From the IMG/VR virus record IMGVR_UViG_3300044712_002668, positions 62,001 to 126,000 of that record: a stretch of 64,000 nt of DNA. One strand, given 5' to 3'. Below, piece by piece: positions 1-64,000 of this stretch (position 1 is the stretch's first letter; every line of letters begins with the position of its first letter). Under the pieces are notes generated by a model. It ran no database searches. It was not told where the DNA came from and worked only from the letters and a program-made list of their open reading frames with translations. The position numbers were made by a program, and so were the translations under genes.

Positions 1-2
1 TA

Positions 3-506
3 TATAGTCGTTCAATTGCTATTTATTGTTACTATATATTAGAAGCATCTCTACCTGCAGCAGGAACGTATACATGTAGGTTCAAATCAAACGCAGGTTA
101 TGCTGGTGGCGTGGCTGTTTACAGCATGTCCAATGTAGCCCAATCTGCTCCTAATACATTGGCCACTGCTGGTAACTCTCGTAACCCAGACCTTACAGGT
201 CGTTATACTTTAGCTGATGGTACCAAAACATTTGGATGGACGCCTGGAGGTAGCTATTCACACTATGAACAGGTTGCTACATATATAAGTGAAGTTAGCG
301 GAGGTGATGGGGATATATTATACCTTGATTCTACAGCTACCGAAATCAATAGTACCAATACACCTGATACACAAACACCAGCACAAACAGATACATATGG
401 CACAATTAATATGACAGGTAGTACCTATCAATGGGGATCTCGTATTCTAGTAGCTGGAACTGGTGCGGTTGTTGATAACGCAGCAATAATGGGAGCTACT
501 TTCTAA
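3..506 (+). CDS. Partial (5'-truncated) Thr/Gly/Ser-rich protein, probably virion-associated
   Basis: Frame of ORF 111..506 is open back to the window edge; beta-rich T/G/S composition. Confidence 0.45.
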   Translation, partial: YSRSIAIYCYYILEASLPAAGTYTCRFKSNAGYAGGVAVYSMSNVAQSAPNTLATAGNSRNPDLTGRYTLADGTKTFGWTPGGSYSHYEQVATYISEVSGGDGDILYLDSTATEINSTNTPDTQTPAQTDTYGTINMTGSTYQWGSRILVAGTGAVVDNAAIMGATF

Positions 507-524
507 TAGTTTTGCATATGGTTG

Positions 525-1919
525 ATGAACATCTTTAGAGCCATATGTTTTTATGTGTTTTTCCTTGCCATAAATGGTCTATTTATATTCTTTGATTTCG
601 TTGTTAAACAAAGAAAAACAGGTTCATTACGTGAGCGTCTGCAATATTTATTAGAATCTTCTTTAAAACATGAATTCTTTAAAGAAAGAATTGGTAGTTT
701 TCTTGAAAAGAATAAAGATGTAAATGATGAAGAGTTTTTTAAGAACTGGAAAGAGTTACCAATCTTAACAAAACCAGATTATGTTTATATAAATATTGAA
801 GGTAAATATCCTAAAATATCAAATAACTTCTTTGTGGCTTTGTATCAACTTTGGAGTGGAAGGTTTACATATCAACTTGCCACTGGTGGTTCTTCAAAGC
901 TTCCCTTGACTGTAAGCATGGATAAACAACATGCATTTAAAATGGCTTTTTCATTTTTCCTTTGTTGGTATAAAATGGGATGGCGACCTGGCCAAAAAAT
1001 TCTTATATATTATCCTGATAAAATATATGATCTTGAAGTTTTCAAACATTATAGGGTTTTATTTGACTGGATTGGTGTAAGGTTCCATACGTTTTCAAAA
1101 ATAGATGTTGAAGATTTTATTAAACAACTAAACTCATATCAACCAAGTATATTGATAATTTTTCCATCTCCTTTAAATATACTTTCAAATAAAATTCATA
1201 AAAAGAATCTTGCTAGTTTTTGGCAGCCTAAATTTATCAATGTAAGTGGAGAGACATTATTCAAATGTCAAAGAGATAACATTCAGCGTATATTTTATAA
1301 ATCAAAACTAGATGATTCTTATGGTTCTGTAGAATTGGGAGAGATTGCTCATGAAAAATACCCAGGATTATTGGAAGTTTTTGATCATCATGTGTTTGTA
1401 GAGACCATTGATGCTGAAGATGGTAAAAAAGAAATGATTGCTACCGTCTTTGGAAACGGATACTTCCCATTCATTAGATATAAAATGGGCGATTTAATGA
1501 ATATTATTGAAAAAGATGGAAAGCAATATCTTTGCAATATTGATGGAAAAGCTAGTAACAAAATGAAACTTGGAAAAGAGATAATTTATCCTAGAGATCT
1601 TGATAAGTGTATTACAGAGATAAATAAAGTATTGAATCCAAAATATCCTGTTATTATAGATGCTCGCCTCATAAAAGATGAACACACTATAACCTTATCA
1701 ATTATTTTAAGTGGGAAAATACACAAACTATTATTAAATGTTGTAGAACATAAGGCACAGCAGGTGTTTAAAGAAAGGTTTGGAACCCGTCCTAATATAG
1801 ATTTTGTAGAAATTTTCAAGCATGATTATAGATTGAAGTACAGGGCATTGGTAGATAAAAAAGATGAGCACGAATGGGCGGGTGGGATTATAGGACAAGA
1901 GGATAAAATGAGGCTATAA
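525..1919 (+). CDS. Phenylacetate-CoA ligase / CapK-like adenylate-forming enzyme
   Basis: LPILTK, ATGGSS (degenerate TSGS/T loop), SGETL, YGSVELG and PFIRYKMGD motifs typical of the PaaK/CapK family; hydrophobic N-terminus. Confidence 0.75.
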   Translation: MNIFRAICFYVFFLAINGLFIFFDFVVKQRKTGSLRERLQYLLESSLKHEFFKERIGSFLEKNKDVNDEEFFKNWKELPILTKPDYVYINIEGKYPKISNNFFVALYQLWSGRFTYQLATGGSSKLPLTVSMDKQHAFKMAFSFFLCWYKMGWRPGQKILIYYPDKIYDLEVFKHYRVLFDWIGVRFHTFSKIDVEDFIKQLNSYQPSILIIFPSPLNILSNKIHKKNLASFWQPKFINVSGETLFKCQRDNIQRIFYKSKLDDSYGSVELGEIAHEKYPGLLEVFDHHVFVETIDAEDGKKEMIATVFGNGYFPFIRYKMGDLMNIIEKDGKQYLCNIDGKASNKMKLGKEIIYPRDLDKCITEINKVLNPKYPVIIDARLIKDEHTITLSIILSGKIHKLLLNVVEHKAQQVFKERFGTRPNIDFVEIFKHDYRLKYRALVDKKDEHEWAGGIIGQEDKMRL

Positions 1920-1944
1920 TCAGGTATTATAGCGGAGGAATAAT

Positions 1945-2259
1945 ATGGGTATTACACCGTCAAAATCAAAAAATACATATAATCTTTTTCAGAGGGTTAC
2001 AATAAATAGTAGTAGTTTTTCAGCAACATCAGATATAACAGTTCCTTTCAAATCATCAAATTCTAATTGGAAGTTTCAATTTGAAGGAAGCGGTACTATT
2101 GAATATTCTTTTGACGGAGTCAATGTTCATGGGGATATGGATTCTACTCAAGCTTCAAAATCTTTGGATTTTTTGAATAGACACGTTTCTGCTGTTTGGT
2201 TTAGATTGAAAAGTGCTTCTGGTGGAGTGGTTGTTAGAGTTGAAGCATGGGCAGTCTAG
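1945..2259 (+). CDS. Small beta-sandwich hypothetical protein (possible virion protein)
   Basis: GGAGG RBS; 104 aa with an all-beta pattern. Confidence 0.45.
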   Translation: MGITPSKSKNTYNLFQRVTINSSSFSATSDITVPFKSSNSNWKFQFEGSGTIEYSFDGVNVHGDMDSTQASKSLDFLNRHVSAVWFRLKSASGGVVVRVEAWAV

Positions 2260-2310
2260 GTATAAAAAAGCATATATTCAGCTTACTTAACTTTCTTATT
2301 CGTTATATAC

Positions 2311-3408
2311 ATGAGCATGGCTTTGTTATTTCTTGACGCTAATGCTCATGTTGCTTTAAACCCTGCTGGATTGAAAGCTTTTAATGATTTTTCAAATTCC
2401 ACATTTGCAAGCCACGGCAATGCCATGGCTGCAAATTATTTGGGACGTGAAGCGGCTAAAGAATTAGAAAAAGCCCGCACAAAAATTGCCGAATTGATTG
2501 GTGCCAAAAGTCACAATCAAATAATATTCACATCTACTTGCACTCAAGCATGTGAATGGGGTTTGGATATCTTAAAAACACGTAATTATAAAAATGTTTT
2601 TGTTTCTCAACTTGAACATCCAGCAATAAGATATCATTTCCGTGATTTGTTTGGACAATCAGAATTGCATGTTACCAAAGATGGTGTTGCAATATGTGAA
2701 CAACCATATCCTGATAGTACTGCGGTTGTTTGTTTGCATGTGCAAAATGAAATAGGTACTATACAACCAATAGAAAATATAAAAGCAGATGTAGTTAGTG
2801 ATATGAGCCAAAGCTTGGCCAAACTTCCAATAAACATGTCTAAACTGTCCAATGTTAAATTGGCTATGTTTGCTGCTCATAAATTTGGCGGCCCTTCTAG
2901 TTTAGGTTTCATGTATATTCAAGATACTGATTGGTGGAAAGAATTTGGCAGCGGTAGTAGATATTATTTTGATAGAGCTGGAAGCCCAGATGTTGTTTCA
3001 GCAATTATGACCGCTGCATCTTTAGAACATGCAATGAAAACCATGCCAGAACGTTATGATCGCATGGTTCGTTTCAGAAACACTCTTGAACCAGAACTAG
3101 AAAATTTAGGATTTAAAATAATAGGAAAGAATACTACAAGATTACCTAATACAACATTTATACAATTAAAAAAGCGTATGGGTCCATATGTTATGTCACA
3201 ACTTGAATCTGAAAACATATATGTTGGATTAGGTTCTGCTTGTGGCTCAATGAATACAGGTTCCAGTCCTGTAATGAATGCATTAGGCTATGGCGGTACA
3301 GCCCATGATTTTCTCCGTATATCTCAATTTGGAGAATATGCTGAAAAAGAAGCTAAAACAGTGGCTGCAGCGATAGCCAAGTACTGTCCAAAATCAGATA
3401 TTCCTTGA
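2311..3408 (+). CDS. iscS: Cysteine desulfurase (IscS/NifS-like, PLP-dependent class V)
   Basis: FLDANA, EHPAI, NEIGTIQP, AHKFGGP (PLP lysine), GSAC (catalytic Cys). Confidence 0.88.
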   Translation: MSMALLFLDANAHVALNPAGLKAFNDFSNSTFASHGNAMAANYLGREAAKELEKARTKIAELIGAKSHNQIIFTSTCTQACEWGLDILKTRNYKNVFVSQLEHPAIRYHFRDLFGQSELHVTKDGVAICEQPYPDSTAVVCLHVQNEIGTIQPIENIKADVVSDMSQSLAKLPINMSKLSNVKLAMFAAHKFGGPSSLGFMYIQDTDWWKEFGSGSRYYFDRAGSPDVVSAIMTAASLEHAMKTMPERYDRMVRFRNTLEPELENLGFKIIGKNTTRLPNTTFIQLKKRMGPYVMSQLESENIYVGLGSACGSMNTGSSPVMNALGYGGTAHDFLRISQFGEYAEKEAKTVAAAIAKYCPKSDIP

Positions 3409-3421
3409 TATATAATCTTTT

Positions 3422-3727
3422 ATGCTTGAAAAGATTTCATGTGAAATTTGTGGAGAGAACAATAAGGCGGTTCTTCATAAACATCATATAGTTGAACGTA
3501 CTAATCCTGATACAACCAATCATGATTATAACCTTGCTGTAATATGTTCAAATTGCCACAATTTAATTCATGACAAGCAGATAAATATTATAGGTTTGTT
3601 TCCATCAACCAAACCTCCATATGGAAGGATTTTGGTTTATGAAAGAGATGGAATATCAAATGTACCAGGATTGACAGAAACTTATTATAAAGCCAAAGCA
3701 CCATCAATGAGGATTTATGAAAAATGA
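3422..3727 (+). CDS. HNH endonuclease
   Basis: CEIC...HKHHI...NLAVICSNCHNLIH zinc/HNH motif. Confidence 0.85.
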   Translation: MLEKISCEICGENNKAVLHKHHIVERTNPDTTNHDYNLAVICSNCHNLIHDKQINIIGLFPSTKPPYGRILVYERDGISNVPGLTETYYKAKAPSMRIYEK

Positions 3728-4004
3728 TAAAGATAAAGAAACAATACAAGAAATTCTTAAAAAAGCTCGTGCTCAAGGGGTAGAGGAAAAAGTAAAGAAG
3801 ATAATTTCAAAATATGAAGACTCTATCAAGTCAGCCAAAGATGAAAACGAGCGTCATCATATTGCTGTTTTAGGATTGGTTGAATTGCATAAAACTATTG
3901 GATGCGTTGGCCCTCTTATCGTTGATGGTGTTGAGATTCTTCCCGCTGATCCTTCATATCAAGAAGCAATAAATCTTAATAAACGCTTGGTTAATTTGGA
4001 TTGA
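3717..4004 (+). CDS. Hypothetical protein
   Basis: ORF overlapping the previous stop, with GAGG RBS. Confidence 0.6.
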   Translation: MKNDKDKETIQEILKKARAQGVEEKVKKIISKYEDSIKSAKDENERHHIAVLGLVELHKTIGCVGPLIVDGVEILPADPSYQEAINLNKRLVNLD

Positions 4005-4040
4005 ACCTTGCATAATCAGTCATTAACAAGAGGAAAGATT

Positions 4041-4295
4041 ATGAAAGGTGAAAAGTATATTGGTAAGGTTTGTTGGTTTGATTCTAAACTTGGATATGGA
4101 TTTTTATCTCGTCAAGGTGAAAAGGATTTATTCATTCATTGGTCAGATATTCAAAGTGAAGGTTTCAAAACCTTAAAGAAAGGTCAAGAGGTTGCTTACT
4201 CTATTGGTTTGAACAACCGAAAACAACCAAAAGCTATTGAGGTTGTCGTACTCAATTCAGAAGAAGACGGTTCAGATGTTGAAAAAGAAGACTGA
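4041..4295 (+). CDS. Cold-shock domain protein
   Basis: GKVCWFDSKLGYGFL (RNP1), DLFIHWSDI (RNP2), GFKTL; ATG 4041 follows a GAGGA RBS. Confidence 0.92.
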   Translation: MKGEKYIGKVCWFDSKLGYGFLSRQGEKDLFIHWSDIQSEGFKTLKKGQEVAYSIGLNNRKQPKAIEVVVLNSEEDGSDVEKED

Positions 4296-4719
4296 ACGAG
4301 AACTTTGGATTACCAACATATCAAGAAAACATGACGTATCTTTGTCAGATTTATGTTTGACTATAAGACGTGGTCAAAGTATAAATCTTCTTGATAGGAG
4401 AAATAGGTATACCGAAGAACAAATTAAAAACTCAATTGAAAGCGGGTCTATTTTCAAAAAAAATTCCCTGATAAAAATCAGGGAAGTTGCTCCTGTAATA
4501 TTTAATTATCGTCTTGATATTTCAAATGACAGATCTAGCTTGAATACAATTCACCATAAACTGGAAATTGAAAATCCAAAATATGAAGAGTTGGATTTTG
4601 ATACTATGACTAGAGAGTCTGATGAAAAGTATGCCCAAGAGAATGCTGAGATGGATTTATTGGATACAAAACCCACTTTGTTTATAGATCCTAAATTTAA
4701 GAAATTGGAAGAGGAATAA
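4276..4719 (+). CDS. Hypothetical protein
   Basis: ORF 4237..4719; first ATG at 4276. Confidence 0.55.
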   Translation: MLKKKTERELWITNISRKHDVSLSDLCLTIRRGQSINLLDRRNRYTEEQIKNSIESGSIFKKNSLIKIREVAPVIFNYRLDISNDRSSLNTIHHKLEIENPKYEELDFDTMTRESDEKYAQENAEMDLLDTKPTLFIDPKFKKLEEE

Positions 4720-4733
4720 ACCAGCATTTAAAC

Positions 4734-5096
4734 ATGGGAACTACATATATTTTTGCAAATCCAGGTCAAGTTGTACGTTTGGCTGTTCAAACTGTTGATG
4801 GGTATGGTAACCGTGCAGATGGGTATGTTCCGGTAGTTCAAAGCGTTTTGTTCCCAGACCTGTCTCCAGCTTCTAGCTATCCTTTAAATATGACAAGGAT
4901 TGATACCGGGTTTTTCGTTCATGGTGTTCAAATCCCTTCCGGCTCAACTTCTGTAGGAACTTACCTCATAAGTATTTATTATCAAACTGATTATACTTAT
5001 CCTGATGGCTATCAGGATGGCACACACCCTGTCTGGGAAACCTTTGCCATCCAAGTAGCTAAACCATTTGGTAATACCAGCGTTTCCCCTATTTGA
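4734..5096 (+). CDS. Small Ig-like putative virion protein with 3 DGY motifs
   Basis: Beta-strand pattern resembling the N-terminal domain of 6370..7269; VDGYGNRADGY and PDGY. Confidence 0.55.
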   Translation: MGTTYIFANPGQVVRLAVQTVDGYGNRADGYVPVVQSVLFPDLSPASSYPLNMTRIDTGFFVHGVQIPSGSTSVGTYLISIYYQTDYTYPDGYQDGTHPVWETFAIQVAKPFGNTSVSPI

Positions 5097-6315
5097 GTAT
5101 TGTAAGATACTCTGAAGAACGCGTTGTGGCGGTATATAACCAGCGTCTGTAGGTGTCATCATTTACAGGGGCTGGTTTTTCATTGTATAATATGACGTTG
5201 TCAGCTTGTGAGCCTTGCATCTTATGCACGGTAAGCGCATAACCATAATCAAACAATAATCCAACCTCGCTCCAATGCATTACATACATTCCAAAGGGCT
5301 CCAACTCCGAAAATGCTTTGAAAGTCTTTGGAAACCCAAACTGATGCTTGCAAATGCGTTTTGATTTTGTCTCAAAATCCTCAAATGGAAATCTTACCTT
5401 GAAATCATAATAATGATTCTCTACCTCCATAGCGGATTCTAATAAAAATCCACGATAACCATTGTATATTGGGGTTTTTCTATTCGAAGAGTTTCTTAAA
5501 CAGATTACAACATCATTTGTTACCGGATGTTTACTCTCATGCCCAAATATCATTTTCCGTATAACGGAATTCAATCTATTACGGGTACTGTTGGTGTAAC
5601 AAAGAACGGCATTGTTTAATACATCTTCAGGTTTTATGTTTTTCTTGAATGTCCTAGACAAAACATTGGAACATTCACTCCGTCCTAATATTTTCACATA
5701 CTTAGAGCTTTCGATATTAGGAATTTTTCCAGTTTCTCTAATTCTCATAGAGAGATTTATGATTGGATTTGATTCTGCTTGGCGGTGGATTTTTTCTAGT
5801 TTGATATCTGGAGATCCCATCAAATTGAAATTACCATCTATAGGTGGTAACTGTCCATGATCACCAATAGCCAGAATAGGTTTACCATAAGAAGCTAAAT
5901 CATTGAAGATATCCTGAGAAACCATAGAAGCCTCATCGATAACGATGATATCGGTTTCAAGCATATCTTTTTTCATCCAATGGATAACTTCACCATCTTC
6001 ATTTTCTATTGGGGAATATATTAGGCGATGAATAGTTCCACAATAATGTTTATCTACTGATACGCCTGATTCTGAAAGTTTTTGCCTTATTACAGATGAG
6101 GCTTTTCCAGATAAGGCACAAAAAGCAAATCTTATTGCTGTTTCAAATGATTTTGCAATAATAGATATTACAGTGGTTTTACCTGAGCCAGCGTAACCGG
6201 CAAAAGTCAGTAAATCTGAACTTTTCTGAGAAGAAACTACTTTCTTTCCTGTAGCCAACCATTCTGCAATCAAGTCAAATGCTTCTTGTTGATCTTTAGA
6301 TAGAGTAATATTCAT
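5089..6315 (-). CDS. dda: SF1B helicase, Dda/RecD2-like
   Basis: Walker A GYAGSGKT, DEASMV, GDHGQLPP, HRQA, YALTVHKMQGS, YTATTR. Confidence 0.9.
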   Translation of the reverse strand: MNITLSKDQQEAFDLIAEWLATGKKVVSSQKSSDLLTFAGYAGSGKTTVISIIAKSFETAIRFAFCALSGKASSVIRQKLSESGVSVDKHYCGTIHRLIYSPIENEDGEVIHWMKKDMLETDIIVIDEASMVSQDIFNDLASYGKPILAIGDHGQLPPIDGNFNLMGSPDIKLEKIHRQAESNPIINLSMRIRETGKIPNIESSKYVKILGRSECSNVLSRTFKKNIKPEDVLNNAVLCYTNSTRNRLNSVIRKMIFGHESKHPVTNDVVICLRNSSNRKTPIYNGYRGFLLESAMEVENHYYDFKVRFPFEDFETKSKRICKHQFGFPKTFKAFSELEPFGMYVMHWSEVGLLFDYGYALTVHKMQGSQADNVILYNEKPAPVNDDTYRRWLYTATTRSSEYLTILK

Positions 6316-6369
6316 ATTTAGGGTAATACCCTATCGAGTATTACCAGACCTCTCGACACTGAAGTAAAA

Positions 6370-7269
6370 TCAATACAGTTGTCTCTGTCTGAGAGTTCTC
6401 AAGCGCCTGAATTGTGGGCTTGCCCCAGCTACGAAAGACAATACTCCAAGACCTAACGGACTAGGACGCATATTTACCTTTATTAGTTTTACTTTTTCCC
6501 ACAAGTTATCAAATTCTTTCTGGTATTGGTTCATAAGCATATCAGAAATTGTAGGTGGAGTAAAACTGATACCATTATCCTGTATCTGGAATTCTCTACC
6601 TCTTTCGATCAATGCTTGAGCACCAATAGAGTACACAAAAGCAGCTTGAACGAATACGTCATGAAACTGTTCAATGATTGGTGTATCTTCAAAAGTAAAA
6701 TATGTAAATGTTGGAGTTTCGTTGAATAAAGATAAACCTCTTGCTATAAAGGTTACCAACTCATCTACTGTAAAAATATCACAATCTTTATAGATCTTGT
6801 TTCCATATTCATCTGTAGTTGGGCGTTTACCTTGACTCTTCAATCTTGCTCTTAATGATTTCAAGATATTGTTTATATTACAGATAGCTATTTGTGTATA
6901 ATTAAATCCTGGGTCATCTCCGAGATGTTTGTAGCCATCAGTGTTCAAAGCTGGAACTTGTGTAGTGCCAACTTCAAAATTGAACTCACCAATTACTTGA
7001 AAACCTTCTAGAGTACCTTGCCATACATCTTTCCAGACACCTAGAGCTGGAAATAAACCAACGCTATAAAGAAATTGATACTCACCAACACCAATTTTCA
7101 TTACACCCTGGGACGTGGGGCCAATAGCTACACCTCCACTAGGTTGAATAACAGACACTAATGGAAAGGAATCCAAGTCAGCAGGATTACCATCCGAATC
7201 ACGAAATTTGGCTCTCAGGGCAACAGTATCCCCTGGTTGTATCATAGCAGATCTGGGGTTGGTACTCAT
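6370..7269 (-). CDS. Putative head-tail connector/neck protein (Ig-like N-terminus plus helical C-terminus)
   Basis: Likely start MSTNPRS at 7269; Ig-like N-domain; helical C-domain ending in basic RRLRTLRQRQLY; structural context. Confidence 0.45.
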   Translation of the reverse strand: MSTNPRSAMIQPGDTVALRAKFRDSDGNPADLDSFPLVSVIQPSGGVAIGPTSQGVMKIGVGEYQFLYSVGLFPALGVWKDVWQGTLEGFQVIGEFNFEVGTTQVPALNTDGYKHLGDDPGFNYTQIAICNINNILKSLRARLKSQGKRPTTDEYGNKIYKDCDIFTVDELVTFIARGLSLFNETPTFTYFTFEDTPIIEQFHDVFVQAAFVYSIGAQALIERGREFQIQDNGISFTPPTISDMLMNQYQKEFDNLWEKVKLIKVNMRPSPLGLGVLSFVAGASPQFRRLRTLRQRQLY

Positions 7270-7319
7270 ACTTATATACAAAGATATTCGCCATCGGGGC
7301 ATAAATTGGCTTCTTAAAG

Positions 7320-8639
7320 ATGGAAAAGAATCTTATTAAAATTGAAGAGCTTGTGGCTAGTTTTACAAAATCTGCTGGGTTTTGGGATTTTTTGAAAAGA
7401 CAACCAGCAGCTCCATTGGCTGCAGCAGAGACTGCTTTAAGAGAATCTGCTGTTTCAGGTGGTGCCGCTGAAAGAGTAGCTGCTGAACAAGCTCAAAGAG
7501 CTTTGTTTGAATCTCAGCAACAAAAATTAATTAATGAGATTAATGCTAATAGAACCAAACTAAATGCCGGTAACTTAGCAGATGCTGAATTAAAAACGCT
7601 TCGGGAAACTATTGATAAACAAATTCAAGAACAAACCGGTTTAAAAGGCAAACTAGAGGCGCTTGAAGCTGCAGAAAAAGCTGCATCGATAGAGCCTCAT
7701 GCTGTTACCGATCCTGCTGCTGCATCAGGAGCTGCTAAACCACAATCTCCATCAACAATTATAGATGAAACTGTAAAAAAGTTTTATAAAGAAAACCCAG
7801 GCGCAACTATAAGAGATTTTCCACAAGAATTAATGAATGCGTTGGTTGAAAAAACTGGTTTAACACCAGAACAAATTGGATCTAAATTAACAAATTCTTT
7901 ATCATCAGTAAAAATGACAGAAGGGCGTACAGCTTCTGCTTTGTGGTGGGCCCAAACATGGGCAGAACTTCGTCCTGGCGTTATTCTATCTGGTATGACC
8001 CCTCCTCAAAAAATGGCATGGGTTGTAGGTTCTGGAATAGCTTTATATCTTTGGCATTTATTCGGTTCTTCCCCATCAGCCTCATCTACTCCCGGAAAAA
8101 ATACTATTGGTCAAATTACATCCCAACGCTCTGCTGGATTGGGTCAATCTACAAGAAAAAATCTTTCTTTATTGAAAGATATTCAAAATACACCAGCCCC
8201 CACCCCATTGGGTTCAAGCAGATTCAATACGGGAGCTGTTGGCACTCCGGCTCCAACACCTGGATTAGTACAGGATAGTAGCCAATCCTTATTGAAGGGG
8301 TTGATGAAGAGACAGAGTAGATTCGATGCTTTGACAAAATTTGCTGAAAACGTTTCTTTAAACGCTGGGGTTGATCAAGTTTTGGCCGCATTAACTCAAC
8401 TTGAGAATATCAAATCATTTGATATGGAGGACCCAACTCAAGTATTCAGTGCTGTGGAAAAAATCCGTGCGCTTGAAGCATCATGTAATGCATTGTTGCC
8501 TCAAATATTACAAGTTCATACTGATGATCCTGTAGAGCAGGAAAAATTGAGAACTGGTAGCAAAACTCTCACAGAGTTGCTTGGAACTATTGCAAATTTA
8601 AGACAAACAACTGAGCAAGCCAAATCAAAGGTAGCGTAA
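7320..8639 (+). CDS. Hypothetical helical/coiled-coil protein with one hydrophobic segment (possible internal virion/ejection protein)
   Basis: Ala/Gln/Glu-rich helices; TM-like MAWVVGSGIALYLW. Confidence 0.45.
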   Translation: MEKNLIKIEELVASFTKSAGFWDFLKRQPAAPLAAAETALRESAVSGGAAERVAAEQAQRALFESQQQKLINEINANRTKLNAGNLADAELKTLRETIDKQIQEQTGLKGKLEALEAAEKAASIEPHAVTDPAAASGAAKPQSPSTIIDETVKKFYKENPGATIRDFPQELMNALVEKTGLTPEQIGSKLTNSLSSVKMTEGRTASALWWAQTWAELRPGVILSGMTPPQKMAWVVGSGIALYLWHLFGSSPSASSTPGKNTIGQITSQRSAGLGQSTRKNLSLLKDIQNTPAPTPLGSSRFNTGAVGTPAPTPGLVQDSSQSLLKGLMKRQSRFDALTKFAENVSLNAGVDQVLAALTQLENIKSFDMEDPTQVFSAVEKIRALEASCNALLPQILQVHTDDPVEQEKLRTGSKTLTELLGTIANLRQTTEQAKSKVA

Positions 8640-9454
8640 TGAAAAAAATTGATAAAATTGTAAAGTCAGTTGATCAATATAATGACTCTATTAAAAAAGT
8701 AGCATGGATACATATACCCGCAGCATTGGCTGCAGTTGGAATAACTGGAGCTGGTATTGCTGGAGTTGGTTGGTCTACTATTGCTACAGTTGGTGTTACG
8801 GTTCTTACTTTTGCTGGAATAGCTTCAAACCAATATCTCAGTTCTGCAAAAGAAAACCTTAAAACAATTCATGATGATATAAAGAAAGCAGTTGATACTG
8901 TTGAACTTCAAAAAACAGAAGAGGGAGCTGCAATATCAAAATCAGATGAAAGAATTTTAAATAATTTTCTTGAAAAGACAAAAGTTTTAAATACTAAAAT
9001 TGATAAATTATTACAAGAAGCAGATAAACCAATCCCAACAGGTAAAACAACTTCCAAAGAGGAGAGTGTTGAAAGAGAAAAACTATTAAGGGCTAGAGCC
9101 ATCTTATTTCAAGATTTTATTTCAACATATTATTCTTATAGTGAAGCAAGACAATCCATTTTAACATTACTTGAAACAAAACAAGGTATTTTATCAGGTA
9201 TTGGTTCTTTTTTCCAAATGATTGGAGGCACCATGGGTGCTGCAGGAAACAGATGGAATTATTTCTTCAGAGTCACAAATGCTTTTGGGGTTCCACTAAG
9301 CTCTTTTGTGGATGGTTTGAAAATTCAAAACAATGCTATTCTTGAAGCTTTGAAAAGTCTTCAAGAACAAAAACAAGATTTACCAGAACATGCATTGAAA
9401 GCTCCGGATCCTTCAAAATCCAAAGAAGAACAAATTGCAGGTATAAAGATATGA
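8639..9454 (+). CDS. Hypothetical protein with a Gly/Ala-rich hydrophobic hairpin (possible ejection protein)
   Basis: WIHIPAALAAVGITGAGIAGVGWSTIATVGVTVLTFAGIA; translationally coupled to the previous gene. Confidence 0.45.
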   Translation: MKKIDKIVKSVDQYNDSIKKVAWIHIPAALAAVGITGAGIAGVGWSTIATVGVTVLTFAGIASNQYLSSAKENLKTIHDDIKKAVDTVELQKTEEGAAISKSDERILNNFLEKTKVLNTKIDKLLQEADKPIPTGKTTSKEESVEREKLLRARAILFQDFISTYYSYSEARQSILTLLETKQGILSGIGSFFQMIGGTMGAAGNRWNYFFRVTNAFGVPLSSFVDGLKIQNNAILEALKSLQEQKQDLPEHALKAPDPSKSKEEQIAGIKI

Positions 9455-9990
9455 ACGAGCAAGAGATAGTTTTATCAGATATCGATCATGAGAAATATTT
9501 TCCCATGATTGAACAATTAAAGGATGAGATTCGAAATGATCCTGTAATAAAAAAAGTATTCAAGGATTATGATATTGATTTCTCTGAATTTGATATGATT
9601 CCTATTTGTGTTGCTCAACTGCCTGTTTCTGCAAGAACTGACCATGCTGTAATCTATCTTAATGAGGGGCTTCTTAAAGAAGAAGATTTTTTAAAAAATG
9701 CACATTATCTTGTTCATGAAATGACTCATTGGTGTCAACAAACTACAGGAAATAAACCTACTCCTGGTAGTGATGCCGATGATTATCTTTATAACCCAGC
9801 AGAAGTTGAAAGTTTTCAAAATCAAACGCAATATATCTCTCACAGTATAGGAGATGAAGCTGCTGAAGAGTATATAAATCAGGTTCTTGATAAACATGAA
9901 GTTACCGATAAAAAAGAAAGAAAAGATAGAACTGAAAAATTACTTAATTTGGCAGGGCAATTAGGGATTGTTGTAAACAAGAACGGATAA
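9451..9990 (+). CDS. Zincin-like metallopeptidase domain protein
   Basis: LVHEMTHWCQ (HExxH) with downstream NPAEVES. Confidence 0.7.
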   Translation: MNEQEIVLSDIDHEKYFPMIEQLKDEIRNDPVIKKVFKDYDIDFSEFDMIPICVAQLPVSARTDHAVIYLNEGLLKEEDFLKNAHYLVHEMTHWCQQTTGNKPTPGSDADDYLYNPAEVESFQNQTQYISHSIGDEAAEEYINQVLDKHEVTDKKERKDRTEKLLNLAGQLGIVVNKNG

Positions 9991-10015
9991 TTTGGCATCT
10001 TCTTGAGGTGCTGAC

Positions 10016-11614
10016 ATGGTTTGTTCTGTTCCTGTAAAATTTCTTTTTTATAACCCAATACTACAAGGTACTAGAACCGTAAATGCTACCGGGGATGGTT
10101 ACTCCATCTCTTTAAGTTGGTATAAAGCTGCCATTTCACCTCCATATTATAAATTGTATTATAATATATATTATTCTTCTTTTCAAGAATCTGTTTTTAC
10201 TGAGGGTGTGAAATTTATAGCTCCATCAACAATAGATCAGGTATTGTTGGAAGGTATATTCAAACCAGGAGATATTTATTTCTTTGCGGTTAGACCTACA
10301 GGGTTTGAACCTAACACGTTTTTATTTGATTCCTTACCAGATGCCGGAAATGGTTTGAAAATCTATCCTGAGTCATTGTTGGCGGATACAATCACGGCTA
10401 CAGATACTATTATTCCATTGATTGATGTAACTTCATTCCCTCCATATGGTTTGATACAAATCGGTTATGAAGCAATAAAGTATTCTTCAGTTGATTTGGT
10501 AAATAACTTATTGATATTATCATCTGTAGCGGATCGTGGTGTATACGGAAGCACCCCAAGAATACATACACCGGATGGATATGATGGATCTTTATATCAT
10601 AATCCTTTGGTTTATATGTTCAAAGGTTTTGAGGATGGAAATATTTCTATTGGTTTGGCTGAAAACAAGTTCAAAGAACAATATGCCTACACCAACACTG
10701 ATGGATACAGAGACAGACAGGATATACTGACATCTGATAAAGATGTTACTATAGTTGAAAATTCAAATGATGGTTTTCCGATATTTGACTATGCAGGATG
10801 GAGAAGAACTGATCCTGCTGATATGTTAGCTGGTAAATGTATTGGCTCATATTATGGTGGGGAATACGGATGTGCAGATGGGTATGATAGTGATGGTAGG
10901 ATTCGTGGGCTTAGTTTTCAGGATATAAATAATCAACGTCAAGAGGTGTTGTTAAACGTTACTGGAGAGCCTGTAGTTCTTTTCAAGAGAATGTGGAAGG
11001 GCAAGACATCAAAACAATATGACTCATCCCGTGAGAACACCATTTATAGGGGTTTTGATAATTATGGTACAGAATTTGTAAGTGGTTATGAACAATATTT
11101 CAATTCAAGACGTTCTGATGGTAGAATCATGGTAAGGTTCGGGCCAACGAAAGAGAATTATGAGCGTCAGGAGCCTGGTATTGAAAATGTATTCGTTCCT
11201 AATTGTTGGACATTGGTTACTCCAGCTTTGAAGGATGGAGATTTTATCATTCGTTTCAATGAAGATGGAAGCGAAGAGTGGAGATATGAGGTTCTGGATG
11301 TGGATAGGAACAGAACGGTGCTGTTGGAAAGCGGAGCACAGAAGTTTACAGTTTCCAGAGTGAGAAAGACAGATCCAATTTATCAAGTCAGGGCAATACG
11401 TGATACCAGTATGTTCCCTAAGGAATTATTGACTGGAGTTGGAAGCGCTGGGAAATTGTTGCCTCATTTGCATAGAATTGTGGTTAATGAAGGAATTTTG
11501 ACTGTATCACAAATTAATCAAATGACATCAATATCAAATGGGCACAATCATGCAATAGTCAATGGTGTGGTACAAACAGTTCTAGGACATACTCATAGTA
11601 TCATCTTACCATAA
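10016..11614 (+). CDS. Putative virion neck/head-completion protein with FN3-like N-terminus and His-rich C-terminus
   Basis: ISLSW...YNIYY...YFFAVR FN3 pattern; 4 DGY; C-terminal HLH/GHNH/GHTH; GAGG RBS. Confidence 0.5.
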   Translation: MVCSVPVKFLFYNPILQGTRTVNATGDGYSISLSWYKAAISPPYYKLYYNIYYSSFQESVFTEGVKFIAPSTIDQVLLEGIFKPGDIYFFAVRPTGFEPNTFLFDSLPDAGNGLKIYPESLLADTITATDTIIPLIDVTSFPPYGLIQIGYEAIKYSSVDLVNNLLILSSVADRGVYGSTPRIHTPDGYDGSLYHNPLVYMFKGFEDGNISIGLAENKFKEQYAYTNTDGYRDRQDILTSDKDVTIVENSNDGFPIFDYAGWRRTDPADMLAGKCIGSYYGGEYGCADGYDSDGRIRGLSFQDINNQRQEVLLNVTGEPVVLFKRMWKGKTSKQYDSSRENTIYRGFDNYGTEFVSGYEQYFNSRRSDGRIMVRFGPTKENYERQEPGIENVFVPNCWTLVTPALKDGDFIIRFNEDGSEEWRYEVLDVDRNRTVLLESGAQKFTVSRVRKTDPIYQVRAIRDTSMFPKELLTGVGSAGKLLPHLHRIVVNEGILTVSQINQMTSISNGHNHAIVNGVVQTVLGHTHSIILP

Positions 11615-11637
11615 AGTCAATATTGGAGCATAAAGAT

Positions 11638-12225
11638 ATGACAAATCGGTATACAGGCAGCGGAAGGCAAATAGAAGGCGGAATGTTAGCCACACATAAG
11701 CAGGATTTCAACGCTCATGTGACTGGTGGAGATTGGCGTCATAAAGCAGATCAGGTTGATATGAATCCTGTTTTGACCGCTCCTTATAATGGAACAGATG
11801 TTCAAACTGTTTTGAGCGAATTGGTTACAACAGTTTCGGGTCAAAGAATTGGAGAGGGACAGGCTTCTGTAAATTTTTTGGGTGTAACTGTTCTATATCC
11901 AATAAACATGAATCCTGCACAATATCCGCAATACAGGGTTGAGTGTACAAGTACAGGAACATTAGCTACCAATAAAACAATAAATATATATTTTTCACCA
12001 GCTATGACGTTGGGAAATCAATTTATACTTATGGTTAAAACCAGTGCGGTGACATTTGGAAGTTATCATATTGAAATTGCCTTTCCTGATTTTGCAGCCA
12101 ATGCAATTTTCAGCGGAATTGATAATCAGATATATACACAGGGGTATTTCAAATATAACATAATTATATCAAAGCCTTTTTCTGGTGCAGATCAATTATT
12201 TATTACAAGAACGGATTATCTATGA
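11638..12225 (+). CDS. Putative fibre/collar-associated virion protein
   Basis: FNAHVTG..RHKADQV fibre-type N-terminal motif; likely start at ATG 11638. Confidence 0.4.
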   Translation: MTNRYTGSGRQIEGGMLATHKQDFNAHVTGGDWRHKADQVDMNPVLTAPYNGTDVQTVLSELVTTVSGQRIGEGQASVNFLGVTVLYPINMNPAQYPQYRVECTSTGTLATNKTINIYFSPAMTLGNQFILMVKTSAVTFGSYHIEIAFPDFAANAIFSGIDNQIYTQGYFKYNIIISKPFSGADQLFITRTDYL

Positions 12226-13439
12226 GTAAATTTGAACATATATCTTGTGGGGTTATTGCGGGAGCCGCCCCTTCTGGGGTTGGCGGTATACATCTTGCTG
12301 GTTCAGTTATAGCTGGCAATTATACTACTATAAATGAAGGTACAATAACCTTGAATAGTGCCGGTTGGATTCTGGCTCAAGAAGCCATTATTGCCAAAGG
12401 GGTAACTCCTAATTTTTCAAGTATTGCAGAATTAAGAGTTGGTGATAGAAGCACTGATGCTGGTGGTGCGGGAAATCTATCTGTACAAAATAACATTGCA
12501 TCTTCAGGGTATATTAAAGTTGGATCTCCAACATACCATACAATTGCTGTTGGTGAAATTTCAGCTCAAAACAGAATATATTCAGAAACAGGATTTACTG
12601 CTGTAGCTTCACCTGGTGCATTTTCATCAGCTATAACACCTACAGCTGTAACAGTAAGTGGACCTGTTACATCTGTAACTGTTGGATCAAGTTCTTTAAT
12701 TGTAAACTCACCAGGAGGAACTACAACATTATTATCTACTAGTATTACTACTTCTGGTTATGTAAAAGCCGGAACACCAACATATCATACAATATTGGAT
12801 GGTGAGATTTCGGCACAATATGGTATATATTCAGAGACAGGGTTTACAGCTGTAGCTGCACCAGGAACAACAAGTTCTGCTATAACACCAACATCAATAT
12901 CAGTAACCGGTCCAGTTACTTCGGTAAGTTTAGGTATAAGCTCAATGGTTATTAATACGCCAGGTGGAACTACAACTTTAAATGGGACATCAATGTCCAT
13001 TACTTCATTTGGAGTAACTACAACAGTAGCCCCTGCAGGAGTTACCTCAACAAACACTCCGAGTTTATTATATAGAGGTATTGCATATAAAGATGCTGGT
13101 GGTAATGTACTATTCAATACAAAAAAAAATTATGGAACTTTTGTAAGTATTGTAGTTGACACAACAGGAACACCTCCATTTGAATTCTTTATAAGAACTG
13201 ATGTAGATTATGATGGAACTCAAAAAATGGCTTATGGTGTGGTTGTAAAAGTAAATGGTTCTTGGCAGTATCATACACCTGCTGTTGAAATACCTGTTGT
13301 TAGTATTAGATCTGGAACTTATCTAGGAAATCAAGGTTTATATGTAAGTTTTCAGTTTAGTAATGGTAGTAATTTTGACATTACAGAGTTAATAAATAAT
13401 AATGTTAATAGTTTAGATTTTTGTGTAATTGGTTATTAA
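12222..13439 (+). CDS. Ser/Thr/Gly-rich fibre-like virion protein with an internal duplication
   Basis: Low-complexity beta repeats and two ~83-aa copies. Confidence 0.5.
   Translation: MSKFEHISCGVIAGAAPSGVGGIHLAGSVIAGNYTTINEGTITLNSAGWILAQEAIIAKGVTPNFSSIAELRVGDRSTDAGGAGNLSVQNNIASSGYIKVGSPTYHTIAVGEISAQNRIYSETGFTAVASPGAFSSAITPTAVTVSGPVTSVTVGSSSLIVNSPGGTTTLLSTSITTSGYVKAGTPTYHTILDGEISAQYGIYSETGFTAVAAPGTTSSAITPTSISVTGPVTSVSLGISSMVINTPGGTTTLNGTSMSITSFGVTTTVAPAGVTSTNTPSLLYRGIAYKDAGGNVLFNTKKNYGTFVSIVVDTTGTPPFEFFIRTDVDYDGTQKMAYGVVVKVNGSWQYHTPAVEIPVVSIRSGTYLGNQGLYVSFQFSNGSNFDITELINNNVNSLDFCVIGY
12501..12979 (+). repeat. Tandem ~249-bp (83-aa) intragenic duplication
   Basis: SSGYIKVGSPTYHTIAVGEISAQNRIYSETGFTAVASPG...PGGTTTL versus TSGYVKAGTPTYHTILDGEISAQYGIYSETGFTAVAAPG...PGGTTTL. 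Confidence 0.9.
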
Positions 13440-13451
13440 GGAGCGTAAGAC

Positions 13452-13964
13452 ATGGATCCAACAACATATTTAATAAATCAAGTAAACAGTTTATTCACAA
13501 TTCAATTTCTTGTTTTTGGAATTGTTATAGGAGTTGTTACTCAAATTCTAAGAACGCTTATTGAAGGAATATGTCTTCGTATAGAACCTTATCTTCCTCA
13601 GTGGATGGATAAATATAAAGAACATATAAAACTTAATTGGTCAAATGTTATTTTGAGGGGTTTACCAATATTGGTCGGTGTTTTAATATCATACTTTATT
13701 GTTTCATATCCATACCCTGCAATTTTTGCAACATCTGTATGGGGAAGGGTATTTTTCGGCATAGTAGCTGGTAGCGCTGCAAATATTATCTATCCTTTCT
13801 TTCGTTTTTATTTGAAAACATACCTTCCAGATAATATCAAAGATCAAGCTAATGGTTTATTGGTACAAGCAGGGATAAAACCAAAACAACTTGAAAATAA
13901 AGAAGTTGAAAATCCAGTACCAACCACAGATGATGCAAACAAAGAACCACAAGAAAAATCATAA
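13452..13964 (+). CDS. Membrane protein, holin-like (about 3 TM segments)
   Basis: Three hydrophobic segments, charged C-terminal tail, AGGAG RBS. Confidence 0.5.
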   Translation: MDPTTYLINQVNSLFTIQFLVFGIVIGVVTQILRTLIEGICLRIEPYLPQWMDKYKEHIKLNWSNVILRGLPILVGVLISYFIVSYPYPAIFATSVWGRVFFGIVAGSAANIIYPFFRFYLKTYLPDNIKDQANGLLVQAGIKPKQLENKEVENPVPTTDDANKEPQEKS

Positions 13965-13973
13965 TGGAATAAT

Positions 13974-16900
13974 ATGACTGTATACCCTAGTGCTATAGAT
14001 GATGATCGTACAATAAACCGTATTGATGATAATTTGTCAGAACTTGGAACTCAAGTTATCAATCAAATTCGTGATGCCTTATTCTCTGTTGAGAAAACCC
14101 TTGGCACCAACCCTCAAGGCTCAAAAAGTTCTGTAGCGGAGCGTTTAAGTATTGTCATCAATCCTGATGGCACCCTCAACCTTGTTAGCTTGACAGGGCT
14201 TGGTATTGCTACATTGCCAATTCAAAATGTTCATATAGCCCCAGGTGCCGGTATCTCAGAAAGCAAGTTGGCTCTTGATTTTTCAACTTCTACCCTGAAT
14301 ACAAAAATCACTGTTGCAGATTCTCAGCTATTATCTATAGCTAATTTCTCTAATGAGATAAATTCAAACCTTCGTTTGCATGTAGCTGGCTCTCCTTTAT
14401 TCTTAGACAATTCAACATTGGCTAGACATGTAGCTAGCCACATTGACTTGAATGCCATCCCAACCGATGTCAGAGATATAGGGTATAGCTGGTCAGGTTT
14501 GATTGATAAAAACGGAAACCTTCGTTCAGCTACAACTGTAGCCTCTGCTCTTCTTGAAATAAATAATGATTTGGTATTACATGAGAATGGGGCGGCAAAT
14601 GCTCATACAGCAGCAGCGATATCGCTGGATACAAGCTCTTTTATAGAGATTCCACAAACCGCAACTACCGTTCAAGCTGGTTTTGATTACCTTGATAATA
14701 AAGAGTCTTTATCTACCGTTGTAGATAGAGCCACTATGAACAGTAACGGTATACCGTTGACAGCTAGAACCAGACTGTTGAGTTCTGCTACAGATGGTTA
14801 TACCACTAATGTTGTACCTGCTACCAAGGTAATGACATTCTTGTCAGAAACGCTTCACACATCCCCTACAGATGACCCTCAGTATGGCGATGATTGTGTG
14901 AAGTTCATACCAGATTCAAATACTAATTTTATATTTGATTCATACTTTACCAAGGTTGCTGTTGGTGATATTCTTCGTATAGATTATGGTGGAATTGAGT
15001 TTATATTTACAATAGCATCAATACGTTATACTCCTGGTTCAGAATGGATTGTAAGAATCAATGGAACCAATTATAAATCTTTATCAGATGGTTATGGTTA
15101 TGCCCGAATTGATCGTCCGTATTTTGATACAAATACAGCCGGTGTATTAGCTGTAGCCAGCGCTCCAACTGGCATGCTTACTCCAGGTTTTATGGAGAGT
15201 GTAGTTGTGGGCAGCCCAAGAGGAGCTACAGCGGTTGGTATAGCTTTTGATCCAAATCAAATAAATTCTAACCACTATAATTTGTACTTGCGTTTATATC
15301 CTAATGGAGATCCTTCTTATTATTTTGATTTATCAGGCATTGATGTATCTGGTAATGCGGGAACCACTGTAGGAGCCTATACCATTGATTCAGTTATTGA
15401 ATCCACAAACAAAGCTTTCAGGTCTTTGGGATATAACTATCGTTTCATAGCGTTCAATCATAAAGGACAGTTTGGAATAATGATTGCTGACCCATTGGGT
15501 GAGGCAAGCTTTACTATAATCAGCGGAGCTGTATCAGGAACAAGTATAGATGGTTCTTCATATCCCAAAAACATCATTGGAGATGCATTAAATGATGGTT
15601 ATGACGCTCTTGGATTTGGAGCGTATAAACTTGGACTGGCCTCCCCTGTTCCAGGCACTTATGTCAGTGCAATTACAGCCGCAAGTTTTAGTACAATCAT
15701 CATCCCTCCATTGCAGGGACGCAATGCTTATATAAATGGAACCAAGAGAGACTATTTATATAATCAAGGTCCTTGGGTTGCAACGGTATTGAATAATTAT
15801 ACTTCTTATTCATCTCCATCCCCACCACATCTTGAAACAGAATATGTAATAAACCAGAATCTTCAAAATATTGGTTTCAAACCTGGTAAAACAATTGTAA
15901 TTCAGCCAGAAAATATTACAGCGGTTGTAGATGGTTATGGTAGATTCATAATCAAAGAAGTTACATATATACCAGCATGTGGACTGGTTCCAGACCAGAC
16001 AGTAATCAGAGTATTGAACTCTGCTCATGGTTATGGAAATCCAGATCCTGTTCCAGTACCTGTGCCAGTTGGTGGACAGGTTATGTTATCATTATGTGAT
16101 GATTCTGTATCTTTTGATATGGTTCAATCAGTGGGTGATGATGGTGGTAATACATATCACAGATACCATGAAGTTTTTATAAACAATTTTGCCCATACTT
16201 TCAGCATAGAACGCGCTCGTATGGTAAAGCAAGTAAGTGTAGGTAGTTTACTTGGAACAAATAATGATAACTGGAGAATAAGAAGTGTTTCAGATTATCT
16301 GAAGGGATACAGAGATCCTTCTAATTTTGATAGACGCTATGTAAGGTTTACAGTAATTTCAGAATCAAATGCTGAGTATACAGCTAGACTAAGTGATCCT
16401 TTTGGAACAGAAACAGGACCAGTTGTTACTGGTAAAAAGAACATTCCAACAAAGTTCTATGACGATTCAAATTGTGAGTATGTAGAGATTGAATTTAAAG
16501 AACTGGGAACAAGCTCAACAACCATTGGAGATGGATATGTTGATATTGAAGTTTTCCCAAGTCTTGGCTTGGATGATGAGTTCTTTAGATTGGCTGGCGT
16601 AAGTCACAATGACACATTGGTTCGTGGAATAACTGACTTGAGAGAGTTTGGAACATTGAGTGAAAAGAATTTTACAAATTCTGCTATAGATTTTATTCAA
16701 CTCGGAGAAAAATATTTACACAATAATGGAATTGTAAGAGGTTTTGAATATATTGTAGCTAATGGATATAGTTTTTATTTCAAAGGTGGTGTAGCCCTTG
16801 TAAATGGAAAATTTGTTTCTGTTGACTCTCATTCTGTAGACTTTCCTATAACTACTGGGTATTATACATTCTTTATTTGTGTTACTGAAAATGGTAATTT

Positions 16901-19178
16901 ACTAAGTGTAGCTTATAATCCTGGTGAGAATGATTTCTTTGCTGGTACATATTTCAGTGATAGTGTGTATTCAATGGATGAGTTGGTAAACCAGAGAAGG
17001 AATCTAACTCCGATAGCATATGTAACTGTTAATAATGGAACGATTGTAGGGCTTGAAGATGCCAGAAGGTTTGTATTTGGAGGAGAAGGGTTTAGCTGGG
17101 GACCAAGTGATGGCAGCATCCCGGCCAGTTTCAGAAGTATGGAGGCTGTAAGGGTTTGGAATAACCTTCTTGGTGGAATAGAGGTAGAGTTTAGAATTAA
17201 AAGTATTACCTCTGAAATAGTAATAAGTAATTTATCTGCAACTCTTATTTTGTATGGTGCAAGTAAGATAGTAACCGTCACCTCAGCTCGTGGTTTGGTT
17301 GTAAACGGAGGATATTTAGTATTAAGAGATTTGGTATTTAGTTATGAATATACCCTTCAATCAGGAGATAGTTATGCTTCTGTTTATGGAGATTATACAA
17401 ATATAGCTTCTCGTTCTGGATGTATAACAAACTGGTATAATGGTGGTGCTGTAAATGTAGTGGGTGGTCTTAAAGTTGAAAACTGCCACTTTACAACAAG
17501 CAAAGCTTATATACCTCCATTTATTGGTTTATATGCTGGAACTTCAACACAACTATACAGCATATACATTCGTAAGAATAACTTTTATGGTGGAACATAT
17601 AAACTTGCAGTTGGAATTATATCCACATCTCTTTCGGCTTTTCCAAATTTGGCACCATGTACCATAGAGGGTAATAACTGTGGTGGTGGAGCAATTTTAA
17701 TTGCCCCAGACGCTGCACAGGGTGCTGGTCCTGTGTCGGGTGGTTTTACTTTAGATGGAACCTGCACTATAGAAAATAATATTTGTGGTATGATTGGTGT
17801 TTGGAATCCAGGTTATGCTTATACATGTAATATCAAAGGAAATATCTGCGGTTATATTTCCACATATCCAAGCGCAAGAGTCAATGGTGGAGGAGCTTAT
17901 GCCATTACTGGTAATGGAGGAAATAACGAAAATAATCCTAATATTGGATCTTTTGTTATCACTGGTAATACATTGGGACAGGCCAATCTTGTAGGTTCAC
18001 AGACTATAATATTTGAAGATAACCGAGTTTCATCTTCTTATAATACAGGGGCAAATGCTTGGTCTGGATTAACTTCTCTTATACCTGCCATTGCAGCACT
18101 AGCTATCAATCAACCCGGTTCAAATCTTTCTTTCAAAATTGATAAAAACACGATTTCTGGTGACTACCAGAATGGTACCGCTTTGAATCAAGGGTATACA
18201 ACCGGAATTGCAGTACTTACGGCTCCATACAACGCTAACACAGGACATGCTGGTGGTATCATTAGTATTCAAAATAATAACATTTCTGGCCTTATAGATA
18301 GCGTTGGAAATACAATTGGTATTCTATATAGATCAAATTTTCATGATACTGAAATTGGAATTATCAAGTCAAATACTATAACTCGTGGTACAAGTAGTAT
18401 ACGTCACTATATAATGGTTACCAGCAATAACCTGAACGATTCTACTCAAATAGAAAATGTAGTAACTATATCTGAAAACTCAATTGACAGCAATTATTGT
18501 GAAATTAGCTTGTCTAACAAAGATACAATTGTTGCGTACAGAACTCAATACGGCCCATACCGTGAAACGGATATGCGCAGGATTGGATATCACAACAGGT
18601 ATCAACTTAACAGCACAGCTCTTGACTGGTCTATTGGACGAGCCTCTGATGATGCTCAGCGTTTCGCTTATAATGGTGATCTTGGTCTTATAGCAGGTAT
18701 TGCTGGAAACACTTTCTGGACTGGAAGTTCTGAGGTTCCAAGGTTCCAGTATACTCTTGGTAATGATGCTTCCCTTACATCAATAGATACCCCTCTTATG
18801 TATGTGATGCCTCTTGTTCAGATTCCACCATATGTTATCTATAAAAATCTTAGTTTTACGAATGAGGTTAAAGATTACCCATATGGAACCGGATCCTATC
18901 TTGCAGTATTTCTTAAGAGACTTTCTGGAGCATTAGTACAGATTGGATCAAACATACCAATTACCACAATTGGTACACAGATATTCAGCCAATCACTTGA
19001 AGGGTTTAGTTATAAAGGTACTGTAAATGGAACTGGATTTAATGGAGGCCCATCTGTTGGTGACAGCGGACGCTACATATCTGCAATCGTATTCAAATGG
19101 CATTGTGCTGGTTCTTTACCAGGAGGAATACCTGATATGAATATTTCTAATTTATTTCTGGATTGGTATTATCCATAA
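13974..19178 (+). CDS. Large tail fibre/tailspike-like protein with a C-terminal beta-helix region
   Basis: N-terminal YPSAIDD...INQIRDAL..EKTLGTNPQG anchor-type motif; repeated IxxNxI/IxGN beta-helix rungs in the C-terminal third; 5 DGY in the N-terminal half. Confidence 0.65.
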   Translation: MTVYPSAIDDDRTINRIDDNLSELGTQVINQIRDALFSVEKTLGTNPQGSKSSVAERLSIVINPDGTLNLVSLTGLGIATLPIQNVHIAPGAGISESKLALDFSTSTLNTKITVADSQLLSIANFSNEINSNLRLHVAGSPLFLDNSTLARHVASHIDLNAIPTDVRDIGYSWSGLIDKNGNLRSATTVASALLEINNDLVLHENGAANAHTAAAISLDTSSFIEIPQTATTVQAGFDYLDNKESLSTVVDRATMNSNGIPLTARTRLLSSATDGYTTNVVPATKVMTFLSETLHTSPTDDPQYGDDCVKFIPDSNTNFIFDSYFTKVAVGDILRIDYGGIEFIFTIASIRYTPGSEWIVRINGTNYKSLSDGYGYARIDRPYFDTNTAGVLAVASAPTGMLTPGFMESVVVGSPRGATAVGIAFDPNQINSNHYNLYLRLYPNGDPSYYFDLSGIDVSGNAGTTVGAYTIDSVIESTNKAFRSLGYNYRFIAFNHKGQFGIMIADPLGEASFTIISGAVSGTSIDGSSYPKNIIGDALNDGYDALGFGAYKLGLASPVPGTYVSAITAASFSTIIIPPLQGRNAYINGTKRDYLYNQGPWVATVLNNYTSYSSPSPPHLETEYVINQNLQNIGFKPGKTIVIQPENITAVVDGYGRFIIKEVTYIPACGLVPDQTVIRVLNSAHGYGNPDPVPVPVPVGGQVMLSLCDDSVSFDMVQSVGDDGGNTYHRYHEVFINNFAHTFSIERARMVKQVSVGSLLGTNNDNWRIRSVSDYLKGYRDPSNFDRRYVRFTVISESNAEYTARLSDPFGTETGPVVTGKKNIPTKFYDDSNCEYVEIEFKELGTSSTTIGDGYVDIEVFPSLGLDDEFFRLAGVSHNDTLVRGITDLREFGTLSEKNFTNSAIDFIQLGEKYLHNNGIVRGFEYIVANGYSFYFKGGVALVNGKFVSVDSHSVDFPITTGYYTFFICVTENGNLLSVAYNPGENDFFAGTYFSDSVYSMDELVNQRRNLTPIAYVTVNNGTIVGLEDARRFVFGGEGFSWGPSDGSIPASFRSMEAVRVWNNLLGGIEVEFRIKSITSEIVISNLSATLILYGASKIVTVTSARGLVVNGGYLVLRDLVFSYEYTLQSGDSYASVYGDYTNIASRSGCITNWYNGGAVNVVGGLKVENCHFTTSKAYIPPFIGLYAGTSTQLYSIYIRKNNFYGGTYKLAVGIISTSLSAFPNLAPCTIEGNNCGGGAILIAPDAAQGAGPVSGGFTLDGTCTIENNICGMIGVWNPGYAYTCNIKGNICGYISTYPSARVNGGGAYAITGNGGNNENNPNIGSFVITGNTLGQANLVGSQTIIFEDNRVSSSYNTGANAWSGLTSLIPAIAALAINQPGSNLSFKIDKNTISGDYQNGTALNQGYTTGIAVLTAPYNANTGHAGGIISIQNNNISGLIDSVGNTIGILYRSNFHDTEIGIIKSNTITRGTSSIRHYIMVTSNNLNDSTQIENVVTISENSIDSNYCEISLSNKDTIVAYRTQYGPYRETDMRRIGYHNRYQLNSTALDWSIGRASDDAQRFAYNGDLGLIAGIAGNTFWTGSSEVPRFQYTLGNDASLTSIDTPLMYVMPLVQIPPYVIYKNLSFTNEVKDYPYGTGSYLAVFLKRLSGALVQIGSNIPITTIGTQIFSQSLEGFSYKGTVNGTGFNGGPSVGDSGRYISAIVFKWHCAGSLPGGIPDMNISNLFLDWYYP

Positions 19179-19805
19179 TTAACAAGCGGAGTTGTCAATT
19201 GCCCACTGTTTGCAGTTGGCAAAACCGTCAATCGAACCAGCAGATGTACAAGTTGGATTATTATTACGGTTTTTGTAACAACAACTTGTATTCATAATTG
19301 GTCGTTCGTATTGAACCTTCCAAAAACACTTATCAATAATCCCACAGCCAGTAAACCAATCATTATCATTAATGTGCCTACAACTATAGTTATTATCTGG
19401 GTTGGCCATGAACTCTGCTACCAATTCATGACACGTTTTTGGTACGCAGGTTCCGCTACCAGCACTCCCTGCAACTGGAGCCCCGGCACTGCCCGCAATG
19501 GGAGCCGCCCCTGCCGAACCGGCGGTAGTCTGCCCCGCTTGCCCAGCCACCTCAACCGGGCTCCCGCCCGCCGCCGTAGAACTCCCATTGCCCGCAACCG
19601 GGTTGGTGCCGCTCCCTGCCGAACCCGCAACAACCGGAGCCAAACCGGCCATTCCAGCAGCACTAGAACCAGCCTGCGATGCACCAGCAGCAGACGGAAC
19701 CGGAACAGAAGAAGTAGTAGTAGCGGAAGTTCCTTCGTTACCAGAAGAACAACCGAAAATTAGAATAGAGGCGCAAAATACTGTGATGTTGGTAGCGAGG
19801 TTCAT
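19179..19805 (-). CDS. Lipoprotein with AGSAG-type low-complexity linker and Cys-rich C-terminal domain
   Basis: Signal peptide with lipobox IFGC; AGxAG repeats; CVPKTC; locally GC-rich. Confidence 0.7.
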   Translation of the reverse strand: MNLATNITVFCASILIFGCSSGNEGTSATTTSSVPVPSAAGASQAGSSAAGMAGLAPVVAGSAGSGTNPVAGNGSSTAAGGSPVEVAGQAGQTTAGSAGAAPIAGSAGAPVAGSAGSGTCVPKTCHELVAEFMANPDNNYSCRHINDNDWFTGCGIIDKCFWKVQYERPIMNTSCCYKNRNNNPTCTSAGSIDGFANCKQWAIDNSAC

Positions 19806-19814
19806 AACTCTAGG

Positions 19815-19843
19815 AGTCTAACCTACCTCATCCTACTTGTCAA
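19815..19843 (-). promoter_or_regulatory. Sigma70-type promoter for the lipoprotein gene
   Basis: Minus strand TTGACA-N17-TAGACT, 9 nt before the ATG at 19805. Confidence 0.75.
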
Positions 19844-19863
19844 CATCTTTTTTCTTTACACTT

Positions 19864-20358
19864 TTACTGTAACCCACCAAGAATTAGAACAGCATAAGGA
19901 ACATGCACCTTCTGCAATCCAACATTTTTATCTAGAATTATTTGATTACTAGAAAACTTAGTAACTATATCGTCAAGTACAAGAAACTTTCCAGTAAACT
20001 TTCTGTTCTTTATCCAGGCAGCGATATCGTCAGATTTTGATCCTATAGGATATGTGTCTGGAGTTACATCTACAACGGAATTGCGAATCAGAGAGTATTC
20101 ATCGAAAGGCAAGATATCTTTTATAGATTTGTACAAGAATCTTTCAAAGATATTATCCTGAATAGATAGTCCCTTCAAGCGATAGCTAGAAGATACAACA
20201 ATCTTGGCACCGGTAAGCCGGAGAATATCGGTCAGGGCTTCCAGTGATTCGCGCAAGAAAATAGACTTGGAATCATTCAAGGTTCCATCTACATCCAGAA
20301 AGATTACTTTATCTGGATTTACAAAACTGTAATAAACTTTTGATAGTATGTTTATCAT
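19864..20358 (-). CDS. HAD-superfamily protein (Swiss Army Knife RNA-repair-like HAD domain)
   Basis: IFLDVDGTLN, IVVSSSYR, VLDD motifs. Confidence 0.8.
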   Translation of the reverse strand: MINILSKVYYSFVNPDKVIFLDVDGTLNDSKSIFLRESLEALTDILRLTGAKIVVSSSYRLKGLSIQDNIFERFLYKSIKDILPFDEYSLIRNSVVDVTPDTYPIGSKSDDIAAWIKNRKFTGKFLVLDDIVTKFSSNQIILDKNVGLQKVHVPYAVLILGGLQ

Positions 20359-20382
20359 ATTGCATATTTTCCTATAACTATC

Positions 20383-21030
20383 ATGGCGAAGGAAAATTTC
20401 GGAAGAGCATACTGGATTCTAGGACCTTTACGGGATTTGTCAATAGTAAAAGTGGAAAATGACGATGTACACGATTCTATTGCATATTCTCGGTTGTTTC
20501 ATTTTCATAAATTTCATGAACTAGTTGAAAAGTATTATGAAGAAGAAAATTCCAAGAAAACAGATGTAGATAAAATGATGGCTATCAATGCCTTCAAACT
20601 TATTGGTATTCACTATATCCATATAATGCTACAGCATAATTTGAAGAAATGTCCTTACCCTGATGTAAAAGAAAAAATTGAGCAGATAATAACAGAATGT
20701 TGTGACCCAGATATAGCCAAACTTATCTTAGAAGGCGAACCAGTATGGAAAGGATTATTATCCAGGGGTGGAATCAGAGTACGTATCCATGAAGGCAATG
20801 CTAGTTTCGATGTGAACAATCTCAACGAATGGCACTTGAACAAGATAAGCGAATTCCTAAATCGTTTTCATGTAAACAAATTTATCATTAGTGATTTGGT
20901 ATCAGGTCAGACAAGCAAATGGCTTGATAGAGAAACTTTTTATAGGGTAAATGAAAGAACAATCTTTGCAAGGAAAATGCACAAAGCAATAAAACTTTCT
21001 TCACTATATTTCAAATTTTTAAAAAAATAA
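20383..21030 (+). CDS. Hypothetical protein
   Basis: 215-aa ORF with no recognised motif. Confidence 0.55.
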   Translation: MAKENFGRAYWILGPLRDLSIVKVENDDVHDSIAYSRLFHFHKFHELVEKYYEEENSKKTDVDKMMAINAFKLIGIHYIHIMLQHNLKKCPYPDVKEKIEQIITECCDPDIAKLILEGEPVWKGLLSRGGIRVRIHEGNASFDVNNLNEWHLNKISEFLNRFHVNKFIISDLVSGQTSKWLDRETFYRVNERTIFARKMHKAIKLSSLYFKFLKK

Positions 21031-21041
21031 GTTGTAGTAGC

Positions 21042-21072
21042 AAAAGAGGAGGCTATCAAACCTCCTCTTTTT
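21042..21072. terminator. Bidirectional intrinsic terminator
   Basis: AAAAGAGGAGG-ctatcaaa-CCTCCTCTTTT perfect 11-bp inverted repeat between convergent genes. Confidence 0.85.
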
Positions 21073-21074
21073 AT

Positions 21075-21443
21075 TTAACCTTTTAGTATTTTTATTTTTG
21101 ATGTTTTTTCTTCCACCTCCTTTATTGGAATATCAACGGTAAGAACCCCATTTTTCAATTTAGCTTCAATTTTATCTTCATCTATACTTCTTGGTAAAGA
21201 CCACCTCTTATGTATTTGTTTATTTATAAATGCATTATCTTTATTTTCTTTGTGTTCAGCTTTTATTTCAAGAATTTTATTCCTGATATCAATTGAGATT
21301 TCAGATTCCTCGAAGCCGGGGACTTCAAGGAACAAAGATATTTTTTTATCATCTTGTTTTACAAAATGATTAGCTTCTTCATAACTTTTAAAAAACGGTT
21401 GGAAGAATAAGTCACTGAATAAATCGTTTGTTCTGTATAGCAT
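21075..21443 (-). CDS. Small heat-shock protein (Hsp20/alpha-crystallin)
   Basis: EVPGFEESEISI...LP..IDEDKIEAKLKNGVLTVDIP. Confidence 0.92.
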   Translation of the reverse strand: MLYRTNDLFSDLFFQPFFKSYEEANHFVKQDDKKISLFLEVPGFEESEISIDIRNKILEIKAEHKENKDNAFINKQIHKRWSLPRSIDEDKIEAKLKNGVLTVDIPIKEVEEKTSKIKILKG

Positions 21444-21456
21444 TCTATAAATCTCC

Positions 21457-21516
21457 TTATCAGCTTTTATAATAAGCTGATAAAACCCATAATAATTACG
21501 ATATTTCTACTGTCAA
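21457..21516 (-). promoter_or_regulatory. Sigma70-type promoter plus 10-bp inverted repeat upstream of hsp20
   Basis: Minus strand TTGACA(21516-21511)-N16-TATTAT; TTATCAGCTT-N7-AAGCTGATAA (21457-21483) abuts the AGGAG RBS. Confidence 0.6.
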
Positions 21517-21539
21517 CTAATATTTTTGCAGTTTTGTAA

Positions 21540-22352
21540 ATGACGGATCAAAATTTTATAACTCCGGCTACTGGCGGATTTAGCCGATCTGATCTTTATG
21601 GTATTTACAATGTAGTCCAAAACTCTATATTCTCATACCCTAAAGAATTGGTAATAGGCATGTTGAGAGATATGTTCTCTCAAGACTCCTATTATCATTA
21701 TGTAGCAGATGAGTGGGGTTTTCCAAAAGTAAATGATCATACTGACATGCCTTTGGAAGCGGGTTATCATGATGATAACACAACTCGCATTTTCATAGGA
21801 GAGGCTTTCAGACATGATGTCATCATGTATCCAGCAATCCTGGTTAAGGCTGGAAGCTTTCGTTCCGTACCAATTTCATTGAGTAGAAATAAATATTGTA
21901 TAGAATATGAGAATACTTTATTTATTGATGGTTACGGCAATCAGGCTGTTATAAAAACTCCAAGATATTTGGAGTTGACAGGGGCATGGGAAGGGCAGCT
22001 TAATATTGATATCATTACAAGGGATATTTTTTCAAGGGATGAGATCAGTGGATTGTTGATGTTATTTTTTACTGACATTATTTATGAAGAACTCAAGAAT
22101 GCCGGGGTTATTGTAAAGCCACCCCAAGCCTCTGGACCATCAGAAGCAGAGGATAGAAACCAAGAGAAAATATATAAGTCCTCTATTACTCTGGATGTTC
22201 GTGGGGAGTGGAGAAGATTGATACCAATTTCCAGTGTTTTGGAACAAATCAATATATGCGTTGATTTTTCATCCGGCATTACCAATACAATTGCTTATAA
22301 CCTTGAAATAAATACAAAAGTTGATTTAATTTCCCAGATCAACTCTTTATAA
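21540..22352 (+). CDS. Putative tail completion/terminator protein
   Basis: Immediately upstream of the sheath; YPAILVK motif; one DGYGN. Confidence 0.5.
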   Translation: MTDQNFITPATGGFSRSDLYGIYNVVQNSIFSYPKELVIGMLRDMFSQDSYYHYVADEWGFPKVNDHTDMPLEAGYHDDNTTRIFIGEAFRHDVIMYPAILVKAGSFRSVPISLSRNKYCIEYENTLFIDGYGNQAVIKTPRYLELTGAWEGQLNIDIITRDIFSRDEISGLLMLFFTDIIYEELKNAGVIVKPPQASGPSEAEDRNQEKIYKSSITLDVRGEWRRLIPISSVLEQINICVDFSSGITNTIAYNLEINTKVDLISQINSL

Positions 22353-22437
22353 GCATATCCGCACATATATTTTAGACCGGTTCTTGTTAATACAACACGT
22401 AATAAGTACACATAAGAATAGATTAGGAGATTTTACT

Positions 22438-24921
22438 ATGGCCAGCAATATTCCAGGCGCAAGCGGTGCAGTACCAGGCGTTTATTTAGAAGCTCAAACA
22501 ATTCAACGTGGTATCAGCGTTCCGATTGGTAGTAGATTTGGTGTCATAATTGGCGAAGGGTTACGTGAAGAAGTTCTCGTATCAAATGCCAATGGTGGAG
22601 GAAGAGATGGATTCAATTCCACTTTCACATCAACCAAAGGAGCAAATGGTAGGTACTTTTTACTAGGCAAGGGCACAGATGTTGTAGCCCCTGTTATTCA
22701 AAATAGAAGTGTGCTATACAGGGATGGAATTCCTGTTACCCTAATTGAACAAACCATTGATCCAAACACTTCATTTGACAAGCGTTTTGGAGCAAGACTT
22801 GATCCAGCAACTGGACAAATCGAATTGCAAAAAGCCTCCTTTGTAGATCAGGGAGGATCTTATTTTGCAACCGGAGCTACCAATGTTGGTACTGGTGTAA
22901 TTTCAAATTTGACTCTTGCTAATACGGATGCAATTGCAGAAACCTGGTCTATTCGCTGCACAAGTGTACGTCGTGATGGTTATGGAAATCCAATTGATGG
23001 GTATGCAAAGTTTGTTGTTAGAGGCTCTGTTTCTGGTGTTATCCTTGATGGATATGGCAATCAGATTACATGGCAATCCAATGGTGTAATAACAAGCAAC
23101 GGTACTTTGTCCTTCTCTATCTCTGAGGGTGGTATTGCATTCCATGAAGGTGATTATTTCACTATTCAGATTGCTGGTGGTGGTCTTACAATAGGCGAGA
23201 CTTTATCAGCGGAATATATTTCAGAAATTGGATTGAATGCTCCAGCGTTTTATACATCAATGAATGATATCGCTGGAAAGTTTGGCTCTCCAAGTCTAAC
23301 CAATAGATTATCATTAGCGGCTCAGTTGGCATTTGATAATGGACCTCCTGGAGTGTTTGCAATTCAAGCAAAACCAGCGGTACCACGTAGATTGTCATAC
23401 AGTCTTGTAACATCTGCATCTGGATATGCCACAGCCGATGATTTGACATTTGCTCTACCATTATTGGTAACTCCAGATACAAATTCTGATATCCACTTCT
23501 TTGTAACCAATCCAACTACAAAGCTTGAAACACAGATTATACCAAATAAGGTTACATTCTATGATCCAACCATAACTTCAAATCCAAGTGGGTTTATATT
23601 TGGACAAACATATTCATACACAGTGGTTCTTGAACCTTCTGTTCAGAAATCAGGAACAGACGGTGTCTTGACTCCAACTGGAGCTTATCTTGGAGGATAC
23701 AGCGCTCAATTGGCAAGCTCATCTGTTACATTCAACATGGATGACTTGGAGTTGACAAGAAGTGTCAAGATTTATGATTCTGTCAATGGAAACAATGGTA
23801 CATTCAGTGTTATCAGCGTATCAAACGGAAAGATAAACATATATAGTGCAACACCATTTGGTACAGCAGAAACCGGAGTACGCTTCCAGGTTTTGGATTC
23901 AAGTGTCAGCAGCTCACGTATCTTGTTTACCTCTGACCTGGCTTTGACTCTAGGAGCTTCTCTTCGCTGTACATTAGTAGACAGCAAGGATGCTGATTTT
24001 TATGATGCAGGATGGGAGTTGGCTTATACAGCAGCCGAGCGCATTGATGTTGATATGGTTATCCCAGTACCAAGTCAGACAATTTCAGCAATCTTCCAGA
24101 ACGGTAAGGTTCACGTTGAGACAATGAGTAACATTGAAAACAAGCGTGAGCGTATCTTGATGATTGGAGCAATCAATGGGTTGTTACCAACAGCCGTGAC
24201 AGGTGATGTATTGGCTGCGGTTGAGGATGTTGGAATTCTGGAAGGAATTCAAGGAGATTCTGTTACTGAGATTCTTGCAGGTAATATTGAAGACCTGGCG
24301 AACTATGATGTACAGAATGCATATGGTGATAGCTACAGAGTAGTTTATTTCTATCCGGATCAGATTGTAGTCAACATTGCGGGTCAGAATACAATAGTTG
24401 ATGGCTTCTTCATGGCAGCGGCTGCAATGGGATACTTCTCAGGTAGCTTGCAGACAGCAGAGCCTTTGACCAACAAGACAATCGCAGGGTTCTCAATTAG
24501 TAACACCAGGACATTCTCTCCAACCGTTACCAAGAGCCTGGTTAATGCTGGAATTACTTTGGTAACACAGGCAGCGGGTGGTGGAAGAGTTATCTGGGGC
24601 AAGACAACAACCACCAGTGGTCAGCCAGAGGAAGAAGAGATTAGCATTGTATTCTGCAGGGATGCAATCTCCAAGGCTTTGAGAACTGGATTCCAACCTT
24701 ATATTGGACATGCAGAAACTCCAACCTTGCCAGTAACCTTGCAAAACACTGCTGCATCACTTTGTACAGCATTCATTACACAGAGATTGATTTCAGCTTA
24801 TAATGGACTTACTGTTGGAAGAGATCCTGTAGAGCCAAGACAATGGAATATCTCGTTGAATGTACAACCAATTTATCCAGTCAATTGGATATACATCAAG
24901 GTTAATGTAGGACTTATATAA
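22438..24921 (+). CDS. Tail sheath protein
   Basis: N-terminal PGVY; C-terminal HVETMSN..ER, EPLTNKTIAGF, LVNAGITLV, EEISIV, QPIYPVNWIYI; AGGAG RBS before ATG 22438. Confidence 0.88.
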   Translation: MASNIPGASGAVPGVYLEAQTIQRGISVPIGSRFGVIIGEGLREEVLVSNANGGGRDGFNSTFTSTKGANGRYFLLGKGTDVVAPVIQNRSVLYRDGIPVTLIEQTIDPNTSFDKRFGARLDPATGQIELQKASFVDQGGSYFATGATNVGTGVISNLTLANTDAIAETWSIRCTSVRRDGYGNPIDGYAKFVVRGSVSGVILDGYGNQITWQSNGVITSNGTLSFSISEGGIAFHEGDYFTIQIAGGGLTIGETLSAEYISEIGLNAPAFYTSMNDIAGKFGSPSLTNRLSLAAQLAFDNGPPGVFAIQAKPAVPRRLSYSLVTSASGYATADDLTFALPLLVTPDTNSDIHFFVTNPTTKLETQIIPNKVTFYDPTITSNPSGFIFGQTYSYTVVLEPSVQKSGTDGVLTPTGAYLGGYSAQLASSSVTFNMDDLELTRSVKIYDSVNGNNGTFSVISVSNGKINIYSATPFGTAETGVRFQVLDSSVSSSRILFTSDLALTLGASLRCTLVDSKDADFYDAGWELAYTAAERIDVDMVIPVPSQTISAIFQNGKVHVETMSNIENKRERILMIGAINGLLPTAVTGDVLAAVEDVGILEGIQGDSVTEILAGNIEDLANYDVQNAYGDSYRVVYFYPDQIVVNIAGQNTIVDGFFMAAAAMGYFSGSLQTAEPLTNKTIAGFSISNTRTFSPTVTKSLVNAGITLVTQAAGGGRVIWGKTTTTSGQPEEEEISIVFCRDAISKALRTGFQPYIGHAETPTLPVTLQNTAASLCTAFITQRLISAYNGLTVGRDPVEPRQWNISLNVQPIYPVNWIYIKVNVGLI

Positions 24922-24943
24922 GGAATAAAATAATAGGTGACAA

Positions 24944-25624
24944 ATGGCAAATAATTATCCTTTAACAGGAACTCCACTAAAAACCAATACAGCTTCTTCT
25001 GGTCTTGAACAAGCCACTAATACCGCTGTTAGTACCAACATTATTATCCTTGTAGAAGGTCAAGCTGTTGGTGCCGTTCAAAGCATCAACTATGGTGAGT
25101 CAAGAACAATTCACTTTGTTGATGAAATTGGAACAGATGGCCACATTGACAGCGTACCTCAAAAGGCAGTTGACATTCAAGGCTCTGCAAAACGTGTAAG
25201 GTTTGCAGGAAAGAGAATCGCACAAGCCTTCCAAAGAGGGTTTGTACACGTCTCTGCACAACGTAGACCTTTTGATATAGTTATCGTTGATTATTTCCAA
25301 GCTAAAGGAATTGTAGGATCTATTGATAATGCACAAACTACACCAGGTGCCATCTCAACAACCCTCAAGAATTGCTGGATTACAAGGCTTCAAACTGCAT
25401 ATCAAACAAATGAGTTTGTCATCACTGAAGATATGGACTTCCAGGCTGAGACTATTTACAGCAGATTACATAGTGATAGTCAAACGGTACCAGTTGGAAC
25501 TAATAGTAACGTTGGGGGAGATAAAACGGACACTATTGAACGTTCTGCTGACTATGGTGCTCGTAGAGGTGCTCTTGATGCATCTGGTCTTATGGCTATT
25601 ACACAAACCGGCGAATTGACTTAA
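24944..25624 (+). CDS. Tail tube protein
   Basis: Follows the sheath; VGAVQSI, EIG, PFDIVIVD, TTLKNCWIT, ITEDMDFQAE tube-type pattern. Confidence 0.8.
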   Translation: MANNYPLTGTPLKTNTASSGLEQATNTAVSTNIIILVEGQAVGAVQSINYGESRTIHFVDEIGTDGHIDSVPQKAVDIQGSAKRVRFAGKRIAQAFQRGFVHVSAQRRPFDIVIVDYFQAKGIVGSIDNAQTTPGAISTTLKNCWITRLQTAYQTNEFVITEDMDFQAETIYSRLHSDSQTVPVGTNSNVGGDKTDTIERSADYGARRGALDASGLMAITQTGELT

Positions 25625-25665
25625 TAACAGCTGATATATAATGTGCTTATAAAGGGAGTTAGCAC

Positions 25666-26343
25666 ATGCCAACAATAAAAAGTCAAATCGGTCAGGGAAA
25701 CATTCCGTCACCACAAGGTAAAGTTTATACAGTAAGTAATGTTGAAGAGGATTCGCCAGAGATGATGAATCCTCTTCAAGTCATGTCTGGGGGTCAAAAA
25801 ATATCCAATGAAGAAGCTGCTCTTATGCGCAGCAAAATGCTTCAACAAAAGGGATCTCTTAATCAAGATGCCCGTAGACGTATTGATATTATTACTGGTA
25901 TCGGACGTAGAACAAAAGATGTTGAAGTAGTACAAGCGGATTCCAGTATTACTGTTTTTACCCTGAGAACTTTGAAAGGAGTAGAGCAGAAGAAACTGAT
26001 AGAGGTAATAGAGGGTTCTAATAGGGCCTCTATGCCTAATGGTGAGCTTATAATCATGCCAACGAGTCTTTATTTGATACGTCTTACAACGCTCAAATAT
26101 TCGTTATCAGCGATTGATGGTATAGATGTAGACATTGTACTAGGATGTTCTGATCAGCCGTTTGAACAGCGTGTAGAGGCCAGGAAAGAGCTATTGGAGG
26201 ATATGGATGATGCTCTTACGGCTTATTTATATTCCAAGTATCAAGAACTGCACCAAGAGACAGCAGATGGATATGTTGTAAAAACAGATGAGGAGGCAAA
26301 AGCGGTAGTTAACGCGATCTCCAAAAGTGGTTCAGGAGCCTGA
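25666..26343 (+). CDS. Tail assembly chaperone (G-like)
   Basis: Between tube and tape measure; FTLRTL motif; acidic helical C-terminus. Confidence 0.6.
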   Translation: MPTIKSQIGQGNIPSPQGKVYTVSNVEEDSPEMMNPLQVMSGGQKISNEEAALMRSKMLQQKGSLNQDARRRIDIITGIGRRTKDVEVVQADSSITVFTLRTLKGVEQKKLIEVIEGSNRASMPNGELIIMPTSLYLIRLTTLKYSLSAIDGIDVDIVLGCSDQPFEQRVEARKELLEDMDDALTAYLYSKYQELHQETADGYVVKTDEEAKAVVNAISKSGSGA

Positions 26344-26662
26344 GCAACAATTCTATTATGACATGTTTTTAGAACGTGGAATATTACCCGGTGACCAATT
26401 CTATGAGGATATTAACCCATATTTAAAGAGATGGTTATTCGAGGCATGGGCTTATAAGAGAGAAAGGGAATATACAGAGAAACGTTCTCTAGCTATTCTT
26501 GTAGGTTCATTCCATAATCCAGAAGCAGCGCAAAAGATGGTCAAAGATGAGAACCCTGATGTATCAATTACAAGCGATGAATGGGAGCAATCATCTGAGA
26601 TGTTATTGACAGAGCTGCCAAAGGAGAAGAAGAGCCGTCGAAAACGCAAAATTATAGAGTAA
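26327..26662 (+). CDS. Second tail assembly chaperone segment (T-like; possibly a frameshift product)
   Basis: Overlaps the previous ORF in the +1 frame; GTG start without an adjacent SD. Confidence 0.5.
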   Translation: MVQEPEQQFYYDMFLERGILPGDQFYEDINPYLKRWLFEAWAYKREREYTEKRSLAILVGSFHNPEAAQKMVKDENPDVSITSDEWEQSSEMLLTELPKEKKSRRKRKIIE

Positions 26663-26665
26663 AAT

Positions 26666-28900
26666 ATGGTTGATGCAAATACTACTTATAGCGCACAAGA
26701 ACTTAAAGAACTTTCCGAATCAGTTCCACAAGTAACTGACCAGTTGAATACTCTCATATCAACAATGGAGAAAGCGCATAAAAGTACTATTAGTTATGCT
26801 GATGTCATAAAACAAATACCAGAGGGAGCTGTAAAAGCATTTAATACTACTTCAGATGTATTAAAGAATTTACAAAAAAATGTTGAAAAGTATTTTGATT
26901 CATGGAAACAAACTTTTGGGGTTCAAACTGGTGATTTAACTTCTTTCAATAATCTTTTAAAACAAATCAATTCAAATTTAGATCCTAAATCTGTAATGGC
27001 TTTTGTTTTTGCCATAGAACCTTTTTTCAAGGTATTACCTGATAATATAAGGCATCTTGATAAACTTGATGAAGGATTCAAAAACGTTTCCAAATCAAGC
27101 ACTACAGCCAAGGAATCTTTTGAGAGTTTCAGACCTGCTTTTGAAAAATTATTTTCAATGGGTAGAGGTCAAAAATTTGGAAAACATATAGCAGATGGTG
27201 TTTCGGATATTGTTGGACAAATTGATAAAGTAAACAATATGGAAAGAGCCATGTTCAATATGGCTAATAGTATTGGTCATTTGGATTTTACTGGATTTGG
27301 AGGTTCTGATCCTTTTCATGCATTTGATGCAGGTTCTAAAAGATTAGAAAATTTAACTACACAGTTTGTATACTCATCTATTCAAATAGCTAAAGAGAAT
27401 AAATCTGGTATTCAAGAGGCTATGAATTTAACCAAACAAATAGGTGAAGGTATTCCAAAAGCTCTTGAACAAACCATTACACCCATGGGTCATTTTGCTT
27501 CAGGTTTGAACTATACAAGTGCTGCAATGAAATTAGCCGCAGGTACTGGACAAGATAATGCTAAAATGGTTGAACATCTTAAAACAATGTATGATAAGTT
27601 TGGTGTTTCTGGTACTGAAGCTATGGAACGTATAGCTGCATTTTCTGATGTTCACAATCAGTTAAAAGATATAACACAACAACAAGCTATTAAAATAATT
27701 ACAGAATCAGCTGAGAAATTCAAACTTTTGGGAGATAATACTCTTGCTGCAACTAATATATTAAAACAATTTGATTTGGCAATGAAAGGAAGCAAATTAA
27801 GCCCTGAAGGAATTTCAGCCGTTGTAAGTGGAATGACAGATGGAATCAAGGGTATGAATGAAGCTCAGAAAGCTTTCGTGTCCCAACAAACTGGAGGACC
27901 AGGAGGATTAGCTGGAGCTTTCAAGATTGATTATGCTTTACAGCAAGGCAAGATGGATGAGGTTTTGAAACAAACCATGCAGGCCATGCAGAAACAATTT
28001 TCTGGACCTGTTTTGACACTGAAAGATGCCGCTCAAAACCCTGCATTATCTGGTGAGTTTTATAAGCAGGTTGAGTTTATCAAGAGTGTTTCAGGTTTAG
28101 CAAAGGATAACCAGAGTGCGTATAGAGTTTTGGAGGCTATGAAATCTGGACTTGTAGATAAATTACAAGCTCCAAAAGATGATGGACGAGCAGTGTTGGG
28201 AACAAAGCTTGAAATTGGTCACAATCTTCAAAAAATTGCCAATACAGAGCTTCAGAATTTGAATAGAAAAGCAGAAGAATTATCTCTTCTTAGTATGTTA
28301 TCAAATTCTCAAACATATGGTGGGCTTATCAGGGATAGAACTGATATGACACCTACAAGACCAAATACCATTCAAGTACTTGGACAACAAAACAGACTAA
28401 ATCTTGCAGATTTAGAAAAAATGATGAATAATACAAAAAATGAAATAAGTACTCTTAAAAATGTGGTAGGAGAAAAATTAAATCCAATTAAAGATTTGCT
28501 TTTATCTTATATGGGAACAAAAGATCCGAAAGCAAAAGAGACAGTACAGACATCAAGAGCGGCAGCAGCTACCGCTGCACAGTTTGGTGAAATGAGAAAA
28601 GTAAAGCCGATTGAGGGTAAGTCAGCAAATGAGCTTCCAAGTGGATATGGTGAACAACCAGATAAGGATCCGTGGGCTGATGTTTCTGGGGCACCACCCC
28701 CACCAATAGCACCTACCACCGCACCTAGAACAACAGCGGCTTTAGCTCCAGATACAAGAAAAACAAAATACAATGACGATGATGATACTGAGGTTTTAGT
28801 GCGTTTGGCCTTTGAAAAACCTGATGGTACTAAAACGCCAAGCATTCCTATTAAACCAGGTGGGGTAACAGTAACTCAAGTTATAATAGGAAATGGATAA
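26666..28900 (+). CDS. Tape measure protein
   Basis: Long helical Ala/Lys/Gln/Met-rich protein after the chaperones; Pro-rich C-terminus. Confidence 0.7.
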   Translation: MVDANTTYSAQELKELSESVPQVTDQLNTLISTMEKAHKSTISYADVIKQIPEGAVKAFNTTSDVLKNLQKNVEKYFDSWKQTFGVQTGDLTSFNNLLKQINSNLDPKSVMAFVFAIEPFFKVLPDNIRHLDKLDEGFKNVSKSSTTAKESFESFRPAFEKLFSMGRGQKFGKHIADGVSDIVGQIDKVNNMERAMFNMANSIGHLDFTGFGGSDPFHAFDAGSKRLENLTTQFVYSSIQIAKENKSGIQEAMNLTKQIGEGIPKALEQTITPMGHFASGLNYTSAAMKLAAGTGQDNAKMVEHLKTMYDKFGVSGTEAMERIAAFSDVHNQLKDITQQQAIKIITESAEKFKLLGDNTLAATNILKQFDLAMKGSKLSPEGISAVVSGMTDGIKGMNEAQKAFVSQQTGGPGGLAGAFKIDYALQQGKMDEVLKQTMQAMQKQFSGPVLTLKDAAQNPALSGEFYKQVEFIKSVSGLAKDNQSAYRVLEAMKSGLVDKLQAPKDDGRAVLGTKLEIGHNLQKIANTELQNLNRKAEELSLLSMLSNSQTYGGLIRDRTDMTPTRPNTIQVLGQQNRLNLADLEKMMNNTKNEISTLKNVVGEKLNPIKDLLLSYMGTKDPKAKETVQTSRAAAATAAQFGEMRKVKPIEGKSANELPSGYGEQPDKDPWADVSGAPPPPIAPTTAPRTTAALAPDTRKTKYNDDDDTEVLVRLAFEKPDGTKTPSIPIKPGGVTVTQVIIGNG

Positions 28901-28923
28901 TCTGCATAAGTTAACATATATGC

Positions 28924-29856
28924 ATGCCTACATTATTCCAATTTCCAGCTGGTATTGCGGCTGCTGATGCAGTATCCGGGTATAGCTCAAGTAATGCACC
29001 TGTAAGGGATTTCCCTAGTGTAAAAGGTAATAATGGTACTCGTCAATCTCAAGTACCAAATAAAAGACCAGCTGTAAATACCAGAAATATGCTTCGTTGG
29101 ATGCTTCCTGAATCTGGTGTTGTTGAAATGTTTGTAAACCCTAGCTCTCTCTCTATCAGTGATAGAAAAAAAATAAATGAAGTAAGAACAAAGAACGGAT
29201 TTATACTTCAATATTGGGGAGAGGAACTTACTACCATTACTGGTTCAGGTACCACAGCCAGCTCCGGCGTAGAAGGTATAAATGTTTTATATGACATATA
29301 CCGCAATGAACAAGTAAATATGGATCCATTGGCCTTGGCTGTGGAAGCAGCCAAACAGGCCCAAGATGCCACCAATCCTTTCAATGGTATTGAAAGCATT
29401 GTCAATGTAGGTTTAAAACCTGTTGGTGATTATATAATGGATACAGCTTCCAATATATTAACTAATAGTAATAGTAGCCCAGTAAGGCCAAGGCCAACAC
29501 TTGCATCAATGGCTTTTACAGTAGAGATGTACTGGTCAGGGTGGGTGTTCAGGGGATTTTTCACAGATTTTAGAGTAGAGGAAAGAGCAGAGAAGACTGG
29601 ATTATTTGATTATTCATTTACATTCAAAGCTACACAGAAGAGAGGTTTGAGACTTAACTTCATGCCATGGCATAGGAGTGCAGTTAATGGGCCGAGCAAT
29701 TCCTCTGATCCTTCAATGGGTGGCGTGCCATATTCTTTCTCAGAAATGGATCCAGCAAATCCTGGTACTGCAGCGATTTATGCAAGCTTCCCCCAACAGG
29801 TTCCTCCATCAATTCTTGATAGCCAGGTACCATTTCCTGGAAAGTTCACAAAATAA
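28924..29856 (+). CDS. Baseplate tube-initiator (gp48/gp54-like) protein
   Basis: MFVNPSSLSI..K..RTKNGF...WGEEL..I..SGTT and FRGFFTDFRVEE...FDYSFTF pattern; follows the TMP. Confidence 0.6.
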   Translation: MPTLFQFPAGIAAADAVSGYSSSNAPVRDFPSVKGNNGTRQSQVPNKRPAVNTRNMLRWMLPESGVVEMFVNPSSLSISDRKKINEVRTKNGFILQYWGEELTTITGSGTTASSGVEGINVLYDIYRNEQVNMDPLALAVEAAKQAQDATNPFNGIESIVNVGLKPVGDYIMDTASNILTNSNSSPVRPRPTLASMAFTVEMYWSGWVFRGFFTDFRVEERAEKTGLFDYSFTFKATQKRGLRLNFMPWHRSAVNGPSNSSDPSMGGVPYSFSEMDPANPGTAAIYASFPQQVPPSILDSQVPFPGKFTK

Positions 29857-29873
29857 AGATATAAAGGTATAGT

Positions 29874-32800
29874 ATGGGTTTTCTATCCGCTCTAAGTAAT
29901 GCAATAAACGATCAATTCGGTGTAGGTGAAAATACTACACATTCATTAGATCAGAATGGGGTTCCGTATGGAGCTTTAGGAACTAACCGAGAAACCAATG
30001 TAGGGTTTGCTGACAGAATAGATAACACAGCAGAGAGAACATATCTTGAAAACGGGTTTGTAAGAAATATAAGACCAAGAATAAGAGAGGTTTTATTTCA
30101 ACAACCAGATATTACAGTAGTATTTAAAAAGAGACTTTTTTCTTCATTAGCAACAAATACAAGACAAGATGTAATGGAAGAAAAAGAAAGAATCTTTCTT
30201 GCAGCTTCAAAAAGATTATTTCAAAATAAATGTAGAGTCATTTCTGCTTATGAAAAACTGACCAAAGTAGAACAGGTTGTAAAAGAATCCAAGCAATTCA
30301 ATACATATCTAGCTCCAATGATATTGAACGCAGTAGATACCATTAATTTAATGGGAATACCATTTGATGCAGATGTAAAAATTGCAATTGACAAGTTACG
30401 CAAAATAATGTCATATTCTGATCCTGGTGAGGTATCAAACTGGACTACCAATGATTGGGATTCTGTTTTTAACGATAAGCTTGGTGAGGGGCCTGGTACT
30501 TTTGAGCTTACAAACATAAGCGGATTCTCTTCCAATGTTGGATTGGATTGGGCATCTGGAAGTGCAAGTTTGACAATCGAAGATCCATACAATCTGATGA
30601 CAATTACTGAATCAGATATTGATCAGGCTTTATCAGATGTAGCCAACCCATTCAAAAGCCTCAGGTTTGGTAAGTTTACAGAAATTCAATTGAATAATAC
30701 CATTGCTGATTTGAAAGAACAATTGGCGGTAAAACGTGGTGCCAGAAATGCAAGTCAAATTACATTTATGACTTCAGAGGGGACTTTCTTATCTAGTAGG
30801 GTTAGAGCCGTTGTAGATCAAATAGGTACAGAGGTTATTTTTCAATATTCTACAGGTGTACAGAATGCTTTGAAAGGTATTGAAGATGCTAAAGATGGAA
30901 CATGGCAGGCTTTCAATTCTTCATTTGATCTATTTACACCAGGAACCGTCAATATTGACGCCAACTTTATAGCCAAAAAAAGTGAAGCAAACTCTTCTAC
31001 ATACAAACTAACTTCAGATGAAGCTAAATTGTTTTCAAGCATCATATGTGCAATATATACTTTGTTTGGATTTCATGCTACATCACAAAAGCAAATATTA
31101 AAAACAAATAAAACTTTAAATTATCCAAGAAATAGAATGAGAATGATGTTTAATGGTAAGAACATTATTCAATCAATGGATGTTATAAATATCTTTTTGA
31201 CAACAAGAACCAGTGAGGATCAGAAGCTAACAAGTGACTTCAGAAGCGCCAGGACAACTGGAAGTGTTGGGTTCAATGTTGCTAGAAAATTTGATACCAT
31301 GCTCAAGAGTGTAAATGATGGTATTATAAATCTAACAGAATCATTTTCCTTTACAGGGGCAGCGTTTGCAGAAGATTACGAAAGAAAAGCCATAGTAGGA
31401 GAGAAGTTTCCTTTATGGTTATGGAACCTTTTCAGAAATGATATTACCAAACAATCCGCTGGTACGGCAGTTTTTGTTGGCTTGGTAAAGGATTGTAAAT
31501 CTACCTTTAGTGATGGTAAATATACTGTCTCTGTAAGCTGTGAAGATAATGCCAATTACTTTACAAAGGGTCAGATAAACTTCCAACCATCTCCTGATTT
31601 GTTTTATGCGCCATTGTATGATCCTTTGACGCCATTCAATGTATCTTTTGATGGTTCAACGGGTGTTGCTATTACAGATCCAAGTATGGGTGATATTCCT
31701 GATTTGCTACCTGAGAACAAGACTCTTATTTTGAGTGGTGCGGTAGCTTTCAAGGCTGGTCCACGAAAAGGTGAGATGGCTAATTTGAATTCTTATCGTC
31801 AAGGTTCAAATGAATCCGTTTTCAGTGATATCAAGAAGGTTTTGTATGATCCTGATGGATTGGTATATCGTTGGAAACAAGGCATTCAAACAATGACCTA
31901 TAGTGATAGGGCAAACCCTGCTTCCAGCACAGAGCATGAAAGAAGTGTGTTATTAACCAATAAACCTTTTGCAGGACAGGATATGATGAATGTCATATCT
32001 CTTCTAATTACAGGACAGGCATATAACCCTTATACTTTTTTGAAAGCGGCATTACAAAATGGAAATAGCCTGGCACAAACAGACCCGGCTACAGGACAGC
32101 CTGTAGCGATTTCTTATATTATCGGGCTCATGACCGATCTACAGAAGAACAACTCATTGTGGGGCAATTTTGTGCCATTCAAGAAGCTTGTAATGGATCC
32201 TTCACTTGAGAGTTTTATTACCAAAACTCAGATTGATCTTACTCAAAGCATAAACTCTTTAAAAACAGCTATGAGTGAAAGAGCATCTATAATGGATGAG
32301 ATTACCCTGCTATGCGGAAAACAATATACTATAGATCAGTTGTTCTCTAGTTCTGCTACTACTGGAATGACTCAAAATAAAATAAAAACATTTAAGCAAT
32401 ATGCCGATAAGATAAAAGACATTGATAAACAAATAGCAGCTTTATCACAAACTTACACTCAAACAATAAACGATCCTAATAAGTCTCCAAATAATTTGAA
32501 TATAACTGTAACTGGAGATTCTATAGATTTGAACCCAAATCTTGCGGACATCAACCCCAAGGATAATGAAGCGCAAAGGTCTATTAAGAAACTAGAGCTT
32601 AGAAAGAAGCTAGCACAATTGACATTGAGACGTTTATGGCAGGTAAGAGCCAATGAGGATCCTAATTTTTTCATAGTAGACGATCAGTATGATAACAATT
32701 TTGACTTGATGGCTTTTGAAAGGAAACTTGGAAAGATAGATGCAATTTTCAATAGTCAATTTGGAACTGTTGGAGATCAGATAAAGACGGTAAGTACAAT

Positions 32801-35096
32801 TTTAGGTTTTGAGATATTTGCGAATACTCAAGGTCACATTGAAGCTCGTCCTCCTCAGTATAATAAAGTTCCAAGCAGTGTGTTTTATAAAATGTTTCAG
32901 GACCGGGCTGCATATGGCATAAAGGTTTTTCCAAGCTTTCTTGAAAACCTTTATTACAACCAAATGCATTCATTGATTGATCAGGTTTGTATTGTTGAAG
33001 ATGAGATTCGTTTGAGAGGAGCTGCTCTTGGAAAGTATACCGATTCTGATATCGCAAAAAACAATATCGGTGCAAATTTTGCATTTGTTACAGATGAAAA
33101 CACTGGAAAACTAACCAGCATACCTTCTGCGGTTTTGAATGCTTACCCTGATATGCAAGATCAGTTGTATGATAAAAAACTAGAGTCTCAGGGTAGTAGC
33201 GTAAATAAAGAAATGGATGCTGTAATCAAAGGATTGAAGTCTTTTTCACAAAGCATTTCAACACAGGCCAAAATACAGAACCTGTTCAATATAACACAAC
33301 AAAATGTGTTAGGAAAAGACGTAACTGTTTATGAAAGTCAAAGCATTTCCAGGGTTGATATGATTCGGGCAAGGATAATGGAAAAGACCAATCGTTCTGC
33401 TCCAACCCTATCTGAATTGTTTTCTAACGATAATTTCAGAACAAGTGGAAATATAAGCCAGACGGATCGTTTGAACATTATTCAACAAATGTCCAATTTC
33501 ATTTCCCAAAGACAAACGCTTTTGAAGTCATTGACCAATGTTATCAAAAACCTTCAAGAAGGTTTGGCAGTAAACAAACCAGAGCTTTCTGTAAATCCTA
33601 TGAACCAAGGTTTGGGAGCTATTGGAGGTGCTTTGACTGCAAACAGTGAAACAAGCGCAGATAAAGCTGCTCTAAATCCTTGGCTTTATCGTAAAACTGG
33701 AATTCCAGAACCATTATCACATATGATAGAGTATGAGGATAACGATGATTATGGAATAAATGCCGGTAAAAGGTTTGTTATAAAGGGGAATCGAATAATA
33801 AGCATGACAATAGAAGAGCATGCTCCTGACTATACAATGGTAGGGGTTAAGGGATTGATAGGAGAGGGTTTTATTCCTGGGCCTGGAAGTTTGAATACAG
33901 TTCTGGATGGAAACGTTATTCACACAGCATATGCTGTAGATTATGACTTATGGTATATGTATGGATTCAGGGCATCAAATACTATAGAGATACCATTCTT
34001 TAGTGATCCTGACTCTCAATGTGCTCCATATGCTTATTCATTATTACTAAAGGCAAGAGAGAATATTTTAATAGGTTCAGTAGAGGTTAATGGTTATAAT
34101 GAATTCTATCAACCAGGCGATGTTGTATACATTGAAGATAGGAACTTGTTATTTTATGTAAAGAATGTCTCTCATAATTTGAGTTATGGAAACGTCACTA
34201 CAACATTGACACTGACTTATGGACATTCTCCTGGAGAGTATATACCAAACATGTTGGATGTTGTTGGAAAGATTATGTACAATGCCCGTGGTTACCATGG
34301 ACAGTTGGGTAGGACTGCAAGAGCACCTACCCTGGGAGCTGCAAGATCGATGGGGGCCGTATCTTTACAAAACAGACATAACTCTGCTTTGAACGCGATA
34401 GAGAACAATGCAGTTGAAAGCTTTTTACAATCAAATCAAGATATTATGGATTACCTTTTCAAAGGCCCGATAGGAGAGCGAAATAAAGGTGTTCTGGCAA
34501 ACACTCTTGTAGCTATTAGTGGGGCTTATAATCAAACTGGATATAATAGATTTAAAACAAGAATAAGATTAGTATTTTATACTGATACAGAAGATCAATT
34601 TAGTACGTATAGTGTTTGTAAAGAAATAAAAAAATGGCTTATAACACCAGGTCAATATTCAAATCAATCTAATCAATTTATTAAACAACCAAATAAACTT
34701 GGAATTAATCCTGATGATATTATCATAGATCAAATTGCTTTGAGTACACAAAAAGTAATTAGAAAAGAACCTGCATTATCTGTTGTTCCATATGAATATC
34801 CTTTTCAAACAGCATCGCCAGCAGCTTGCAATATTACAAGGTTAATAACTGACAATAGTGCAAAGCAAGTTACACCAGATCAGTTCCGTCAATATCTTGA
34901 ACAGAATGTTGTTGATATATTTGTTGTATACAATACACCGGAGCAAGTACCAATAACAGCAAATAATACCAACAGCCAAGCCGGTCAAAATTCAGCAGCC
35001 GCTGTAAACTCAGCAACATCTAGAACTGGAACCAGTAGTAGTTCTGGTACCAATGCTGCTCTTGGTGGAATCAGGAGATCATCTAATGGCAACTAA
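29874..35096 (+). CDS. Baseplate hub protein (gp27/gpD-like) with large insertions
   Basis: FEIFANTQGHIEARPPQY and YQPGDVVYI...YVKNVSHNLSYG..TTTLTLTYG hub-type C-terminus; synteny. Confidence 0.6.
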   Translation: MGFLSALSNAINDQFGVGENTTHSLDQNGVPYGALGTNRETNVGFADRIDNTAERTYLENGFVRNIRPRIREVLFQQPDITVVFKKRLFSSLATNTRQDVMEEKERIFLAASKRLFQNKCRVISAYEKLTKVEQVVKESKQFNTYLAPMILNAVDTINLMGIPFDADVKIAIDKLRKIMSYSDPGEVSNWTTNDWDSVFNDKLGEGPGTFELTNISGFSSNVGLDWASGSASLTIEDPYNLMTITESDIDQALSDVANPFKSLRFGKFTEIQLNNTIADLKEQLAVKRGARNASQITFMTSEGTFLSSRVRAVVDQIGTEVIFQYSTGVQNALKGIEDAKDGTWQAFNSSFDLFTPGTVNIDANFIAKKSEANSSTYKLTSDEAKLFSSIICAIYTLFGFHATSQKQILKTNKTLNYPRNRMRMMFNGKNIIQSMDVINIFLTTRTSEDQKLTSDFRSARTTGSVGFNVARKFDTMLKSVNDGIINLTESFSFTGAAFAEDYERKAIVGEKFPLWLWNLFRNDITKQSAGTAVFVGLVKDCKSTFSDGKYTVSVSCEDNANYFTKGQINFQPSPDLFYAPLYDPLTPFNVSFDGSTGVAITDPSMGDIPDLLPENKTLILSGAVAFKAGPRKGEMANLNSYRQGSNESVFSDIKKVLYDPDGLVYRWKQGIQTMTYSDRANPASSTEHERSVLLTNKPFAGQDMMNVISLLITGQAYNPYTFLKAALQNGNSLAQTDPATGQPVAISYIIGLMTDLQKNNSLWGNFVPFKKLVMDPSLESFITKTQIDLTQSINSLKTAMSERASIMDEITLLCGKQYTIDQLFSSSATTGMTQNKIKTFKQYADKIKDIDKQIAALSQTYTQTINDPNKSPNNLNITVTGDSIDLNPNLADINPKDNEAQRSIKKLELRKKLAQLTLRRLWQVRANEDPNFFIVDDQYDNNFDLMAFERKLGKIDAIFNSQFGTVGDQIKTVSTILGFEIFANTQGHIEARPPQYNKVPSSVFYKMFQDRAAYGIKVFPSFLENLYYNQMHSLIDQVCIVEDEIRLRGAALGKYTDSDIAKNNIGANFAFVTDENTGKLTSIPSAVLNAYPDMQDQLYDKKLESQGSSVNKEMDAVIKGLKSFSQSISTQAKIQNLFNITQQNVLGKDVTVYESQSISRVDMIRARIMEKTNRSAPTLSELFSNDNFRTSGNISQTDRLNIIQQMSNFISQRQTLLKSLTNVIKNLQEGLAVNKPELSVNPMNQGLGAIGGALTANSETSADKAALNPWLYRKTGIPEPLSHMIEYEDNDDYGINAGKRFVIKGNRIISMTIEEHAPDYTMVGVKGLIGEGFIPGPGSLNTVLDGNVIHTAYAVDYDLWYMYGFRASNTIEIPFFSDPDSQCAPYAYSLLLKARENILIGSVEVNGYNEFYQPGDVVYIEDRNLLFYVKNVSHNLSYGNVTTTLTLTYGHSPGEYIPNMLDVVGKIMYNARGYHGQLGRTARAPTLGAARSMGAVSLQNRHNSALNAIENNAVESFLQSNQDIMDYLFKGPIGERNKGVLANTLVAISGAYNQTGYNRFKTRIRLVFYTDTEDQFSTYSVCKEIKKWLITPGQYSNQSNQFIKQPNKLGINPDDIIIDQIALSTQKVIRKEPALSVVPYEYPFQTASPAACNITRLITDNSAKQVTPDQFRQYLEQNVVDIFVVYNTPEQVPITANNTNSQAGQNSAAAVNSATSRTGTSSSSGTNAALGGIRRSSNGN

Positions 35097-37125
35097 AATT
35101 GGACCTCATATATTTGCCTTTCAACGAGGTATAATTAAAAGTGTAGATATTTATTCTGGTATTGTAAAGTTTAAATATCTATCTGGAAATAAAGAAGATG
35201 ATGAGGCAAAACTTCCTGCCGGTTGGGTTGGTCAAGGTGGTGAAATCTCTCTTGGCTACCCATCTCCTAATACCCTGATTTATATAGGTCTTGATCAGGG
35301 TGGTGAGAAAATTGTTGTTGGTTATGATCTGCCAAATCAATCCACCTATGTTGATTGGTCAAGAATTCCAGAAGGCGGCTGGGCTACTTTAACAAAAAAT
35401 GATATCGGTATTATCGCTGATCCTGATGCTGGTGTAATTACAGGTAGTACAAATCAATACATACAATCAGATCCTGTAAGAAACATTACCAGTTCAACAT
35501 TCGATTCAGAGATGAGTTTTTCTGAAGCTCATCGTCAAGTAATAGGACCTGTTCTAAGAGACTTGCTTCCAAATGCAAGCCGCAACCAAAGTTATTCAGC
35601 TTTAACAGATCATATTTATAATGATATGCTTAATAAGGTTGGAATAGATCCTAAAACTATAACAACCGATTCGCAATTGAATGATTATTCAAACAGGAAC
35701 CCAGCATTCATTGAAGCGCGTTCATTGTTTTATGAGTTTGAACACAGCTATGGTTATACAAACGATCCAGAGGAGATAAAGCTTTATAAAGGAGATGACC
35801 TTCCTGAATACTCTGGATTCAAACGCAGGGATAGTAGAGCTGATACCTTGAGCTTGGCCTTGGATAGACCTAATCAATTAATGGAAAGCATCATAGGTAC
35901 AGTTATTGATGTGTATGGAAATATACTTGATTTGAATAGAGCTATCCTACCTAATGGATTGATTGACTCATTGTCATTGAGTACTACAGAAGGTCAAAAA
36001 TCTGAAATCTTTAAAAAACTAAGAGAGCAAATAAGAAAGAGCATAGCTTTTCACTGGGAGTTGAATGCAAGAAAGGCTGGCCTTGATGAGAAGCTTCAAG
36101 ATCTTGATAATGTAAATGATTATGCAAGACAAAGAAGCCGTTTGTTTTTGGACATTGATAAGGAAGGGCAGTTCAAAATAAACATTCCTTCTTCAAGTGA
36201 AACAGGTAACGTTCCATTGCTTACACGTTATGAGAACTTCTCTGTTTTATATGGAGCAAAAAACAACAAAGATCGTGATTTGTTTATTCCTAATGAAGAT
36301 GATATTGATATCAATTTAGATACCCATGGTAAAGGGGTTATAGAGCTTGTAAGCGGAGATGAGAATCTTAATGGTTTTGCTGCTCCAAATGAAAGAATAC
36401 CAGTTACAGCATCTACTTCTGATAACCCTAACGTAGTCTCAAGATATCCACAGATACGCTTAGGAACAGGTTTCCATAATATAGCAAAGGGGTTGTTCTT
36501 ACATCAGATACAAAGACCATACGGGGATAGGAAGAATCCTGGTGATATGGGTAATGGTAGCTATGACTCTAGCTTGATAAACTATGTATCACCAATAGGG
36601 GATCTTGTCTCATCACAGATTAAGGTATCTGGGCCAAATGCAAATGCCGGGGGAAGAAGTGGAACCATTTCTTTAGATGGGTTTATATCTGTTAGCATTG
36701 GAGCTAATACAGTTGATAGACAGAGTCTATGGATGGATATGGCTGGTGGAGCGGTGATGAATGTTGGAAGGGATAGGTTCAATCGTTCACTAGCAGCTAC
36801 CATGGATGGCGATGTTTATATGCAAGTGGGTGGTTATACCATTACTGATGATAGTAGGTTCAGTGATCCTGCTGTGTTCAATAACAATGTAAGGGATGGT
36901 ACGGTAGATATAAGGGTTTGGAACTCTGGAAGTTTTCATACGGTAAGAATTGATCCTACGGGCATAAATATTCATAGTCCTGGAAACATTACAGTGGTAG
37001 CTGAGACTAATTTGAGATTAAAAGCACTTCGTGGTAATTTATTACTTGAAGGTGAAAAGATAATATTCTTTGGAGATTTGGATCCAAGAGGTCTAACAAG
37101 ACAGAGCGGATCAATAAGAGGTTGA
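35086..37125 (+). CDS. Baseplate central spike (gp5/gpV-like)
   Basis: N-terminal OB-fold-like GIIKSVD..G.VK; C-terminal beta repeats (GINIHSPGNITVVAETNLRLKA); AGGAG RBS before ATG 35086. Confidence 0.6.
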   Translation: MATKIGPHIFAFQRGIIKSVDIYSGIVKFKYLSGNKEDDEAKLPAGWVGQGGEISLGYPSPNTLIYIGLDQGGEKIVVGYDLPNQSTYVDWSRIPEGGWATLTKNDIGIIADPDAGVITGSTNQYIQSDPVRNITSSTFDSEMSFSEAHRQVIGPVLRDLLPNASRNQSYSALTDHIYNDMLNKVGIDPKTITTDSQLNDYSNRNPAFIEARSLFYEFEHSYGYTNDPEEIKLYKGDDLPEYSGFKRRDSRADTLSLALDRPNQLMESIIGTVIDVYGNILDLNRAILPNGLIDSLSLSTTEGQKSEIFKKLREQIRKSIAFHWELNARKAGLDEKLQDLDNVNDYARQRSRLFLDIDKEGQFKINIPSSSETGNVPLLTRYENFSVLYGAKNNKDRDLFIPNEDDIDINLDTHGKGVIELVSGDENLNGFAAPNERIPVTASTSDNPNVVSRYPQIRLGTGFHNIAKGLFLHQIQRPYGDRKNPGDMGNGSYDSSLINYVSPIGDLVSSQIKVSGPNANAGGRSGTISLDGFISVSIGANTVDRQSLWMDMAGGAVMNVGRDRFNRSLAATMDGDVYMQVGGYTITDDSRFSDPAVFNNNVRDGTVDIRVWNSGSFHTVRIDPTGINIHSPGNITVVAETNLRLKALRGNLLLEGEKIIFFGDLDPRGLTRQSGSIRG

Positions 37126-37126
37126 A

Positions 37127-39175
37127 ATGGTTTGTGATCCATCACAGAATACAATTAATATAACACCAGGGGTTCCTCCATCTATTCCGGGGATGGGTCC
37201 GCCATTTTCTGTTCCAAAAATTCCATACCCTGATGTGGTTCCTCTCGAAAACTTCCCAGAAGATATCCTTGCATTGATAGATAGATTTTTTGCTATCCTT
37301 CCAACCAATCTCAAGCTGATACCAAATGTAAATAGCCTTACAAAAAACGTCTGGGATATTCTGGCAAGTTTGTTCGATCAGCTAGCTCCATTCTTGGCTT
37401 TGTATAGTTTTTTTCAAGCTTTATTAAATATAATACTTTGTATATTTGATGTATTCTGTTCCTTAATCTGGGGAGCCCCATCAGCACTTATAAGAGTTTT
37501 TAAAAAATGCTTACCTGACTTTCTATCTTTATTCCCTTGGCTGGCTTTGCTCGCCATGATTATAGCATTATTGCTATTACTATTGGCTTTGATAGAATAT
37601 TTGATACAACAGATAGTTAATTTTATAAACAAGATTATTCAGAACTTCAAGGTTCTTGCCAAGGCTATGCAACGTAGTGATGAAGATGGTATCTTGTCTT
37701 GTATTCAAAAGATATCAGAAGTATTATGTTTGTTGGAACAGCTATTTGCTATGCTTTATGCCATAGCTGCTTTGTTTGCCATCATAGAGCCGTTGATGGG
37801 TATTATTGGTCGTGGTGTATGTTCTGATAGTGGTGACTGTTGCAGTGATCCTGCACTGTGCCCTCCATTCTTGAAGGGTAACTCAAGTGGAACGGTTAGT
37901 GCCGATGGTTATTTCACTTATTATAATCAGGTAGTAACAACAGATGGTATAGTGTTACGAAACAACATGTGGCAATTCTATGATAGATATGCCGTCCCAG
38001 GCAGTACAACAGCCTTTAGTAATGTTATTACTGTTGTTTACGATTTGGATGGTAAAGGTCATACTTATTGGCCTGAAGGAGAGTCCTATTCAACTACAGC
38101 TAATCCCGATCAAGTTCCATATAATCTTGATATGTTATTTGATAAGAGTGGAAAAACATACTCTGTACAGAAAGCTATCGTTACTTTGAGACCGTCACTC
38201 ATGTATCAAGAATGGAACAACAATGGAAGGTCTGTTGACAGCGGAGTGTTGAACATTGGTGGTGGTTTGGTTTATGAAGCCAATATAGATGGCTCTGGCA
38301 ACATTGACGGTTATATTCCCGTTACCATCAATGGGGTTCAAGCAACTCTTAATACTTTTATATATTCAAATCCTTCTACTACATACCCAGGTTATGATGA
38401 CACTCAATATTATACAAATGTAAAGTATAATTTCAAACCAAATCATAACATACTATTTAGTAAGAATTTAGTGGGTATGATGTGTAATCCAGATACGGCT
38501 GCAGAGGCTGCAATCCTTAATGCTCAGTTCAATGATTTGAGAAGTGTAGGGGAGAGGATTGGTGCATTGCCAAATGTAACCGCTGCTATTGTGGCATTAC
38601 AGGCGGCTTTAGCGGCTTATAGAAAGAACATGACACCTGAAACGTCTGCAGCATTCCAGCAGGCATGTACTGATATTTTGAATAAACTTGGAGCAGATAC
38701 GGCGGCTACAGTTATCAAAGCAATTAATGCAGCAATGGATAGATATCATTCTGAATTTACAATTCATCCTGATCTTCAGTTTACAGATCAAAAGATGTTG
38801 GTTACATTTATTCCTAAAGATTATTCTGGAGCGTCTATTTGTCCAAATCTGCCAGTATCGGTATCTTCACAAATTGAGCTTAATATAATAGGTGAGCCAA
38901 CCCTTGGAACAATCTCATCTTTCAAATATGATGGTTACAATTATTTCATTGCCGAGCTATCTTCTGAAGAAGCTGGTTCAGGAGAACTTAAGATAAAAAT
39001 AAATGGAGAGTATGTATCAAGGATAGATACGACTACAACACCATCTACAAACACCATAGTAACAGTACCATATAAATTTGTCAGTCAAGTGGCTACATAT
39101 GGCCGTCCATACACTGCTGGTGAGGGTCCGGGTGCTGGTGGAGATCATACCGGCGTTGAAAGAGATAACAGGTAA
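37127..39175 (+). CDS. Spike-adjacent protein with long hydrophobic helices, a Cys cluster and an Ig-like C-terminus
   Basis: WLALLAMIIALLLLLLALIEYL; CSDSGDCCSDPALC; 3 DGY. Confidence 0.5.
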   Translation: MVCDPSQNTINITPGVPPSIPGMGPPFSVPKIPYPDVVPLENFPEDILALIDRFFAILPTNLKLIPNVNSLTKNVWDILASLFDQLAPFLALYSFFQALLNIILCIFDVFCSLIWGAPSALIRVFKKCLPDFLSLFPWLALLAMIIALLLLLLALIEYLIQQIVNFINKIIQNFKVLAKAMQRSDEDGILSCIQKISEVLCLLEQLFAMLYAIAALFAIIEPLMGIIGRGVCSDSGDCCSDPALCPPFLKGNSSGTVSADGYFTYYNQVVTTDGIVLRNNMWQFYDRYAVPGSTTAFSNVITVVYDLDGKGHTYWPEGESYSTTANPDQVPYNLDMLFDKSGKTYSVQKAIVTLRPSLMYQEWNNNGRSVDSGVLNIGGGLVYEANIDGSGNIDGYIPVTINGVQATLNTFIYSNPSTTYPGYDDTQYYTNVKYNFKPNHNILFSKNLVGMMCNPDTAAEAAILNAQFNDLRSVGERIGALPNVTAAIVALQAALAAYRKNMTPETSAAFQQACTDILNKLGADTAATVIKAINAAMDRYHSEFTIHPDLQFTDQKMLVTFIPKDYSGASICPNLPVSVSSQIELNIIGEPTLGTISSFKYDGYNYFIAELSSEEAGSGELKIKINGEYVSRIDTTTTPSTNTIVTVPYKFVSQVATYGRPYTAGEGPGAGGDHTGVERDNR

Positions 39176-39178
39176 TAT

Positions 39179-40825
39179 ATGGCAAGTGATCAAATTAAAT
39201 GGCTTAGTATATATGATGATTTTTCAAACCTTGATGTTGATACAGATTCGTTGTATCAAAAATTCATACAACCAATTGAGAATTACAGAAGTAATACCGT
39301 AGTAAACGTGTATGATAAACAAGATGATTCTAAAAATCCAAAGCCAATAAAATCAAACTCTGAACAAACAGAAAGCAGGGCTCATGCTTTTTACAGGATG
39401 CTTGGACTTCCTGTTATTGCTTCTGATTCTTTGTATTATAATCCTGGGTTTCCTAGAAGCGCAAATATATCAGTAGATAAAAATAGCGTAAAACAACAGG
39501 TTTCAAAAACAGTAACAGATATGCAGGCCACAAGGGAGAGGGGCTGCGCAAAAAGAAAAAACATTTTTAAAAACGGAATGAAACCAGCATCGTTATATTC
39601 TTTGATGTTATCATTGTTAAGAATAAAACATAAGTTTCAGGTTATGGATAAGTTTTCTTCTTGGAATGATAAAGACCTTCAAAACATATCCGTTGAAGAT
39701 ATTAAAAAACAAATAATCAAGATGTATAAAAATACATCAGATGGCTCTACCATAAACATGTCAGAGTTTCCTGACATTCCACACAATCATATTTTAAGAC
39801 CCCTTACTACAGATCCTGTCATCTGTGAGAATATTACACCTCCAAATAATATTGTATGTTCTCCCTTTCTAAAAGAGAACTCTGATACTGAGATAGATAG
39901 AAATGTGTTTCTAAAGCGTCCTGGTATTGAGTTTATTTTGCGATTGAGATTGAAACAACAACAGGTTCCTATAACAGACGCTGAAATAACAAGTTTTTTT
40001 GAGCTTTCAGATGCAGCCTTCAAAAATGGTACAAAAAGCAGTTCAGATCCTTCGTATGTTGTAGATCCTGATAAGTACTCATTTTCATTAAGTGAAACAA
40101 CAACTGTAAAATTACTTAGAACGATTAAAGGCTTGGTAAGAGAATATGTAGAACATTGTAATGTTCTTGAGCGTCTTGAGAAAGAATTGATTTGGGTTCC
40201 TATGTGTTCTGAATCAGGACCAGAGAATGGAACAACTATAAATGCTTCTTTTATAAAACAAGAAAGTGTAAGTTATAAAAATAATATCGATGTAAAAATA
40301 GAAAACACAACAGTTGATGATTTGATTGCTACAAGACAACAAGATTTAAACAGTATTTTCAATAACACTGGAAATAATACTATAGATTATTCTAGTTTTA
40401 CAATATCAGAATTCAACAATGTTGAGTCAAACATTTCTAAAAACCTAGCAAGGTTAAAATCTCAAAGGAACTCTAAGCGTACAGATGCCAGCAATCGTAT
40501 GAAAGCTATTGAGATTATTACTGGGGAGGTAAGCGGTCTTGGATTGATTGATGTGTTGGCTATTTATGCTGCCTTATGGTCAGTTGATGTTACAGTATTA
40601 TTGGGATTGCTTGATACAGATGCTTTGAGCAGATTGAAAACCATTACTACACTAAACTCACCAGATATACAGGCTGCTGTTTCTGGAAACGGAATGACCG
40701 TAACGAATGCGATACAAGCTTTAGAAGATCGTGTGATAGTTATTTTAAATGAGGTTGATAACATTATGGCTGGAACACTACATAATGCAGCAAATTCTCA
40801 TACAGGTACAGTTATCAGTAAATGA
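39179..40825 (+). CDS. Hypothetical baseplate-region protein
   Basis: 548-aa ORF between spike-associated genes and the gp25-like gene. Confidence 0.5.
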   Translation: MASDQIKWLSIYDDFSNLDVDTDSLYQKFIQPIENYRSNTVVNVYDKQDDSKNPKPIKSNSEQTESRAHAFYRMLGLPVIASDSLYYNPGFPRSANISVDKNSVKQQVSKTVTDMQATRERGCAKRKNIFKNGMKPASLYSLMLSLLRIKHKFQVMDKFSSWNDKDLQNISVEDIKKQIIKMYKNTSDGSTINMSEFPDIPHNHILRPLTTDPVICENITPPNNIVCSPFLKENSDTEIDRNVFLKRPGIEFILRLRLKQQQVPITDAEITSFFELSDAAFKNGTKSSSDPSYVVDPDKYSFSLSETTTVKLLRTIKGLVREYVEHCNVLERLEKELIWVPMCSESGPENGTTINASFIKQESVSYKNNIDVKIENTTVDDLIATRQQDLNSIFNNTGNNTIDYSSFTISEFNNVESNISKNLARLKSQRNSKRTDASNRMKAIEIITGEVSGLGLIDVLAIYAALWSVDVTVLLGLLDTDALSRLKTITTLNSPDIQAAVSGNGMTVTNAIQALEDRVIVILNEVDNIMAGTLHNAANSHTGTVISK

Positions 40826-40831
40826 GGCTAT

Positions 40832-41263
40832 ATGTCTTTTGATCTTAAATTGGAAAATGGAGATTTGCTTGTAAAGTCAGGGGACTTGCAAACCGTTGAA
40901 AATAATGATAAATTAGTTCAAGATATCTTGAAAATTTTAAGCACCCCTATGGGTGGTAACCCATTCTTTCCTGCATATGGCTCTCCAATCAATTCCGCTA
41001 TGATTGGAAATTATTACGATATAGATTTTGTAAGGAATGTAACTACACAACAGATAAGAACAACGTTGGAGAGATTGCAGCAATTACAAGCGGATCAATT
41101 AAGGAACAACCAGATAGTAACACCTTTTGAACAGCTTGCTGCGATACAAAGTGTAAGTGTAAACAATATACCTCAAGACCCTAGATACTATGCTATATCC
41201 TTGACCGTTATTTCAAAGGCTTTTCGTAGGGTTGATATTCCTTTTATGGTAGTTTCTGCTTAA
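40832..41263 (+). CDS. Baseplate wedge / sheath initiator (gp25-like)
   Basis: DLKLENGDL, KLVQDILKILSTPMG.NPFFPAYGS. Confidence 0.82.
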   Translation: MSFDLKLENGDLLVKSGDLQTVENNDKLVQDILKILSTPMGGNPFFPAYGSPINSAMIGNYYDIDFVRNVTTQQIRTTLERLQQLQADQLRNNQIVTPFEQLAAIQSVSVNNIPQDPRYYAISLTVISKAFRRVDIPFMVVSA

Positions 41264-41330
41264 CAATGCATTGTTTTGCATACCTTGAGCAGCACTTGGC
41301 CATTCAGATATATGGAAGCTTGAGGTATAA

Positions 41331-44300
41331 ATGGTACGTATCCGAAGCGTAAATGATATTACACTAAACATTATAGATTTCTATAGAACTGCACAAACAC
41401 AGCTTGACTTGAAGCCTGGACAAGTAGCCAGAGATTTACTTGTTGATGGACCTGCCGTTCAAATCTCTAATCTATACGATGAGTTATATCGTGTACAGGA
41501 TGCTCAATCCTTAGCTATTTCTTTGGGTTCTGATTTAGACGCTTTGGCATCAAACTTTGGAGCGGTAAGAGGTCAAGGTAGCACATCTACTGGTACAGCC
41601 ATTGTAACATTCAACGCTATTGATGCTGATATACCAATAAACCAGGGAGAGTTGGTTATAGCTTCAAACGGAGCTTCATTTTCTGTAAACACATCCTTTA
41701 CGGTATCGGTTGTAAATAAAAACACCTATAGAGCTGTAGCTTCTAAATATCGTGCTGACTTGGATTTTGTTGGAATTTCTGATCAGTATGCTGTAGAGGT
41801 GGCGGTAACCGCTACTACCACAGGTACAACAAGTAACATTGCCAAGTATAACTTGAATACAACAACGATTGCTGGAGCGTCTGGAGTTACAAACGCTGCA
41901 GCTTTCAATGGTGGTTCTGCCCCAGAGAGCGATACTGTATTCAAAAATAGATTGCTTGGAATTTTCAGTGGTTCAAATACAGGTACCTCTGCTGGTTATA
42001 AAGATATAGTTCTATCAGATCCTGAGGTTGTAGATGCTTTGGTTGTTGGTCCTGGTGATCCTTTGATGACAAGGGATGGAACAGTAACTGTTGAAAACCC
42101 AGATGGAAGTTATACTATTGTGTCCGAAGGAACCGGTGGTAAAGTTGATATTTATGCCTATGGTTTTCGTTTGGTTCAAAATGTAGATAGTTACATATAC
42201 TATGATAAGAGCAATCAAAACGATACTACAAATGCTGCTAACAATTTTGTATTGGGTCAGATTGCAAGCGATGCAAACAAGACAGTTTCCAAAAAACGTG
42301 TAGATGATATTCAAAATGGTACAGTACCAAACCAGCCTGTTATAAATATCATTTCTGTATCAGGTTCTCTAAGCGGATCTAACTTCGTTCAACAAACTAC
42401 AAATAGCCTTGGAGTTTCTTCTGGTAACTACACCCTTTTGAAAGACACAGGGGCTTATGCCGGTAGTCCTTGGGGTTTTGATAGTTTACATTGGACAGAT
42501 GACCATATTAGAGATTATGTTGAAAATGAAACAAAAGGATCTTTTAACGGACAAGACCCATTAGGTTTCACAGATGTTTCATCAATACCAAGTGTAAAAC
42601 AAGATATACAGATAATAAATGAAAACAGTGTTGTTAGTTCTACTGACAGAACCTCTATTCAACTAGCGCACTATCCTGTCAGCAACGTATCTCGTGTTTT
42701 CAATCAGACCACAGGTGAAAGATATGTTATATCAAACCAGAACCCTGATGGAAGTGGTTCATTAAATGAAACTGGACGTATTATAATTTCTGGTAACACG
42801 TTACCAGCAGTCAGCGATATACTTCAAGTTGATTATATTTGGAATTATAGTTATGATCCTTCTTTTGATTATGATAACAAGGTAACATCAGACAACCCAA
42901 GAACTGTTACAGACAGCATTGACTGGGGATACTCAAACGCAGTACGTAGAGAGGAATCTATTGTTGTAACCAGCGGCTCTCAGAAAGTAGTCCAGGTAAC
43001 ACACCCTATAAGCTCAGTTATCAGCGTAAATACATTTACAGGAGAAACAGCCACAGTCACATTGGTTTCGGATCGTTTGGCCATATTTGTTGGGTCATTG
43101 GTCTTGAATGTTATCTCTATAATCAGAAACTCTGATGGTGCAGAGTTGTTTCATACAAATGCGGAAAATGGTAGCTTTAGTGGCTTTACCGTGTTTTTGC
43201 CAACAGATACGGTAGCTAAGATTGGGGACAGCGTTAGTGTAAGATATAATGCATCTGATATCTTTACAGTATCAGGGCTCAGCGGAAGTTTTAGCTCAAA
43301 CACAATTACAATATCTTCGGCCAGTACTGTTACAGCGGGGACTATAGTTGAGTGTAATTATATTGCAAATATAACACAGATAGTACCTACCATTACACTT
43401 CCATCATTACCAGTTATAAAGAGTGGTAATTACTTTACCACAGGTACACAAACCATAGGCGTTCAACCTGTAACCAACATATATTCATCCAATGTTGTTC
43501 AAAAGAATTTAAGAACAGCACCTACCCATCTTAGACTTGCAATTACAGGTTCTATATCTCCGGGTGTAATAACAGTTACAGGATCAACTGTATTGGGCAT
43601 TTTTGATGGAGTGTTTGTTGTAACCAGCTCTGGTTTAACACATAATCTTTCTACCCTGGTAAAGAGCGCTCTTGGTTTGAATAGTAACCAATCAGTACCA
43701 TCAACGGTTTCAGTAATAAAACTTGTTACCTTTAAAAAGGTTGATACTGATAACAATCTTAATGTTCTTAGTACAATACATACCTATGATATCAATGGTT
43801 ATTACTTGAAAGATAACAGTTATGTAAAGAGTGAATCAGTAGCTGATTCCACATTATCAACAACTCAAGTAAAACTTCCATCTACATCTGGAAATACTGC
43901 AAACTCTCCAATTATTGGAGATAAAATACAGGTTACTTTTTATATAGTAAAGACAAGTGATTCTGAAAATATTTCCTTTGGAAAGAGCGGATCTCTGTAT
44001 ACCAACAAAACCTTTTCATATGTAGATTCAATAGCAATATCTAGCGGTTTTACATCTACAGAATCTCAATCCGCTACCATAACAGTATACCCTCAAAACC
44101 AACCTGCACAAGGATCCAGATACTCGGCCACTTATGATTATATTGCGCCAAAACAAAACGAAAGAATAACAATAAATTATAACAATAACGGTGTGATATC
44201 TGATAATACATTTGCAATAGAGAGGGCTAGACCAATAGGACATGACGTTCTTGTCAAACAGGCTATTGGAGTTTCTGTAGATGCTACCCTGGCTGTTGTA

Positions 44301-44567
44301 GTGACATCTGGATCTGAGAATTCAAGTACAACAATACAACAAAACGTATATGATGCAATTGTTAGTTCATTGAATGCTACTCAGCTTGGAACAACTGTAG
44401 ATAGCTCAGACCTTATAAATACAGCATATACAATCACAGGGGTTGATAGAGTAAGAGTTATATATTTCAATAAGACTGGAAATACAGGAAGTGTATTAAG
44501 TATTTCGGCAAACAGTAATCAATATCTTCAAGCTGGAAGCATTACAATTAATATGGAAAGCAGATAA
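41331..44567 (+). CDS. Baseplate J-like wedge protein (gp6/gp47 family) with insertions
   Basis: GSDLDALASNFGAVR, FNGGSAPESD..FKNR, GTSAGY, GGKVDIY. Confidence 0.82.
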   Translation: MVRIRSVNDITLNIIDFYRTAQTQLDLKPGQVARDLLVDGPAVQISNLYDELYRVQDAQSLAISLGSDLDALASNFGAVRGQGSTSTGTAIVTFNAIDADIPINQGELVIASNGASFSVNTSFTVSVVNKNTYRAVASKYRADLDFVGISDQYAVEVAVTATTTGTTSNIAKYNLNTTTIAGASGVTNAAAFNGGSAPESDTVFKNRLLGIFSGSNTGTSAGYKDIVLSDPEVVDALVVGPGDPLMTRDGTVTVENPDGSYTIVSEGTGGKVDIYAYGFRLVQNVDSYIYYDKSNQNDTTNAANNFVLGQIASDANKTVSKKRVDDIQNGTVPNQPVINIISVSGSLSGSNFVQQTTNSLGVSSGNYTLLKDTGAYAGSPWGFDSLHWTDDHIRDYVENETKGSFNGQDPLGFTDVSSIPSVKQDIQIINENSVVSSTDRTSIQLAHYPVSNVSRVFNQTTGERYVISNQNPDGSGSLNETGRIIISGNTLPAVSDILQVDYIWNYSYDPSFDYDNKVTSDNPRTVTDSIDWGYSNAVRREESIVVTSGSQKVVQVTHPISSVISVNTFTGETATVTLVSDRLAIFVGSLVLNVISIIRNSDGAELFHTNAENGSFSGFTVFLPTDTVAKIGDSVSVRYNASDIFTVSGLSGSFSSNTITISSASTVTAGTIVECNYIANITQIVPTITLPSLPVIKSGNYFTTGTQTIGVQPVTNIYSSNVVQKNLRTAPTHLRLAITGSISPGVITVTGSTVLGIFDGVFVVTSSGLTHNLSTLVKSALGLNSNQSVPSTVSVIKLVTFKKVDTDNNLNVLSTIHTYDINGYYLKDNSYVKSESVADSTLSTTQVKLPSTSGNTANSPIIGDKIQVTFYIVKTSDSENISFGKSGSLYTNKTFSYVDSIAISSGFTSTESQSATITVYPQNQPAQGSRYSATYDYIAPKQNERITINYNNNGVISDNTFAIERARPIGHDVLVKQAIGVSVDATLAVVVTSGSENSSTTIQQNVYDAIVSSLNATQLGTTVDSSDLINTAYTITGVDRVRVIYFNKTGNTGSVLSISANSNQYLQAGSITINMESR

Positions 44568-47500
44568 TGTCAAATCTAAACATAGTAAATATTGTACCAA
44601 CCAACAGTAGGACTATAAACGCAAAATTTTCGGATCCTGTAACTCCTTTATTGGGTACCGAAAACGTTGTTGTAACTTCTACTGTTTCAGGGGTTCCAGA
44701 TCCTAAAGTATTAGGTATTTATGTAAATGAAAATATCGTTCTGGTGTATACCCTTCCATTGACACCTTATGCAAAATATACAATAACCTTTCAATCAACT
44801 CCAAATTTAAAAGTACAAGATAGTTCTGGAACAAAGTTTCTTCTTGAAGATGGAATTTACAACGTATCAAAATTCATAGGTCCTGAGGACCCTGACAATC
44901 CGATACGTGATATCTTGGTTTCAAATCTTCAACAAAATGTTTATGATCTAACTCCTGGTACATTGGTAAGAACAATACTTGATCAATTGGCTACCAATTT
45001 TTCAAAGGTAAACCACGATATATACCAGGCCAAGAATGAAAACTATCTTACCTTGCTTATTCAAGATGAACAAAAAACTCGTGGTTTTGGCCCATGGGAC
45101 AGGTTGAACCAAGAAGGCGCTTATGAGGTTATAAGGGTTGGTTTAACAGAAACAAATGCCAATTTGCCTGGAGCTATAACTTTTACAAGCTTTCCAAGAG
45201 ATCCTATTACCTTACAAGGTGTAACAGTTCAAAATGAAACCCTTACATTCGGAAGCGGATCTGGCACATATGATAAACAAACTCTTACAGTAAAAAATAA
45301 TCCTGTAACCAGATTGACATCAGTTCAAATTAATTACTCTAACGGAAGTTCTTTTGTATATAATATAAACCAATATGGTTATAGAATATTGAATGCAAAG
45401 TATGATTCTACATATGGACGACCATATTCTTTATTGAGTGACAATCAATTTGAACTCAGTGATGATTTGTTTGATTTGCCAACCTTTGTTGCTCCTGGTG
45501 GTAATGACACTATAGTTGTAACATATGAGTATAAACTTTTAAGTAGAATTGTTACAGAGGATTCTGTTACGGTAACTCAGGTTCTATCGGCTGTACGTGA
45601 GCCGGCACCAGCAGAAGCTACCTTATTCTCAATTAAGAATGCTCCGGTTGTTACAAGTGCTGGTAAAGATGTTACAAGTGCTGGTATCCAGTTTTTGGAT
45701 CCTTATTCTACCACACCTTTTAGAAGTACGCACCCAGCGTTTTTATATGAAATCCCTTATAGGGAAGGTGGTTTGCCAAAGCTTCCTGGCCAATATGCCG
45801 TTGACTATACTACTGGCAGAGTTTTTGTTTATGGAGCCCAAAACAATGATGGTACAGGGTTCTTCCCACCAGCAATGACATATTATTACAAAGATACCTT
45901 TGTAAGCAAACTAGACTATACATATGTACCAGATCAGTATGATTTGGTAGCATCTCCTTTAAGAGAATTGATTGGACAAACAGCAACCATTTCATTCAAC
46001 TATGATCAGGTGCTTACACCTGGCGTAGACTATGATGCAACTGTTCACCAAGAAGTTCTTAATGAAAGAATTGGAAACAGACTTATCAGTTCAAATACTT
46101 TGGTGGTAGCTAACGCTCCTGTAACCGATGTTTTTAGAATATATAATGAAACAACTGGTGAAATATATAATGCTACCAGATTCAGTTTTAACAAGATATC
46201 ATTTTCATATAACAAATCACCTAGAATATTTGACACTACAAGAGAGCGCGCATCATTTCAGGATGTAACTAGTGAATCATTGGTTTTGGCAAAAGAATTT
46301 CTAAGCACTAGTGGTTATAGAATATTCAAGTTTGTTCTGAATAACAACAAGATAGTATCTGGCACTGAAGACCTGATAGGTAGCAGCTATAATACAAGTG
46401 CGTTTTTCAGTAGACAGGATGTGTTTGCTCAAGAGGTATACTATGACTCACAAGAGCTTACTGAAACTATAAACGTAGCAAGATTGGTTATCGGTCAATA
46501 TCAGATCAATTACCAAGATGGTGTTGTGTATGTTGCTGTTTCTCCAGCCCAAACACCAAGCGTTGGAACGATATCCTATAAAAAACTAGCTGTATCTCCA
46601 GCAAACCCACATGTTATATCTGTAAGCAATATATACTATAGTATAAATCAAAACACAGGTGTATCAAAACAGCTTGATTACAGTGGTTTTGATGATGGTG
46701 TCATATACCCATCTGAATATGATTTATCAGATGAAAGGTTTACAAATAAAAATACGTTAGCCCCTTACATTTATGACACTGGAACTATTACTGTTACCGA
46801 TGATATCAAAGCATTACGTGGCGTATATGATGCGTATGATTTGAATAACAGTGTAATACCAACAAACTTTGCAGAGAACGCTACCTTTAGCGCAAATGTT
46901 ATTACACTATCTCCTCAGGGGATTATGAAGTCTGGACAATTTATTGTTAGCGGCGCTCTAACAATTACCGTTCCATATTTATCTCCTGGTATTGTATTGG
47001 GTTCGGTATTCAGCGTAATACGTATCACTGACAATCAGCAATTAGTAGCTGGTGCAAGTGTAAATACAAATACCATTACACTTTCCCCTAGCAGTGGTGT
47101 TGTAGCTGGTGATGTAGTAAATGTAATATACTATGTTGTTATGAATGGGGCGGCTACCCCGGTAGTTGATTATAATAAAGGTGAATATTATATTGACTAT
47201 ACATATCTTGCAGATGAAATATTGGTAAGCTATGAATACGGTGACAACGTAATAGACTTCAGACAAAATGAGACGGTTTCTCCTGGTAGCACATACTATG
47301 TTTCTTATAGAGTAGGTGCTCTTAGAAATGCATTGTTAAATAACTTTGCAGCATTGATAAAGATCCCAGAGTTACAAGCTTTCGACTCTTATCTTGATAG
47401 GGAGGTATATAGAGACATTCTCATAGGGGCTTTACAAACCTTCACTAAGGGTCCAACAAACCCAGCTTTCAAACAACTTGTTTCAAGTGTTACAAAGATA

Positions 47501-50500
47501 GAACCACAGATTACAGAAGATCTGTTCAATGCCTGGTCTTTGGGTGTAAGTTATTTGAAGCCAAATGGAACAAGTGTTTCAGGAACACCACAACTTACAG
47601 TTGGCAAATATGATCAAGGGTTAGCTATCAGAAAAACAGGGGATGCAGTATCTTTTCCAGTATCAAACAATTTGAGATTGGAAGAGGGTACCTTGGAAAT
47701 GTGGGTTATACCTGATTGGGATGGTGTAGACAATGATGCTTCAATTACTTTCTCTGTATTGAAAAACTCTCTTCCTATAACATCAAGCTCTGTCTTTATA
47801 GGATCTAGAAGTTACAATCCTGAAATCATTGATGGATCTTTTACGCTAAACAGAAACGATAGCAATAGTCCTGAAGGTTTGCCTTCTGCTATATTTTTGA
47901 ATAATAGCGGATTGTTTATATATTATGATAAAGATAATAAACAATGGAAGATGCTGGCTAAAGAACCAATGGGTTCGGCTGCATCCTATACAGGAAGCTT
48001 GACATCAACTGGTGAATTTTATAATGTTGGATTTATTCCTGGTGTTGGTGAGCTTGATGATGTTTTGAGATCATCATCTCAAACGTTGGATTTTGAATTC
48101 AACTTCAGCCCATCAGATCCTCAGGATGGATATGATGGATATGTTGATGGGTATGTAACAGGATATAAATTTGATGGTATTCAGTTGATGTCTGATAATG
48201 ACCATTATATCTTTGACTTTGGTAAGACAGAGAATACTAATAGATTCTCGCTGTACAAAGATGGTCGTGGATACATTGTATTTGAGGTATGGGACCGTGG
48301 AGGGTTCAGTAATGGAGTAAAACCTGAGAGGCGAAACGTATATCGTGTTAGTTCAGATATAAGGGATTGGACGGCAGGATCATCTCACCATGTTGCCGTG
48401 TCATGGATACTGAACTCATCTGATAGAAGAGATGAGATGCATTTATATATTGATGGATTTGAAACTCCAAATATTATGCGTTATGGTAATATACCTGATA
48501 TTGCCTCTACAAACAGATTCCGCACTATTGTTCCAGAACAGGTATTGGGAATAGTGCCAAAAAATACTATTGCAGGAAATGACTTACAGATATTTACAGG
48601 ATCAAATGTAGTAGAATCAGCCTCTGTTGATTTTCAAGCTGGTGGAATTTTGCCAGGTGATTTGATAGAGTTACAGGAACAAGGTTTAGGTACATATACC
48701 ATAACATATGTTTCTGGTAATCAGTTAACTATCAGCTCTATAATGCCGTTTACATTATCAGATGCAAGGTTCTCAGTAAACCCAACAAGCTTTGTGGTAT
48801 ATACAGAAATTGATATTTATAAAAACATTGCGGTATTTATCTCTACCGGTCCTAATGACCCTGGTACAGAAATCCCAGGAGTAAGGGCTAACATTCCTGG
48901 TTACAGCATTGAAAGAAATACTCTTAATCAAAGAATTCTTAAAATATTAGGAGATGCAAATGCTGGTGACACCGTATTGATCAAGCCATTGGGATTGAAT
49001 CATCGTAGATGCAGAGAAAGATTATATCTATGGAATGATCAGTCTATAATAAAAACTGCATTACCTCCACCTATCAACTTGGATGATGTTGTATTGAGAC
49101 CGGTACAATTGCCACTTACTCCGATAGGGCCAAGTAATGCAACCATTATAGGGATGGATTTTGATATAACATTTACAAGTGTTAGCCAGCCTAGCAACCC
49201 TCTTGAGGGAAGGCATTTGGAAGTAAGGATCACTGGAGAGAATACATCCTTTACAACTCCTACAGTGGTTACTATAAATGGTACTTCAACTGGTGGTGTA
49301 ACAGAGACACTTACATTTACATCTGCAGTAAAACAAAGTACTTCTTATAAATGGCAAACCATTACAAGTGTTCATGTAGTAACAACCCCAATTGTGCTGA
49401 CACAAAATTGTGTATCCATAGAAATAAAGGAATTGTACTCTGTTACAAACCCTGATGGAAATACTATTTATCCAGTAATCAGGTTTGCTTTCAAAACTCA
49501 AGGTGGTCTATCCCTTTCTGGATCAGGTACAACACTGGTTACAGATGTCAATGGATACTTTGCAGACTCTGATGTTGGTAACTTGTTAGAAATAACCGCG
49601 CCACCAGCGGTGGCAGGGTTGTATGAGATAGTTCAAAAAATTGATAACTACAATGTTGTATTGAATATACCTACACCTACCTCATTTACAAATGGAAAAT
49701 ATTCAATATACAATATAAGCATTGGTAGAAGTGGTTTTCAGAATGGTTTCATGTTTTTTGAAAGAGCTGGTTTTACCAATGTACCATTCTATATTCCTCA
49801 GGGGTATTTTGATATAGACTTTGCGGCATGGCTGGAGGTACCATTTGATCCTATAGATCAAACCGCTTATATTGGAAACGATATAACATTACAAAAACCA
49901 GCCAATGCTGTAATAGATGAATTTAGAATTTTGAATTATCAACTCACAGATACAAGGGTAGGTGAAACGGTTGATGTTCAATCAATAACTACAAATGCTG
50001 TTGAGTTTGCTCCATTCACAAATGATCCTCAAACACTTACATTATTACATTTTGAACAATTACCACCTATAAATGATACAGAATTTTACATCTATGCTAC
50101 AAAGGAGTATGTACAATCTGCAACCAGTGTAAATTCAAAATTTGGAACATGTATTGTTATTAAAGACAAGGGATTGGTATTTGATAATGATGGAACCTTG
50201 AATACCAGCAGTGATGGTATGGTTGAATTCTGGGTAAGCCCAAGATTTGATACATATAATGACCCTATACCAAGAGTATATTTTGATGCTGCAGCGTCTA
50301 TTGTTGAAAACAACACCAGTTTAACAAAAGAAATTGTAAAGGTATCTGGAAAGATAAACAAAGTACTATCTGTCAAAATGGCAAATGATAGTGTAACAGA
50401 TTATTATGGTGGTGGTGTAATAGGCCCAGATCGTCAAACCATATACTTGAACAAACCTTTACCATTCCAGCAAAGCCCTGTTGTCATCACTTATGTTTCT

Positions 50501-51217
50501 ACTGGAACCCAGGGTGATAGGCTGACGATATATAAAGATAGGGATGGTTTTATAAATCTATCCGTTCTGGCTGGTGGAAGTTTATTTGAAACCCGTCAAC
50601 CTGTATTCTGGCCAAGGGATACATGGCACCGTGTCAGGGCTTCATTCAAGTTTAACCGTTCAGATCATAAAGATGAGATAAGATTGTTTGTGGATGGTGA
50701 AGAGAAGGGTATTTTGATGTTCGGCGCTCCAAACGTTCTATTCGGAGAAGGAACAAGCTTTGGACAAAACTATACTGGTGTTACGAATCAAAAACTTGTT
50801 GCTGATATAAACTTTCTTGACACTATCAATCAGTTTTCTATTGGTCAAGACTTTACAGGAAACTATGGGGCTCAGGCTAGGTTTGATAATATAAAAATAA
50901 GTAACAGAAGTATTGATCCTCTTTTGGTTGGAAACCAACCTAAAGATGTGTATTTCAATACAAATTCTGATTTCATATATCCATCAATCTCTGATGCGTT
51001 CACTACCTTCTTGATGGATTTTGATCAATTGGTACAAAAAAATACAGATTTTGCTATGGTAATAGATCCCGTCTCTGGTATTTTCAATTTTACCCTGAAT
51101 ATCATTGATTCTTTTGACATAGTGATAGATAATTCTAAGGTCCAGAATATCCTTGAAGCTATGATAAAGGTTCTGAAGCCAGCGGTATCAAAGGTTCAAA
51201 TTAACTATATAAAGTGA
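44567..51217 (+). CDS. Very large baseplate wedge protein (gpI/gp7-like) with LamG/concanavalin-like domains
   Basis: YRDILIGALQTFTKGPT wedge motif; EGTLEMWV, HHVAVSW, LYIDG, IDEFRI, WHRVRASF LamG patterns; C-terminal IKVLKPA. Confidence 0.65.
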   Translation: MSNLNIVNIVPTNSRTINAKFSDPVTPLLGTENVVVTSTVSGVPDPKVLGIYVNENIVLVYTLPLTPYAKYTITFQSTPNLKVQDSSGTKFLLEDGIYNVSKFIGPEDPDNPIRDILVSNLQQNVYDLTPGTLVRTILDQLATNFSKVNHDIYQAKNENYLTLLIQDEQKTRGFGPWDRLNQEGAYEVIRVGLTETNANLPGAITFTSFPRDPITLQGVTVQNETLTFGSGSGTYDKQTLTVKNNPVTRLTSVQINYSNGSSFVYNINQYGYRILNAKYDSTYGRPYSLLSDNQFELSDDLFDLPTFVAPGGNDTIVVTYEYKLLSRIVTEDSVTVTQVLSAVREPAPAEATLFSIKNAPVVTSAGKDVTSAGIQFLDPYSTTPFRSTHPAFLYEIPYREGGLPKLPGQYAVDYTTGRVFVYGAQNNDGTGFFPPAMTYYYKDTFVSKLDYTYVPDQYDLVASPLRELIGQTATISFNYDQVLTPGVDYDATVHQEVLNERIGNRLISSNTLVVANAPVTDVFRIYNETTGEIYNATRFSFNKISFSYNKSPRIFDTTRERASFQDVTSESLVLAKEFLSTSGYRIFKFVLNNNKIVSGTEDLIGSSYNTSAFFSRQDVFAQEVYYDSQELTETINVARLVIGQYQINYQDGVVYVAVSPAQTPSVGTISYKKLAVSPANPHVISVSNIYYSINQNTGVSKQLDYSGFDDGVIYPSEYDLSDERFTNKNTLAPYIYDTGTITVTDDIKALRGVYDAYDLNNSVIPTNFAENATFSANVITLSPQGIMKSGQFIVSGALTITVPYLSPGIVLGSVFSVIRITDNQQLVAGASVNTNTITLSPSSGVVAGDVVNVIYYVVMNGAATPVVDYNKGEYYIDYTYLADEILVSYEYGDNVIDFRQNETVSPGSTYYVSYRVGALRNALLNNFAALIKIPELQAFDSYLDREVYRDILIGALQTFTKGPTNPAFKQLVSSVTKIEPQITEDLFNAWSLGVSYLKPNGTSVSGTPQLTVGKYDQGLAIRKTGDAVSFPVSNNLRLEEGTLEMWVIPDWDGVDNDASITFSVLKNSLPITSSSVFIGSRSYNPEIIDGSFTLNRNDSNSPEGLPSAIFLNNSGLFIYYDKDNKQWKMLAKEPMGSAASYTGSLTSTGEFYNVGFIPGVGELDDVLRSSSQTLDFEFNFSPSDPQDGYDGYVDGYVTGYKFDGIQLMSDNDHYIFDFGKTENTNRFSLYKDGRGYIVFEVWDRGGFSNGVKPERRNVYRVSSDIRDWTAGSSHHVAVSWILNSSDRRDEMHLYIDGFETPNIMRYGNIPDIASTNRFRTIVPEQVLGIVPKNTIAGNDLQIFTGSNVVESASVDFQAGGILPGDLIELQEQGLGTYTITYVSGNQLTISSIMPFTLSDARFSVNPTSFVVYTEIDIYKNIAVFISTGPNDPGTEIPGVRANIPGYSIERNTLNQRILKILGDANAGDTVLIKPLGLNHRRCRERLYLWNDQSIIKTALPPPINLDDVVLRPVQLPLTPIGPSNATIIGMDFDITFTSVSQPSNPLEGRHLEVRITGENTSFTTPTVVTINGTSTGGVTETLTFTSAVKQSTSYKWQTITSVHVVTTPIVLTQNCVSIEIKELYSVTNPDGNTIYPVIRFAFKTQGGLSLSGSGTTLVTDVNGYFADSDVGNLLEITAPPAVAGLYEIVQKIDNYNVVLNIPTPTSFTNGKYSIYNISIGRSGFQNGFMFFERAGFTNVPFYIPQGYFDIDFAAWLEVPFDPIDQTAYIGNDITLQKPANAVIDEFRILNYQLTDTRVGETVDVQSITTNAVEFAPFTNDPQTLTLLHFEQLPPINDTEFYIYATKEYVQSATSVNSKFGTCIVIKDKGLVFDNDGTLNTSSDGMVEFWVSPRFDTYNDPIPRVYFDAAASIVENNTSLTKEIVKVSGKINKVLSVKMANDSVTDYYGGGVIGPDRQTIYLNKPLPFQQSPVVITYVSTGTQGDRLTIYKDRDGFINLSVLAGGSLFETRQPVFWPRDTWHRVRASFKFNRSDHKDEIRLFVDGEEKGILMFGAPNVLFGEGTSFGQNYTGVTNQKLVADINFLDTINQFSIGQDFTGNYGAQARFDNIKISNRSIDPLLVGNQPKDVYFNTNSDFIYPSISDAFTTFLMDFDQLVQKNTDFAMVIDPVSGIFNFTLNIIDSFDIVIDNSKVQNILEAMIKVLKPAVSKVQINYIK

Positions 51218-51221
51218 TGAT

Positions 51222-54191
51222 ATGATGACAACACGAAACTCAGTCTCTATTATACAAAATCGTTGGTATGACGGTCAACGCGTTGATCAGCAGGATTTAG
51301 TTACCGATCAAACCAGGAATGTGGGTACAGATGCGGCGATTATAAATAATCACTTTGGCTCAGGTGTTCTACCTAATGCAAGTTTACCTGTAACAGTTTT
51401 CGATACAGATAACCTTCTTCCAGATCAGGTAGCATTGATAGCTTCTGGTGATTTTGACGGTACAGGTTTAGAACCTATTGGTCAACCAAGTGATACCAGC
51501 AATGGTAATCAGTTATCTGTTGAGTTGATGGATTCAGATTTAAACGGACCATCTACTGCATTTGGTAGAATGAGTACAAAGGTACTTATAATAGGTCTTG
51601 ACTTTCAAGGATCTCTTCAGTACGAAAGGTTTTACTTCTATAAGAAAGAAAAACAAGTTTCTCAAAAACATTATGCAAAAGTGTTATGTGTTTTCTTCAA
51701 TGATTTTATAGGTAACACAAACTGTTCAAGGGATTTGGGCGGCAGGGTTGTAATCAAAGAAGCTAACAGTTTTGAGTTGTCCAGGGATCCTGTCATGACA
51801 GCTCAGGATACCCAACCAAACATATTTTTTCGTGATTTCAAGATATCAACATTTTCCGGTGGAACAAATCCTACGGTTACATTGTATCAAGCATTGCAGG
51901 CTGGTATAGGAAACCAATATTCAGTTGATGGTTTAAATATTACCACCACCGCTCTTGAAAACATCTATTTGCCTTCTGGGGATGTAACTACAAAGATAGG
52001 GCAAAAATTTCTAGCTCTAACAAATAACATTCAAAAAATAAGCTTACTTTTAGGTGTTGACCAGGATACCACAACTACTACTGAACATTGGTTTGATTGG
52101 AGTGGAGAGCTTATTGTAAGTGTTTATGCCTTACAAACAACTGTTTCTTCACCAAGCGATCTTGTACCAACTTTAGCTATAGAGTTTGATCCGGCTGCAC
52201 AGCCAATTACTCAGTTCAGTTTGAATCAACAATCATTAAGGGATTTAGGTTATGTACTAAACAATGTTGCTCAACCTATAGATCTTGTTTTTAGTGCTTC
52301 CCCTCTGGGTAGTTCTACAAACTCTGTAATAACGGTTGGTCAATATTATGCGGTTGTTATTAACAGGGCAGGAGATGCAAGTACTGGTAGTATTTTTGCA
52401 GCAGCAGGGGCCACTTCAAACTCTGATACCCGTGTAAGCATCTACTCAGGATTATGGACAGATATACCACAAGAAAGCTTATGGTTTCAGGTATGGACAG
52501 ATGCTGCAAAAGTATCTGATGGACAGGGTTATGATTCTGGTAATGGTATTCAAATACCTAAAACAATACAGAACAGCAGTGGTGCCTATGTTGATTACTC
52601 ATTTGGTTTGAATCAATTTTCTGATACAGGGCATAACACTTTAAATACTGCAATTATAGAAGCTGTCTTGACTCAAAGTCAGCAAGAACAAGATGAAAGA
52701 ACTGGTAGTCCAGTTTATTCTAGACAGCAATATACACCATCACTTAGTTTTGTTACAAACTCAACGCTTCAAACAATCCAAGAAACTGGTAATCCTTTAA
52801 TCATTGGAAGTACAAGGGATACAAACCCTATTAGTAACTATTCTGTAACCGGAACCCAACCATATCCTGGTTTGGTTAAAGGAGATACCTATACCCTTGT
52901 AGCTCCAGATCCATCCGTAATAGCACAAAACCTTATAGGTAGCAAATTGATACCAAATGATGATTGTGCAGGTTTGGATTACCGTATTATGAAAGTGTCA
53001 ATCTGTACCGATGGGTATGGTGATGTAAATGGTGATGGGGTTATTGATGAAGCAGATGCCAATAGAGCTATTGCACTTATTGGCGAATCCCTTTCTTCAG
53101 CATCGACACAACAAAAAATTATTGATGGTTACATATCTACTCTTGAAATATTAAGAGCTGACGTTAATGGTAATGGTATTGTTGATGCTTATGATGCTCA
53201 GTTGATTGCATCATTCATTGCCAGAGATATTTCAACATTCCCATACGGAAGATCCTTTCAGCATGTTGAATTTCAGGTTCAACAGAGTATAGGAAGATAT
53301 GATGGATACTTTGATTGTGATGGGTATATCAGACTAGACGGTTATATTGGGCAGAACAAAATAGACCCTGCAAGTCTTGGTATTTATGCTCAAATTTATG
53401 ATGGGTATATTATACCACCACAAATGGATAAGGCAGATCCTGCTTGGACAACGGTACCATATGTACCTGTACCATTCCTGATTACACCTCAGGCATTCTG
53501 GCAAGATTATCAAGTTCAATTCAGTAGTGCTACAAGAATGGTACCTGCTGTATTTACATCTCAGAGCGGAGGCAGAGTATCAACCTCGACTGTTTGTACA
53601 AGCCCAAGCATAACTAGCTGTAGTAATGTTACTGATATTATAACACAGACAGATCCTGGTAAAAATGATATCTTTATTCCAGATAACTTGATTATAAGAG
53701 GAAACATTTTAAATGTTGATGGTACTTTTTATAAGCAAGATTTTGAGGTAAAGCATTTCGTCTTGGAGCTTCCACCAGAAGTATTCTCACAAGCATCTAT
53801 TGATGTTTTCCATAAATTGGTAGCAGATGCAGGGGATGGTTTTACATCTGCTGGATATCCTGCAATGAGATATAGTGATTGTACCACTGTAGGGTTGGAT
53901 GCTTTGATTTATAACAGACTTCGTTTTGGAGTATCTATTCAATCAATAGTACCCAACCTTGATGGTTATAGTGTCGCTGATGGTTATGGCGTAATTGTTG
54001 ATGACTTGATTGGTATATACATGGATCCTATTTATGGAATTATGACAATTACAGCAAAGGATCTTGACGAGGATTTGACCAAACCAAACTTGATTACAAA
54101 GATCGAGATTGTGGTGTATGCCAAGAAAGCTGGATGGCAAAATACTACTCAAATAATTCCACCAAATCAAATCATGGGACTTGTTACTTGA
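51222..54191 (+). CDS. Baseplate/fibre-attachment protein with a dockerin-like EF-hand pair and 8 DGY motifs
   Basis: N-terminal WYDGQRVDQQDL..DQ; GDVNGDGVIDEADA and ADVNGNGIVDAYDA. Confidence 0.55.
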   Translation: MMTTRNSVSIIQNRWYDGQRVDQQDLVTDQTRNVGTDAAIINNHFGSGVLPNASLPVTVFDTDNLLPDQVALIASGDFDGTGLEPIGQPSDTSNGNQLSVELMDSDLNGPSTAFGRMSTKVLIIGLDFQGSLQYERFYFYKKEKQVSQKHYAKVLCVFFNDFIGNTNCSRDLGGRVVIKEANSFELSRDPVMTAQDTQPNIFFRDFKISTFSGGTNPTVTLYQALQAGIGNQYSVDGLNITTTALENIYLPSGDVTTKIGQKFLALTNNIQKISLLLGVDQDTTTTTEHWFDWSGELIVSVYALQTTVSSPSDLVPTLAIEFDPAAQPITQFSLNQQSLRDLGYVLNNVAQPIDLVFSASPLGSSTNSVITVGQYYAVVINRAGDASTGSIFAAAGATSNSDTRVSIYSGLWTDIPQESLWFQVWTDAAKVSDGQGYDSGNGIQIPKTIQNSSGAYVDYSFGLNQFSDTGHNTLNTAIIEAVLTQSQQEQDERTGSPVYSRQQYTPSLSFVTNSTLQTIQETGNPLIIGSTRDTNPISNYSVTGTQPYPGLVKGDTYTLVAPDPSVIAQNLIGSKLIPNDDCAGLDYRIMKVSICTDGYGDVNGDGVIDEADANRAIALIGESLSSASTQQKIIDGYISTLEILRADVNGNGIVDAYDAQLIASFIARDISTFPYGRSFQHVEFQVQQSIGRYDGYFDCDGYIRLDGYIGQNKIDPASLGIYAQIYDGYIIPPQMDKADPAWTTVPYVPVPFLITPQAFWQDYQVQFSSATRMVPAVFTSQSGGRVSTSTVCTSPSITSCSNVTDIITQTDPGKNDIFIPDNLIIRGNILNVDGTFYKQDFEVKHFVLELPPEVFSQASIDVFHKLVADAGDGFTSAGYPAMRYSDCTTVGLDALIYNRLRFGVSIQSIVPNLDGYSVADGYGVIVDDLIGIYMDPIYGIMTITAKDLDEDLTKPNLITKIEIVVYAKKAGWQNTTQIIPPNQIMGLVT

Positions 54192-54204
54192 TATATGCGA
54201 AAGC

Positions 54205-54261
54205 ATGAGAATCAAGATTCAGCAGTTTTTATTTGGCGCTAATCACAGCTGGATTAGCTGA
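54205..54261 (+). pseudogene. Orphan 5' stub of the glycosyltransferase gene (MRIKIQQFLFGANHSWIS*)
   Basis: First 11 codons encode the same peptide as the GT start at 55024, with synonymous changes. Confidence 0.85.
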
Positions 54262-54274
54262 TATATATTAATAC

Positions 54275-55022
54275 ATGGAAATTACGTGTATTAAATGTAA
54301 CACTAAACTATTGGCTAGTGCTGATAATTTTCAATGGAGAAATGATAGTAAAAAGTGGAGACCAGTATGTAAACCATGTATATCACTTAATGCAAAAAAA
54401 AGATATTCTAAAAATAAAGAAGTGATAAAAACCAAAGCGTCAGAATATCGTAAAAAAAATCGTATTAAAATAATAAACTTCATGAGAGAATATAATTATA
54501 GAGATGAAGTCCAGTTAAGAATGAAACAATATCGTATTGATAATAGAAAAAAATTAAGACAAAAAGAAAAAGCATGGAGACAAAAAAATCCTGAAAAAGC
54601 AAAATTGATTTCTCAAAGAAAAACAAAGAAAAGAAACAAAAACGCTTTGGTTAGAATAAGACAAAATGTAAGTAGAGCTATTGGGTTAGCATTGAAAAGA
54701 AAAGGATCCTCAAAACAAGGAGATTCTATATTTTCATATTTACCTTATTCATTTCAAGATTTAAAAAAAACATATTGAAAAACATTTTGAACCATGGATG
54801 AATTGGGATAATTATGGTGTATACAAAGCAAAAGAGTGGGATGATAATAATCAATTAACGTGGAAATGGCAAATAGATCATATAATACCGCATTCTGAGT
54901 TTTTATATTCATCAATGAAAGATCCTGTTTTTATAAAATGTTGGAGTTTAGATAATTTAAGACCATATTCTGCTAAAAATAATTGTATAGATGGGTGTTT
55001 TAGAAGCAGACATAAAGGATAA
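54275..55022 (+). pseudogene. HNH-type homing endonuclease split by a frameshift
   Basis: CIKC...CKPC Zn finger and basic helix (54275..54778) continue as HIEKHFEPWMNWDNYG...WQIDHIIP...NLRPYSAKNN if one A is removed from the A8 run at 54763-54770. Confidence 0.8.
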
Positions 55023-55023
55023 T

Positions 55024-56151
55024 ATGAGGATAAAAATTCAACAATTTTTGTTTGGACAAGGAGCCCATTCATGGGCGTTGGTTGGTAAAAATATTGGCAG
55101 AGCATTAATTCATCTAGGCCATGAAGTAGATTTTGTTTCTACTGATGGGTTTGAAGATAAATTTTGTCCAAATGATTTAAAACCTTTTGTCAAAAAAGAT
55201 CCTGTAGGAGAGTATGATTGTCAAATCAGTTACACAGCTCCTCACAATTGGCCGAACTATTTATCTTATGGAAAAAAGAATCGTTTTGCTATATGGAACT
55301 ATGAGTATAACAACAAAAAAGTAGATCAAGGTTATACGGCTTTGCTACAAGGATTCGGAAAGTACTACAAAAATACAGATATGGTATTACCTTCTTCTAA
55401 TTTTACAAAAGAAGTTTTTAAAAGTATGATGATTCCAGAAGATAAGATGGTTGTTATTCCTCATGGAATTGATCTGGAACAATTCTCTACAACTAAAAAG
55501 TTTCCTCTAAAAACAAAGAAATCAAAAAAGATTCTTTTGAATATAGCTCAACCTCATAGAAGGAAAGCTATCCCATTAGCTTTAGAAGCTTTCGGAAAAG
55601 CTTTTACTAAAGATGATGATGTTTGTTTAGTAGCTAAAGTTTTTAAACAAAACAATAAAGGACAAGCTTTCGATGTAGATTTTACCGGAATGTACAAAAC
55701 ATTTGAAACCAAATATCCTAAACATGCAGAGGTAGAGTTTGTACATAACTACATAGATAACATAGCTGAAATATATAATTCTTGTGATGTTAATTTTTCT
55801 GCTACATATGCAGAATGTTGGCATCTTCCTTCTTTAGAAGCTTTAGCATGTGGATTAATTAATGTTGTTCCTAGATATGGAGGACAATTAGATTTCTGTG
55901 ATGATTTTAATTCTTTACTTATAGATGGTAATGTAGTTCGTGCTCCACGTGATCATCAATACTGGAAGTTTAATCCTTTTGCTGTTCATTTCCAAATAGA
56001 TACGAATGACGCTGCGCAGAAGTTGCGGTGGGCGGTTCATCCAGAAGAAGGGAAAGTTCTTAAAGAAAAATTCGTGTCGAGCATGTCCGAAACAGCCCAG
56101 AAATTCTCCTGGGAGAATGCTGTCAGAAAGATTCTTGATCTATGCACGTAA
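55024..56151 (+). CDS. Glycosyltransferase family 4 (GT-B)
   Basis: VIPHGID, RKAIPLALEAF, ECWHLPSLEALACG; start at ATG 55024. Confidence 0.88.
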   Translation: MRIKIQQFLFGQGAHSWALVGKNIGRALIHLGHEVDFVSTDGFEDKFCPNDLKPFVKKDPVGEYDCQISYTAPHNWPNYLSYGKKNRFAIWNYEYNNKKVDQGYTALLQGFGKYYKNTDMVLPSSNFTKEVFKSMMIPEDKMVVIPHGIDLEQFSTTKKFPLKTKKSKKILLNIAQPHRRKAIPLALEAFGKAFTKDDDVCLVAKVFKQNNKGQAFDVDFTGMYKTFETKYPKHAEVEFVHNYIDNIAEIYNSCDVNFSATYAECWHLPSLEALACGLINVVPRYGGQLDFCDDFNSLLIDGNVVRAPRDHQYWKFNPFAVHFQIDTNDAAQKLRWAVHPEEGKVLKEKFVSSMSETAQKFSWENAVRKILDLCT

Positions 56152-56279
56152 CCTTACGTCACTTTGATCTTTTCGTGATCAATAAATAAATGCAAAAAGC
56201 TGCGCCAATTAAGTATATATATATTAACTATTAATTAAGATCATTAATAGCAAGTACCATGCCAGATGGAGAACAATAG

Positions 56280-56975
56280 ATGACAAAGTTAGCGATAGTG
56301 GTTTTAGCCTATAACAACTGGAGTTATACGAAACAATGTTTGAGTGATTTGCTTCAGCTTCCTGAAGATCATTCAATTATCCTCGTAGATAACGCCAGTT
56401 CAGATGAAACGAAAAATGTAAGTAAGATCTTTAATGATAAGAAATTGGATGTAATAGTTAATGAAGATAACTATGGTTTTGCTAAAGGGTGTAATATTGG
56501 ATTTAAAAAAGCTCAGGAAAAAAGATCTGAGAATGTCATGTTTTTGAACAATGATATCAGGGTGCGTTCTGAACATAAAAACTGGACGGACAGGGTGCTG
56601 TCCCAACTTTCTTCAAAAACGCTTCTAGGGCCAACTGTAGGTATTCTGGATGGTGATCTCAGGTTCGTTTGTGAGGCGGGTAAGATTCCAGAAAAATATA
56701 CCAACACCTACATGAGTGGTTGGTGTGTTACAGCCACAATGGAAACTTGGAATGAACTGGTATTACCAGGGTATGAGGGGCCGTTTTCCGAGGAGTTTGG
56801 CAAGGCTTTTTTTGAAGACAGCGATCTTGGGTTCAGGGCAAGAAATCAAAACATAAAATTTAACATAGTAGATATTCCTGTACATCATTTTGGTCACAAG
56901 ACAACAGACAAATTGAATACAAATGAGCTTTATAAAAATGCCAGAGAAATTTTCGTAAGGAAGTGGAAAAAATGA
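56280..56975 (+). CDS. Glycosyltransferase family 2
   Basis: IILVDNASSDET, NYGFAKGCNIG, FLNND, FFEDSDLG. Confidence 0.9.
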   Translation: MTKLAIVVLAYNNWSYTKQCLSDLLQLPEDHSIILVDNASSDETKNVSKIFNDKKLDVIVNEDNYGFAKGCNIGFKKAQEKRSENVMFLNNDIRVRSEHKNWTDRVLSQLSSKTLLGPTVGILDGDLRFVCEAGKIPEKYTNTYMSGWCVTATMETWNELVLPGYEGPFSEEFGKAFFEDSDLGFRARNQNIKFNIVDIPVHHFGHKTTDKLNTNELYKNAREIFVRKWKK

Positions 56976-57802
56976 AATTGCATATATTAACTTTAACTTG
57001 GAATGGAAAGAAAAGGCTGGAGGCATTGGCTCCAACCTTGGTTTCTTCCTGTAATCATTTGTCTCATGATCCTATATGGTATATAAGAGATAATGGTTCT
57101 AAAGATGATACTTTAGAATATCTGATGAGTAATGATATTCAAAAAGATAAACCTTTAAAATTAAAGGTTTTGTCTGTAGATCATAATAGGGATTCATTTG
57201 CCAGGTGTGTCAATTCTCTACTGGAGATGGCCAACCCAGCAGATGAGGATCTTGTTATGTTGTTGAATGATGATGTTGTTTTTTTCAAAAATGACAGCAT
57301 TCAAAAAATGATAGATTTACAGGACAAGACTGGGGCAGGGATAGTTGGAGCCAGGTTATTGTATCTTAACACAAACAAACTTCAACATGCCGGGATAATC
57401 TTCAGTAAGAGATATAATTCATTGCCATTTCATTTTCGTCCCGGTGAAGAGTCGGATAAGAACTCTGAAAAGAACAGATATTTCCAAGCTGTTACAGCGG
57501 CATGTTGTATAGTGAAAGCATCATCACTGAAAAAGATCAATGGCATGGATGAGGGTTTTAGATGGGCCTTTGATGATGTGGATATGAACTTTCAGATAGG
57601 TAAGAATCTTGGGGAGAAGATAGCTTATTGTGGTAATGTAGGTATTTATCATGAAGAAAGCGTATCTCTTAAAAAGAACCCTGTAAATAAATTGTTTATG
57701 GATGATAATGTAAAACGATTCCGCTCTAAATGGAATGGTAAATATACTATAGACCATGATATGTATTTGGGTAATTCTTTATATAATGAAATTAAAGTTT
57801 AA
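56972..57802 (+). CDS. Glycosyltransferase family 2
   Basis: DNGSKDDT, LLNDD, LQHAG, AVTAAC, FDDVD. Confidence 0.9.
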   Translation: MKLHILTLTWNGKKRLEALAPTLVSSCNHLSHDPIWYIRDNGSKDDTLEYLMSNDIQKDKPLKLKVLSVDHNRDSFARCVNSLLEMANPADEDLVMLLNDDVVFFKNDSIQKMIDLQDKTGAGIVGARLLYLNTNKLQHAGIIFSKRYNSLPFHFRPGEESDKNSEKNRYFQAVTAACCIVKASSLKKINGMDEGFRWAFDDVDMNFQIGKNLGEKIAYCGNVGIYHEESVSLKKNPVNKLFMDDNVKRFRSKWNGKYTIDHDMYLGNSLYNEIKV

Positions 57803-58739
57803 AAATAAGTTCTTTCCATTTGCTTCGGGGATATCTTGGGAAATTGATCAGGGTAAATATGTAGTACCAAAGATAGACGGTGAAACGTGGAAGAGCGTAT
57901 TGAGCAATAAGGATTTACACATAGTTGTATTCGGGGGTTTGTTAGAATCATTTTTTTCATTTTCTTATGCTGAGGCATTGTCTTCATTAGAGCCTGATAA
58001 AGATTTGTATTGGATAGGTGATGATAAATACAAATGCCTATTAAAGGTTAATGGTCTGTGTAAGCCTGGTCAATCAGGTTTGACAAAAACTGATTTGGAA
58101 AAATATCCAGTTCCCTTGTTTTTCGACAAAGAAGACAATGCTTACTTTAATGTGTTGCATGATTATAAGACAAAGCTAAGCTATTGGGGTCAACACCCAA
58201 AAGAAAATAAACTTCCAATACTAAAACAAATATATAATAATCTAATGATCCCTTGGAATAATTATATTCCAAAAACAAGATCATTAGATTTTTCTTTTTA
58301 TAATCATATCAGTATTAAAAATAAACTATCACATAAAACCATACTTATTATACATGATGAAGAAGATAACGCATTGAATTGGAACAAGCACAACATAAGA
58401 GAATTTGCTTTTTTGGTTGGTAAGCATGGTTTCAAAGTGTGTGTTGCAACGCATCATAGCGGAATGTTCTATGATTCAAAAGTTATAGCTATTGAGTATG
58501 ATATTTTGAAGATATTACAACTGATTACAAAGTCATGGATGGTACTATCATCAAAGATAGACTGGTTGTTTATCGCAATGATGATATCCAATGCACACAT
58601 AGTTTCAAAACATCAGGATGGAATTTATAATTTATTTGACAATGCAGAGTTCATAGGAGCAACAAACGTTATATTTACAGATAAGACTTGGATGTCTCCA
58701 ATGGACGTATGCGCAATTTGTGCGGAAGAGGAAAAATGA
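57786..58739 (+). CDS. Divergent GT-B fold protein (GT9/heptosyltransferase-like)
   Basis: GGLLESFFS..AEAL resembles the GT9 N-terminal motif; lies within the GT operon. Confidence 0.4.
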   Translation: MKLKFKNKFFPFASGISWEIDQGKYVVPKIDGETWKSVLSNKDLHIVVFGGLLESFFSFSYAEALSSLEPDKDLYWIGDDKYKCLLKVNGLCKPGQSGLTKTDLEKYPVPLFFDKEDNAYFNVLHDYKTKLSYWGQHPKENKLPILKQIYNNLMIPWNNYIPKTRSLDFSFYNHISIKNKLSHKTILIIHDEEDNALNWNKHNIREFAFLVGKHGFKVCVATHHSGMFYDSKVIAIEYDILKILQLITKSWMVLSSKIDWLFIAMMISNAHIVSKHQDGIYNLFDNAEFIGATNVIFTDKTWMSPMDVCAICAEEEK

Positions 58740-59494
58740 GTTCAACTTCAATAATGATGGTAACCTATAATAGGCTTGAGTTAACAAAACGTATGTTGTC
58801 TTCTTTATGTAAGACGGTACATTCACCATTCAATTTGGTTATAATAGATAACGCTTCTACAGATGGAACGGTTGAATACCTTCAAAACAAAATAGATACT
58901 GAATTTAAAACAGATCATTTAAGAAATTTATTTACTATATTTAATAAAGAAAACAAAGGTATAGCTATTGGAAGAAACCAGGCATTGAAAAATGGGGTTG
59001 ATGTATTCAACAGTGATTGGTTGGTGACATTGGATAATGATGTAGAGATGCCGGATGGATGGCTGGAGGAGTGTCAGAATATTCTGCAGGCGAATAGGGC
59101 TTATGGGGCGATTGGGGTCAATATGGAGAACAAGCCTTATCCCATAGTGACAAAGAATGGTTTTACGTTTCAGGATAAACCTGCGGGTAATCTTGGTACA
59201 GCTTGTATGGTATTTCCAAAGACCACTCAGAAATTATTGGGTTATTTCAACACAGAGTATGGTCCATATGGGGAAGAGGATGCGGATTTTGGAATGAGGT
59301 TACGTGTATCAGGTTTGAAGCTTGGATACATTGAAAGAATGGGTACGCATTTTGGAGAGGGTGAATTAGATAAAGGCGAGTATCGTGAGTACAAGACAGC
59401 TTGTCATAATAAGAATCTGAAGAAGTTCAATGAGAATTGTGCGCTATATGCACAAGGAAAGAAGAAATTATATATGCCTTATAGTGAGGGTTGA
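58736..59494 (+). CDS. Glycosyltransferase family 2
   Basis: TYNRLELT, IIDNASTDGT, NKGIAIGRN, LDND, YGEEDADFG. Confidence 0.9.
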   Translation: MSSTSIMMVTYNRLELTKRMLSSLCKTVHSPFNLVIIDNASTDGTVEYLQNKIDTEFKTDHLRNLFTIFNKENKGIAIGRNQALKNGVDVFNSDWLVTLDNDVEMPDGWLEECQNILQANRAYGAIGVNMENKPYPIVTKNGFTFQDKPAGNLGTACMVFPKTTQKLLGYFNTEYGPYGEEDADFGMRLRVSGLKLGYIERMGTHFGEGELDKGEYREYKTACHNKNLKKFNENCALYAQGKKKLYMPYSEG

Positions 59495-61497
59495 TGTCTA
59501 GACTGCATAAGACAATTTTATCCTCTGATATCAAACAGTATATTATAAGGTCTAAAAATATACATTTCATTGAAGATGCATGTGTAATTCAGGCTGGGTT
59601 TGGAGAGGTTGAGTTTGATTTTTCCAATACACTAGCAACTTCTTGTGTATTTATATTTAAGAAATCAAAAGGTATTAGTTTTTTTAATGTTAACGGAATG
59701 CCATTATTATCCTCTAATGGATTGAGGGTTGATCTACCAGAAAATAGAAAATTAGTTTGTTCAGTAGACTCACATCATAAAGATATTTTCATTAGTGGTA
59801 TTGACTTATTTACAAATCAAAATATTTCATGGAACACATTATTAAAGATGTGTGATTCATATTCTGGATTAAGACTTGTTGGAACTGATTTATTTGCTTC
59901 TATTGGTTCAAAAATAATATCATCAAAAATATCAGAGATAAAAACAAATCCTGAAAATATGTATGTTATTAATGGTAATGTTGTAAATTTTCTTGGTTCG
60001 TGTAAAGTTACAACATTGCAATTTACTCATATAGAAGAGTGTATTAAAAACACACCAGTAGTAAATGAAGCAATTAATGTTTTAATGAAAAAATCAGAAG
60101 AGCTAGCCTCTGTTTTGGATAGTAATATGGATAATGTAATTTTTGATACATCTATACATGGTTTCAATAATGCTTTTTGTGGGCGGGATACTGATATTGA
60201 TGGTAGTTCCATTTTGATGGATTATGTAGGATCTTATCGTGTTCCTCTTAAAATGTTGCATCCTGGTCAGTATTATACCGTAGCTTTAGATGTAGAAAGG
60301 CTTAATGGTAATGCAAAGTTTTTGTTTAGCATTCAGCCTGATAACAATATGCCGCATGTTTGTATAGCTGCAGGTGGAAGGAAAACATTCAAACAACAGT
60401 TTCTAACAGATGCTAGTGGAGAGTATTTTTTAAATATAGCTAGACACCCATCTTCTACCGGTAAAATAAGAATTACAAAGATTATAATAATAGCTAATTT
60501 TAAATTAGATTTCAATGTAGCAATACCAACTATCTCTGAAATATACACTCCAAAAATAAACTATGTTGCTCCAGAATTGAAACAACAAATTTCTATCGGT
60601 GTACAATCTAGATTTAAGACTTCTTCAAATGAAGATTGTGATTCTGTAAAAAAGTCCTCTATTGAATTTGCTGACGTTGTTCCGAGTTACATTGTATCAA
60701 ATGTTTTGCCATTCAAGGGTAATGTAGATTGTTCTACTCAAGGATCTTTATCTTGGTTTTCAAAGGCTAAGCCGTTTTTGCCAGATGTTATGATGAACAA
60801 ACAATCAAGTGTATTGTTTTGTAATATTGACAATGTAAGGCAGTGTAGCACTGTTGTTTTGGAAGAGTTTGTTTCATTAAATGAAACAGCTGTAAATGCT
60901 TTAAAGACATGCAATAAAATCTTGGTATCTTCAAATAAGAATTTTTCACAACTAGTGGATGTTGGTATTTCCGAAGACAGATTGAGTTATTCTTACAGGC
61001 CATGGCCATATGTAGAGCCTGTTGAGCTAAGGCCATTACTTGGTTCTGATTTTGTTGTGGTTCCCAATAGGGATGATAAGGCTACTCGTAGACTTTTACA
61101 GTGTCTTGAATCTTCTGTACAAAAGATTGTTGTACTAGGGGCTAGAGGACAATACTCTGATTCTGTGTTTACTGTTAATGAATATTTGTATTATCCAAAT
61201 TTGTTATGGCTATTAAGAAACGCAAAGGTTATTTATGATTTTCATATTATTGATGATTATAAATCAGCTTTATTATCTATGGCTTTATCTTTAGGAACAC
61301 CAATTGTGACAAACTCATTTGCTTTTTCCAATGATTCACAGGCTGCTATAAAGCTAGGAAAAGAGCAGCATGGTAATATAATGTTGCCAAGCATAGAAGA
61401 GTTACAGAATACTTTAAAGTTTTTGCCAGACAAAAGAAATATAAATATGAATAATGATTTTCAAAAATGGATTGAAAATTTATTTAATACCAATTAA
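59494..61497 (+). CDS. Multidomain protein: beta-sandwich (CBM-like) N-terminus plus degenerate GT-B-like C-terminus
   Basis: PGQYYTVALDVE..NGN beta-sandwich; C-terminal ALSLGTPIVT resembles GT4 EAxxxGxPVI; within the GT operon. Confidence 0.4.
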   Translation: MSRLHKTILSSDIKQYIIRSKNIHFIEDACVIQAGFGEVEFDFSNTLATSCVFIFKKSKGISFFNVNGMPLLSSNGLRVDLPENRKLVCSVDSHHKDIFISGIDLFTNQNISWNTLLKMCDSYSGLRLVGTDLFASIGSKIISSKISEIKTNPENMYVINGNVVNFLGSCKVTTLQFTHIEECIKNTPVVNEAINVLMKKSEELASVLDSNMDNVIFDTSIHGFNNAFCGRDTDIDGSSILMDYVGSYRVPLKMLHPGQYYTVALDVERLNGNAKFLFSIQPDNNMPHVCIAAGGRKTFKQQFLTDASGEYFLNIARHPSSTGKIRITKIIIIANFKLDFNVAIPTISEIYTPKINYVAPELKQQISIGVQSRFKTSSNEDCDSVKKSSIEFADVVPSYIVSNVLPFKGNVDCSTQGSLSWFSKAKPFLPDVMMNKQSSVLFCNIDNVRQCSTVVLEEFVSLNETAVNALKTCNKILVSSNKNFSQLVDVGISEDRLSYSYRPWPYVEPVELRPLLGSDFVVVPNRDDKATRRLLQCLESSVQKIVVLGARGQYSDSVFTVNEYLYYPNLLWLLRNAKVIYDFHIIDDYKSALLSMALSLGTPIVTNSFAFSNDSQAAIKLGKEQHGNIMLPSIEELQNTLKFLPDKRNINMNNDFQKWIENLFNTN

Positions 61498-62418
61498 AAC
61501 ATCAATAATCCTTTCAAAAAAACTTTCATGGGATATTATTTTTAATAACCCTTCAGGATTGTGTAGGTTTTCTTTAACGGCATTTGTCATATTATTGAAA
61601 TTATCTTCGTTATAATTAATTACTTCATTATATAATGAATCCATTTTTACAGATATTTTTTTACCATCCTTTATAACGAATTTTCTTAAATCGATGTAAC
61701 TATCTGGTGAGAATTTATAATCATCTATATTATGACATCCCATATATAAAGGTACAGTGCCAGAATACCATACGTCTGGCATTTTTTCACTTAAATAGTT
61801 CCAGGAATATACTGGATCGTAGCAGTTTTCTGAACATAAAGAAAATTTTACCTCTTTTAGTATTGCGTGTTTGTCTGGAGCAGGTCCTTTATAATAAGGC
61901 TTACTTATTGGTATTTGTCCATACCAAGAAACGGGAAAACCTTTGTTGTGAAAAAGATCCGCTATAAAGCTTCTTAATTCATATAATGAAGAAATATGAT
62001 TTGTTGTTTTATTATTAGCGATAATTACTAATTCATTTCTTTTTTCATTCCATGGTTTCCAGCCATTTATAATATTTTGTGCGGAGGGTGGTTGAAACCA
62101 TGATGGGTGATTTATTGTAGTAACTTTATGTGATATAGCTGTATTTTCAAAAGCTTTTCCACACCATGCGAATATGTGTTTATGTTTATCCAAAAAATTA
62201 AGATTATAATCACATGGGTTGATACACATTGGTTCTAGAACAAGGAAACAATCGTTTGGTTGTGGGTTTTGTCCGGAGTACCAATTTATAGCTAGATTAC
62301 ACATGTCATCTCTGCGGTGAGATGACATCCATACTTTTCCTTTTTCATTTTCATATCTTGGAGTTGTTACTGGTCCATGATCCAGATAAATCATATTTAT
62401 ATTTATTTTTTCGTTCAT
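61480..62418 (-). CDS. Glycosyltransferase family 10 (alpha-1,3/4-fucosyltransferase-like)
   Basis: KFSLCSENC....NYLSEKMPDVW..GTVPLYMG matches the GT10 signature. Confidence 0.82.
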   Translation of the reverse strand: MNEKININMIYLDHGPVTTPRYENEKGKVWMSSHRRDDMCNLAINWYSGQNPQPNDCFLVLEPMCINPCDYNLNFLDKHKHIFAWCGKAFENTAISHKVTTINHPSWFQPPSAQNIINGWKPWNEKRNELVIIANNKTTNHISSLYELRSFIADLFHNKGFPVSWYGQIPISKPYYKGPAPDKHAILKEVKFSLCSENCYDPVYSWNYLSEKMPDVWYSGTVPLYMGCHNIDDYKFSPDSYIDLRKFVIKDGKKISVKMDSLYNEVINYNEDNFNNMTNAVKENLHNPEGLLKIISHESFFERIIDVLIGIK

Positions 62419-62443
62419 GTACTACCTTGATATATTTGTTGGT

Positions 62444-63196
62444 ATGCAAGAAAAATCATTTGTCATAGTTATAGCTAGTTACAAAAATGCTCCATGGTAT
62501 CGTCAGAATATACAGTCTGTATTGAATCAACGATACTCTAATTATAGGGTAATATATACTGATGATTGTTCTCCTGATAATACTGGTGGATTGATTGAGC
62601 AATTTTTACAACAAAACGATCCTGAAAAGCGTGTAACTTTAATAAAAAATCAGGAACGTAAGGGAGCTATTTACAATTTATATCATATGATTCATTCATG
62701 TAATGACGATGATATTATTATTACTGTTGATGGTGATGATTGGTTGACCAATCCAGATGTTTTATCTACACTAAACCAGGTTTATTCTAACGAAGATGTG
62801 TGGATGACATATGGTCAATATAGATCTTATCCAGATAATAGAATTGGGTGTTCAAGGCAAATTCCACCAGAAGTAGTAAACTCTTCAGGGTACCGTAAGT
62901 ATCATTGGTGCTCTTCACATCTTAGAACTTTTTATGCTTGGCTTTTCAAAAAAATCAAGCAAGAAGATTTCTTTCATAATGGAACATGGATTCCGATGAC
63001 TTGGGATTTGGCTATGATGTTTCCTATGTTAGAGATGGCAGGCACTCGGCATAAGTTTGTTTCCGATGTTTTATATATTTACAATTGTGAAAACCCAATA
63101 AATGATTCTAAGGTAAATTTACAATTACAACAAGGATTGGAGATGTTTTTCAGGTTTCAAAAACCACAATATCCTCGATTGAATAATAGGGAATAA
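62444..63196 (+). CDS. Glycosyltransferase family 2
   Basis: SVLNQ.Y.NYRVIYTDDCSPD, VDGDDWL, SHLRTF; likely start at ATG 62444. Confidence 0.88.
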   Translation: MQEKSFVIVIASYKNAPWYRQNIQSVLNQRYSNYRVIYTDDCSPDNTGGLIEQFLQQNDPEKRVTLIKNQERKGAIYNLYHMIHSCNDDDIIITVDGDDWLTNPDVLSTLNQVYSNEDVWMTYGQYRSYPDNRIGCSRQIPPEVVNSSGYRKYHWCSSHLRTFYAWLFKKIKQEDFFHNGTWIPMTWDLAMMFPMLEMAGTRHKFVSDVLYIYNCENPINDSKVNLQLQQGLEMFFRFQKPQYPRLNNRE

Positions 63197-63198
63197 AC

Positions 63199-63933
63199 AT
63201 GGCTTGTTTTAAAGAATTAGGTAAATATGGAAGGCTTGGTAATGCTTTATTTCAAATAGCAGCAACTATAGCTTATTCAAAAAGATATAATGAAAATTAT
63301 TGTTTTCCTAAATGGGAATATCAAGATTGTTTTAATTTTGATCAATCTAATTTTTTAAATCATACGCCAAGATATGATAATGTGTATAATGAAGATAAAT
63401 ATACCTATAGCAATATTCCATATAAACCAAACTGTAACTTACATGGATACTTTCAAAGTAAAAAATATTTTGAAGATCAAGAGGGTTATATAAAAAACAT
63501 CTTAACACCAAAAGAAAAAAAAGAATCTGGTTTATATGGTGATGTTTGTGGTATTCATATTCGTAGAGGAGATTATATACAATTTAAAGATTTTCATACA
63601 GTATTACAAGTGGATTATTATAGAAAAGCAATGAGTTGTATCCCGGTATCAAAGTTTTTGATTATTTCAGATGATCCGGAATGGTGCAAAATTGCTTTTG
63701 CATATGATGAGAGATGCACTGTAAAGAAACAAGGTTCTGTTATGGATGATTTTACAACACTATCAGCTTGTGGTCATAATATCATTGCAAACTCTTCTTT
63801 TTCATGGTGGGCGGCGTATTTGAATCCCAATCAAAACAAAACCGTGGTAGCTCCAAAAGAATGGTTTGGTCCAAAACTAAAAGATATTAATCCCATCTCT
63901 GATTTGATTCCTTCAGAATGGAGGTTGGTATGA
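63199..63933 (+). CDS. Glycosyltransferase family 11 (alpha-1,2-fucosyltransferase-like)
   Basis: GRLGNALFQ, GYFQS, HIRRGDY, SDD..WC, IIANSSFSWW. Confidence 0.92.
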   Translation: MACFKELGKYGRLGNALFQIAATIAYSKRYNENYCFPKWEYQDCFNFDQSNFLNHTPRYDNVYNEDKYTYSNIPYKPNCNLHGYFQSKKYFEDQEGYIKNILTPKEKKESGLYGDVCGIHIRRGDYIQFKDFHTVLQVDYYRKAMSCIPVSKFLIISDDPEWCKIAFAYDERCTVKKQGSVMDDFTTLSACGHNIIANSSFSWWAAYLNPNQNKTVVAPKEWFGPKLKDINPISDLIPSEWRLV

Positions 63934-64000
63934 CAAGAGTTATATATGCTCCGATTAATTTTGGTGATGTAGTACAAGACGGTGTTTACGATGCCTTTAG
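63930..64000 (+). CDS. Partial CDS (3'-truncated), probably the next gene of the glycan operon
   Basis: ATGA overlap with the previous stop; MTRVIYAPINFGDVVQDGVYDAF runs to the window edge. Confidence 0.5.
   Translation, partial: MTRVIYAPINFGDVVQDGVYDAF

What the first reader, a model, noticed from the sequence alone, without database searches (positions are those of the whole stretch)
54189..55074. HNH element flanked by two differently coded copies of the same gene start
Upstream of the HNH gene an unannotated mini-ORF (54205-54261) reads MRIKIQQFLFG-ANHSW-IS*. Downstream, the intact GT4 begins MRIKIQQFLFG-QGAHSW. Seven of the first 11 codons differ only synonymously (ATG AGA ATC AAG ATT CAG CAG TTT TTA TTT GGC versus ATG AGG ATA AAA ATT CAA CAA TTT TTG TTT GGA). 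Inference: the endonuclease invaded the 5' end of the GT gene and brought a replacement, cleavage-resistant N-terminus from another allele, so the host gene survives without splicing. The stub's stop codon is also the TGA of the HNH gene's own TGATATAT motif.
Basis: partly seen in the sequence, partly recalled or inferred. Interest (0 to 1): 0.7.

Follow-up and report, generated by a model that had tools for sequence, protein, structure and literature searches.

The report
Homing nuclease carrying spare gene start
A selfish HNH nuclease gene sits 16 codons into a jumbo phage's glycosyltransferase gene and keeps that gene working, without splicing, by bringing its own differently spelled copy of the gene's start; two near-identical phages without the insert show the site before invasion.

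Summary
Window 54205-54261 is an 18-codon stub. Its first 11 codons encode the same peptide as the start of the intact GT4 gene (ATG 55024) but differ at 7 third positions. Between them lies an HNH gene broken by an A8 frameshift (54763-54770). Contigs of two other metagenome runs carry the uninterrupted allele. In run X5, window 54050-54252 (the whole 16-codon stub type start) continues after 13 other letters into window 55088 onward. Run X3 shows a second such allele. So 835 nt (54253-55087) replaced 13 nt: a short leader, a TGATATAT gene-start signal, the HNH gene, new GT codons 1-21, and a short co-converted tract within those. The same layout recurs in uncultured relatives. The HNH always lies directly upstream of the GT. 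It is preceded by a full stub (3 further loci, one with two nested stubs) or by a G-K-N-H-S-W remnant (4 loci). I read it as intronless homing of a free-standing HNH gene that carries a spare gene start. This mirrors, at the 5' end, the duplicated gene ends around endonuclease ORFs in fungal mitochondria. Cleavage, target immunity and expression are inferred, not shown.

The parts
51222..54191 (+). Upstream 989-aa tail-fibre-like gene with a Dockerin domain. Its stop TGA is part of the first TGATATAT.
   Evidence: The same ~1000-aa gene precedes the GT locus in relatives.
54189..54196 (+). TGATATAT gene-start signal of the native GT start, 16 nt before ATG 54205.
   Evidence: It is present and identical in the empty-site contigs of X3 and X5.
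54205..54261 (+). Stub: resident GT codons 1-16 (54205-54252), then 2 element codons, then a TGA stop.
   Evidence: The contig piece covering 54050-54252, which includes 54205-54252, differs from the empty allele of run X5 at only 1 of 203 nt.
54253..55087 (+). Foreign segment of 835 nt that replaces 13 nt of the empty allele. It holds the leader, the signal, the HNH gene and new GT codons 1-21.
   Evidence: Joints 54252/55088 in X5 and 54233/55088 in X3; reconstruction.
54259..54266 (+). TGATATAT signal of the HNH gene, 16 nt before ATG 54275. Its TGA closes the stub.
   Evidence: A like motif stands before the HNH ATG in 5 of 7 related elements, and a degraded one in L110 and L111.
54275..54778 (+). 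HNH gene, first piece (167 codons): zinc ribbon and tandem helical repeats.
   Evidence: model of the intact homologue.
54763..54770 (+). A8 run. One A too many shifts the HNH frame.
   Evidence: Contigs of runs X1 and X2 show no difference here.
54798..55022 (+). HNH gene, second piece (74 codons from the first ATG). It carries the HNH motif WQIDH...NLRP...N.
   Evidence: family invariants.
55024..56151 (+). Intact GT4 glycosyltransferase. Codons 1-21 (55024-55087) came in with the element and the rest is resident.
55075..55087 (+). 13-nt co-converted tract just after the new TGG. It differs at 7 of 13 nt from both empty alleles.

Best explanation
This is a free-standing HNH homing endonuclease gene that lives inside the 5' end of the phage's GT4 glycosyltransferase gene and moves by intronless homing. 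The mobile cassette is about 820 nt. It consists of a 6-nt leader, the phage's TGATATAT gene-start signal, the HNH gene (about 248 codons), and its own copy of GT codons 1-16. It sits directly after codon 16 (TGG) of the GT gene. The proposed course of events is as follows. In a mixed infection the nuclease cuts an uninterrupted GT allele near codons 16-21. The break is repaired from the HNH-bearing genome. The left homology arm is the donor's stub, which matches the recipient's GT codons 1-16. The right arm is the GT body. The recipient's own first 16 codons are thereby cut off and become the stub, closed by the TGA of the element's start signal. The gene is given a new head by the element's differently spelled copy, so the glycosyltransferase stays intact without RNA or protein splicing. 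Because both arms come from the conserved GT gene, the element does not depend on the variable DNA upstream. In this window the nuclease gene has since been broken by an A7-to-A8 slip. Shown: the anatomy, the before and after states, the short co-converted tract, the recurrence at the same nucleotide in diverged phages, and the frameshift. Inferred: that the enzyme cuts the empty allele, that neither copy in the invaded genome is cut, and how the three reading frames are expressed.
For: Two independent empty alleles exist in other runs, with flanks 99-100% identical to the window at the junction. In X5 the whole 16-codon stub type start is fused to the GT body. Neither empty allele can be a deletion product of the window's layout, because the 13 nt after TGG differ at 7 positions from the window's new copy. 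The stub and the new start differ only synonymously (7 of 7; 0 of 200,000 random sets), so both evolved as working GT starts in different genomes. An HNH homologue lies directly upstream of the GT in 9 other distinct loci, and in 6 of 8 readable ones the stop and start overlap or abut. Full stubs are found in L005, L036 and L108. L036 has two nested stubs. G-K-N-H-S-W remnants followed by a GATATAT-like signal are found in L009, L109, L110 and L111. Presence is sporadic: 5 of about 65 distinct GT loci. The L108 stub equals the GT start of its HNH-free relative L006 at 30 of 30 nt, on an 80% identical background. The remnant is 73% identical between elements, against 36% at fourfold sites of the adjacent HNH genes. 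HNH identity stays flat (mostly 0.45-0.62) while GT identity ranges from 0.38 to 0.79. The own genome holds a single copy of this HNH. The upstream neighbours of the GT vary widely while its first 16 codons are conserved.
Against: No enzyme activity, cleavage site or target immunity has been measured. The empty alleles rest on short Logan contigs of low depth (271 nt at 3.5; 308 nt at 4.3). The HNH assignment is weak by sequence: Pfam HNH_4 scores 22.0 bits, exactly at the cut-off, in L005, 18.3 in the window, and matches 14 of 59 family members. Fold searches gave no strong match. No donor with the window's new start (QGAHSW) was found. L041 and L077 carry the HNH without a recognisable stub. 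No RNA run was listed.
Confidence: 0.85

Rival explanations
1. The cassette is a passive passenger. It was moved by ordinary or illegitimate recombination between mosaic phage genomes, and the HNH protein plays no part in its spread. The conserved GT start simply acts as a recombination hot spot.
For: No cleavage data exist. The window's copy is frameshifted yet retained in two samples. L041 and L077 lack stubs.
Against: The junction falls at the same nucleotide, after TGG of codon 16, in 8 elements whose HNH proteins are only about 50-60% identical. The exchanged tract is very short and sharp, 13 nt beyond the duplication. Presence is sporadic among close relatives. These are the marks of break-induced homing.
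Confidence: 0.09
2. The HNH gene lies in a self-splicing intron. The stub is exon 1 and is spliced to the GT body.
For: HNH genes often reside in phage group I introns. The stub is in frame and ends exactly where the insert begins.
Against: No Rfam intron family reaches E 1 in 53900-55400, and the only intron-type hit (E 5) lies outside the insert. Only 13 nt separate the stub's stop from the HNH ATG, and the HNH stop abuts the GT ATG, so there is no room for a ribozyme core. The downstream GT has its own ATG and a full, conserved set of the first 16 codons. No RNA run was listed, so splicing was not tested directly.
Confidence: 0.02
3. The stub is what remains of a second, paralogous GT gene or of a tandem duplication that has nothing to do with the HNH gene.
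For: The window holds several glycosyltransferase genes in a row.
Against: HNH-free relatives run straight from fibre, or a small ORF, to one GT. The empty alleles join the stub type start to this same GT body. No GT-like sequence follows the stub.
Confidence: 0.02
4. The layout is an assembly artefact of the metagenome contig.
For: The record is a metagenome assembly, and the two GT starts are short repeats.
Against: A single contig of run X1 spans the whole stretch. A contig of run X2, from another sample and study, covers 54155-55035 with no difference. The same layout occurs in unrelated assemblies.
Confidence: 0.01

Closest known systems
Intronless homing of free-standing homing endonuclease genes in phages (T4 SegF and other seg and mob genes; Belle et al. 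2002, as cited in PMC12724721; ICP1 phage nuclease genes, PMC10448857)
   Same: It is a free-standing nuclease gene in a phage. Presence is sporadic among close relatives. The place next to a conserved gene is fixed. The flanks show short co-conversion. No intron or intein is involved.
   Different: As I recall them, the known phage cases sit between genes, or split a gene into two working pieces. Here the gene sits inside a coding region and repairs the damage with a spare copy of the cut-off gene start. I found no phage case with a duplicated gene end in 6 literature searches. That search was not exhaustive.
Mobile endonuclease ORFs with a duplicated gene end in fungal mitochondria (Allomyces macrogynus atp6; Glomus atp6, atp9, cox2 and nad3 'gene hybrids', PMC3630166)
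   Same: An endonuclease ORF is flanked by two copies of a gene end. The native copy nearly matches that of a close relative lacking the element. The inserted copy is divergent in DNA but nearly the same in protein. The working gene uses the foreign copy (PMC3630166).
   Different: Those are organellar, use LAGLIDADG or GIY-YIG enzymes, and duplicate the 3' end (C-terminus). Here the host is a phage, the enzyme is of the HNH type, and the 5' end (N-terminus) with its start codon is duplicated. Translation must therefore start afresh after the nuclease gene.
[quoted passage not shown]
   Same: A mobile insert carries a copy of part of the host gene, and the authors propose that host-gene fragments are exchanged through its gain and loss.
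   Different: Those inserts are mitochondrial, mostly annotated as introns, and the duplicated piece matches the following exon. There is no phage, no HNH, and no duplication of the start codon region.
LAGLIDADG insert with duplicated IscA-like gene end in the related jumbo phage contig L018
   Same: It occurs in the same wider phage group. A nuclease ORF is flanked by two copies of a gene end, about 60 codons here.
   Different: It is the 3' end version, with another nuclease family and another target gene. It was seen once and not studied further.

Membership tests
HNH (beta-beta-alpha-Me) nuclease | Catalytic motif: D-H, then N, then N or H in a short beta-beta-alpha unit | tested here: met
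   D201, H202, N227 and N236 are invariant in 59 family members. The window's second piece keeps WQIDH...NLRP...N.
HNH (beta-beta-alpha-Me) nuclease | Match to a curated HNH profile above its cut-off | tested here: inconclusive
   Pfam HNH_4 scores 22.0 bits, equal to the cut-off of 22, in L005. It scores 18.3 in the window and gives no match in L009. It matches 14 of 59 members at E up to 0.01.
HNH (beta-beta-alpha-Me) nuclease | Fold match to solved HNH nucleases | tested here: inconclusive
   The model has pLDDT 90. The best Foldseek match has E 3.8. Hpy99I matches only the N-terminal zinc ribbon, with Z 4.4.
Free-standing homing endonuclease gene (intronless homing) | Presence and absence at the same site among close relatives | tested here: met
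   Empty alleles in runs X3 and X5 have flanks 99-100% identical at the junction. The HNH is present in 5 of about 65 GT loci.
Free-standing homing endonuclease gene (intronless homing) | Fixed insertion point in a conserved target | tested here: met
   The insert follows TGG of GT codon 16 in the window, L005, L108, L036, L009, L109, L110 and L111.
Free-standing homing endonuclease gene (intronless homing) | Co-conversion of flanking sequence | tested here: met
   The 13 nt after the new TGG differ at 7 positions from both empty alleles. After that, identity resumes, with 0-2 differences in 55-158 nt.
Free-standing homing endonuclease gene (intronless homing) | The enzyme cuts the empty allele but not its own genome | not testable with these tools
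   This needs protein and DNA substrates.
Mobile ORF with duplicated gene end (Allomyces and Glomus type gene hybrid) | Native copy like that of a close relative, inserted copy divergent in DNA but not in protein | tested here: met
   The stub matches the X5 empty allele (1 difference in the 203-nt piece that includes it). The new start differs at 7 synonymous sites in 11 codons.
Mobile ORF with duplicated gene end (Allomyces and Glomus type gene hybrid) | Organellar host and duplication of the 3' end | tested here: not met
   The host is a phage genome and the 5' end is duplicated. It works like this family but is not a member of it.
Group I or group II intron with nuclease ORF | Ribozyme core detectable, and exons that need joining | tested here: not met
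   No intron family matches at a meaningful score. The downstream GT is complete with its own ATG.

The most novel reading that the evidence does not exclude
A whole clade of phage HNH homing genes may have evolved a splicing-free way to live inside a conserved gene. Under this reading the kept G-K-N-H-S-W remnant serves as a built-in left homology arm, and the spare, differently spelled gene start both repairs the host gene and destroys the target. With both arms taken from the GT gene, the element could hop between jumbo phages whose GT proteins are under 50% identical and whose upstream genes differ. The stub's native start signal, followed by its stop just before the HNH ATG, may also feed ribosomes to the nuclease gene.
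Probability: 0.45. Interest if true: 0.72.

Novelty: new variant of a known kind. Interest (0 to 1): 0.6.

Why it matters
Homing endonuclease genes are usually thought to have three ways of avoiding harm to their host: sit between genes, hide in a self-splicing intron, or hide in an intein. A fourth way is to carry a spare copy of the gene end that the insertion cuts off. This has been described for the 3' ends of fungal mitochondrial genes. Here it appears in phages, at a 5' end, with an HNH enzyme. The before and after alleles are both caught in nature, and the layout recurs across an uncultured group of jumbo phages. That gives a clean natural system for three questions: how target immunity arises, how short co-conversion tracts swap gene heads between phages, and why short unannotated ORFs that copy a neighbouring gene's start occur next to nuclease genes. 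It is also a practical warning for annotation. Such stubs mark homing sites and should not be called as genes.

Tried and rejected
A DNA search of cultured phages with 4 kb around the site found nothing. A protein search with the GT found only a 26% partial hit in a Microcystis phage, so no cultured test system is known.

A pattern search for the window's unusual new start (QGAHSW) in viral contigs gave 0 hits. A protein search with the window's own HNH piece found nothing closer than 60%. The donor therefore remains unknown.

The Rfam scan for introns gave only chance-level hits. No RNA run was listed, so splicing and expression could not be tested directly.

A sequence search of solved structures gave no match. 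Foldseek and VIA-align searches of the AF2 model were weak.

Five distant HNH homologues at other loci (L013-L017) were tested for a duplicated start of the downstream gene. Three could be tested and none scored above shuffled controls. Two had no downstream ORF in the locus. The duplication therefore appears to belong to the GT-linked clade.

A genome-wide scan for gene ends repeated within 1.5 kb found only tandem paralogue arrays besides this case.

A small hairpin at the stub's end (54246-54260) does not look conserved in the other elements when I compare the junctions by eye, so I do not count it as a part.

I considered that the empty alleles arose by deletion between the two repeats. 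I rejected this because the 13 nt after TGG differ at 7 positions from the window's new copy.
Full report
**What is there.** The window is part of a 336-kb IMG/VR virus record (window = contig positions 62001-126000). After a 989-aa fibre-like gene with a Dockerin domain (51222-54191) comes an 18-codon ORF (54205-54261, MRIKIQQFLFGANHSWIS*). Next comes an HNH gene in two frames (54275-54778 and 54798-55022). Then comes an intact GT4 glycosyltransferase gene starting at ATG 55024. The first 11 codons of the stub and of the GT gene give the same peptide but differ at 7 third positions. None of 200,000 random sets of 7 substitutions kept the peptide. The two HNH pieces together cover intact homologues of 243-250 aa. 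The break is one extra A in a run of eight (54763-54770). Contigs of two runs show no difference there. The genome holds no second copy of this HNH.

**The before state.**
- Run X5 is a freshwater metagenome from a study other than the source. It holds a 308-nt contig that equals window 54050-54252 with one difference, then has 13 other letters, then equals window 55088-55142.
- Run X3 is another freshwater study. It holds a 271-nt contig that equals 54153-54233, then has 32 other letters, then equals 55088-55245 with two differences.
- Read in frame, both are uninterrupted GT alleles. X5 reads MRIKIQQFLFGANHSW-SVVGQNIG: the complete 16-codon stub type start fused to the GT body. X3 reads the same with QN for AN and SL for SV.
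- The window therefore has 835 nt (54253-55087) where the empty allele has 13.
- The 13 nt after the new TGG differ from both empty alleles at 7 positions. The empty alleles thus cannot have arisen by deletion between the window's two repeats. They show the state before invasion, and the 13 nt are a short co-converted tract.

**The same layout elsewhere.** GT relatives at 66-71% identity in viral contigs and 80 metagenome loci show that the first 16 GT codons are very conserved, while the gene upstream varies: fibre, small lipoprotein-like ORFs, or other ORFs.
- An HNH homologue lies directly upstream of the GT in L005, L009, L036, L041 and L077. The same holds in every context fetched for the closest family members: L108, L109, L110, L111 and two without DNA.
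- L005 and L108 have full stubs. L036 has a full stub followed by a second partial one, which suggests two rounds of invasion.
- L009, L109, L110 and L111 keep only a G-K-N-H-S-W remnant.
- In all eight the order is the same: remnant ending in TGG, 6-7 nt, a GATATAT-like signal (degraded in L110 and L111), 6-9 nt, then the HNH ATG. In most, the HNH stop overlaps or abuts the GT ATG.
- L041 and L077 have no recognisable remnant.
- L108 and its HNH-free relative L006 are about 80% identical in DNA, yet the first 30 nt of the L108 stub equal the L006 GT start. This is a second, weaker before-and-after pair.

**Signs of movement.** The HNH is present in 5 of about 65 distinct GT loci found without reference to it. 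HNH identity between loci stays mostly at 0.45-0.62 while GT identity ranges from 0.38 to 0.79, so the two genes do not share one history. The 18-nt remnant is 73% identical between elements, whereas fourfold sites in the adjacent HNH genes are at 36%. The remnant is therefore not drifting freely. Either it is renewed from working GT starts at each transfer, or it is kept because transfer needs it. I favour the view that it is the element's left homology arm. This is an inference.

**The TGATATAT motif.** It is not enriched overall. It does stand 16-17 nt before the ATG of several unrelated genes: a 643-aa protein, a 101-aa HNH, this HNH, a GT2, a ThyX-like gene and an epimerase-like gene (function guesses for the last two are from reading their sequences). 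It also stands before the native GT start, in the empty alleles too. It is a gene-start signal of this phage. The element carries its own copy, and the TGA of that copy closes the stub.

**What the protein is.** The family has at least 553 members at E up to 1e-5 in the large protein collection, and nearly all have no precomputed Pfam domain. D-H, N and N are invariant in the C-terminal part. Pfam HNH_4 matches at or below its cut-off. An AlphaFold model of the L005 protein (pLDDT 90) shows three parts: a four-cysteine zinc ribbon, six to seven tandem helices built from a K-x-Y-R-x-x-N repeat, and a small C-terminal beta-beta-alpha part. Fold searches gave only weak matches. The zinc ribbon resembles that of Hpy99I and the repeats resemble the STPR DNA-binding repeat, both at Z 4.4. 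I call it an HNH-type nuclease with a long repeat domain that may bind DNA. Activity is untested.

**How it most likely works.** In a mixed infection the nuclease from an invaded genome cuts an uninterrupted GT allele near codons 16-21. Repair copies the cassette, using the donor's stub on the left and the GT body on the right. The recipient's own head becomes the stub, and the gene receives the element's head. Neither copy in the invaded genome then keeps the intact target. The stub is interrupted after TGG. The new copy differs from the empty allele at 7 of the 13 nt after TGG, and in the window it also has one extra codon (QGAHSW). The GT is presumably translated from its new ATG next to the HNH stop. 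In the window the nuclease has decayed through the A8 slip, which is the usual fate of such genes once fixed. Cleavage, immunity and expression are inferences. The anatomy, the two states and the recurrence are shown.

**Comparison with known systems.** It works like intronless homing of free-standing phage nuclease genes (as summarised in PMC12724721 and PMC10448857). It also works like the mobile endonuclease ORFs of fungal mitochondria that bring a foreign gene end and leave the native one behind (Allomyces atp6 and four Glomus genes, PMC3630166; duplicated gene parts in Tremella inserts, PMC7315562). It differs from the first in sitting inside a coding region with a spare gene head. It differs from the second in host, enzyme family and the end of the gene involved. 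Six literature searches found no phage case, and these were not exhaustive. A related contig, L018, holds the 3' end version around a LAGLIDADG ORF. The trick may therefore be more common in these large phages.

**Verdict.** I rate it a new variant of a known kind, with interest 0.6.

Noticed in passing
L018:5077-6527 (IMGVR_UViG_3300028029_000006): An IscA-like gene (Pfam Fe-S_biosyn) is followed by a two-motif LAGLIDADG ORF with one in-frame stop. After that comes a second copy of the last ~60 codons of the IscA-like gene, directly before the GT start. This is the 3' end counterpart of the finding.
   Followed up: partly
L036:1185-1290: Two nested stubs lie before one HNH gene: a full 16-codon GT start, then a partial one (FLFGKNHSWDR). 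This suggests two successive invasions, or an element lost and then regained.
   Followed up: partly
window 3406-3724; also 62428-62446: TGATATAT stands 16-17 nt before the ATG of several unrelated genes. Examples are a 101-aa HNH gene (3422-3724, Pfam HNH E 4e-6) and a glycosyltransferase-like gene at 62444 (by its sequence). It is probably a promoter or start signal used by a small subset of genes.
   Followed up: partly
window 55057-55065: The window's GT has one extra codon (G-Q-G-A-H-S-W) compared with all close relatives (G-x-N-H-S-W). It lies just before the insertion point, inside the element-borne head.
   Followed up: no
L005:3255-4001 (model m41dd2d471569): The middle of the nuclease (residues ~34-143) is six to seven tandem helices built from a K-x-Y-R-x-x-N repeat. 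It matches the STPR DNA-binding repeat weakly (5d23, Z 4.4). It may be a modular DNA reader.
   Followed up: partly
own genome outside the window, contig positions ~235-250 kb and ~304-316 kb: There are tandem arrays of small (~80 aa) paralogous genes that start MKVLILNKEDWQ and continue glycine-rich.
   Followed up: no
whole record: The window's own HNH piece is on record on a contig of 454,833 bases. The phage genome is therefore probably larger than the 336-kb record, which is rated 78% complete.
   Followed up: no
L006:3816-4004 and L108:1684-1935: A small ORF (62 and 83 aa, similar C-terminal parts, no family match for the L006 one, the L108 one was not scanned) lies between fibre and GT in one sublineage. 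In L006 it is preceded by the same TGATATATGCGA as the window's native GT start.
   Followed up: no

What the first reader, a model, noticed from the sequence alone, without database searches (positions are those of the whole stretch)
53010..53987. DGY hotspot wrapped around a dockerin-like Ca-binding pair in the last baseplate gene
Eight DGY lie in ~330 aa, including DGYFDCDGYIRLDGY (53301-53345) and DGYSVADGY at 6-residue spacing. They flank two dockerin/EF-hand-like repeats (GDVNGDGVIDEADA, ADVNGNGIVDAYDA). Dockerin-type modules usually dock onto cohesins, so this may be a Ca-dependent attachment platform on the baseplate. It also raises the alternative that DGY turns bind metal or a partner protein.
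Basis: partly seen in the sequence, partly recalled or inferred. Interest (0 to 1): 0.6.

Follow-up and report, generated by a model that had tools for sequence, protein, structure and literature searches.

The report
Dockerin module in phage baseplate protein
The last tail-baseplate gene of an uncultured giant phage carries a genuine calcium-binding dockerin module, a part known mainly from bacterial cellulosomes; the Asp-Gly-Tyr motifs around it are a hallmark of this phage lineage's tail, baseplate and fibre-like proteins, not part of the dockerin.

Summary
The gene at 51222-54191 (+, 989 aa) holds eight DGY against 0.29 expected, all within aa 597-922. It also holds two Ca-loop repeats.

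The repeats form a real dockerin:
- Pfam Dockerin_1 scores 36.4 bits (cut-off 22.9).
- The predicted fold matches solved dockerins (Z about 10, rmsd 1.8-2.4 A).
- The Asp/Asn ligand positions are kept in 28 homologues, including a clade where a 93-110 aa insertion splits the two repeats.

No cohesin was found in the phage record, so the "docks onto a cohesin" step stays untested.

DGY is not dockerin-specific. It is enriched tenfold across this 336-kb phage's virion module (82 against 8.1 expected) and not elsewhere in the genome (8 against 9.0). Related tripeptides are not enriched. In relatives it forms variable tandem arrays in the two distal baseplate proteins.

A conserved cluster of at least seven glycosyltransferase genes follows the gene.

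A Bacteroidales MAG that bins a related phage contig encodes many T9SS-exported cohesin and dockerin proteins. That makes a host cohesin target conceivable but unproven.

Verdict: a known module in a new context, plus an unexplained lineage-wide motif.

The parts
51222..54191 (+). 989-aa distal baseplate protein gene (P0002). It starts 4 nt after the stop of the upstream 2216-aa gene.
   Evidence: ORF and translation. There are 25 full-length homologues in viral contigs at 38-60% identity, always in the same gene order. No PHROG family matches.
51789..52511 (+). aa 190-430: lectin/CBM-like beta-sandwich domain.
   Evidence: The AF2 model has pLDDT mostly 75-90 here. VIA-align gives Z 15.4 (rmsd 2.7 A, 152 aligned) to a phage 812 baseplate chain, Z 12.8 to the mycobacteriophage Douge baseplate central fibre, and Z 11.9 to the Cwp84 lectin-like domain.
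53007..53252 (+). aa 596-677: dockerin module, two Ca-loop/helix repeats with a 33-aa linker.
   Evidence: Pfam Dockerin_1 at 36.4 bits against a cut-off of 22.9, aa 599-664. PDB dockerins match at E 1e-6. pLDDT is 85-91. Z 8-10 and rmsd 1.7-2.4 A over 60-69 residues to 4uyp_B, 8x39_A, 4fl4_G and 2ccl_B.
53022..53057 (+). Ca loop 1, aa 601-612. Ligand positions are D601, N603, D605, D609 and D612.
   Evidence: Conservation in 26 sequences: D601 26/26; N603 24; D605 24; D609 22 (4 Thr); D612 25.
53160..53195 (+). Ca loop 2, aa 647-658. Ligand positions are D647, N649, N651, D655 and D658.
   Evidence: D647 25/26; position 649 D/N 22 (4 Thr); position 651 D 24 / N 2; position 655 T/S/D/N; D658 26/26.
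53301..53408 (+). aa 694-729: DGY cluster. Three DGY lie at 6-residue spacing, a fourth at aa 727, and there is a conserved Cys699.
   Evidence: DGY is kept at these sites in 10-15 of 17 near-clade homologues; only the aa 727 site is kept in the far clade. Predicted as coil with pLDDT 50-67.
53961..53987 (+). aa 914-922: DGY pair in a low-confidence loop. It expands to three or four DGY in homologues L018 and L015.
53733..54188 (+). aa 838-989: C-terminal beta-sandwich of unassigned fold.
   Evidence: pLDDT about 80-90. No structural match at Z >= 5 among 48,161 chains. No PDB sequence match with the profile.
44567..51217 (+). Upstream 2216-aa giant baseplate protein, in the gp7 / arm-scaffold position, with a ConA-like domain.
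   Evidence: Pfam Laminin_G_3. Always adjacent in relatives.
48125..48154 (+). DGY array (DGYDGYVDGY) in the 2216-aa protein, aa 1187-1196. Copy number varies from 2 to 6 or more in homologues.
40832..44567 (+). gp25-like (40832-41263) and gp6-like Baseplate_J (41331-44567) wedge genes. These place the locus in the baseplate.
   Evidence: PHROG baseplate families. Pfam Baseplate_J.
54991..63933 (.). Downstream cluster of at least seven glycosyltransferase genes (GT4, four GT2, a weak GT10-like match on the minus strand, GT11).
   Evidence: Pfam. A GT4 homologue lies downstream in 20 of the 25 related loci, and 4 of the other 5 end within about 1.1-2.7 kb of the gene.

Best explanation
The gene encodes the outermost baseplate protein of an uncultured jumbo myophage. 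The record is 336 kb and the host is probably in Bacteroidota. The gene sits where peripheral, receptor-facing baseplate proteins are encoded, after the gp25-like, gp6-like and 2216-aa gp7-position genes.

The protein has four parts:
- an N-terminal half with a lectin-like beta-sandwich;
- a genuine type-I-like dockerin (aa 596-677);
- a poorly ordered DGY-rich stretch;
- a C-terminal beta-sandwich.

Shown: the dockerin identity, its predicted fold and the conservation of both 12-residue Ca loops.

Inferred: the module folds or rigidifies when it meets Ca2+, as dockerins do. It then offers its two-helix face as a protein-docking surface. My odds for what it docks to are:
- about 0.3 that the target is a cohesin module on the host surface;
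- about 0.15 that the target is an undetected cohesin-like domain in the virion;
- about 0.35 that it has no partner and acts only as a Ca-dependent clasp.

The DGY motifs are a separate phenomenon. They are a protein-level motif selected in the tail, baseplate and fibre-like proteins of this whole phage lineage. They sit mainly at predicted strand or helix ends and in loops, and they are prone to tandem expansion. Two of the eight overlap the dockerin only because of where they fall. The Tyr of the first (Y599) occupies the position before the first Ca loop, where solved dockerins also have Tyr. The second lies in the linker between the repeats.

The confidence given (0.6) is for this statement as a whole. 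On its own, the claim that the module is a genuine dockerin is about 0.9.
For: Dockerin:
- Pfam above the gathering score here and in 22/23 aligned homologues.
- Dockerins are the best PDB sequence matches for the protein and for the family profile, and the only ones at E <= 0.01.
- The AF2 model has pLDDT 85-91 and superposes on solved dockerins at Z 8-10, rmsd about 2 A, about 30% identity.
- Ligand positions 1, 3, 5, 9 and 12 of both loops are conserved. Core helix positions are conserved and surface positions vary.
- The module is retained even when split by a 93-110 aa insertion.

Baseplate position:
-.
- The lectin-like domain resembles the phage 812 baseplate chain, the Douge baseplate fibre and Cwp84 (PMC13433997).

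DGY as a lineage-wide virion motif:
-.
- Controls: T4 has 6 against 2.1 expected and the phage G tail module 2 against 1.7.

Plausibility of a host cohesin:
- 2 of 3 MAGs that bin related phage contigs are Bacteroidota.
- One of them, a Bacteroidales MAG, has 28 Cohesin matches and 11 Dockerin_1 matches. These include adjacent T9SS-tailed cohesin and dockerin proteins.
- 22 of 81 genomes sampled from that order have cohesins above the cut-off.
Against: - No cohesin was detected in the phage record, which is estimated 78% complete.
- The host of this phage is unknown. Binning of a 40%-identical relative's contig into a MAG is weak host evidence, and the other two MAGs gave no cohesin match.
- Orphan dockerin-like modules without cohesins are common outside cellulosomes (general knowledge; Peer et al. 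2009, not read here).
- The positions equivalent to cohesin contacts (10, 11, 17, 18) are the most variable. This fits diversifying recognition but equally fits no binding constraint.
- The bacterial dockerins of the MAG differ from the phage ones, having a degenerate first loop.
- The structure is predicted, not solved.
- The C-terminal third is low confidence.
Confidence: 0.6

Rival explanations
1. Host-cohesin adhesin. The baseplate dockerin is a receptor-binding module that docks the phage onto cohesin modules of T9SS-exported host surface proteins, exploiting the host's own cohesin-dockerin system.
For: - The only known function of the fold is cohesin binding.
- It lies in a distal baseplate protein next to a lectin-like domain.
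- The Bacteroidales MAG that bins a related phage contig has 28 Cohesin matches in 250-3690 aa open frames. One of these is a 1652-aa protein with a Por_Secre_tail, encoded next to a dockerin-bearing T9SS protein.
- Cohesins are present in 22/81 genomes sampled from that order.
- Contact-equivalent positions vary between phages, as receptor-binding residues do.
Against: - The host of this phage is not known.
- The MAG link rests on binning alone, for a relative that is 40% identical.
- The other two MAGs gave no cohesin match.
- No binding test was possible.
- The MAG's own dockerins look different from the phage dockerin.
Confidence: 0.3
2. Partner-less Ca clasp. The dockerin is an orphan module that only stabilises or rigidifies the junction between the two halves of the protein once the virion meets extracellular Ca2+. 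It has no cohesin-type partner.
For: - No cohesin in the phage record.
- The surface positions of both helices are unconstrained while the Ca ligands and the core are conserved.
- The module tolerates a whole domain inserted between its repeats.
- Dockerin-like modules without cohesins are widespread (general knowledge).
Against: - Retaining a complete two-repeat dockerin across 35-60% identical proteins suggests more than a spacer.
- The phage record is incomplete.
- Cohesin-like beta-sandwiches can escape Pfam.
Confidence: 0.35
3. DGY is a sequon. The tripeptide marks sites on virion proteins that are modified, for example glycosylated on Tyr, by the conserved glycosyltransferase cluster immediately downstream.
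For: - Tenfold enrichment confined to the virion module, with no enrichment of DGF, NGY, EGY or TGY.
- Concentration in fibre-like proteins, a stretch of the sheath protein and the distal baseplate proteins, and absence from the gp6-like and gp25-like wedge proteins and from the glycosyltransferases.
- Site turnover and variable tandem arrays.
- At least seven glycosyltransferase genes adjacent here, and a GT4 homologue downstream in 20 of the 25 related loci.
- Virion glycosylation by phage glycosyltransferases has a precedent in mycobacteriophages, as cited in PMC12619734.
Against: - The evidence is purely correlative. Every relative has both features, so there is no contrast to test.
- No known glycosyltransferase uses a DGY sequon, and no literature was found.
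- The glycosyltransferases could instead modify DNA or host glycans.
- Some DGY sites sit inside ordinary structural elements, such as the dockerin edge.
Confidence: 0.1
4. One reading: the DGY turns themselves bind metal and cooperate with the dockerin as one extended Ca/metal platform.
For: - Asp-rich turns occur next to the Ca loops.
- In 14 homologues the second loop itself reads DGDGY.
- Cys595 and Cys699 are conserved next to two DGY sites in the near clade.
Against: - The 90 DGY sites in the genome show no Asp/Asn at -2 or -4, so there is no DxDxDG loop.
- Most DGY lie in proteins without a dockerin.
- The far clade keeps the dockerin but loses seven of the eight DGY sites.
- No Ca-binding family other than Dockerin or EF-hand was detected.
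Confidence: 0.07

Closest known systems
Type I dockerin modules of cellulosomal proteins (Pfam PF00404; e.g. PDB 4uyp_B ScaB dockerin, 8x39_A Clo1313_0689 double dockerin, 2ccl_B Xyn10B dockerin)
   Same: - Two tandem repeats, each a 12-residue EF-hand-like Ca loop followed by a helix.
- Asp/Asn at loop positions 1, 3, 5, 9 and 12.
- A Tyr-Gly immediately before loop 1.
- About 30% identity to solved dockerins.
- The predicted fold superposes at rmsd about 2 A, Z 8-10.
   Different: - It lies inside a phage baseplate protein, not at the end of a secreted enzyme or scaffoldin.
- It is internal (aa 596-677 of 989).
- The inter-repeat linker is long at 33 aa, and one clade has a further 93-110 aa inserted there.
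- No cohesin is found in the same genome.
- tblastn of the module against 50,697 phage records gave no match, and no paper in the held library describes one.
Peripheral baseplate proteins of large myophages: phage 812 baseplate chains 9euj_G / 9eui_Q / 9euf_0 (probably the tripod protein gp119) and the T4 gp10-gp12 position
   Same: - It is encoded after the gp25-like, gp6-like and gp7-position genes.
- It contains a Cwp84-like lectin beta-sandwich, as described for the tripod leg domain (PMC13433997).
   Different: - Only one domain matches (152 residues, 18% identity).
- There is no sequence-family match.
- The identity of the matched chain as the tripod protein is my inference.
- Trimer formation was not tested.
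- The tripod protein has no dockerin.
T9SS-exported cohesin and dockerin proteins of Bacteroidales MAGs (loci L050, L051)
   Same: - They carry Dockerin_1 and Cohesin modules outside Clostridia, in the phylum that probably hosts this phage lineage.
- They are likely surface exposed, given the Por_Secre_tail domain.
   Different: - They are bacterial multidomain cargo proteins.
- Their dockerins have a degenerate first loop, unlike the canonical phage loops.
- No interaction with the phage protein has been shown.
EF-hand Ca-binding proteins (calmodulin-like)
   Same: The 12-residue DxNxDG-type loops. There are weak EF-hand Pfam matches in 4-6 homologues and calmodulin matches at E about 0.1-0.2.
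   Different: Dockerin scores are far better (E 1e-6 to 1e-9), and the structural matches are to dockerins, not EF-hand pairs.

Membership tests
Dockerin type I (PF00404) | Sequence match to the family model above its curated threshold | tested here: met
   36.4 bits against a cut-off of 22.9, E 6e-9, aa 599-664; 39.9 bits in the six-frame search; 22 of 23 aligned homologues match.
Dockerin type I (PF00404) | Two tandem repeats, each a 12-residue Ca loop followed by a helix | tested here: met
   Loops at aa 601-612 and 647-658. Predicted helices at 610-618 and 656-666, plus linker helices.
Dockerin type I (PF00404) | Asp/Asn (or Ser/Thr at position 9) at Ca-ligand positions 1, 3, 5, 9, 12, conserved in relatives | tested here: met
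   Positions 1 and 12 are Asp in 25-26 of 26 sequences in both loops. Positions 3 and 5 are D/N in 22-26. Position 9 is D/T/S/N. Positions are degenerate in a few distant homologues, e.g. L030.
Dockerin type I (PF00404) | Dockerin three-dimensional fold | tested here: met
   Predicted model only. pLDDT 85-91. Z 10.2 / rmsd 2.4 A / 69 aa to 4uyp_B; Z 10.2 / 1.8 A / 67 aa to 8x39_A. Foldseek probability 1.00.
Dockerin type I (PF00404) | Ca2+ binding and Ca-dependent folding | not testable with these tools
   Needs ITC, DSF or NMR on the expressed module.
Dockerin type I (PF00404) | A cognate cohesin partner | tested here: not met
   - There is no Cohesin (PF00963) match at E <= 1 in the 336-kb phage record, which is 78% complete.
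- The test against the protein's own C-terminal domain gave no answer.
- Cohesins do exist in a candidate host MAG, but no link has been shown.
- This lowers the claim that it works by cohesin docking. It does not lower the claim that the module is a dockerin.
Myophage peripheral baseplate protein (phage 812 tripod / T4 gp10-like) | Encoded in the baseplate block after the gp25-, gp6- and gp7-like genes | tested here: met
   Gene order gp25-like 40832-41263, Baseplate_J 41331-44567, 2216-aa gene, then this gene. The same order holds in the 25 related loci.
Myophage peripheral baseplate protein (phage 812 tripod / T4 gp10-like) | Sequence or whole-chain structural homology to a known peripheral baseplate protein | tested here: inconclusive
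   No PHROG or Pfam baseplate family matches. Only the lectin-like domain matches phage 812 chains, at Z 13.7-15.4.
Myophage peripheral baseplate protein (phage 812 tripod / T4 gp10-like) | Presence in the virion and trimeric assembly | not tested
EF-hand pair | Helix-loop-helix pairs matching EF-hand models better than other families | tested here: not met
   No EF-hand match in this protein at E <= 0.1. Only weak matches in 4-6 homologues. Calmodulins at E 0.1-0.2 against dockerins at 1e-6.

The most novel reading that the evidence does not exclude
DGY is a virion-specific peptide code. It would be a three-residue sequon, placed singly and in expandable tandem arrays on the tail, baseplate and fibre-like proteins. 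The conserved glycosyltransferase cluster next to the baseplate genes would read it, for example by Tyr-linked glycosylation made in the cytoplasm.

The phage would then decorate its own adsorption apparatus with glycans, and slippage of 9-nt repeats would tune the number of sites.

A second, independent novel reading is that the dockerin docks the phage onto host T9SS-displayed cohesins (probability about 0.3; see the rival explanations).
Probability: 0.1. Interest if true: 0.85.

Novelty: new variant of a known kind. Interest (0 to 1): 0.55.

Why it matters
Dockerins are the textbook high-affinity, Ca-dependent connectors of cellulosomes. I found no description of one built into a phage baseplate, and no similar module in 50,697 phage records.

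If it binds host-surface cohesins, it would be a new class of phage receptor recognition, based on a host protein-protein interaction system. It would also be a ready-made, engineerable Ca-switchable adaptor on a virion.

The split version, with a whole domain inserted between the two repeats, is a natural experiment on dockerin architecture.

Separately, the tenfold, virion-restricted, sequence-specific DGY enrichment with expandable arrays is an unexplained regularity in a broad lineage of environmental jumbo phages. It lies next to a conserved multi-glycosyltransferase cluster, and it is directly testable by mass spectrometry once a member is cultured.

Tried and rejected
- **Cohesin in the phage:** a Pfam Cohesin search of the whole record found nothing at E <= 1.
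- **Self-docking:** Complex prediction of the dockerin (aa 590-680) against the protein's own C-terminal beta-sandwich (aa 836-989) returned "no answer", score 0.00. This is evidence neither for nor against binding. I chose the pair because several cohesins appeared among noise-level structural matches (Z about 3.1) to that domain. I reject those matches as evidence.
- **C-terminal third (aa 672-989):** refolding it alone gave a worse model, mean pLDDT 60. It gave no fold match at Z >= 5 and no PDB profile match. The ESM Atlas search gave no feature-based hit, and its structure matches all had TM 0.40 or below, on an Atlas model of pTM 0.29.
- **Cultured relatives:** tblastn of the protein and of the dockerin alone against 50,697 phage records gave no match. 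The sheath protein finds only remote matches.
- **Other family scans:** Pfam terminase, Gp23 and HK97-capsid models found nothing in the record. The capsid protein was therefore not identified, and its DGY content is unknown.
- **DNA-level origin of DGY:** rejected, with 90 in-frame occurrences against 14 in other frames or antisense.
- **DGY as a generic Asp-Gly hairpin preference or an AT-bias effect:** disfavoured, because DGF, NGY, SGY and EGY are not enriched.
- **DGY as the product of one repeated domain:** rejected. Most of the 90 contexts are unrelated, although two fibre-like proteins contain short runs of similar DGY contexts.
- **Literature:** searches for a DGY motif, and for dockerins with jumbo phage, baseplate or tail fiber, found nothing relevant.
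- **Host DNA in the record:** the higher-GC stretch at 225-245 kb showed only small ORFs and no obvious host DNA.
Full report
**1. What is there**

The finding lies in one ORF, window 51222-54191 on the + strand, encoding 989 aa.

DGY occurs eight times, at aa 597, 635, 694, 700, 706, 727, 914 and 920. Composition predicts 0.29, and none of 5000 shuffles gave more than three. All eight lie in the C-terminal 393 aa. The codons are mixed synonyms.

Across the whole phage record the DGY-coding pattern is in frame 90 times. It occurs 8 times in other sense frames and 6 times antisense. The signal is therefore at the protein level.

**2. Genomic setting**

The window is bases 62001-126000 of a 335,988-base virus record that CheckV rates 78% complete. 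It is a jumbo phage with 36 tRNA genes and about 38% GC.

Upstream genes include:
- a tail sheath gene (22384-24921);
- a gp25-like wedge protein (40832-41263);
- a gp6-like Baseplate_J protein (41331-44567);
- a 2216-aa protein with a ConA-like domain (44567-51217).

The 989-aa gene starts 4 nt after that giant gene and is the last structural gene of the block. Next come a small ORF with a weak endonuclease match and at least seven glycosyltransferase genes, at 54991-63933.

Twenty-five viral contigs encode full-length homologues at 38-60% identity. All have the same order of gp6-like gene, giant gene and this gene. Twenty of the 25 have a GT4 homologue downstream, and four of the other five loci end within about 1.1-2.7 kb of the gene.

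No cultured phage has a detectable homologue. The sheath protein finds only remote matches.

**3. The dockerin is real**

- Pfam Dockerin_1 matches aa 599-664 at 36.4 bits against a gathering score of 22.9. It is the only dockerin in the record.
- 22 of 23 aligned homologues match the same family.
- Against PDB sequences, the segment and the family profile hit only dockerins at E <= 0.01. These include 4uyp_B, 8x39_A, 1daq_A and 2mte_A, at E down to 1e-6 for the segment and 1.5e-8 for the profile. Calmodulins appear only at E 0.1-0.2.
- An AlphaFold2 model built on 23 homologues has pLDDT 85-91 over aa 601-670.
- That part superposes on solved dockerins at Z 8-10, rmsd 1.7-2.4 A, over 60-69 residues and about 30% identity. 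Foldseek probability is 1.00.
- The Ca-ligand positions are conserved in 26 sequences. Loop 1 has D601 26/26, N603 24, D605 24, D609 22 (otherwise Thr) and D612 25. Loop 2 has D647 25, position 649 D/N 22, position 651 D/N 26, position 655 T/S/D/N and D658 26/26.

That refutation fails.

Helix core positions are conserved. The positions that contact cohesins in type I dockerins (10, 11, 17, 18) are the most variable. This fits either diversifying recognition or no constraint.

**4. A split dockerin**

In the more distant clade (L019-L026, L031, L032) the stretch between the two Ca loops is 126-143 residues instead of 33. This is an insertion of about 93-110 residues with a beta-rich sequence. 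Both loops and helices are retained.

I know of no described dockerin with a domain inserted between its repeats. That statement rests on my own knowledge and on the negative literature searches.

**5. The rest of the protein**

aa 190-430 are predicted with good confidence as a lectin/CBM-like beta-sandwich. Its best matches are:
- phage 812 baseplate chains (Z 13.7-15.4, rmsd 2.7 A, about 152 residues, 18% identity);
- the mycobacteriophage Douge baseplate central fibre (Z 12.8);
- a Bxb1 tail-tip chain (Z 11.5);
- the Cwp84 lectin-like domain (Z 11.9).

The phage 812 paper describes the leg domain of the trimeric tripod protein as Cwp84-like and a possible receptor-binding site (PMC13433997). 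I infer, but did not verify, that the matched chains are that protein.

The C-terminal 150 aa form a confident beta-sandwich without a significant structural or sequence match. aa 690-840 and 911-927 are low confidence.

**6. DGY is a lineage-wide virion motif, not a dockerin accessory**

*Enrichment in this phage.*
- In the whole record DGY is the most enriched tripeptide, 90 observed against 17 expected.
- In the virion module (genome 46-170 kb) it is 82 against 8.1 expected, tenfold.
- In the remaining 61,000 aa it is 8 against 9.0.
- DGF (1.4x), NGY (1.5x), SGY (1.35x), EGY (0.3x) and TGY (0.3x) are not enriched.

*Where the sites are.*
- The richest proteins are two fibre-like proteins outside the window, of 1689 and 1741 aa. 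Both have ConA-like domains, and the second also has collagen repeats.
- Other carriers are a stretch of the sheath protein (aa 198-222), several large unannotated virion-module proteins, and the two distal baseplate proteins.
- The gp6-like protein, the gp25-like protein, a 1740-aa protein and all the glycosyltransferases have none.
- The 90 contexts are mostly unrelated. The weak consensus is [T/V/A]-DGY-[G/V/A/S], with no Asp/Asn at -2 or -4, so this is not a DxDxDG Ca loop.

*Controls.* T4 structural genes have 6 against 2.1 expected, and the phage G tail module has 2 against 1.7.

*In relatives.*
- The two baseplate proteins are again DGY-rich, with 7-24 per locus against about 1 expected.
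- Within the near clade the eight sites are kept in 10-15 of 17 sequences. The far clade keeps only the aa 727 site, while other DGY sites appear elsewhere.
- Loops carry tandem DGY or DGYx arrays of variable length. The 2216-aa family has two to six or more copies. The aa 914-922 pair of this protein expands to three or four copies in L018 and L015.

*Wider scan.* A scan of IMG/VR for a (DGY)3 coding pattern gave 45 hits, 32 of them in frame. Fourteen of those are in homologues of the 2216-aa protein, down to 25% identity, and two are in homologues of window ORF 13974-19178.

*How the arrays arise.* Some arrays are perfect 9-nt repeats, which implies recent slippage. Others use mixed codons, which implies maintenance at the protein level.

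*The two DGY inside the dockerin.* Y599 precedes the first loop, where solved dockerins also have Tyr (see the alignment). The second DGY is in the linker. In 14 homologues the second loop reads DGDGY.

**7. Is there a cohesin?**

None was found in the phage record. I used the single complex-prediction job on the dockerin against the protein's own C-terminal beta-sandwich. It returned no answer.

Three MAG contigs carry homologues of the protein. The MAGs are assigned to Bacteroidales, Chitinophagales and Gammaproteobacteria.

The Bacteroidales MAG has 28 Cohesin matches, 21 of them above the cut-off, and 11 Dockerin_1 matches, on contigs other than the phage one. Two adjacent genes there encode:
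- a 1451-aa beta-helix protein with a dockerin and a T9SS sorting domain;
- a 1652-aa protein with cohesins, a PKD domain and a T9SS sorting domain.

In 81 genomes sampled from that order, 22 have cohesins above the cut-off and seven have ten or more matches.

A published lineage of freshwater jumbo phages, the "moraphages", is predicted to infect Bacteroidota and has four core glycosyltransferase groups (PMC12619734). I did not test whether the present phage belongs to it.

Surface cohesins therefore exist in plausible hosts. The link to this phage is circumstantial.

**8. Interpretation**

*Shown:* a genuine, conserved, Ca-loop-bearing dockerin embedded in the last baseplate protein, and DGY as a separate, virion-restricted motif of the lineage.

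*Inferred:* the module is a Ca-dependent docking or rigidifying element of the receptor-facing part of the baseplate.

My odds for its role are:
- about 0.3 for docking onto a host-surface cohesin;
- about 0.15 for docking onto an undetected partner in the virion;
- about 0.35 for a partner-less Ca clasp;
- the remainder unknown.

For DGY I favour a structural and adhesive role. These would be Asp-Gly turns anchored by Tyr, expanding into Tyr-rich loops on the distal proteins. I rate a glycosylation sequon at about 0.1 and metal binding at about 0.07.

**9. Limits**

- All structures are predictions.
- The phage record is incomplete.
- DGY statistics use my own simple ORF calls.

Noticed in passing
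window 54991-63933: A cluster of at least seven glycosyltransferase genes directly follows the baseplate genes: GT4, four GT2, a weak GT10-like match (below the Pfam cut-off) on the minus strand, and GT11. Two unannotated ORFs of 327 and 668 aa lie among them. A GT4 homologue lies downstream in 20 of the 25 related loci. The target (virion, DNA or host glycan) is unknown.
   Followed up: partly
window 48125-48154 (aa 1187-1196 of the 2216-aa protein); loci L002-L026, L053-L094: A tandem DGY/DGYx array lies just before the ConA-like domain of the giant baseplate protein. Copy number varies from 2 to 6 or more among homologues down to 25% identity. Some arrays are perfect 9-nt repeats (L057, L066), which suggests replication slippage.
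   Followed up: yes
loci L019-L026, L031, L032 (e.g. L019 7998-11231): The distant clade of the 989-aa protein has a 93-110 aa beta-rich insertion between the two dockerin repeats, giving a split dockerin. Both Ca loops are retained.
   Followed up: partly
L050 (G001:C151:18001-28000) and L051 (G001:C194:56001-68000): The Bacteroidales MAG that bins a related phage contig encodes many large proteins with Cohesin and/or Dockerin_1 modules, and the ones examined also carry T9SS C-terminal sorting domains. This is a cohesin-dockerin system outside Clostridia. 22 of 81 genomes sampled from that order have cohesins above the cut-off.
   Followed up: partly
genome G000:C1:153456-158525 and 162321-167546 (outside the window; L036): Two fibre-like proteins of 1689 and 1741 aa have ConA-like domains, and the second also has collagen repeats. 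They carry 10 and 11 DGY. Some sit in repeated contexts: STDGYSG at about 117-aa spacing, and VDGYF[AS]SWGLP at about 50-54-aa spacing.
   Followed up: partly
window 54275-54778: A 167-aa ORF lies between the baseplate gene and the glycosyltransferase cluster. It has only a weak endonuclease PHROG match (E 0.0066). Homologues occur at other positions in L024. It may be a mobile homing-endonuclease-type gene.
   Followed up: no
genome G000:C1:184644-215020 (outside the window): 36 tRNA genes are clustered in about 30 kb, mostly on the minus strand. Two are odd predictions with undetermined anticodons.
   Followed up: no
window 51222-54191, aa 595, 699, 792, 800, 887: Five cysteines are conserved in the near clade. 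Two of them (C595, C699) are adjacent to DGY sites and are mostly absent in the far clade. They may form disulfides or a metal site.
   Followed up: no
genome 46-170 kb (virion module): The tripeptides WDR (13 occurrences, 12-fold) and TWD (12 occurrences, 5-fold) are also strongly enriched in the virion module. This presumably reflects a repeated domain; I did not examine it.
   Followed up: no
window 29874-35096 and 13974-19178: Two further giant ORFs of 1740 and 1734 aa in the structural block match no family. The first has no DGY and may be the tape measure protein. The second has five DGY, and its homologues carry DGY arrays (L077, L082).
   Followed up: no

What the first reader, a model, noticed from the sequence alone, without database searches (positions are those of the whole stretch)
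55024..64000. At least nine glycosyltransferase(-like) genes directly after the tail module, including GT10 and GT11 fucosyltransferase families
Gene order: GT4, GT2, GT2, GT9-like, GT2, CBM+GT-like, GT10, GT2, GT11, then a further ORF at the edge. No flippase, polymerase or GtrA/B-type membrane component is visible and the enzymes look soluble. That fits cytoplasmic stepwise assembly of a complex glycan on protein (virion) rather than host O-antigen conversion. Having both alpha-1,2 and alpha-1,3/4 fucosyltransferase families suggests a branched, deoxyhexose-capped glycan. Probably the writer half of the DGY hypothesis; DNA hypermodification is the alternative.
Basis: partly seen in the sequence, partly recalled or inferred. 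Interest (0 to 1): 0.75.

Follow-up and report, generated by a model that had tools for sequence, protein, structure and literature searches.

The report
Huge-phage fucose glycan-building gene island
A roughly 455-kb bacteriophage carries a 23-kb block of about 30 genes (ten sugar-adding enzymes in a row plus its own GDP-fucose pathway) that should build a complex fucose-containing sugar chain in the infected cell. What the chain is attached to, most likely the phage particle's own proteins, is not settled.

Summary
One correction: the GT10-like gene is on the minus strand.

The region is the first half of a 23.4-kb, low-GC island (32.6% against 37.9%). Past the window it continues with an FkbM methyltransferase, HAD phosphatases, two sugar-1-P nucleotidyltransferases, Gmd, an Fcl-like enzyme and an RmlB-like dehydratase, then tubulin.

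No island protein has a membrane segment. No initiating transferase, flippase or polymerase was found here or in two near-complete relatives. Those relatives carry a true ThyA+DHFR pair, which argues against sugar-modified DNA.

In 20 of 20 related huge-phage loci, a strongly conserved GT4 follows the last tail gene, followed by a variable set of GTs.

The acceptor is unresolved: virion proteins about 0.45, host envelope glycan about 0.30. DGY is enriched 13-fold in virion-block proteins only, and 11-fold in a distant relative, but its link to the GTs is only correlative. An analogous fucose island exists in cyanophage S-SRM01, so this is a new variant of a known kind.

The parts
51222..54191 (+). 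Last gene of the tail module (989 aa, 8 DGY sites). It is the conserved anchor just upstream of the island.
   Evidence: 25 IMG/VR homologs at 38-60% identity. A GT4 follows in 20 of 20 loci that have enough downstream DNA. Its DGY triplets are conserved in 55% of homologs, against 15% for the average triplet.
54275..54778 (+). 167-aa, very basic ORF with an N-terminal Zn-ribbon-like motif; GC 26%. Probably a mobile insertion and not part of the pathway.
   Evidence: No family hit. Contigs of two freshwater runs join 54233/54252 directly to 55088, skipping it. Related domains lie inside the GT clusters of relatives.
54991..56151 (+). GT4-family GT-B glycosyltransferase. It is the conserved core enzyme of the island and the candidate initiating transferase. 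The true start may be 55024.
   Evidence: Pfam PF13439/PF00534. 560 metagenomic homologs, 120 of them at 49-72% identity, on contigs up to 463 kb. It is more conserved than the adjacent tail protein. The family profile gives only generic GT4 hits in the PDB.
56280..56975 (+). GT2 (GT-A) glycosyltransferase a; part of the conserved core.
   Evidence: PF00535 3.6e-14. Homologs are present in most relatives, including the minimal clusters.
56963..57802 (+). GT2 glycosyltransferase b; part of the conserved core.
   Evidence: PF00535 5.9e-7. DED at residue 94. Homologs in most relatives.
57756..58739 (+). GT-B fold protein, GT9-like by structure only.
   Evidence: Model pLDDT 90.6. Foldseek top hits are WaaC/WaaF and a GT9 protein, TM about 0.5, and also TibC. 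No PF01075 hit and no PDB sequence hit. Absent from the minimal clusters of distant relatives.
58688..59494 (+). GT2 glycosyltransferase c.
   Evidence: PF00535 2.6e-21.
59491..61497 (+). 668-aa fusion of two CBM-like beta-sandwich domains (residues 1-178 and 211-337) with a C-terminal GT-B transferase domain (407-668).
   Evidence: Model pLDDT 69. CBM51 and malectin-like hits. VIA Z 14-15 to PimA, GlgM and PglA for residues 407-668, and Z about 12 to CBM36/CBM16 for 211-337. Length and N-terminal part vary among relatives.
61480..62418 (-). GT10-like alpha-1,3/4-fucosyltransferase. It is the only island gene on the minus strand.
   Evidence: PF00852 2.3e-4 alone, but 8 of 9 family members hit it, best 2e-9. 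The family profile's top five PDB hits are all GT10 FucTs: 9s6a 1.6e-10, 2nzw 1e-7, FUT9 1e-3. The TEK-containing motif is invariant.
62417..63196 (+). GT2 glycosyltransferase d.
   Evidence: PF00535 1.3e-19. DDD at residue 97.
63199..63933 (+). GT11 alpha-1,2-fucosyltransferase, short form (244 aa).
   Evidence: PF01531 3.2e-26. HIRRGD motif at residue 120. 35-37% identical to cyanomyovirus GT11s. The nearest relatives are short GT11s on 420-463 kb contigs.
63918..64000 (+). Start of the tenth GT (330 aa, Glyco_trans_1_2). It runs on to position 64910 in extended window coordinates (L001 918-1910). Behind it comes the sugar-nucleotide half of the island, up to genome position 140,361.
   Evidence: PF13524 1.5e-16. 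Downstream genes: FkbM methyltransferase, two HAD phosphatases, a PMI-like cupin, an NTP-transferase+kinase fusion, an NTP-transferase, Gmd (444 bits, over the cut-off), Fcl-like, RmlB-like, then tubulin.

Best explanation
The finding is the transferase half of a phage-borne glycan-biosynthesis island of about 23.4 kb and about 30 genes (genome 116,991-140,361). The phage is a huge phage; the original contig is 454,833 bp.

Shown by homology:
- Ten soluble GTs in a row: GT4, four GT2, a GT9-like GT-B, a CBM-GT-B fusion, a GT10-like FucT, a GT11 FucT and a Glyco_trans_1_2.
- An FkbM methyltransferase.
- Gmd plus an Fcl-like enzyme, giving GDP-L-fucose.
- Nucleotidyltransferases, phosphatases and an RmlB-like 4,6-dehydratase, giving at least one further NDP-6-deoxyhexose.

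Inferred: during infection the phage makes its own activated sugars and assembles a branched oligosaccharide in the cytoplasm, one sugar at a time. The glycan would be alpha-1,2- and alpha-1,3/4-fucosylated and probably O-methylated.

The strongly conserved GT4, which follows the last tail gene throughout the clade, most likely puts on the first sugar. The variable GTs behind it would diversify the outer part of the glycan.

Most likely acceptor (inferred, not shown): the phage's own virion proteins, glycosylated before or during assembly. The DGY tripeptide is a candidate but unproven site.

Confidence that this is a fucose-glycan biosynthesis island is about 0.9. Confidence that virion proteins are the acceptor is about 0.45. 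The figure below refers to the acceptor claim.
For: - Family and fold assignments.
- No TM segment in any of the roughly 30 island proteins, and no polytopic membrane protein in this genome or in the complete relative G002.
- No Bac_transf, WecA/MraY, Wzx or Wzy_C family in G000, G001 (91% complete) or G002 (100% complete).
- The island is tightly packed, co-oriented with the structural genes, and lies between two virion-protein blocks at 46-116 kb and 153-170 kb.
- An eleventh GT2-like gene sits just downstream of a 1741-aa fibre-like protein, separated from it by one 214-aa ORF.
- GT4 is syntenic with the last tail gene in 20 of 20 loci and is more conserved than that gene, up to 71% against up to 60% identity.
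- GT4 and GT11 belong to lineages that circulate on 420-463 kb phage-like contigs, rather than being recent host acquisitions.
- DGY occurs 80 times against 6.2 expected in virion-block proteins and 8 against 9.3 elsewhere. Its permutations and DGF, NGY and EGY are not enriched.
- The same DGY bias appears in the distant relative G002, 26 against 2.4 expected.
- DGY sites are far better conserved than average triplets.
- Precedent for virion glycosylation by phage GTs: the mycobacteriophage work of Freeman 2023, as cited in PMC12619734.
Against: - No direct evidence exists for any glycoprotein.
- The island has the hallmarks of bacterial O-antigen/LOS clusters: low GC, GTs together with NDP-sugar genes, and hypervariability between relatives.
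- It lies at a boundary between genome modules, with tubulin and a UvsW-like helicase following it. Accessory genes collect at such boundaries in any case.
- The analogous island of cyanophage S-SRM01 lies among auxiliary metabolic genes, and that phage's structural proteins show no DGY bias.
- T4 structural proteins show a 3-fold DGY excess without any such island.
- The GT4 + DGY-protein complex prediction gave no answer.
- No RNA data were found to show late expression.
- The record is only 78% complete by CheckV's estimate.
Confidence: 0.45

Rival explanations
1. Host-envelope remodelling. The soluble or peripheral GTs extend a host lipid-linked acceptor (lipid A-core, or an Und-PP-sugar made by the host's own initiating enzyme). 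The host's flippase, ABC transporter and ligase then export the fucosylated glycan. This would change the cell surface and block superinfection by rival phages.
For: - The cluster composition, low GC and hypervariability match O-antigen/LOS loci.
- The nearest fold matches of the 327-aa GT are the LPS heptosyltransferases WaaC/WaaF.
- From general knowledge: the GT10+GT11 pair is what bacteria such as Helicobacter pylori use for Lewis-type LPS, and an FkbM methyltransferase could cap chains as in ABC-type pathways.
- Iyer et al. read similar jumbo-cyanophage clusters this way (PMC7824862).
- The S-SRM01 island lies within about 6 kb of an LpxH-like gene.
Against: - A glycan built by ten or more GTs would have to be accepted by the host's flippase, polymerase or ligase, and none is supplied by the phage.
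- GT4 stays 39-72% identical across phages with GC from 38 to 45%, which presumably have different hosts.
- GT4 and GT11 form phage-specific lineages rather than looking like recent host genes.
- GT4 is fixed at the end of the tail module in all relatives.
Confidence: 0.3
2. Another acceptor. Possibilities are a host protein (for example a pilin, flagellin or S-layer receptor), a non-virion phage protein, a free oligosaccharide, or a glycosylated small molecule or glycolipid made for defence or counter-defence.
For: - GT4-family enzymes include small-molecule and lipid glycosyltransferases. The nearest PDB sequence hits include BshA, and the GT-B domain of the 668-aa protein is closest to PimA.
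- Several island ORFs have no recognisable function.
- Iyer et al. propose secondary-metabolite roles for some cyanophage sugar clusters.
Against: - Ten GTs, including two terminal fucosyltransferases and a CBM-bearing GT, point to a sizeable glycan on a macromolecule.
- No scaffold-forming enzymes (PKS, NRPS, lipid synthesis) were seen in the island.
Confidence: 0.17
3. DNA hypermodification. The GTs would decorate hydroxymethylated bases of the phage DNA with sugars to escape restriction.
For: Phage GTs are classically DNA-modifying, and diverse glycans on phage DNA have been reported (Pyle 2024, as cited in PMC12619734). This record is only 78% complete, so a base-modifying enzyme could lie in the missing part.
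Against: - No thymidylate-synthase-family hydroxymethylase, Tet/JBP or T4 beta-GT family was found in G000. The Tet and beta-GT searches had no positive control.
- Each near-complete relative has a single TS-family gene. It passes the thymidylate synthase equivalog cut-off and sits next to a DHFR, which marks ordinary dTMP synthesis.
- From general knowledge: GT10 and GT11 fucosylate glycan acceptors, and known DNA glycans carry one to three sugars, not the product of ten GTs.
Confidence: 0.04

Closest known systems
Fucose/GT island of jumbo cyanomyovirus S-SRM01 (MW015081.1, about 191-205 kb), and the 'capsular polysaccharide modification' clusters of jumbo cyanophages described by Iyer et al. 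2021 (PMC7824862)
   Same: Phage-encoded Gmd (55% identical), Fcl (37%), a PNKP-like HAD phosphatase (38%), a large NDP-sugar synthase, an FkbM methyltransferase, several GT2s and GT11 alpha-1,2-FucTs (30-35%) in one co-oriented block.
   Different: - Most GTs are not orthologous.
- S-SRM01 has a SIS isomerase, a NodZ-like FucT and a GT25, but no GT4/GT9-like/GT10/CBM-GT set.
- Its island sits among photosynthesis genes rather than at the end of the tail module.
- Its structural proteins show no DGY bias.
- The function of those clusters is also only predicted.
Chlorovirus PBCV-1 capsid glycosylation machinery (from general knowledge, not tested here)
   Same: The virus encodes its own GDP-mannose 4,6-dehydratase and GDP-fucose synthase, plus soluble cytoplasmic GTs and a sugar methyltransferase. 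These build a fucose-containing, methylated, branched glycan on the major capsid protein at non-canonical sites. A chlorovirus GT (B736L, 3oy2) appears among the PDB hits of both GT-B proteins here.
   Different: It is a eukaryotic-algal virus, its genes are scattered rather than in one island, and no sequence-level orthology is shown beyond family membership.
Mycobacteriophage virion glycosylation (Freeman et al. 2023, known here only through its citation in PMC12619734)
   Same: Phage-encoded soluble GTs modify capsid and tail-tube subunits, and no membrane machinery is involved.
   Different: Those phages have two to four GTs, no NDP-sugar pathway and no fucosyltransferases. The sites are C-terminal tails, not a dispersed tripeptide. 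The paper itself could not be read.
Bacterial Lewis-antigen LPS synthesis with GT10 + GT11 fucosyltransferases (for example Helicobacter pylori FucT, PDB 2nzw)
   Same: The same two fucosyltransferase families together with gmd/fcl. H. pylori FucT is among the top PDB hits of the GT10-like profile.
   Different: The bacterial system builds on a lipid-linked O-antigen with the cell's own carrier, flippase and ligase. None of these is encoded here.
'Moraphages', aquatic jumbo phages with four core GT orthogroups (PMC12619734)
   Same: A metagenomic large-phage lineage in which several GTs belong to the conserved core genome. The authors likewise leave DNA, host and virion targets open.
   Different: Moraphage genomes reach up to 307 kb, and no tubulin is mentioned. 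Whether this phage is related could not be tested because no sequences were at hand.

Membership tests
GT11 alpha-1,2-fucosyltransferase | Match to PF01531 above the gathering score | tested here: met
   92.7 bits against a cut-off of 23.9, E 3.2e-26. The match covers profile positions 104-278, because the protein is a short 244-aa form.
GT11 alpha-1,2-fucosyltransferase | HxRRxD GDP-fucose-binding motif (motif known from the literature on the family) | tested here: met
   HIRRGD at residue 120.
GT10 alpha-1,3/4-fucosyltransferase | Match to PF00852 above the gathering score | tested here: inconclusive
   The window's protein scores 21.3 bits against a cut-off of 23.9. Eight of nine orthologs match at E <= 0.01, best E 2e-9.
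GT10 alpha-1,3/4-fucosyltransferase | Profile-level homology to solved GT10 enzymes across the C-terminal nucleotide-binding motif | tested here: met
   The top five PDB hits of profile A3 are all GT10 FucTs, E from 1.6e-10 to 1e-3. The alignment spans the conserved ...EN...Y.TEK... block.
GT9 heptosyltransferase | Sequence match to PF01075 or to solved GT9 enzymes | tested here: not met
   No PF01075 match in the genome. No PDB sequence hit with the single sequence or with the profile.
GT9 heptosyltransferase | GT-B fold closest to WaaC/WaaF | tested here: inconclusive
   The top Foldseek hits are WaaC, WaaF and a GT9 protein, but at TM about 0.5 and rmsd 6-8 A. No SIS/GmhA heptose gene was found in the island.
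De novo GDP-L-fucose pathway (Gmd + Fcl) | GDP-mannose 4,6-dehydratase equivalog | tested here: met
   TIGR01472 444 bits against a cut-off of 415. PF16363 E 1.7e-122.
De novo GDP-L-fucose pathway (Gmd + Fcl) | GDP-L-fucose synthase equivalog | tested here: inconclusive
   NF047922 is the best family (247 bits) but falls under the 500-bit cut-off. The protein is 37% identical to the annotated Fcl of S-SRM01.
Wzx/Wzy- or ABC-dependent surface polysaccharide locus | Initiating phosphoglycosyl transferase, flippase, polymerase/ligase | tested here: not met
   PF02397, PF00953, PF01943 and PF04932 are absent from G000, G001 and G002, with positive controls. No polytopic membrane protein was found. 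ABC2_membrane and GtrA were not searched by profile.
Phage DNA glycosylation (T4-type or TET-type) | Enzyme that makes a hydroxymethylated base (TS-family hydroxymethylase or Tet/JBP) | tested here: not met
   None in G000. The relatives' only TS-family gene is a true ThyA next to a DHFR. The Tet search had no positive control, and G000 is 78% complete.
Virion protein glycosylation system (mycobacteriophage or chlorovirus type) | Glycan covalently attached to capsid or tail proteins | not testable with these tools
   This needs virions or co-expression with mass spectrometry. The complex prediction gave no answer.
Virion protein glycosylation system (mycobacteriophage or chlorovirus type) | Soluble virus-encoded GTs without lipid-carrier machinery, linked to the structural genes | tested here: met
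Jumbo-cyanophage sugar/GT island (S-SRM01 type) | Shared gene content: gmd, fcl, PNKP-like phosphatase, NDP-sugar synthase, FkbM, GT2, GT11 | tested here: met

The most novel reading that the evidence does not exclude
A whole clade of roughly 450-kb phages runs a cytoplasmic, sequon-directed protein glycosylation system. The conserved GT4 would attach a sugar to the tyrosine (or aspartate) of DGY sites scattered over more than 20 virion proteins. A fast-evolving set of further GTs, including alpha-1,2- and alpha-1,3/4-fucosyltransferases fed by the phage's own GDP-fucose, would then build strain-specific glycan coats on the particle.
Probability: 0.15. Interest if true: 0.9.

Novelty: new variant of a known kind. 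Interest (0 to 1): 0.6.

Why it matters
With ten to eleven GTs and a complete activated-fucose supply, this would be one of the largest glycosylation gene sets described in a bacteriophage. It comes close to what giant algal viruses carry.

Its conserved-core-plus-variable-shell layout, fixed at the end of the tail module across hundreds of metagenomic relatives, suggests that a surface glycan is a central and fast-evolving trait of this huge-phage clade.

If the acceptor is the virion, that would extend phage particle glycosylation well beyond mycobacteriophages. It would also offer a testable sequon, DGY. If the acceptor is the host envelope, it would be a large lytic-phage surface-conversion system that relies on host export.

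Either way, the soluble GT10 and GT11 enzymes, the CBM-GT fusion and the GT4 are directly testable in vitro.

Tried and rejected
- PHROGs searches of the unknown island and structural proteins gave almost nothing.
- Megablast of the region against GenBank phages found no match.
- The 668-aa protein found no relatives through the viral-contig peptide scan.
- Pfam at a lax E-value and the ESM Atlas left eight island ORFs and the 340-aa core-associated protein unexplained.
- The GT4 family profile against the PDB gave only generic GT4 matches and no clue to the acceptor.
- The complex prediction of GT4 with a 120-aa protein carrying three DGY sites gave no answer, so it counts neither for nor against.
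- An 8-mer search for a shared promoter in 152 upstream regions found nothing.
- The sigma-70 promoter scan was at shuffle level. The terminator-like sites (14 against 5.7 expected in the window stretch) lie mostly inside ORFs, so transcription units could not be defined.
- No RNA run was listed, so expression timing is unknown.
- Host inference from gmd failed: the nearest bacterial Gmd proteins (45-55% identity) come from mixed phyla.
- I considered that DGY is simply a generic beta-turn motif of myovirus structural proteins, and rejected this only in part. T4 shows 3-fold enrichment and S-SRM01 none, against 13-fold here.
- I rejected the idea that the IMG/VR 'provirus' label means the island is host DNA. 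The island is flanked by phage genes on both sides and is syntenic in more than 20 viral contigs.

Full report
WHAT IS THERE

The window is bases 62,001-126,000 of a single 335,988-bp IMG/VR virus record. The record has GC 37.9%, CheckV completeness of 78%, and is labelled 'provirus'. The same proteins are on record on a 454,833-bp contig. The record is therefore a trimmed part of a roughly 455-kb huge-phage contig, assembled from a rhizosphere metagenome and also present in freshwater runs.

- GT4 at 54991-56151.
- GT2 at 56280-56975, 56963-57802, 58688-59494 and 62417-63196.
- GT11 at 63199-63933 (E 3e-26), with an intact HIRRGD motif.
- A GT10-like gene at 61480-62418.

One detail was missed: the GT10-like gene is on the minus strand.

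Its Pfam score alone is just under the cut-off. I aligned nine orthologs from related phages. Eight of them hit PF00852, and the family profile's five best PDB matches are all GT10 alpha-1,3-fucosyltransferases.

The two ORFs without Pfam hits were modelled from family alignments:
- The 327-aa protein (pLDDT 90.6) is a GT-B fold. Its nearest solved structures are the GT9 heptosyltransferases WaaC and WaaF, but only at TM about 0.5. There is no sequence-level GT9 signal.
- The 668-aa protein has two CBM-like beta-sandwiches followed by a compact GT-B domain resembling GT4 enzymes such as PimA (Z 14-15).
- The ORF at the window's edge is a tenth GT, Glyco_trans_1_2.

THE ISLAND CONTINUES BEYOND THE WINDOW

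I fetched the next 20 kb (L001). After the tenth GT come:
- two unknown ORFs;
- an FkbM-family methyltransferase;
- two HAD phosphatases, one of them PNKP-like;
- a cupin of the mannose-6-phosphate-isomerase type;
- a 516-aa fusion of a nucleotidyltransferase with an APH-like kinase;
- a second sugar-1-phosphate nucleotidyltransferase;
- GDP-mannose 4,6-dehydratase, which passes the NCBIfam equivalog cut-off;
- a GDP-fucose-synthase-like reductase;
- two charged unknown proteins;
- an RmlB-like NDP-hexose 4,6-dehydratase.

A tubulin and a UvsW-like helicase follow.

The whole island (genome 116,991-140,361) has GC 32.6% against 37.9% for the genome. Its genes abut or overlap, and all but the GT10-like gene are on the strand of the structural genes.

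MEMBRANE AND DNA-MODIFICATION COMPONENTS

None of the roughly 30 island proteins has a hydrophobic segment strong enough for a transmembrane helix, and the genome has no polytopic membrane protein.

Profile searches with working positive controls found none of the following in this record or in two relatives that are 91% and 100% complete:
- phosphoglycosyl transferase (PF02397);
- WecA/MraY (PF00953);
- Wzx (PF01943);
- Wzy/ligase (PF04932).

I read the complete 473-kb relative in full, and it has no protein with more than four hydrophobic segments.

This record also lacks any thymidylate-synthase-family, Tet/JBP or T4 beta-glucosyltransferase match. The last two searches had no positive control.

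The two near-complete relatives each have one TS-family gene. It passes the thymidylate synthase equivalog cut-off by a wide margin and lies next to a dihydrofolate reductase, which is the signature of ordinary dTMP synthesis rather than of a hydroxymethylase. Sugar-modified DNA is therefore unlikely.

RELATIVES

The 989-aa protein that ends the tail module has 25 homologs in IMG/VR, at 38-60% identity, on contigs up to 473 kb. In all 20 loci with enough downstream DNA, a GT4 ortholog follows within a few kilobases. That ortholog is more conserved than the tail protein, reaching 71% identity.

What comes after the GT4 varies:
- Close relatives carry different mixes of the GT2s, the GT9-like protein, CBM-GT fusions of different length, one or two GT10-like genes, GT11s and fused multi-GT proteins.
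- Distant relatives have a minimal set: the GT4, up to two GT2s, a phage-specific unknown protein and the RmlB-like dehydratase, directly followed by the tubulin.

The island thus has a conserved core and a hypervariable extension.

The GT4 family has 560 metagenomic members, many on 420-463 kb contigs. The short GT11 likewise belongs to a lineage circulating on such contigs. These genes are long-standing phage genes, not recent pickups from a host.

THE DGY MOTIF

- DGY is the most over-represented tripeptide in the proteome, 90 observed against 17 expected.
- The excess is confined to the two virion-protein blocks: 80 observed against 6.2 expected, in 23 of 60 proteins. The rest of the genome has 8 against 9.3.
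- None of the five permutations of D, G and Y is enriched, and neither are DGF, DGW, NGY or EGY.
- In the 989-aa protein, the eight DGY sites are retained in 55% of homologs, against 15% for the average triplet. Sites are also gained and lost.
- The distant, complete relative shows the same bias in homologs of the structural proteins, 26 against 2.4.

Controls temper this. The T4 structural region has a 3-fold excess, 9 against 2.8. Cyanophage S-SRM01, which has an analogous fucose island, has none, 2 against 1.9.

The motif is therefore real, specific and constrained in this clade. Its connection with the GTs rests on co-occurrence in one lineage. A complex prediction of GT4 with a small protein carrying three DGY sites returned no answer.

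WHAT IT MOST LIKELY DOES

Shown by homology: the phage can make GDP-L-fucose and at least one more NDP-6-deoxyhexose. It also has ten or eleven soluble GTs, including both fucosyltransferase families, and a sugar methyltransferase. The eleventh, GT2-like gene lies just downstream of a 1741-aa fibre-like protein in the second structural block, separated from it by one 214-aa ORF.

Inferred: stepwise cytoplasmic assembly of a branched, fucosylated and probably methylated oligosaccharide. The conserved GT4 would start the chain, and the variable GTs would diversify its outer part.

For the acceptor I favour virion proteins, at about 0.45, for these reasons:
- the fixed position of GT4 at the end of the tail module;
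- the island's place between two structural blocks;
- the complete lack of carrier or export genes;
- the phage-specific ancestry of the GTs;
- the DGY pattern.

The main rival, at about 0.30, is remodelling of a host envelope glycan using the host's carrier and export steps. LPS-core GTs are just as TM-free, and the island looks like an O-antigen locus. Iyer et al. read similar jumbo-cyanophage clusters in this way (PMC7824862), and the S-SRM01 island lies among auxiliary genes close to an LpxH-like gene.

Other acceptors, such as host proteins, free oligosaccharides or small molecules, get about 0.17. DNA gets about 0.04.

COMPARISON WITH WHAT IS KNOWN

The closest described thing is the fucose island of S-SRM01. 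It shares Gmd (55% identical), Fcl (37%), a PNKP-like phosphatase (38%), GT11s (30-35%), FkbM and GT2s. It has different other GTs and a different genomic setting, and its function is untested.

Functionally, the best analogues for the favoured model are chlorovirus capsid glycosylation (general knowledge) and mycobacteriophage virion glycosylation (cited in PMC12619734). 'Moraphages' also have core GTs, but I could not test kinship.

I therefore rate this a new variant of a known kind. It is larger and differently anchored than the known phage islands, and it comes with an intriguing but unproven candidate sequon.

LIMITS

- There is no isolate, no host, and no expression or protein data.
- The record is 78% complete, and absence claims lean on two relatives.
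- Several island ORFs remain unexplained.
- The transmembrane prediction is a simple hydropathy scan.
- The promoter and terminator scans did not define transcription units.

Noticed in passing
window 54233-55088: Contigs of two freshwater metagenome runs join 54233/54252 directly to 55088. This skips the 167-aa Zn-ribbon, very basic ORF (GC 26%) and the 74-aa ORF between the tail gene and GT4. Related domains sit inside the GT clusters of relatives (L005 21315-22106; L024 14376-15203 and 18648-19559). It looks like a mobile insertion.
   Followed up: partly
whole genome; window 1-54191 and genome 153-170 kb: The tripeptide DGY is 13-fold over-represented in virion-block proteins only (80 against 6.2 expected). 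It is order- and residue-specific, better conserved than average triplets, and also enriched in a distant 473-kb relative. T4 shows 3-fold enrichment and S-SRM01 none.
   Followed up: partly
genome 168,203-169,000 (L031 3203-4000): An eleventh GT2-like gene, only marginally over Pfam's cut-off (23.6 bits against 23.3). It lies just downstream of a 1741-aa DGY-rich fibre-like protein in the second structural block, separated from it by one 214-aa ORF.
   Followed up: partly
L001 15364-16704 and 16770-18245 (genome 140,364-143,245): A tubulin/FtsZ-family GTPase (PF00091 7e-17; 24% identical to a Bacillus phage G protein) and a UvsW-like helicase directly follow the island. Both are conserved at this position in distant relatives.
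   Followed up: no
window 2311-3408: A class-V aminotransferase / cysteine-desulfurase-like gene (PF00266 2e-31) lies inside the structural region.
   Followed up: no
genome 207,513-208,535, minus strand (L032 1513-2535): A 340-aa phage-specific protein of unknown function. Its homologs sit inside the minimal GT clusters of distant relatives (L020-L026), between the GT4/GT2 genes and the dehydratase. In this genome it has moved elsewhere.
   Followed up: partly
whole record: IMG/VR labels the 336-kb record a 'provirus' at 78% completeness, yet the same proteins are on record on a 454,833-bp contig. The low-GC sugar island may have misled the provirus trimming.
   Followed up: no
L027 461-2867 and L028 463-2379 (relatives G002 and G001): The relatives carry a thyA-DHFR pair. 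In G002 a GuaB/GMP-reductase-like gene sits next to it. This nucleotide-metabolism block was not found in the present record and probably lies in its missing part.
   Followed up: partly
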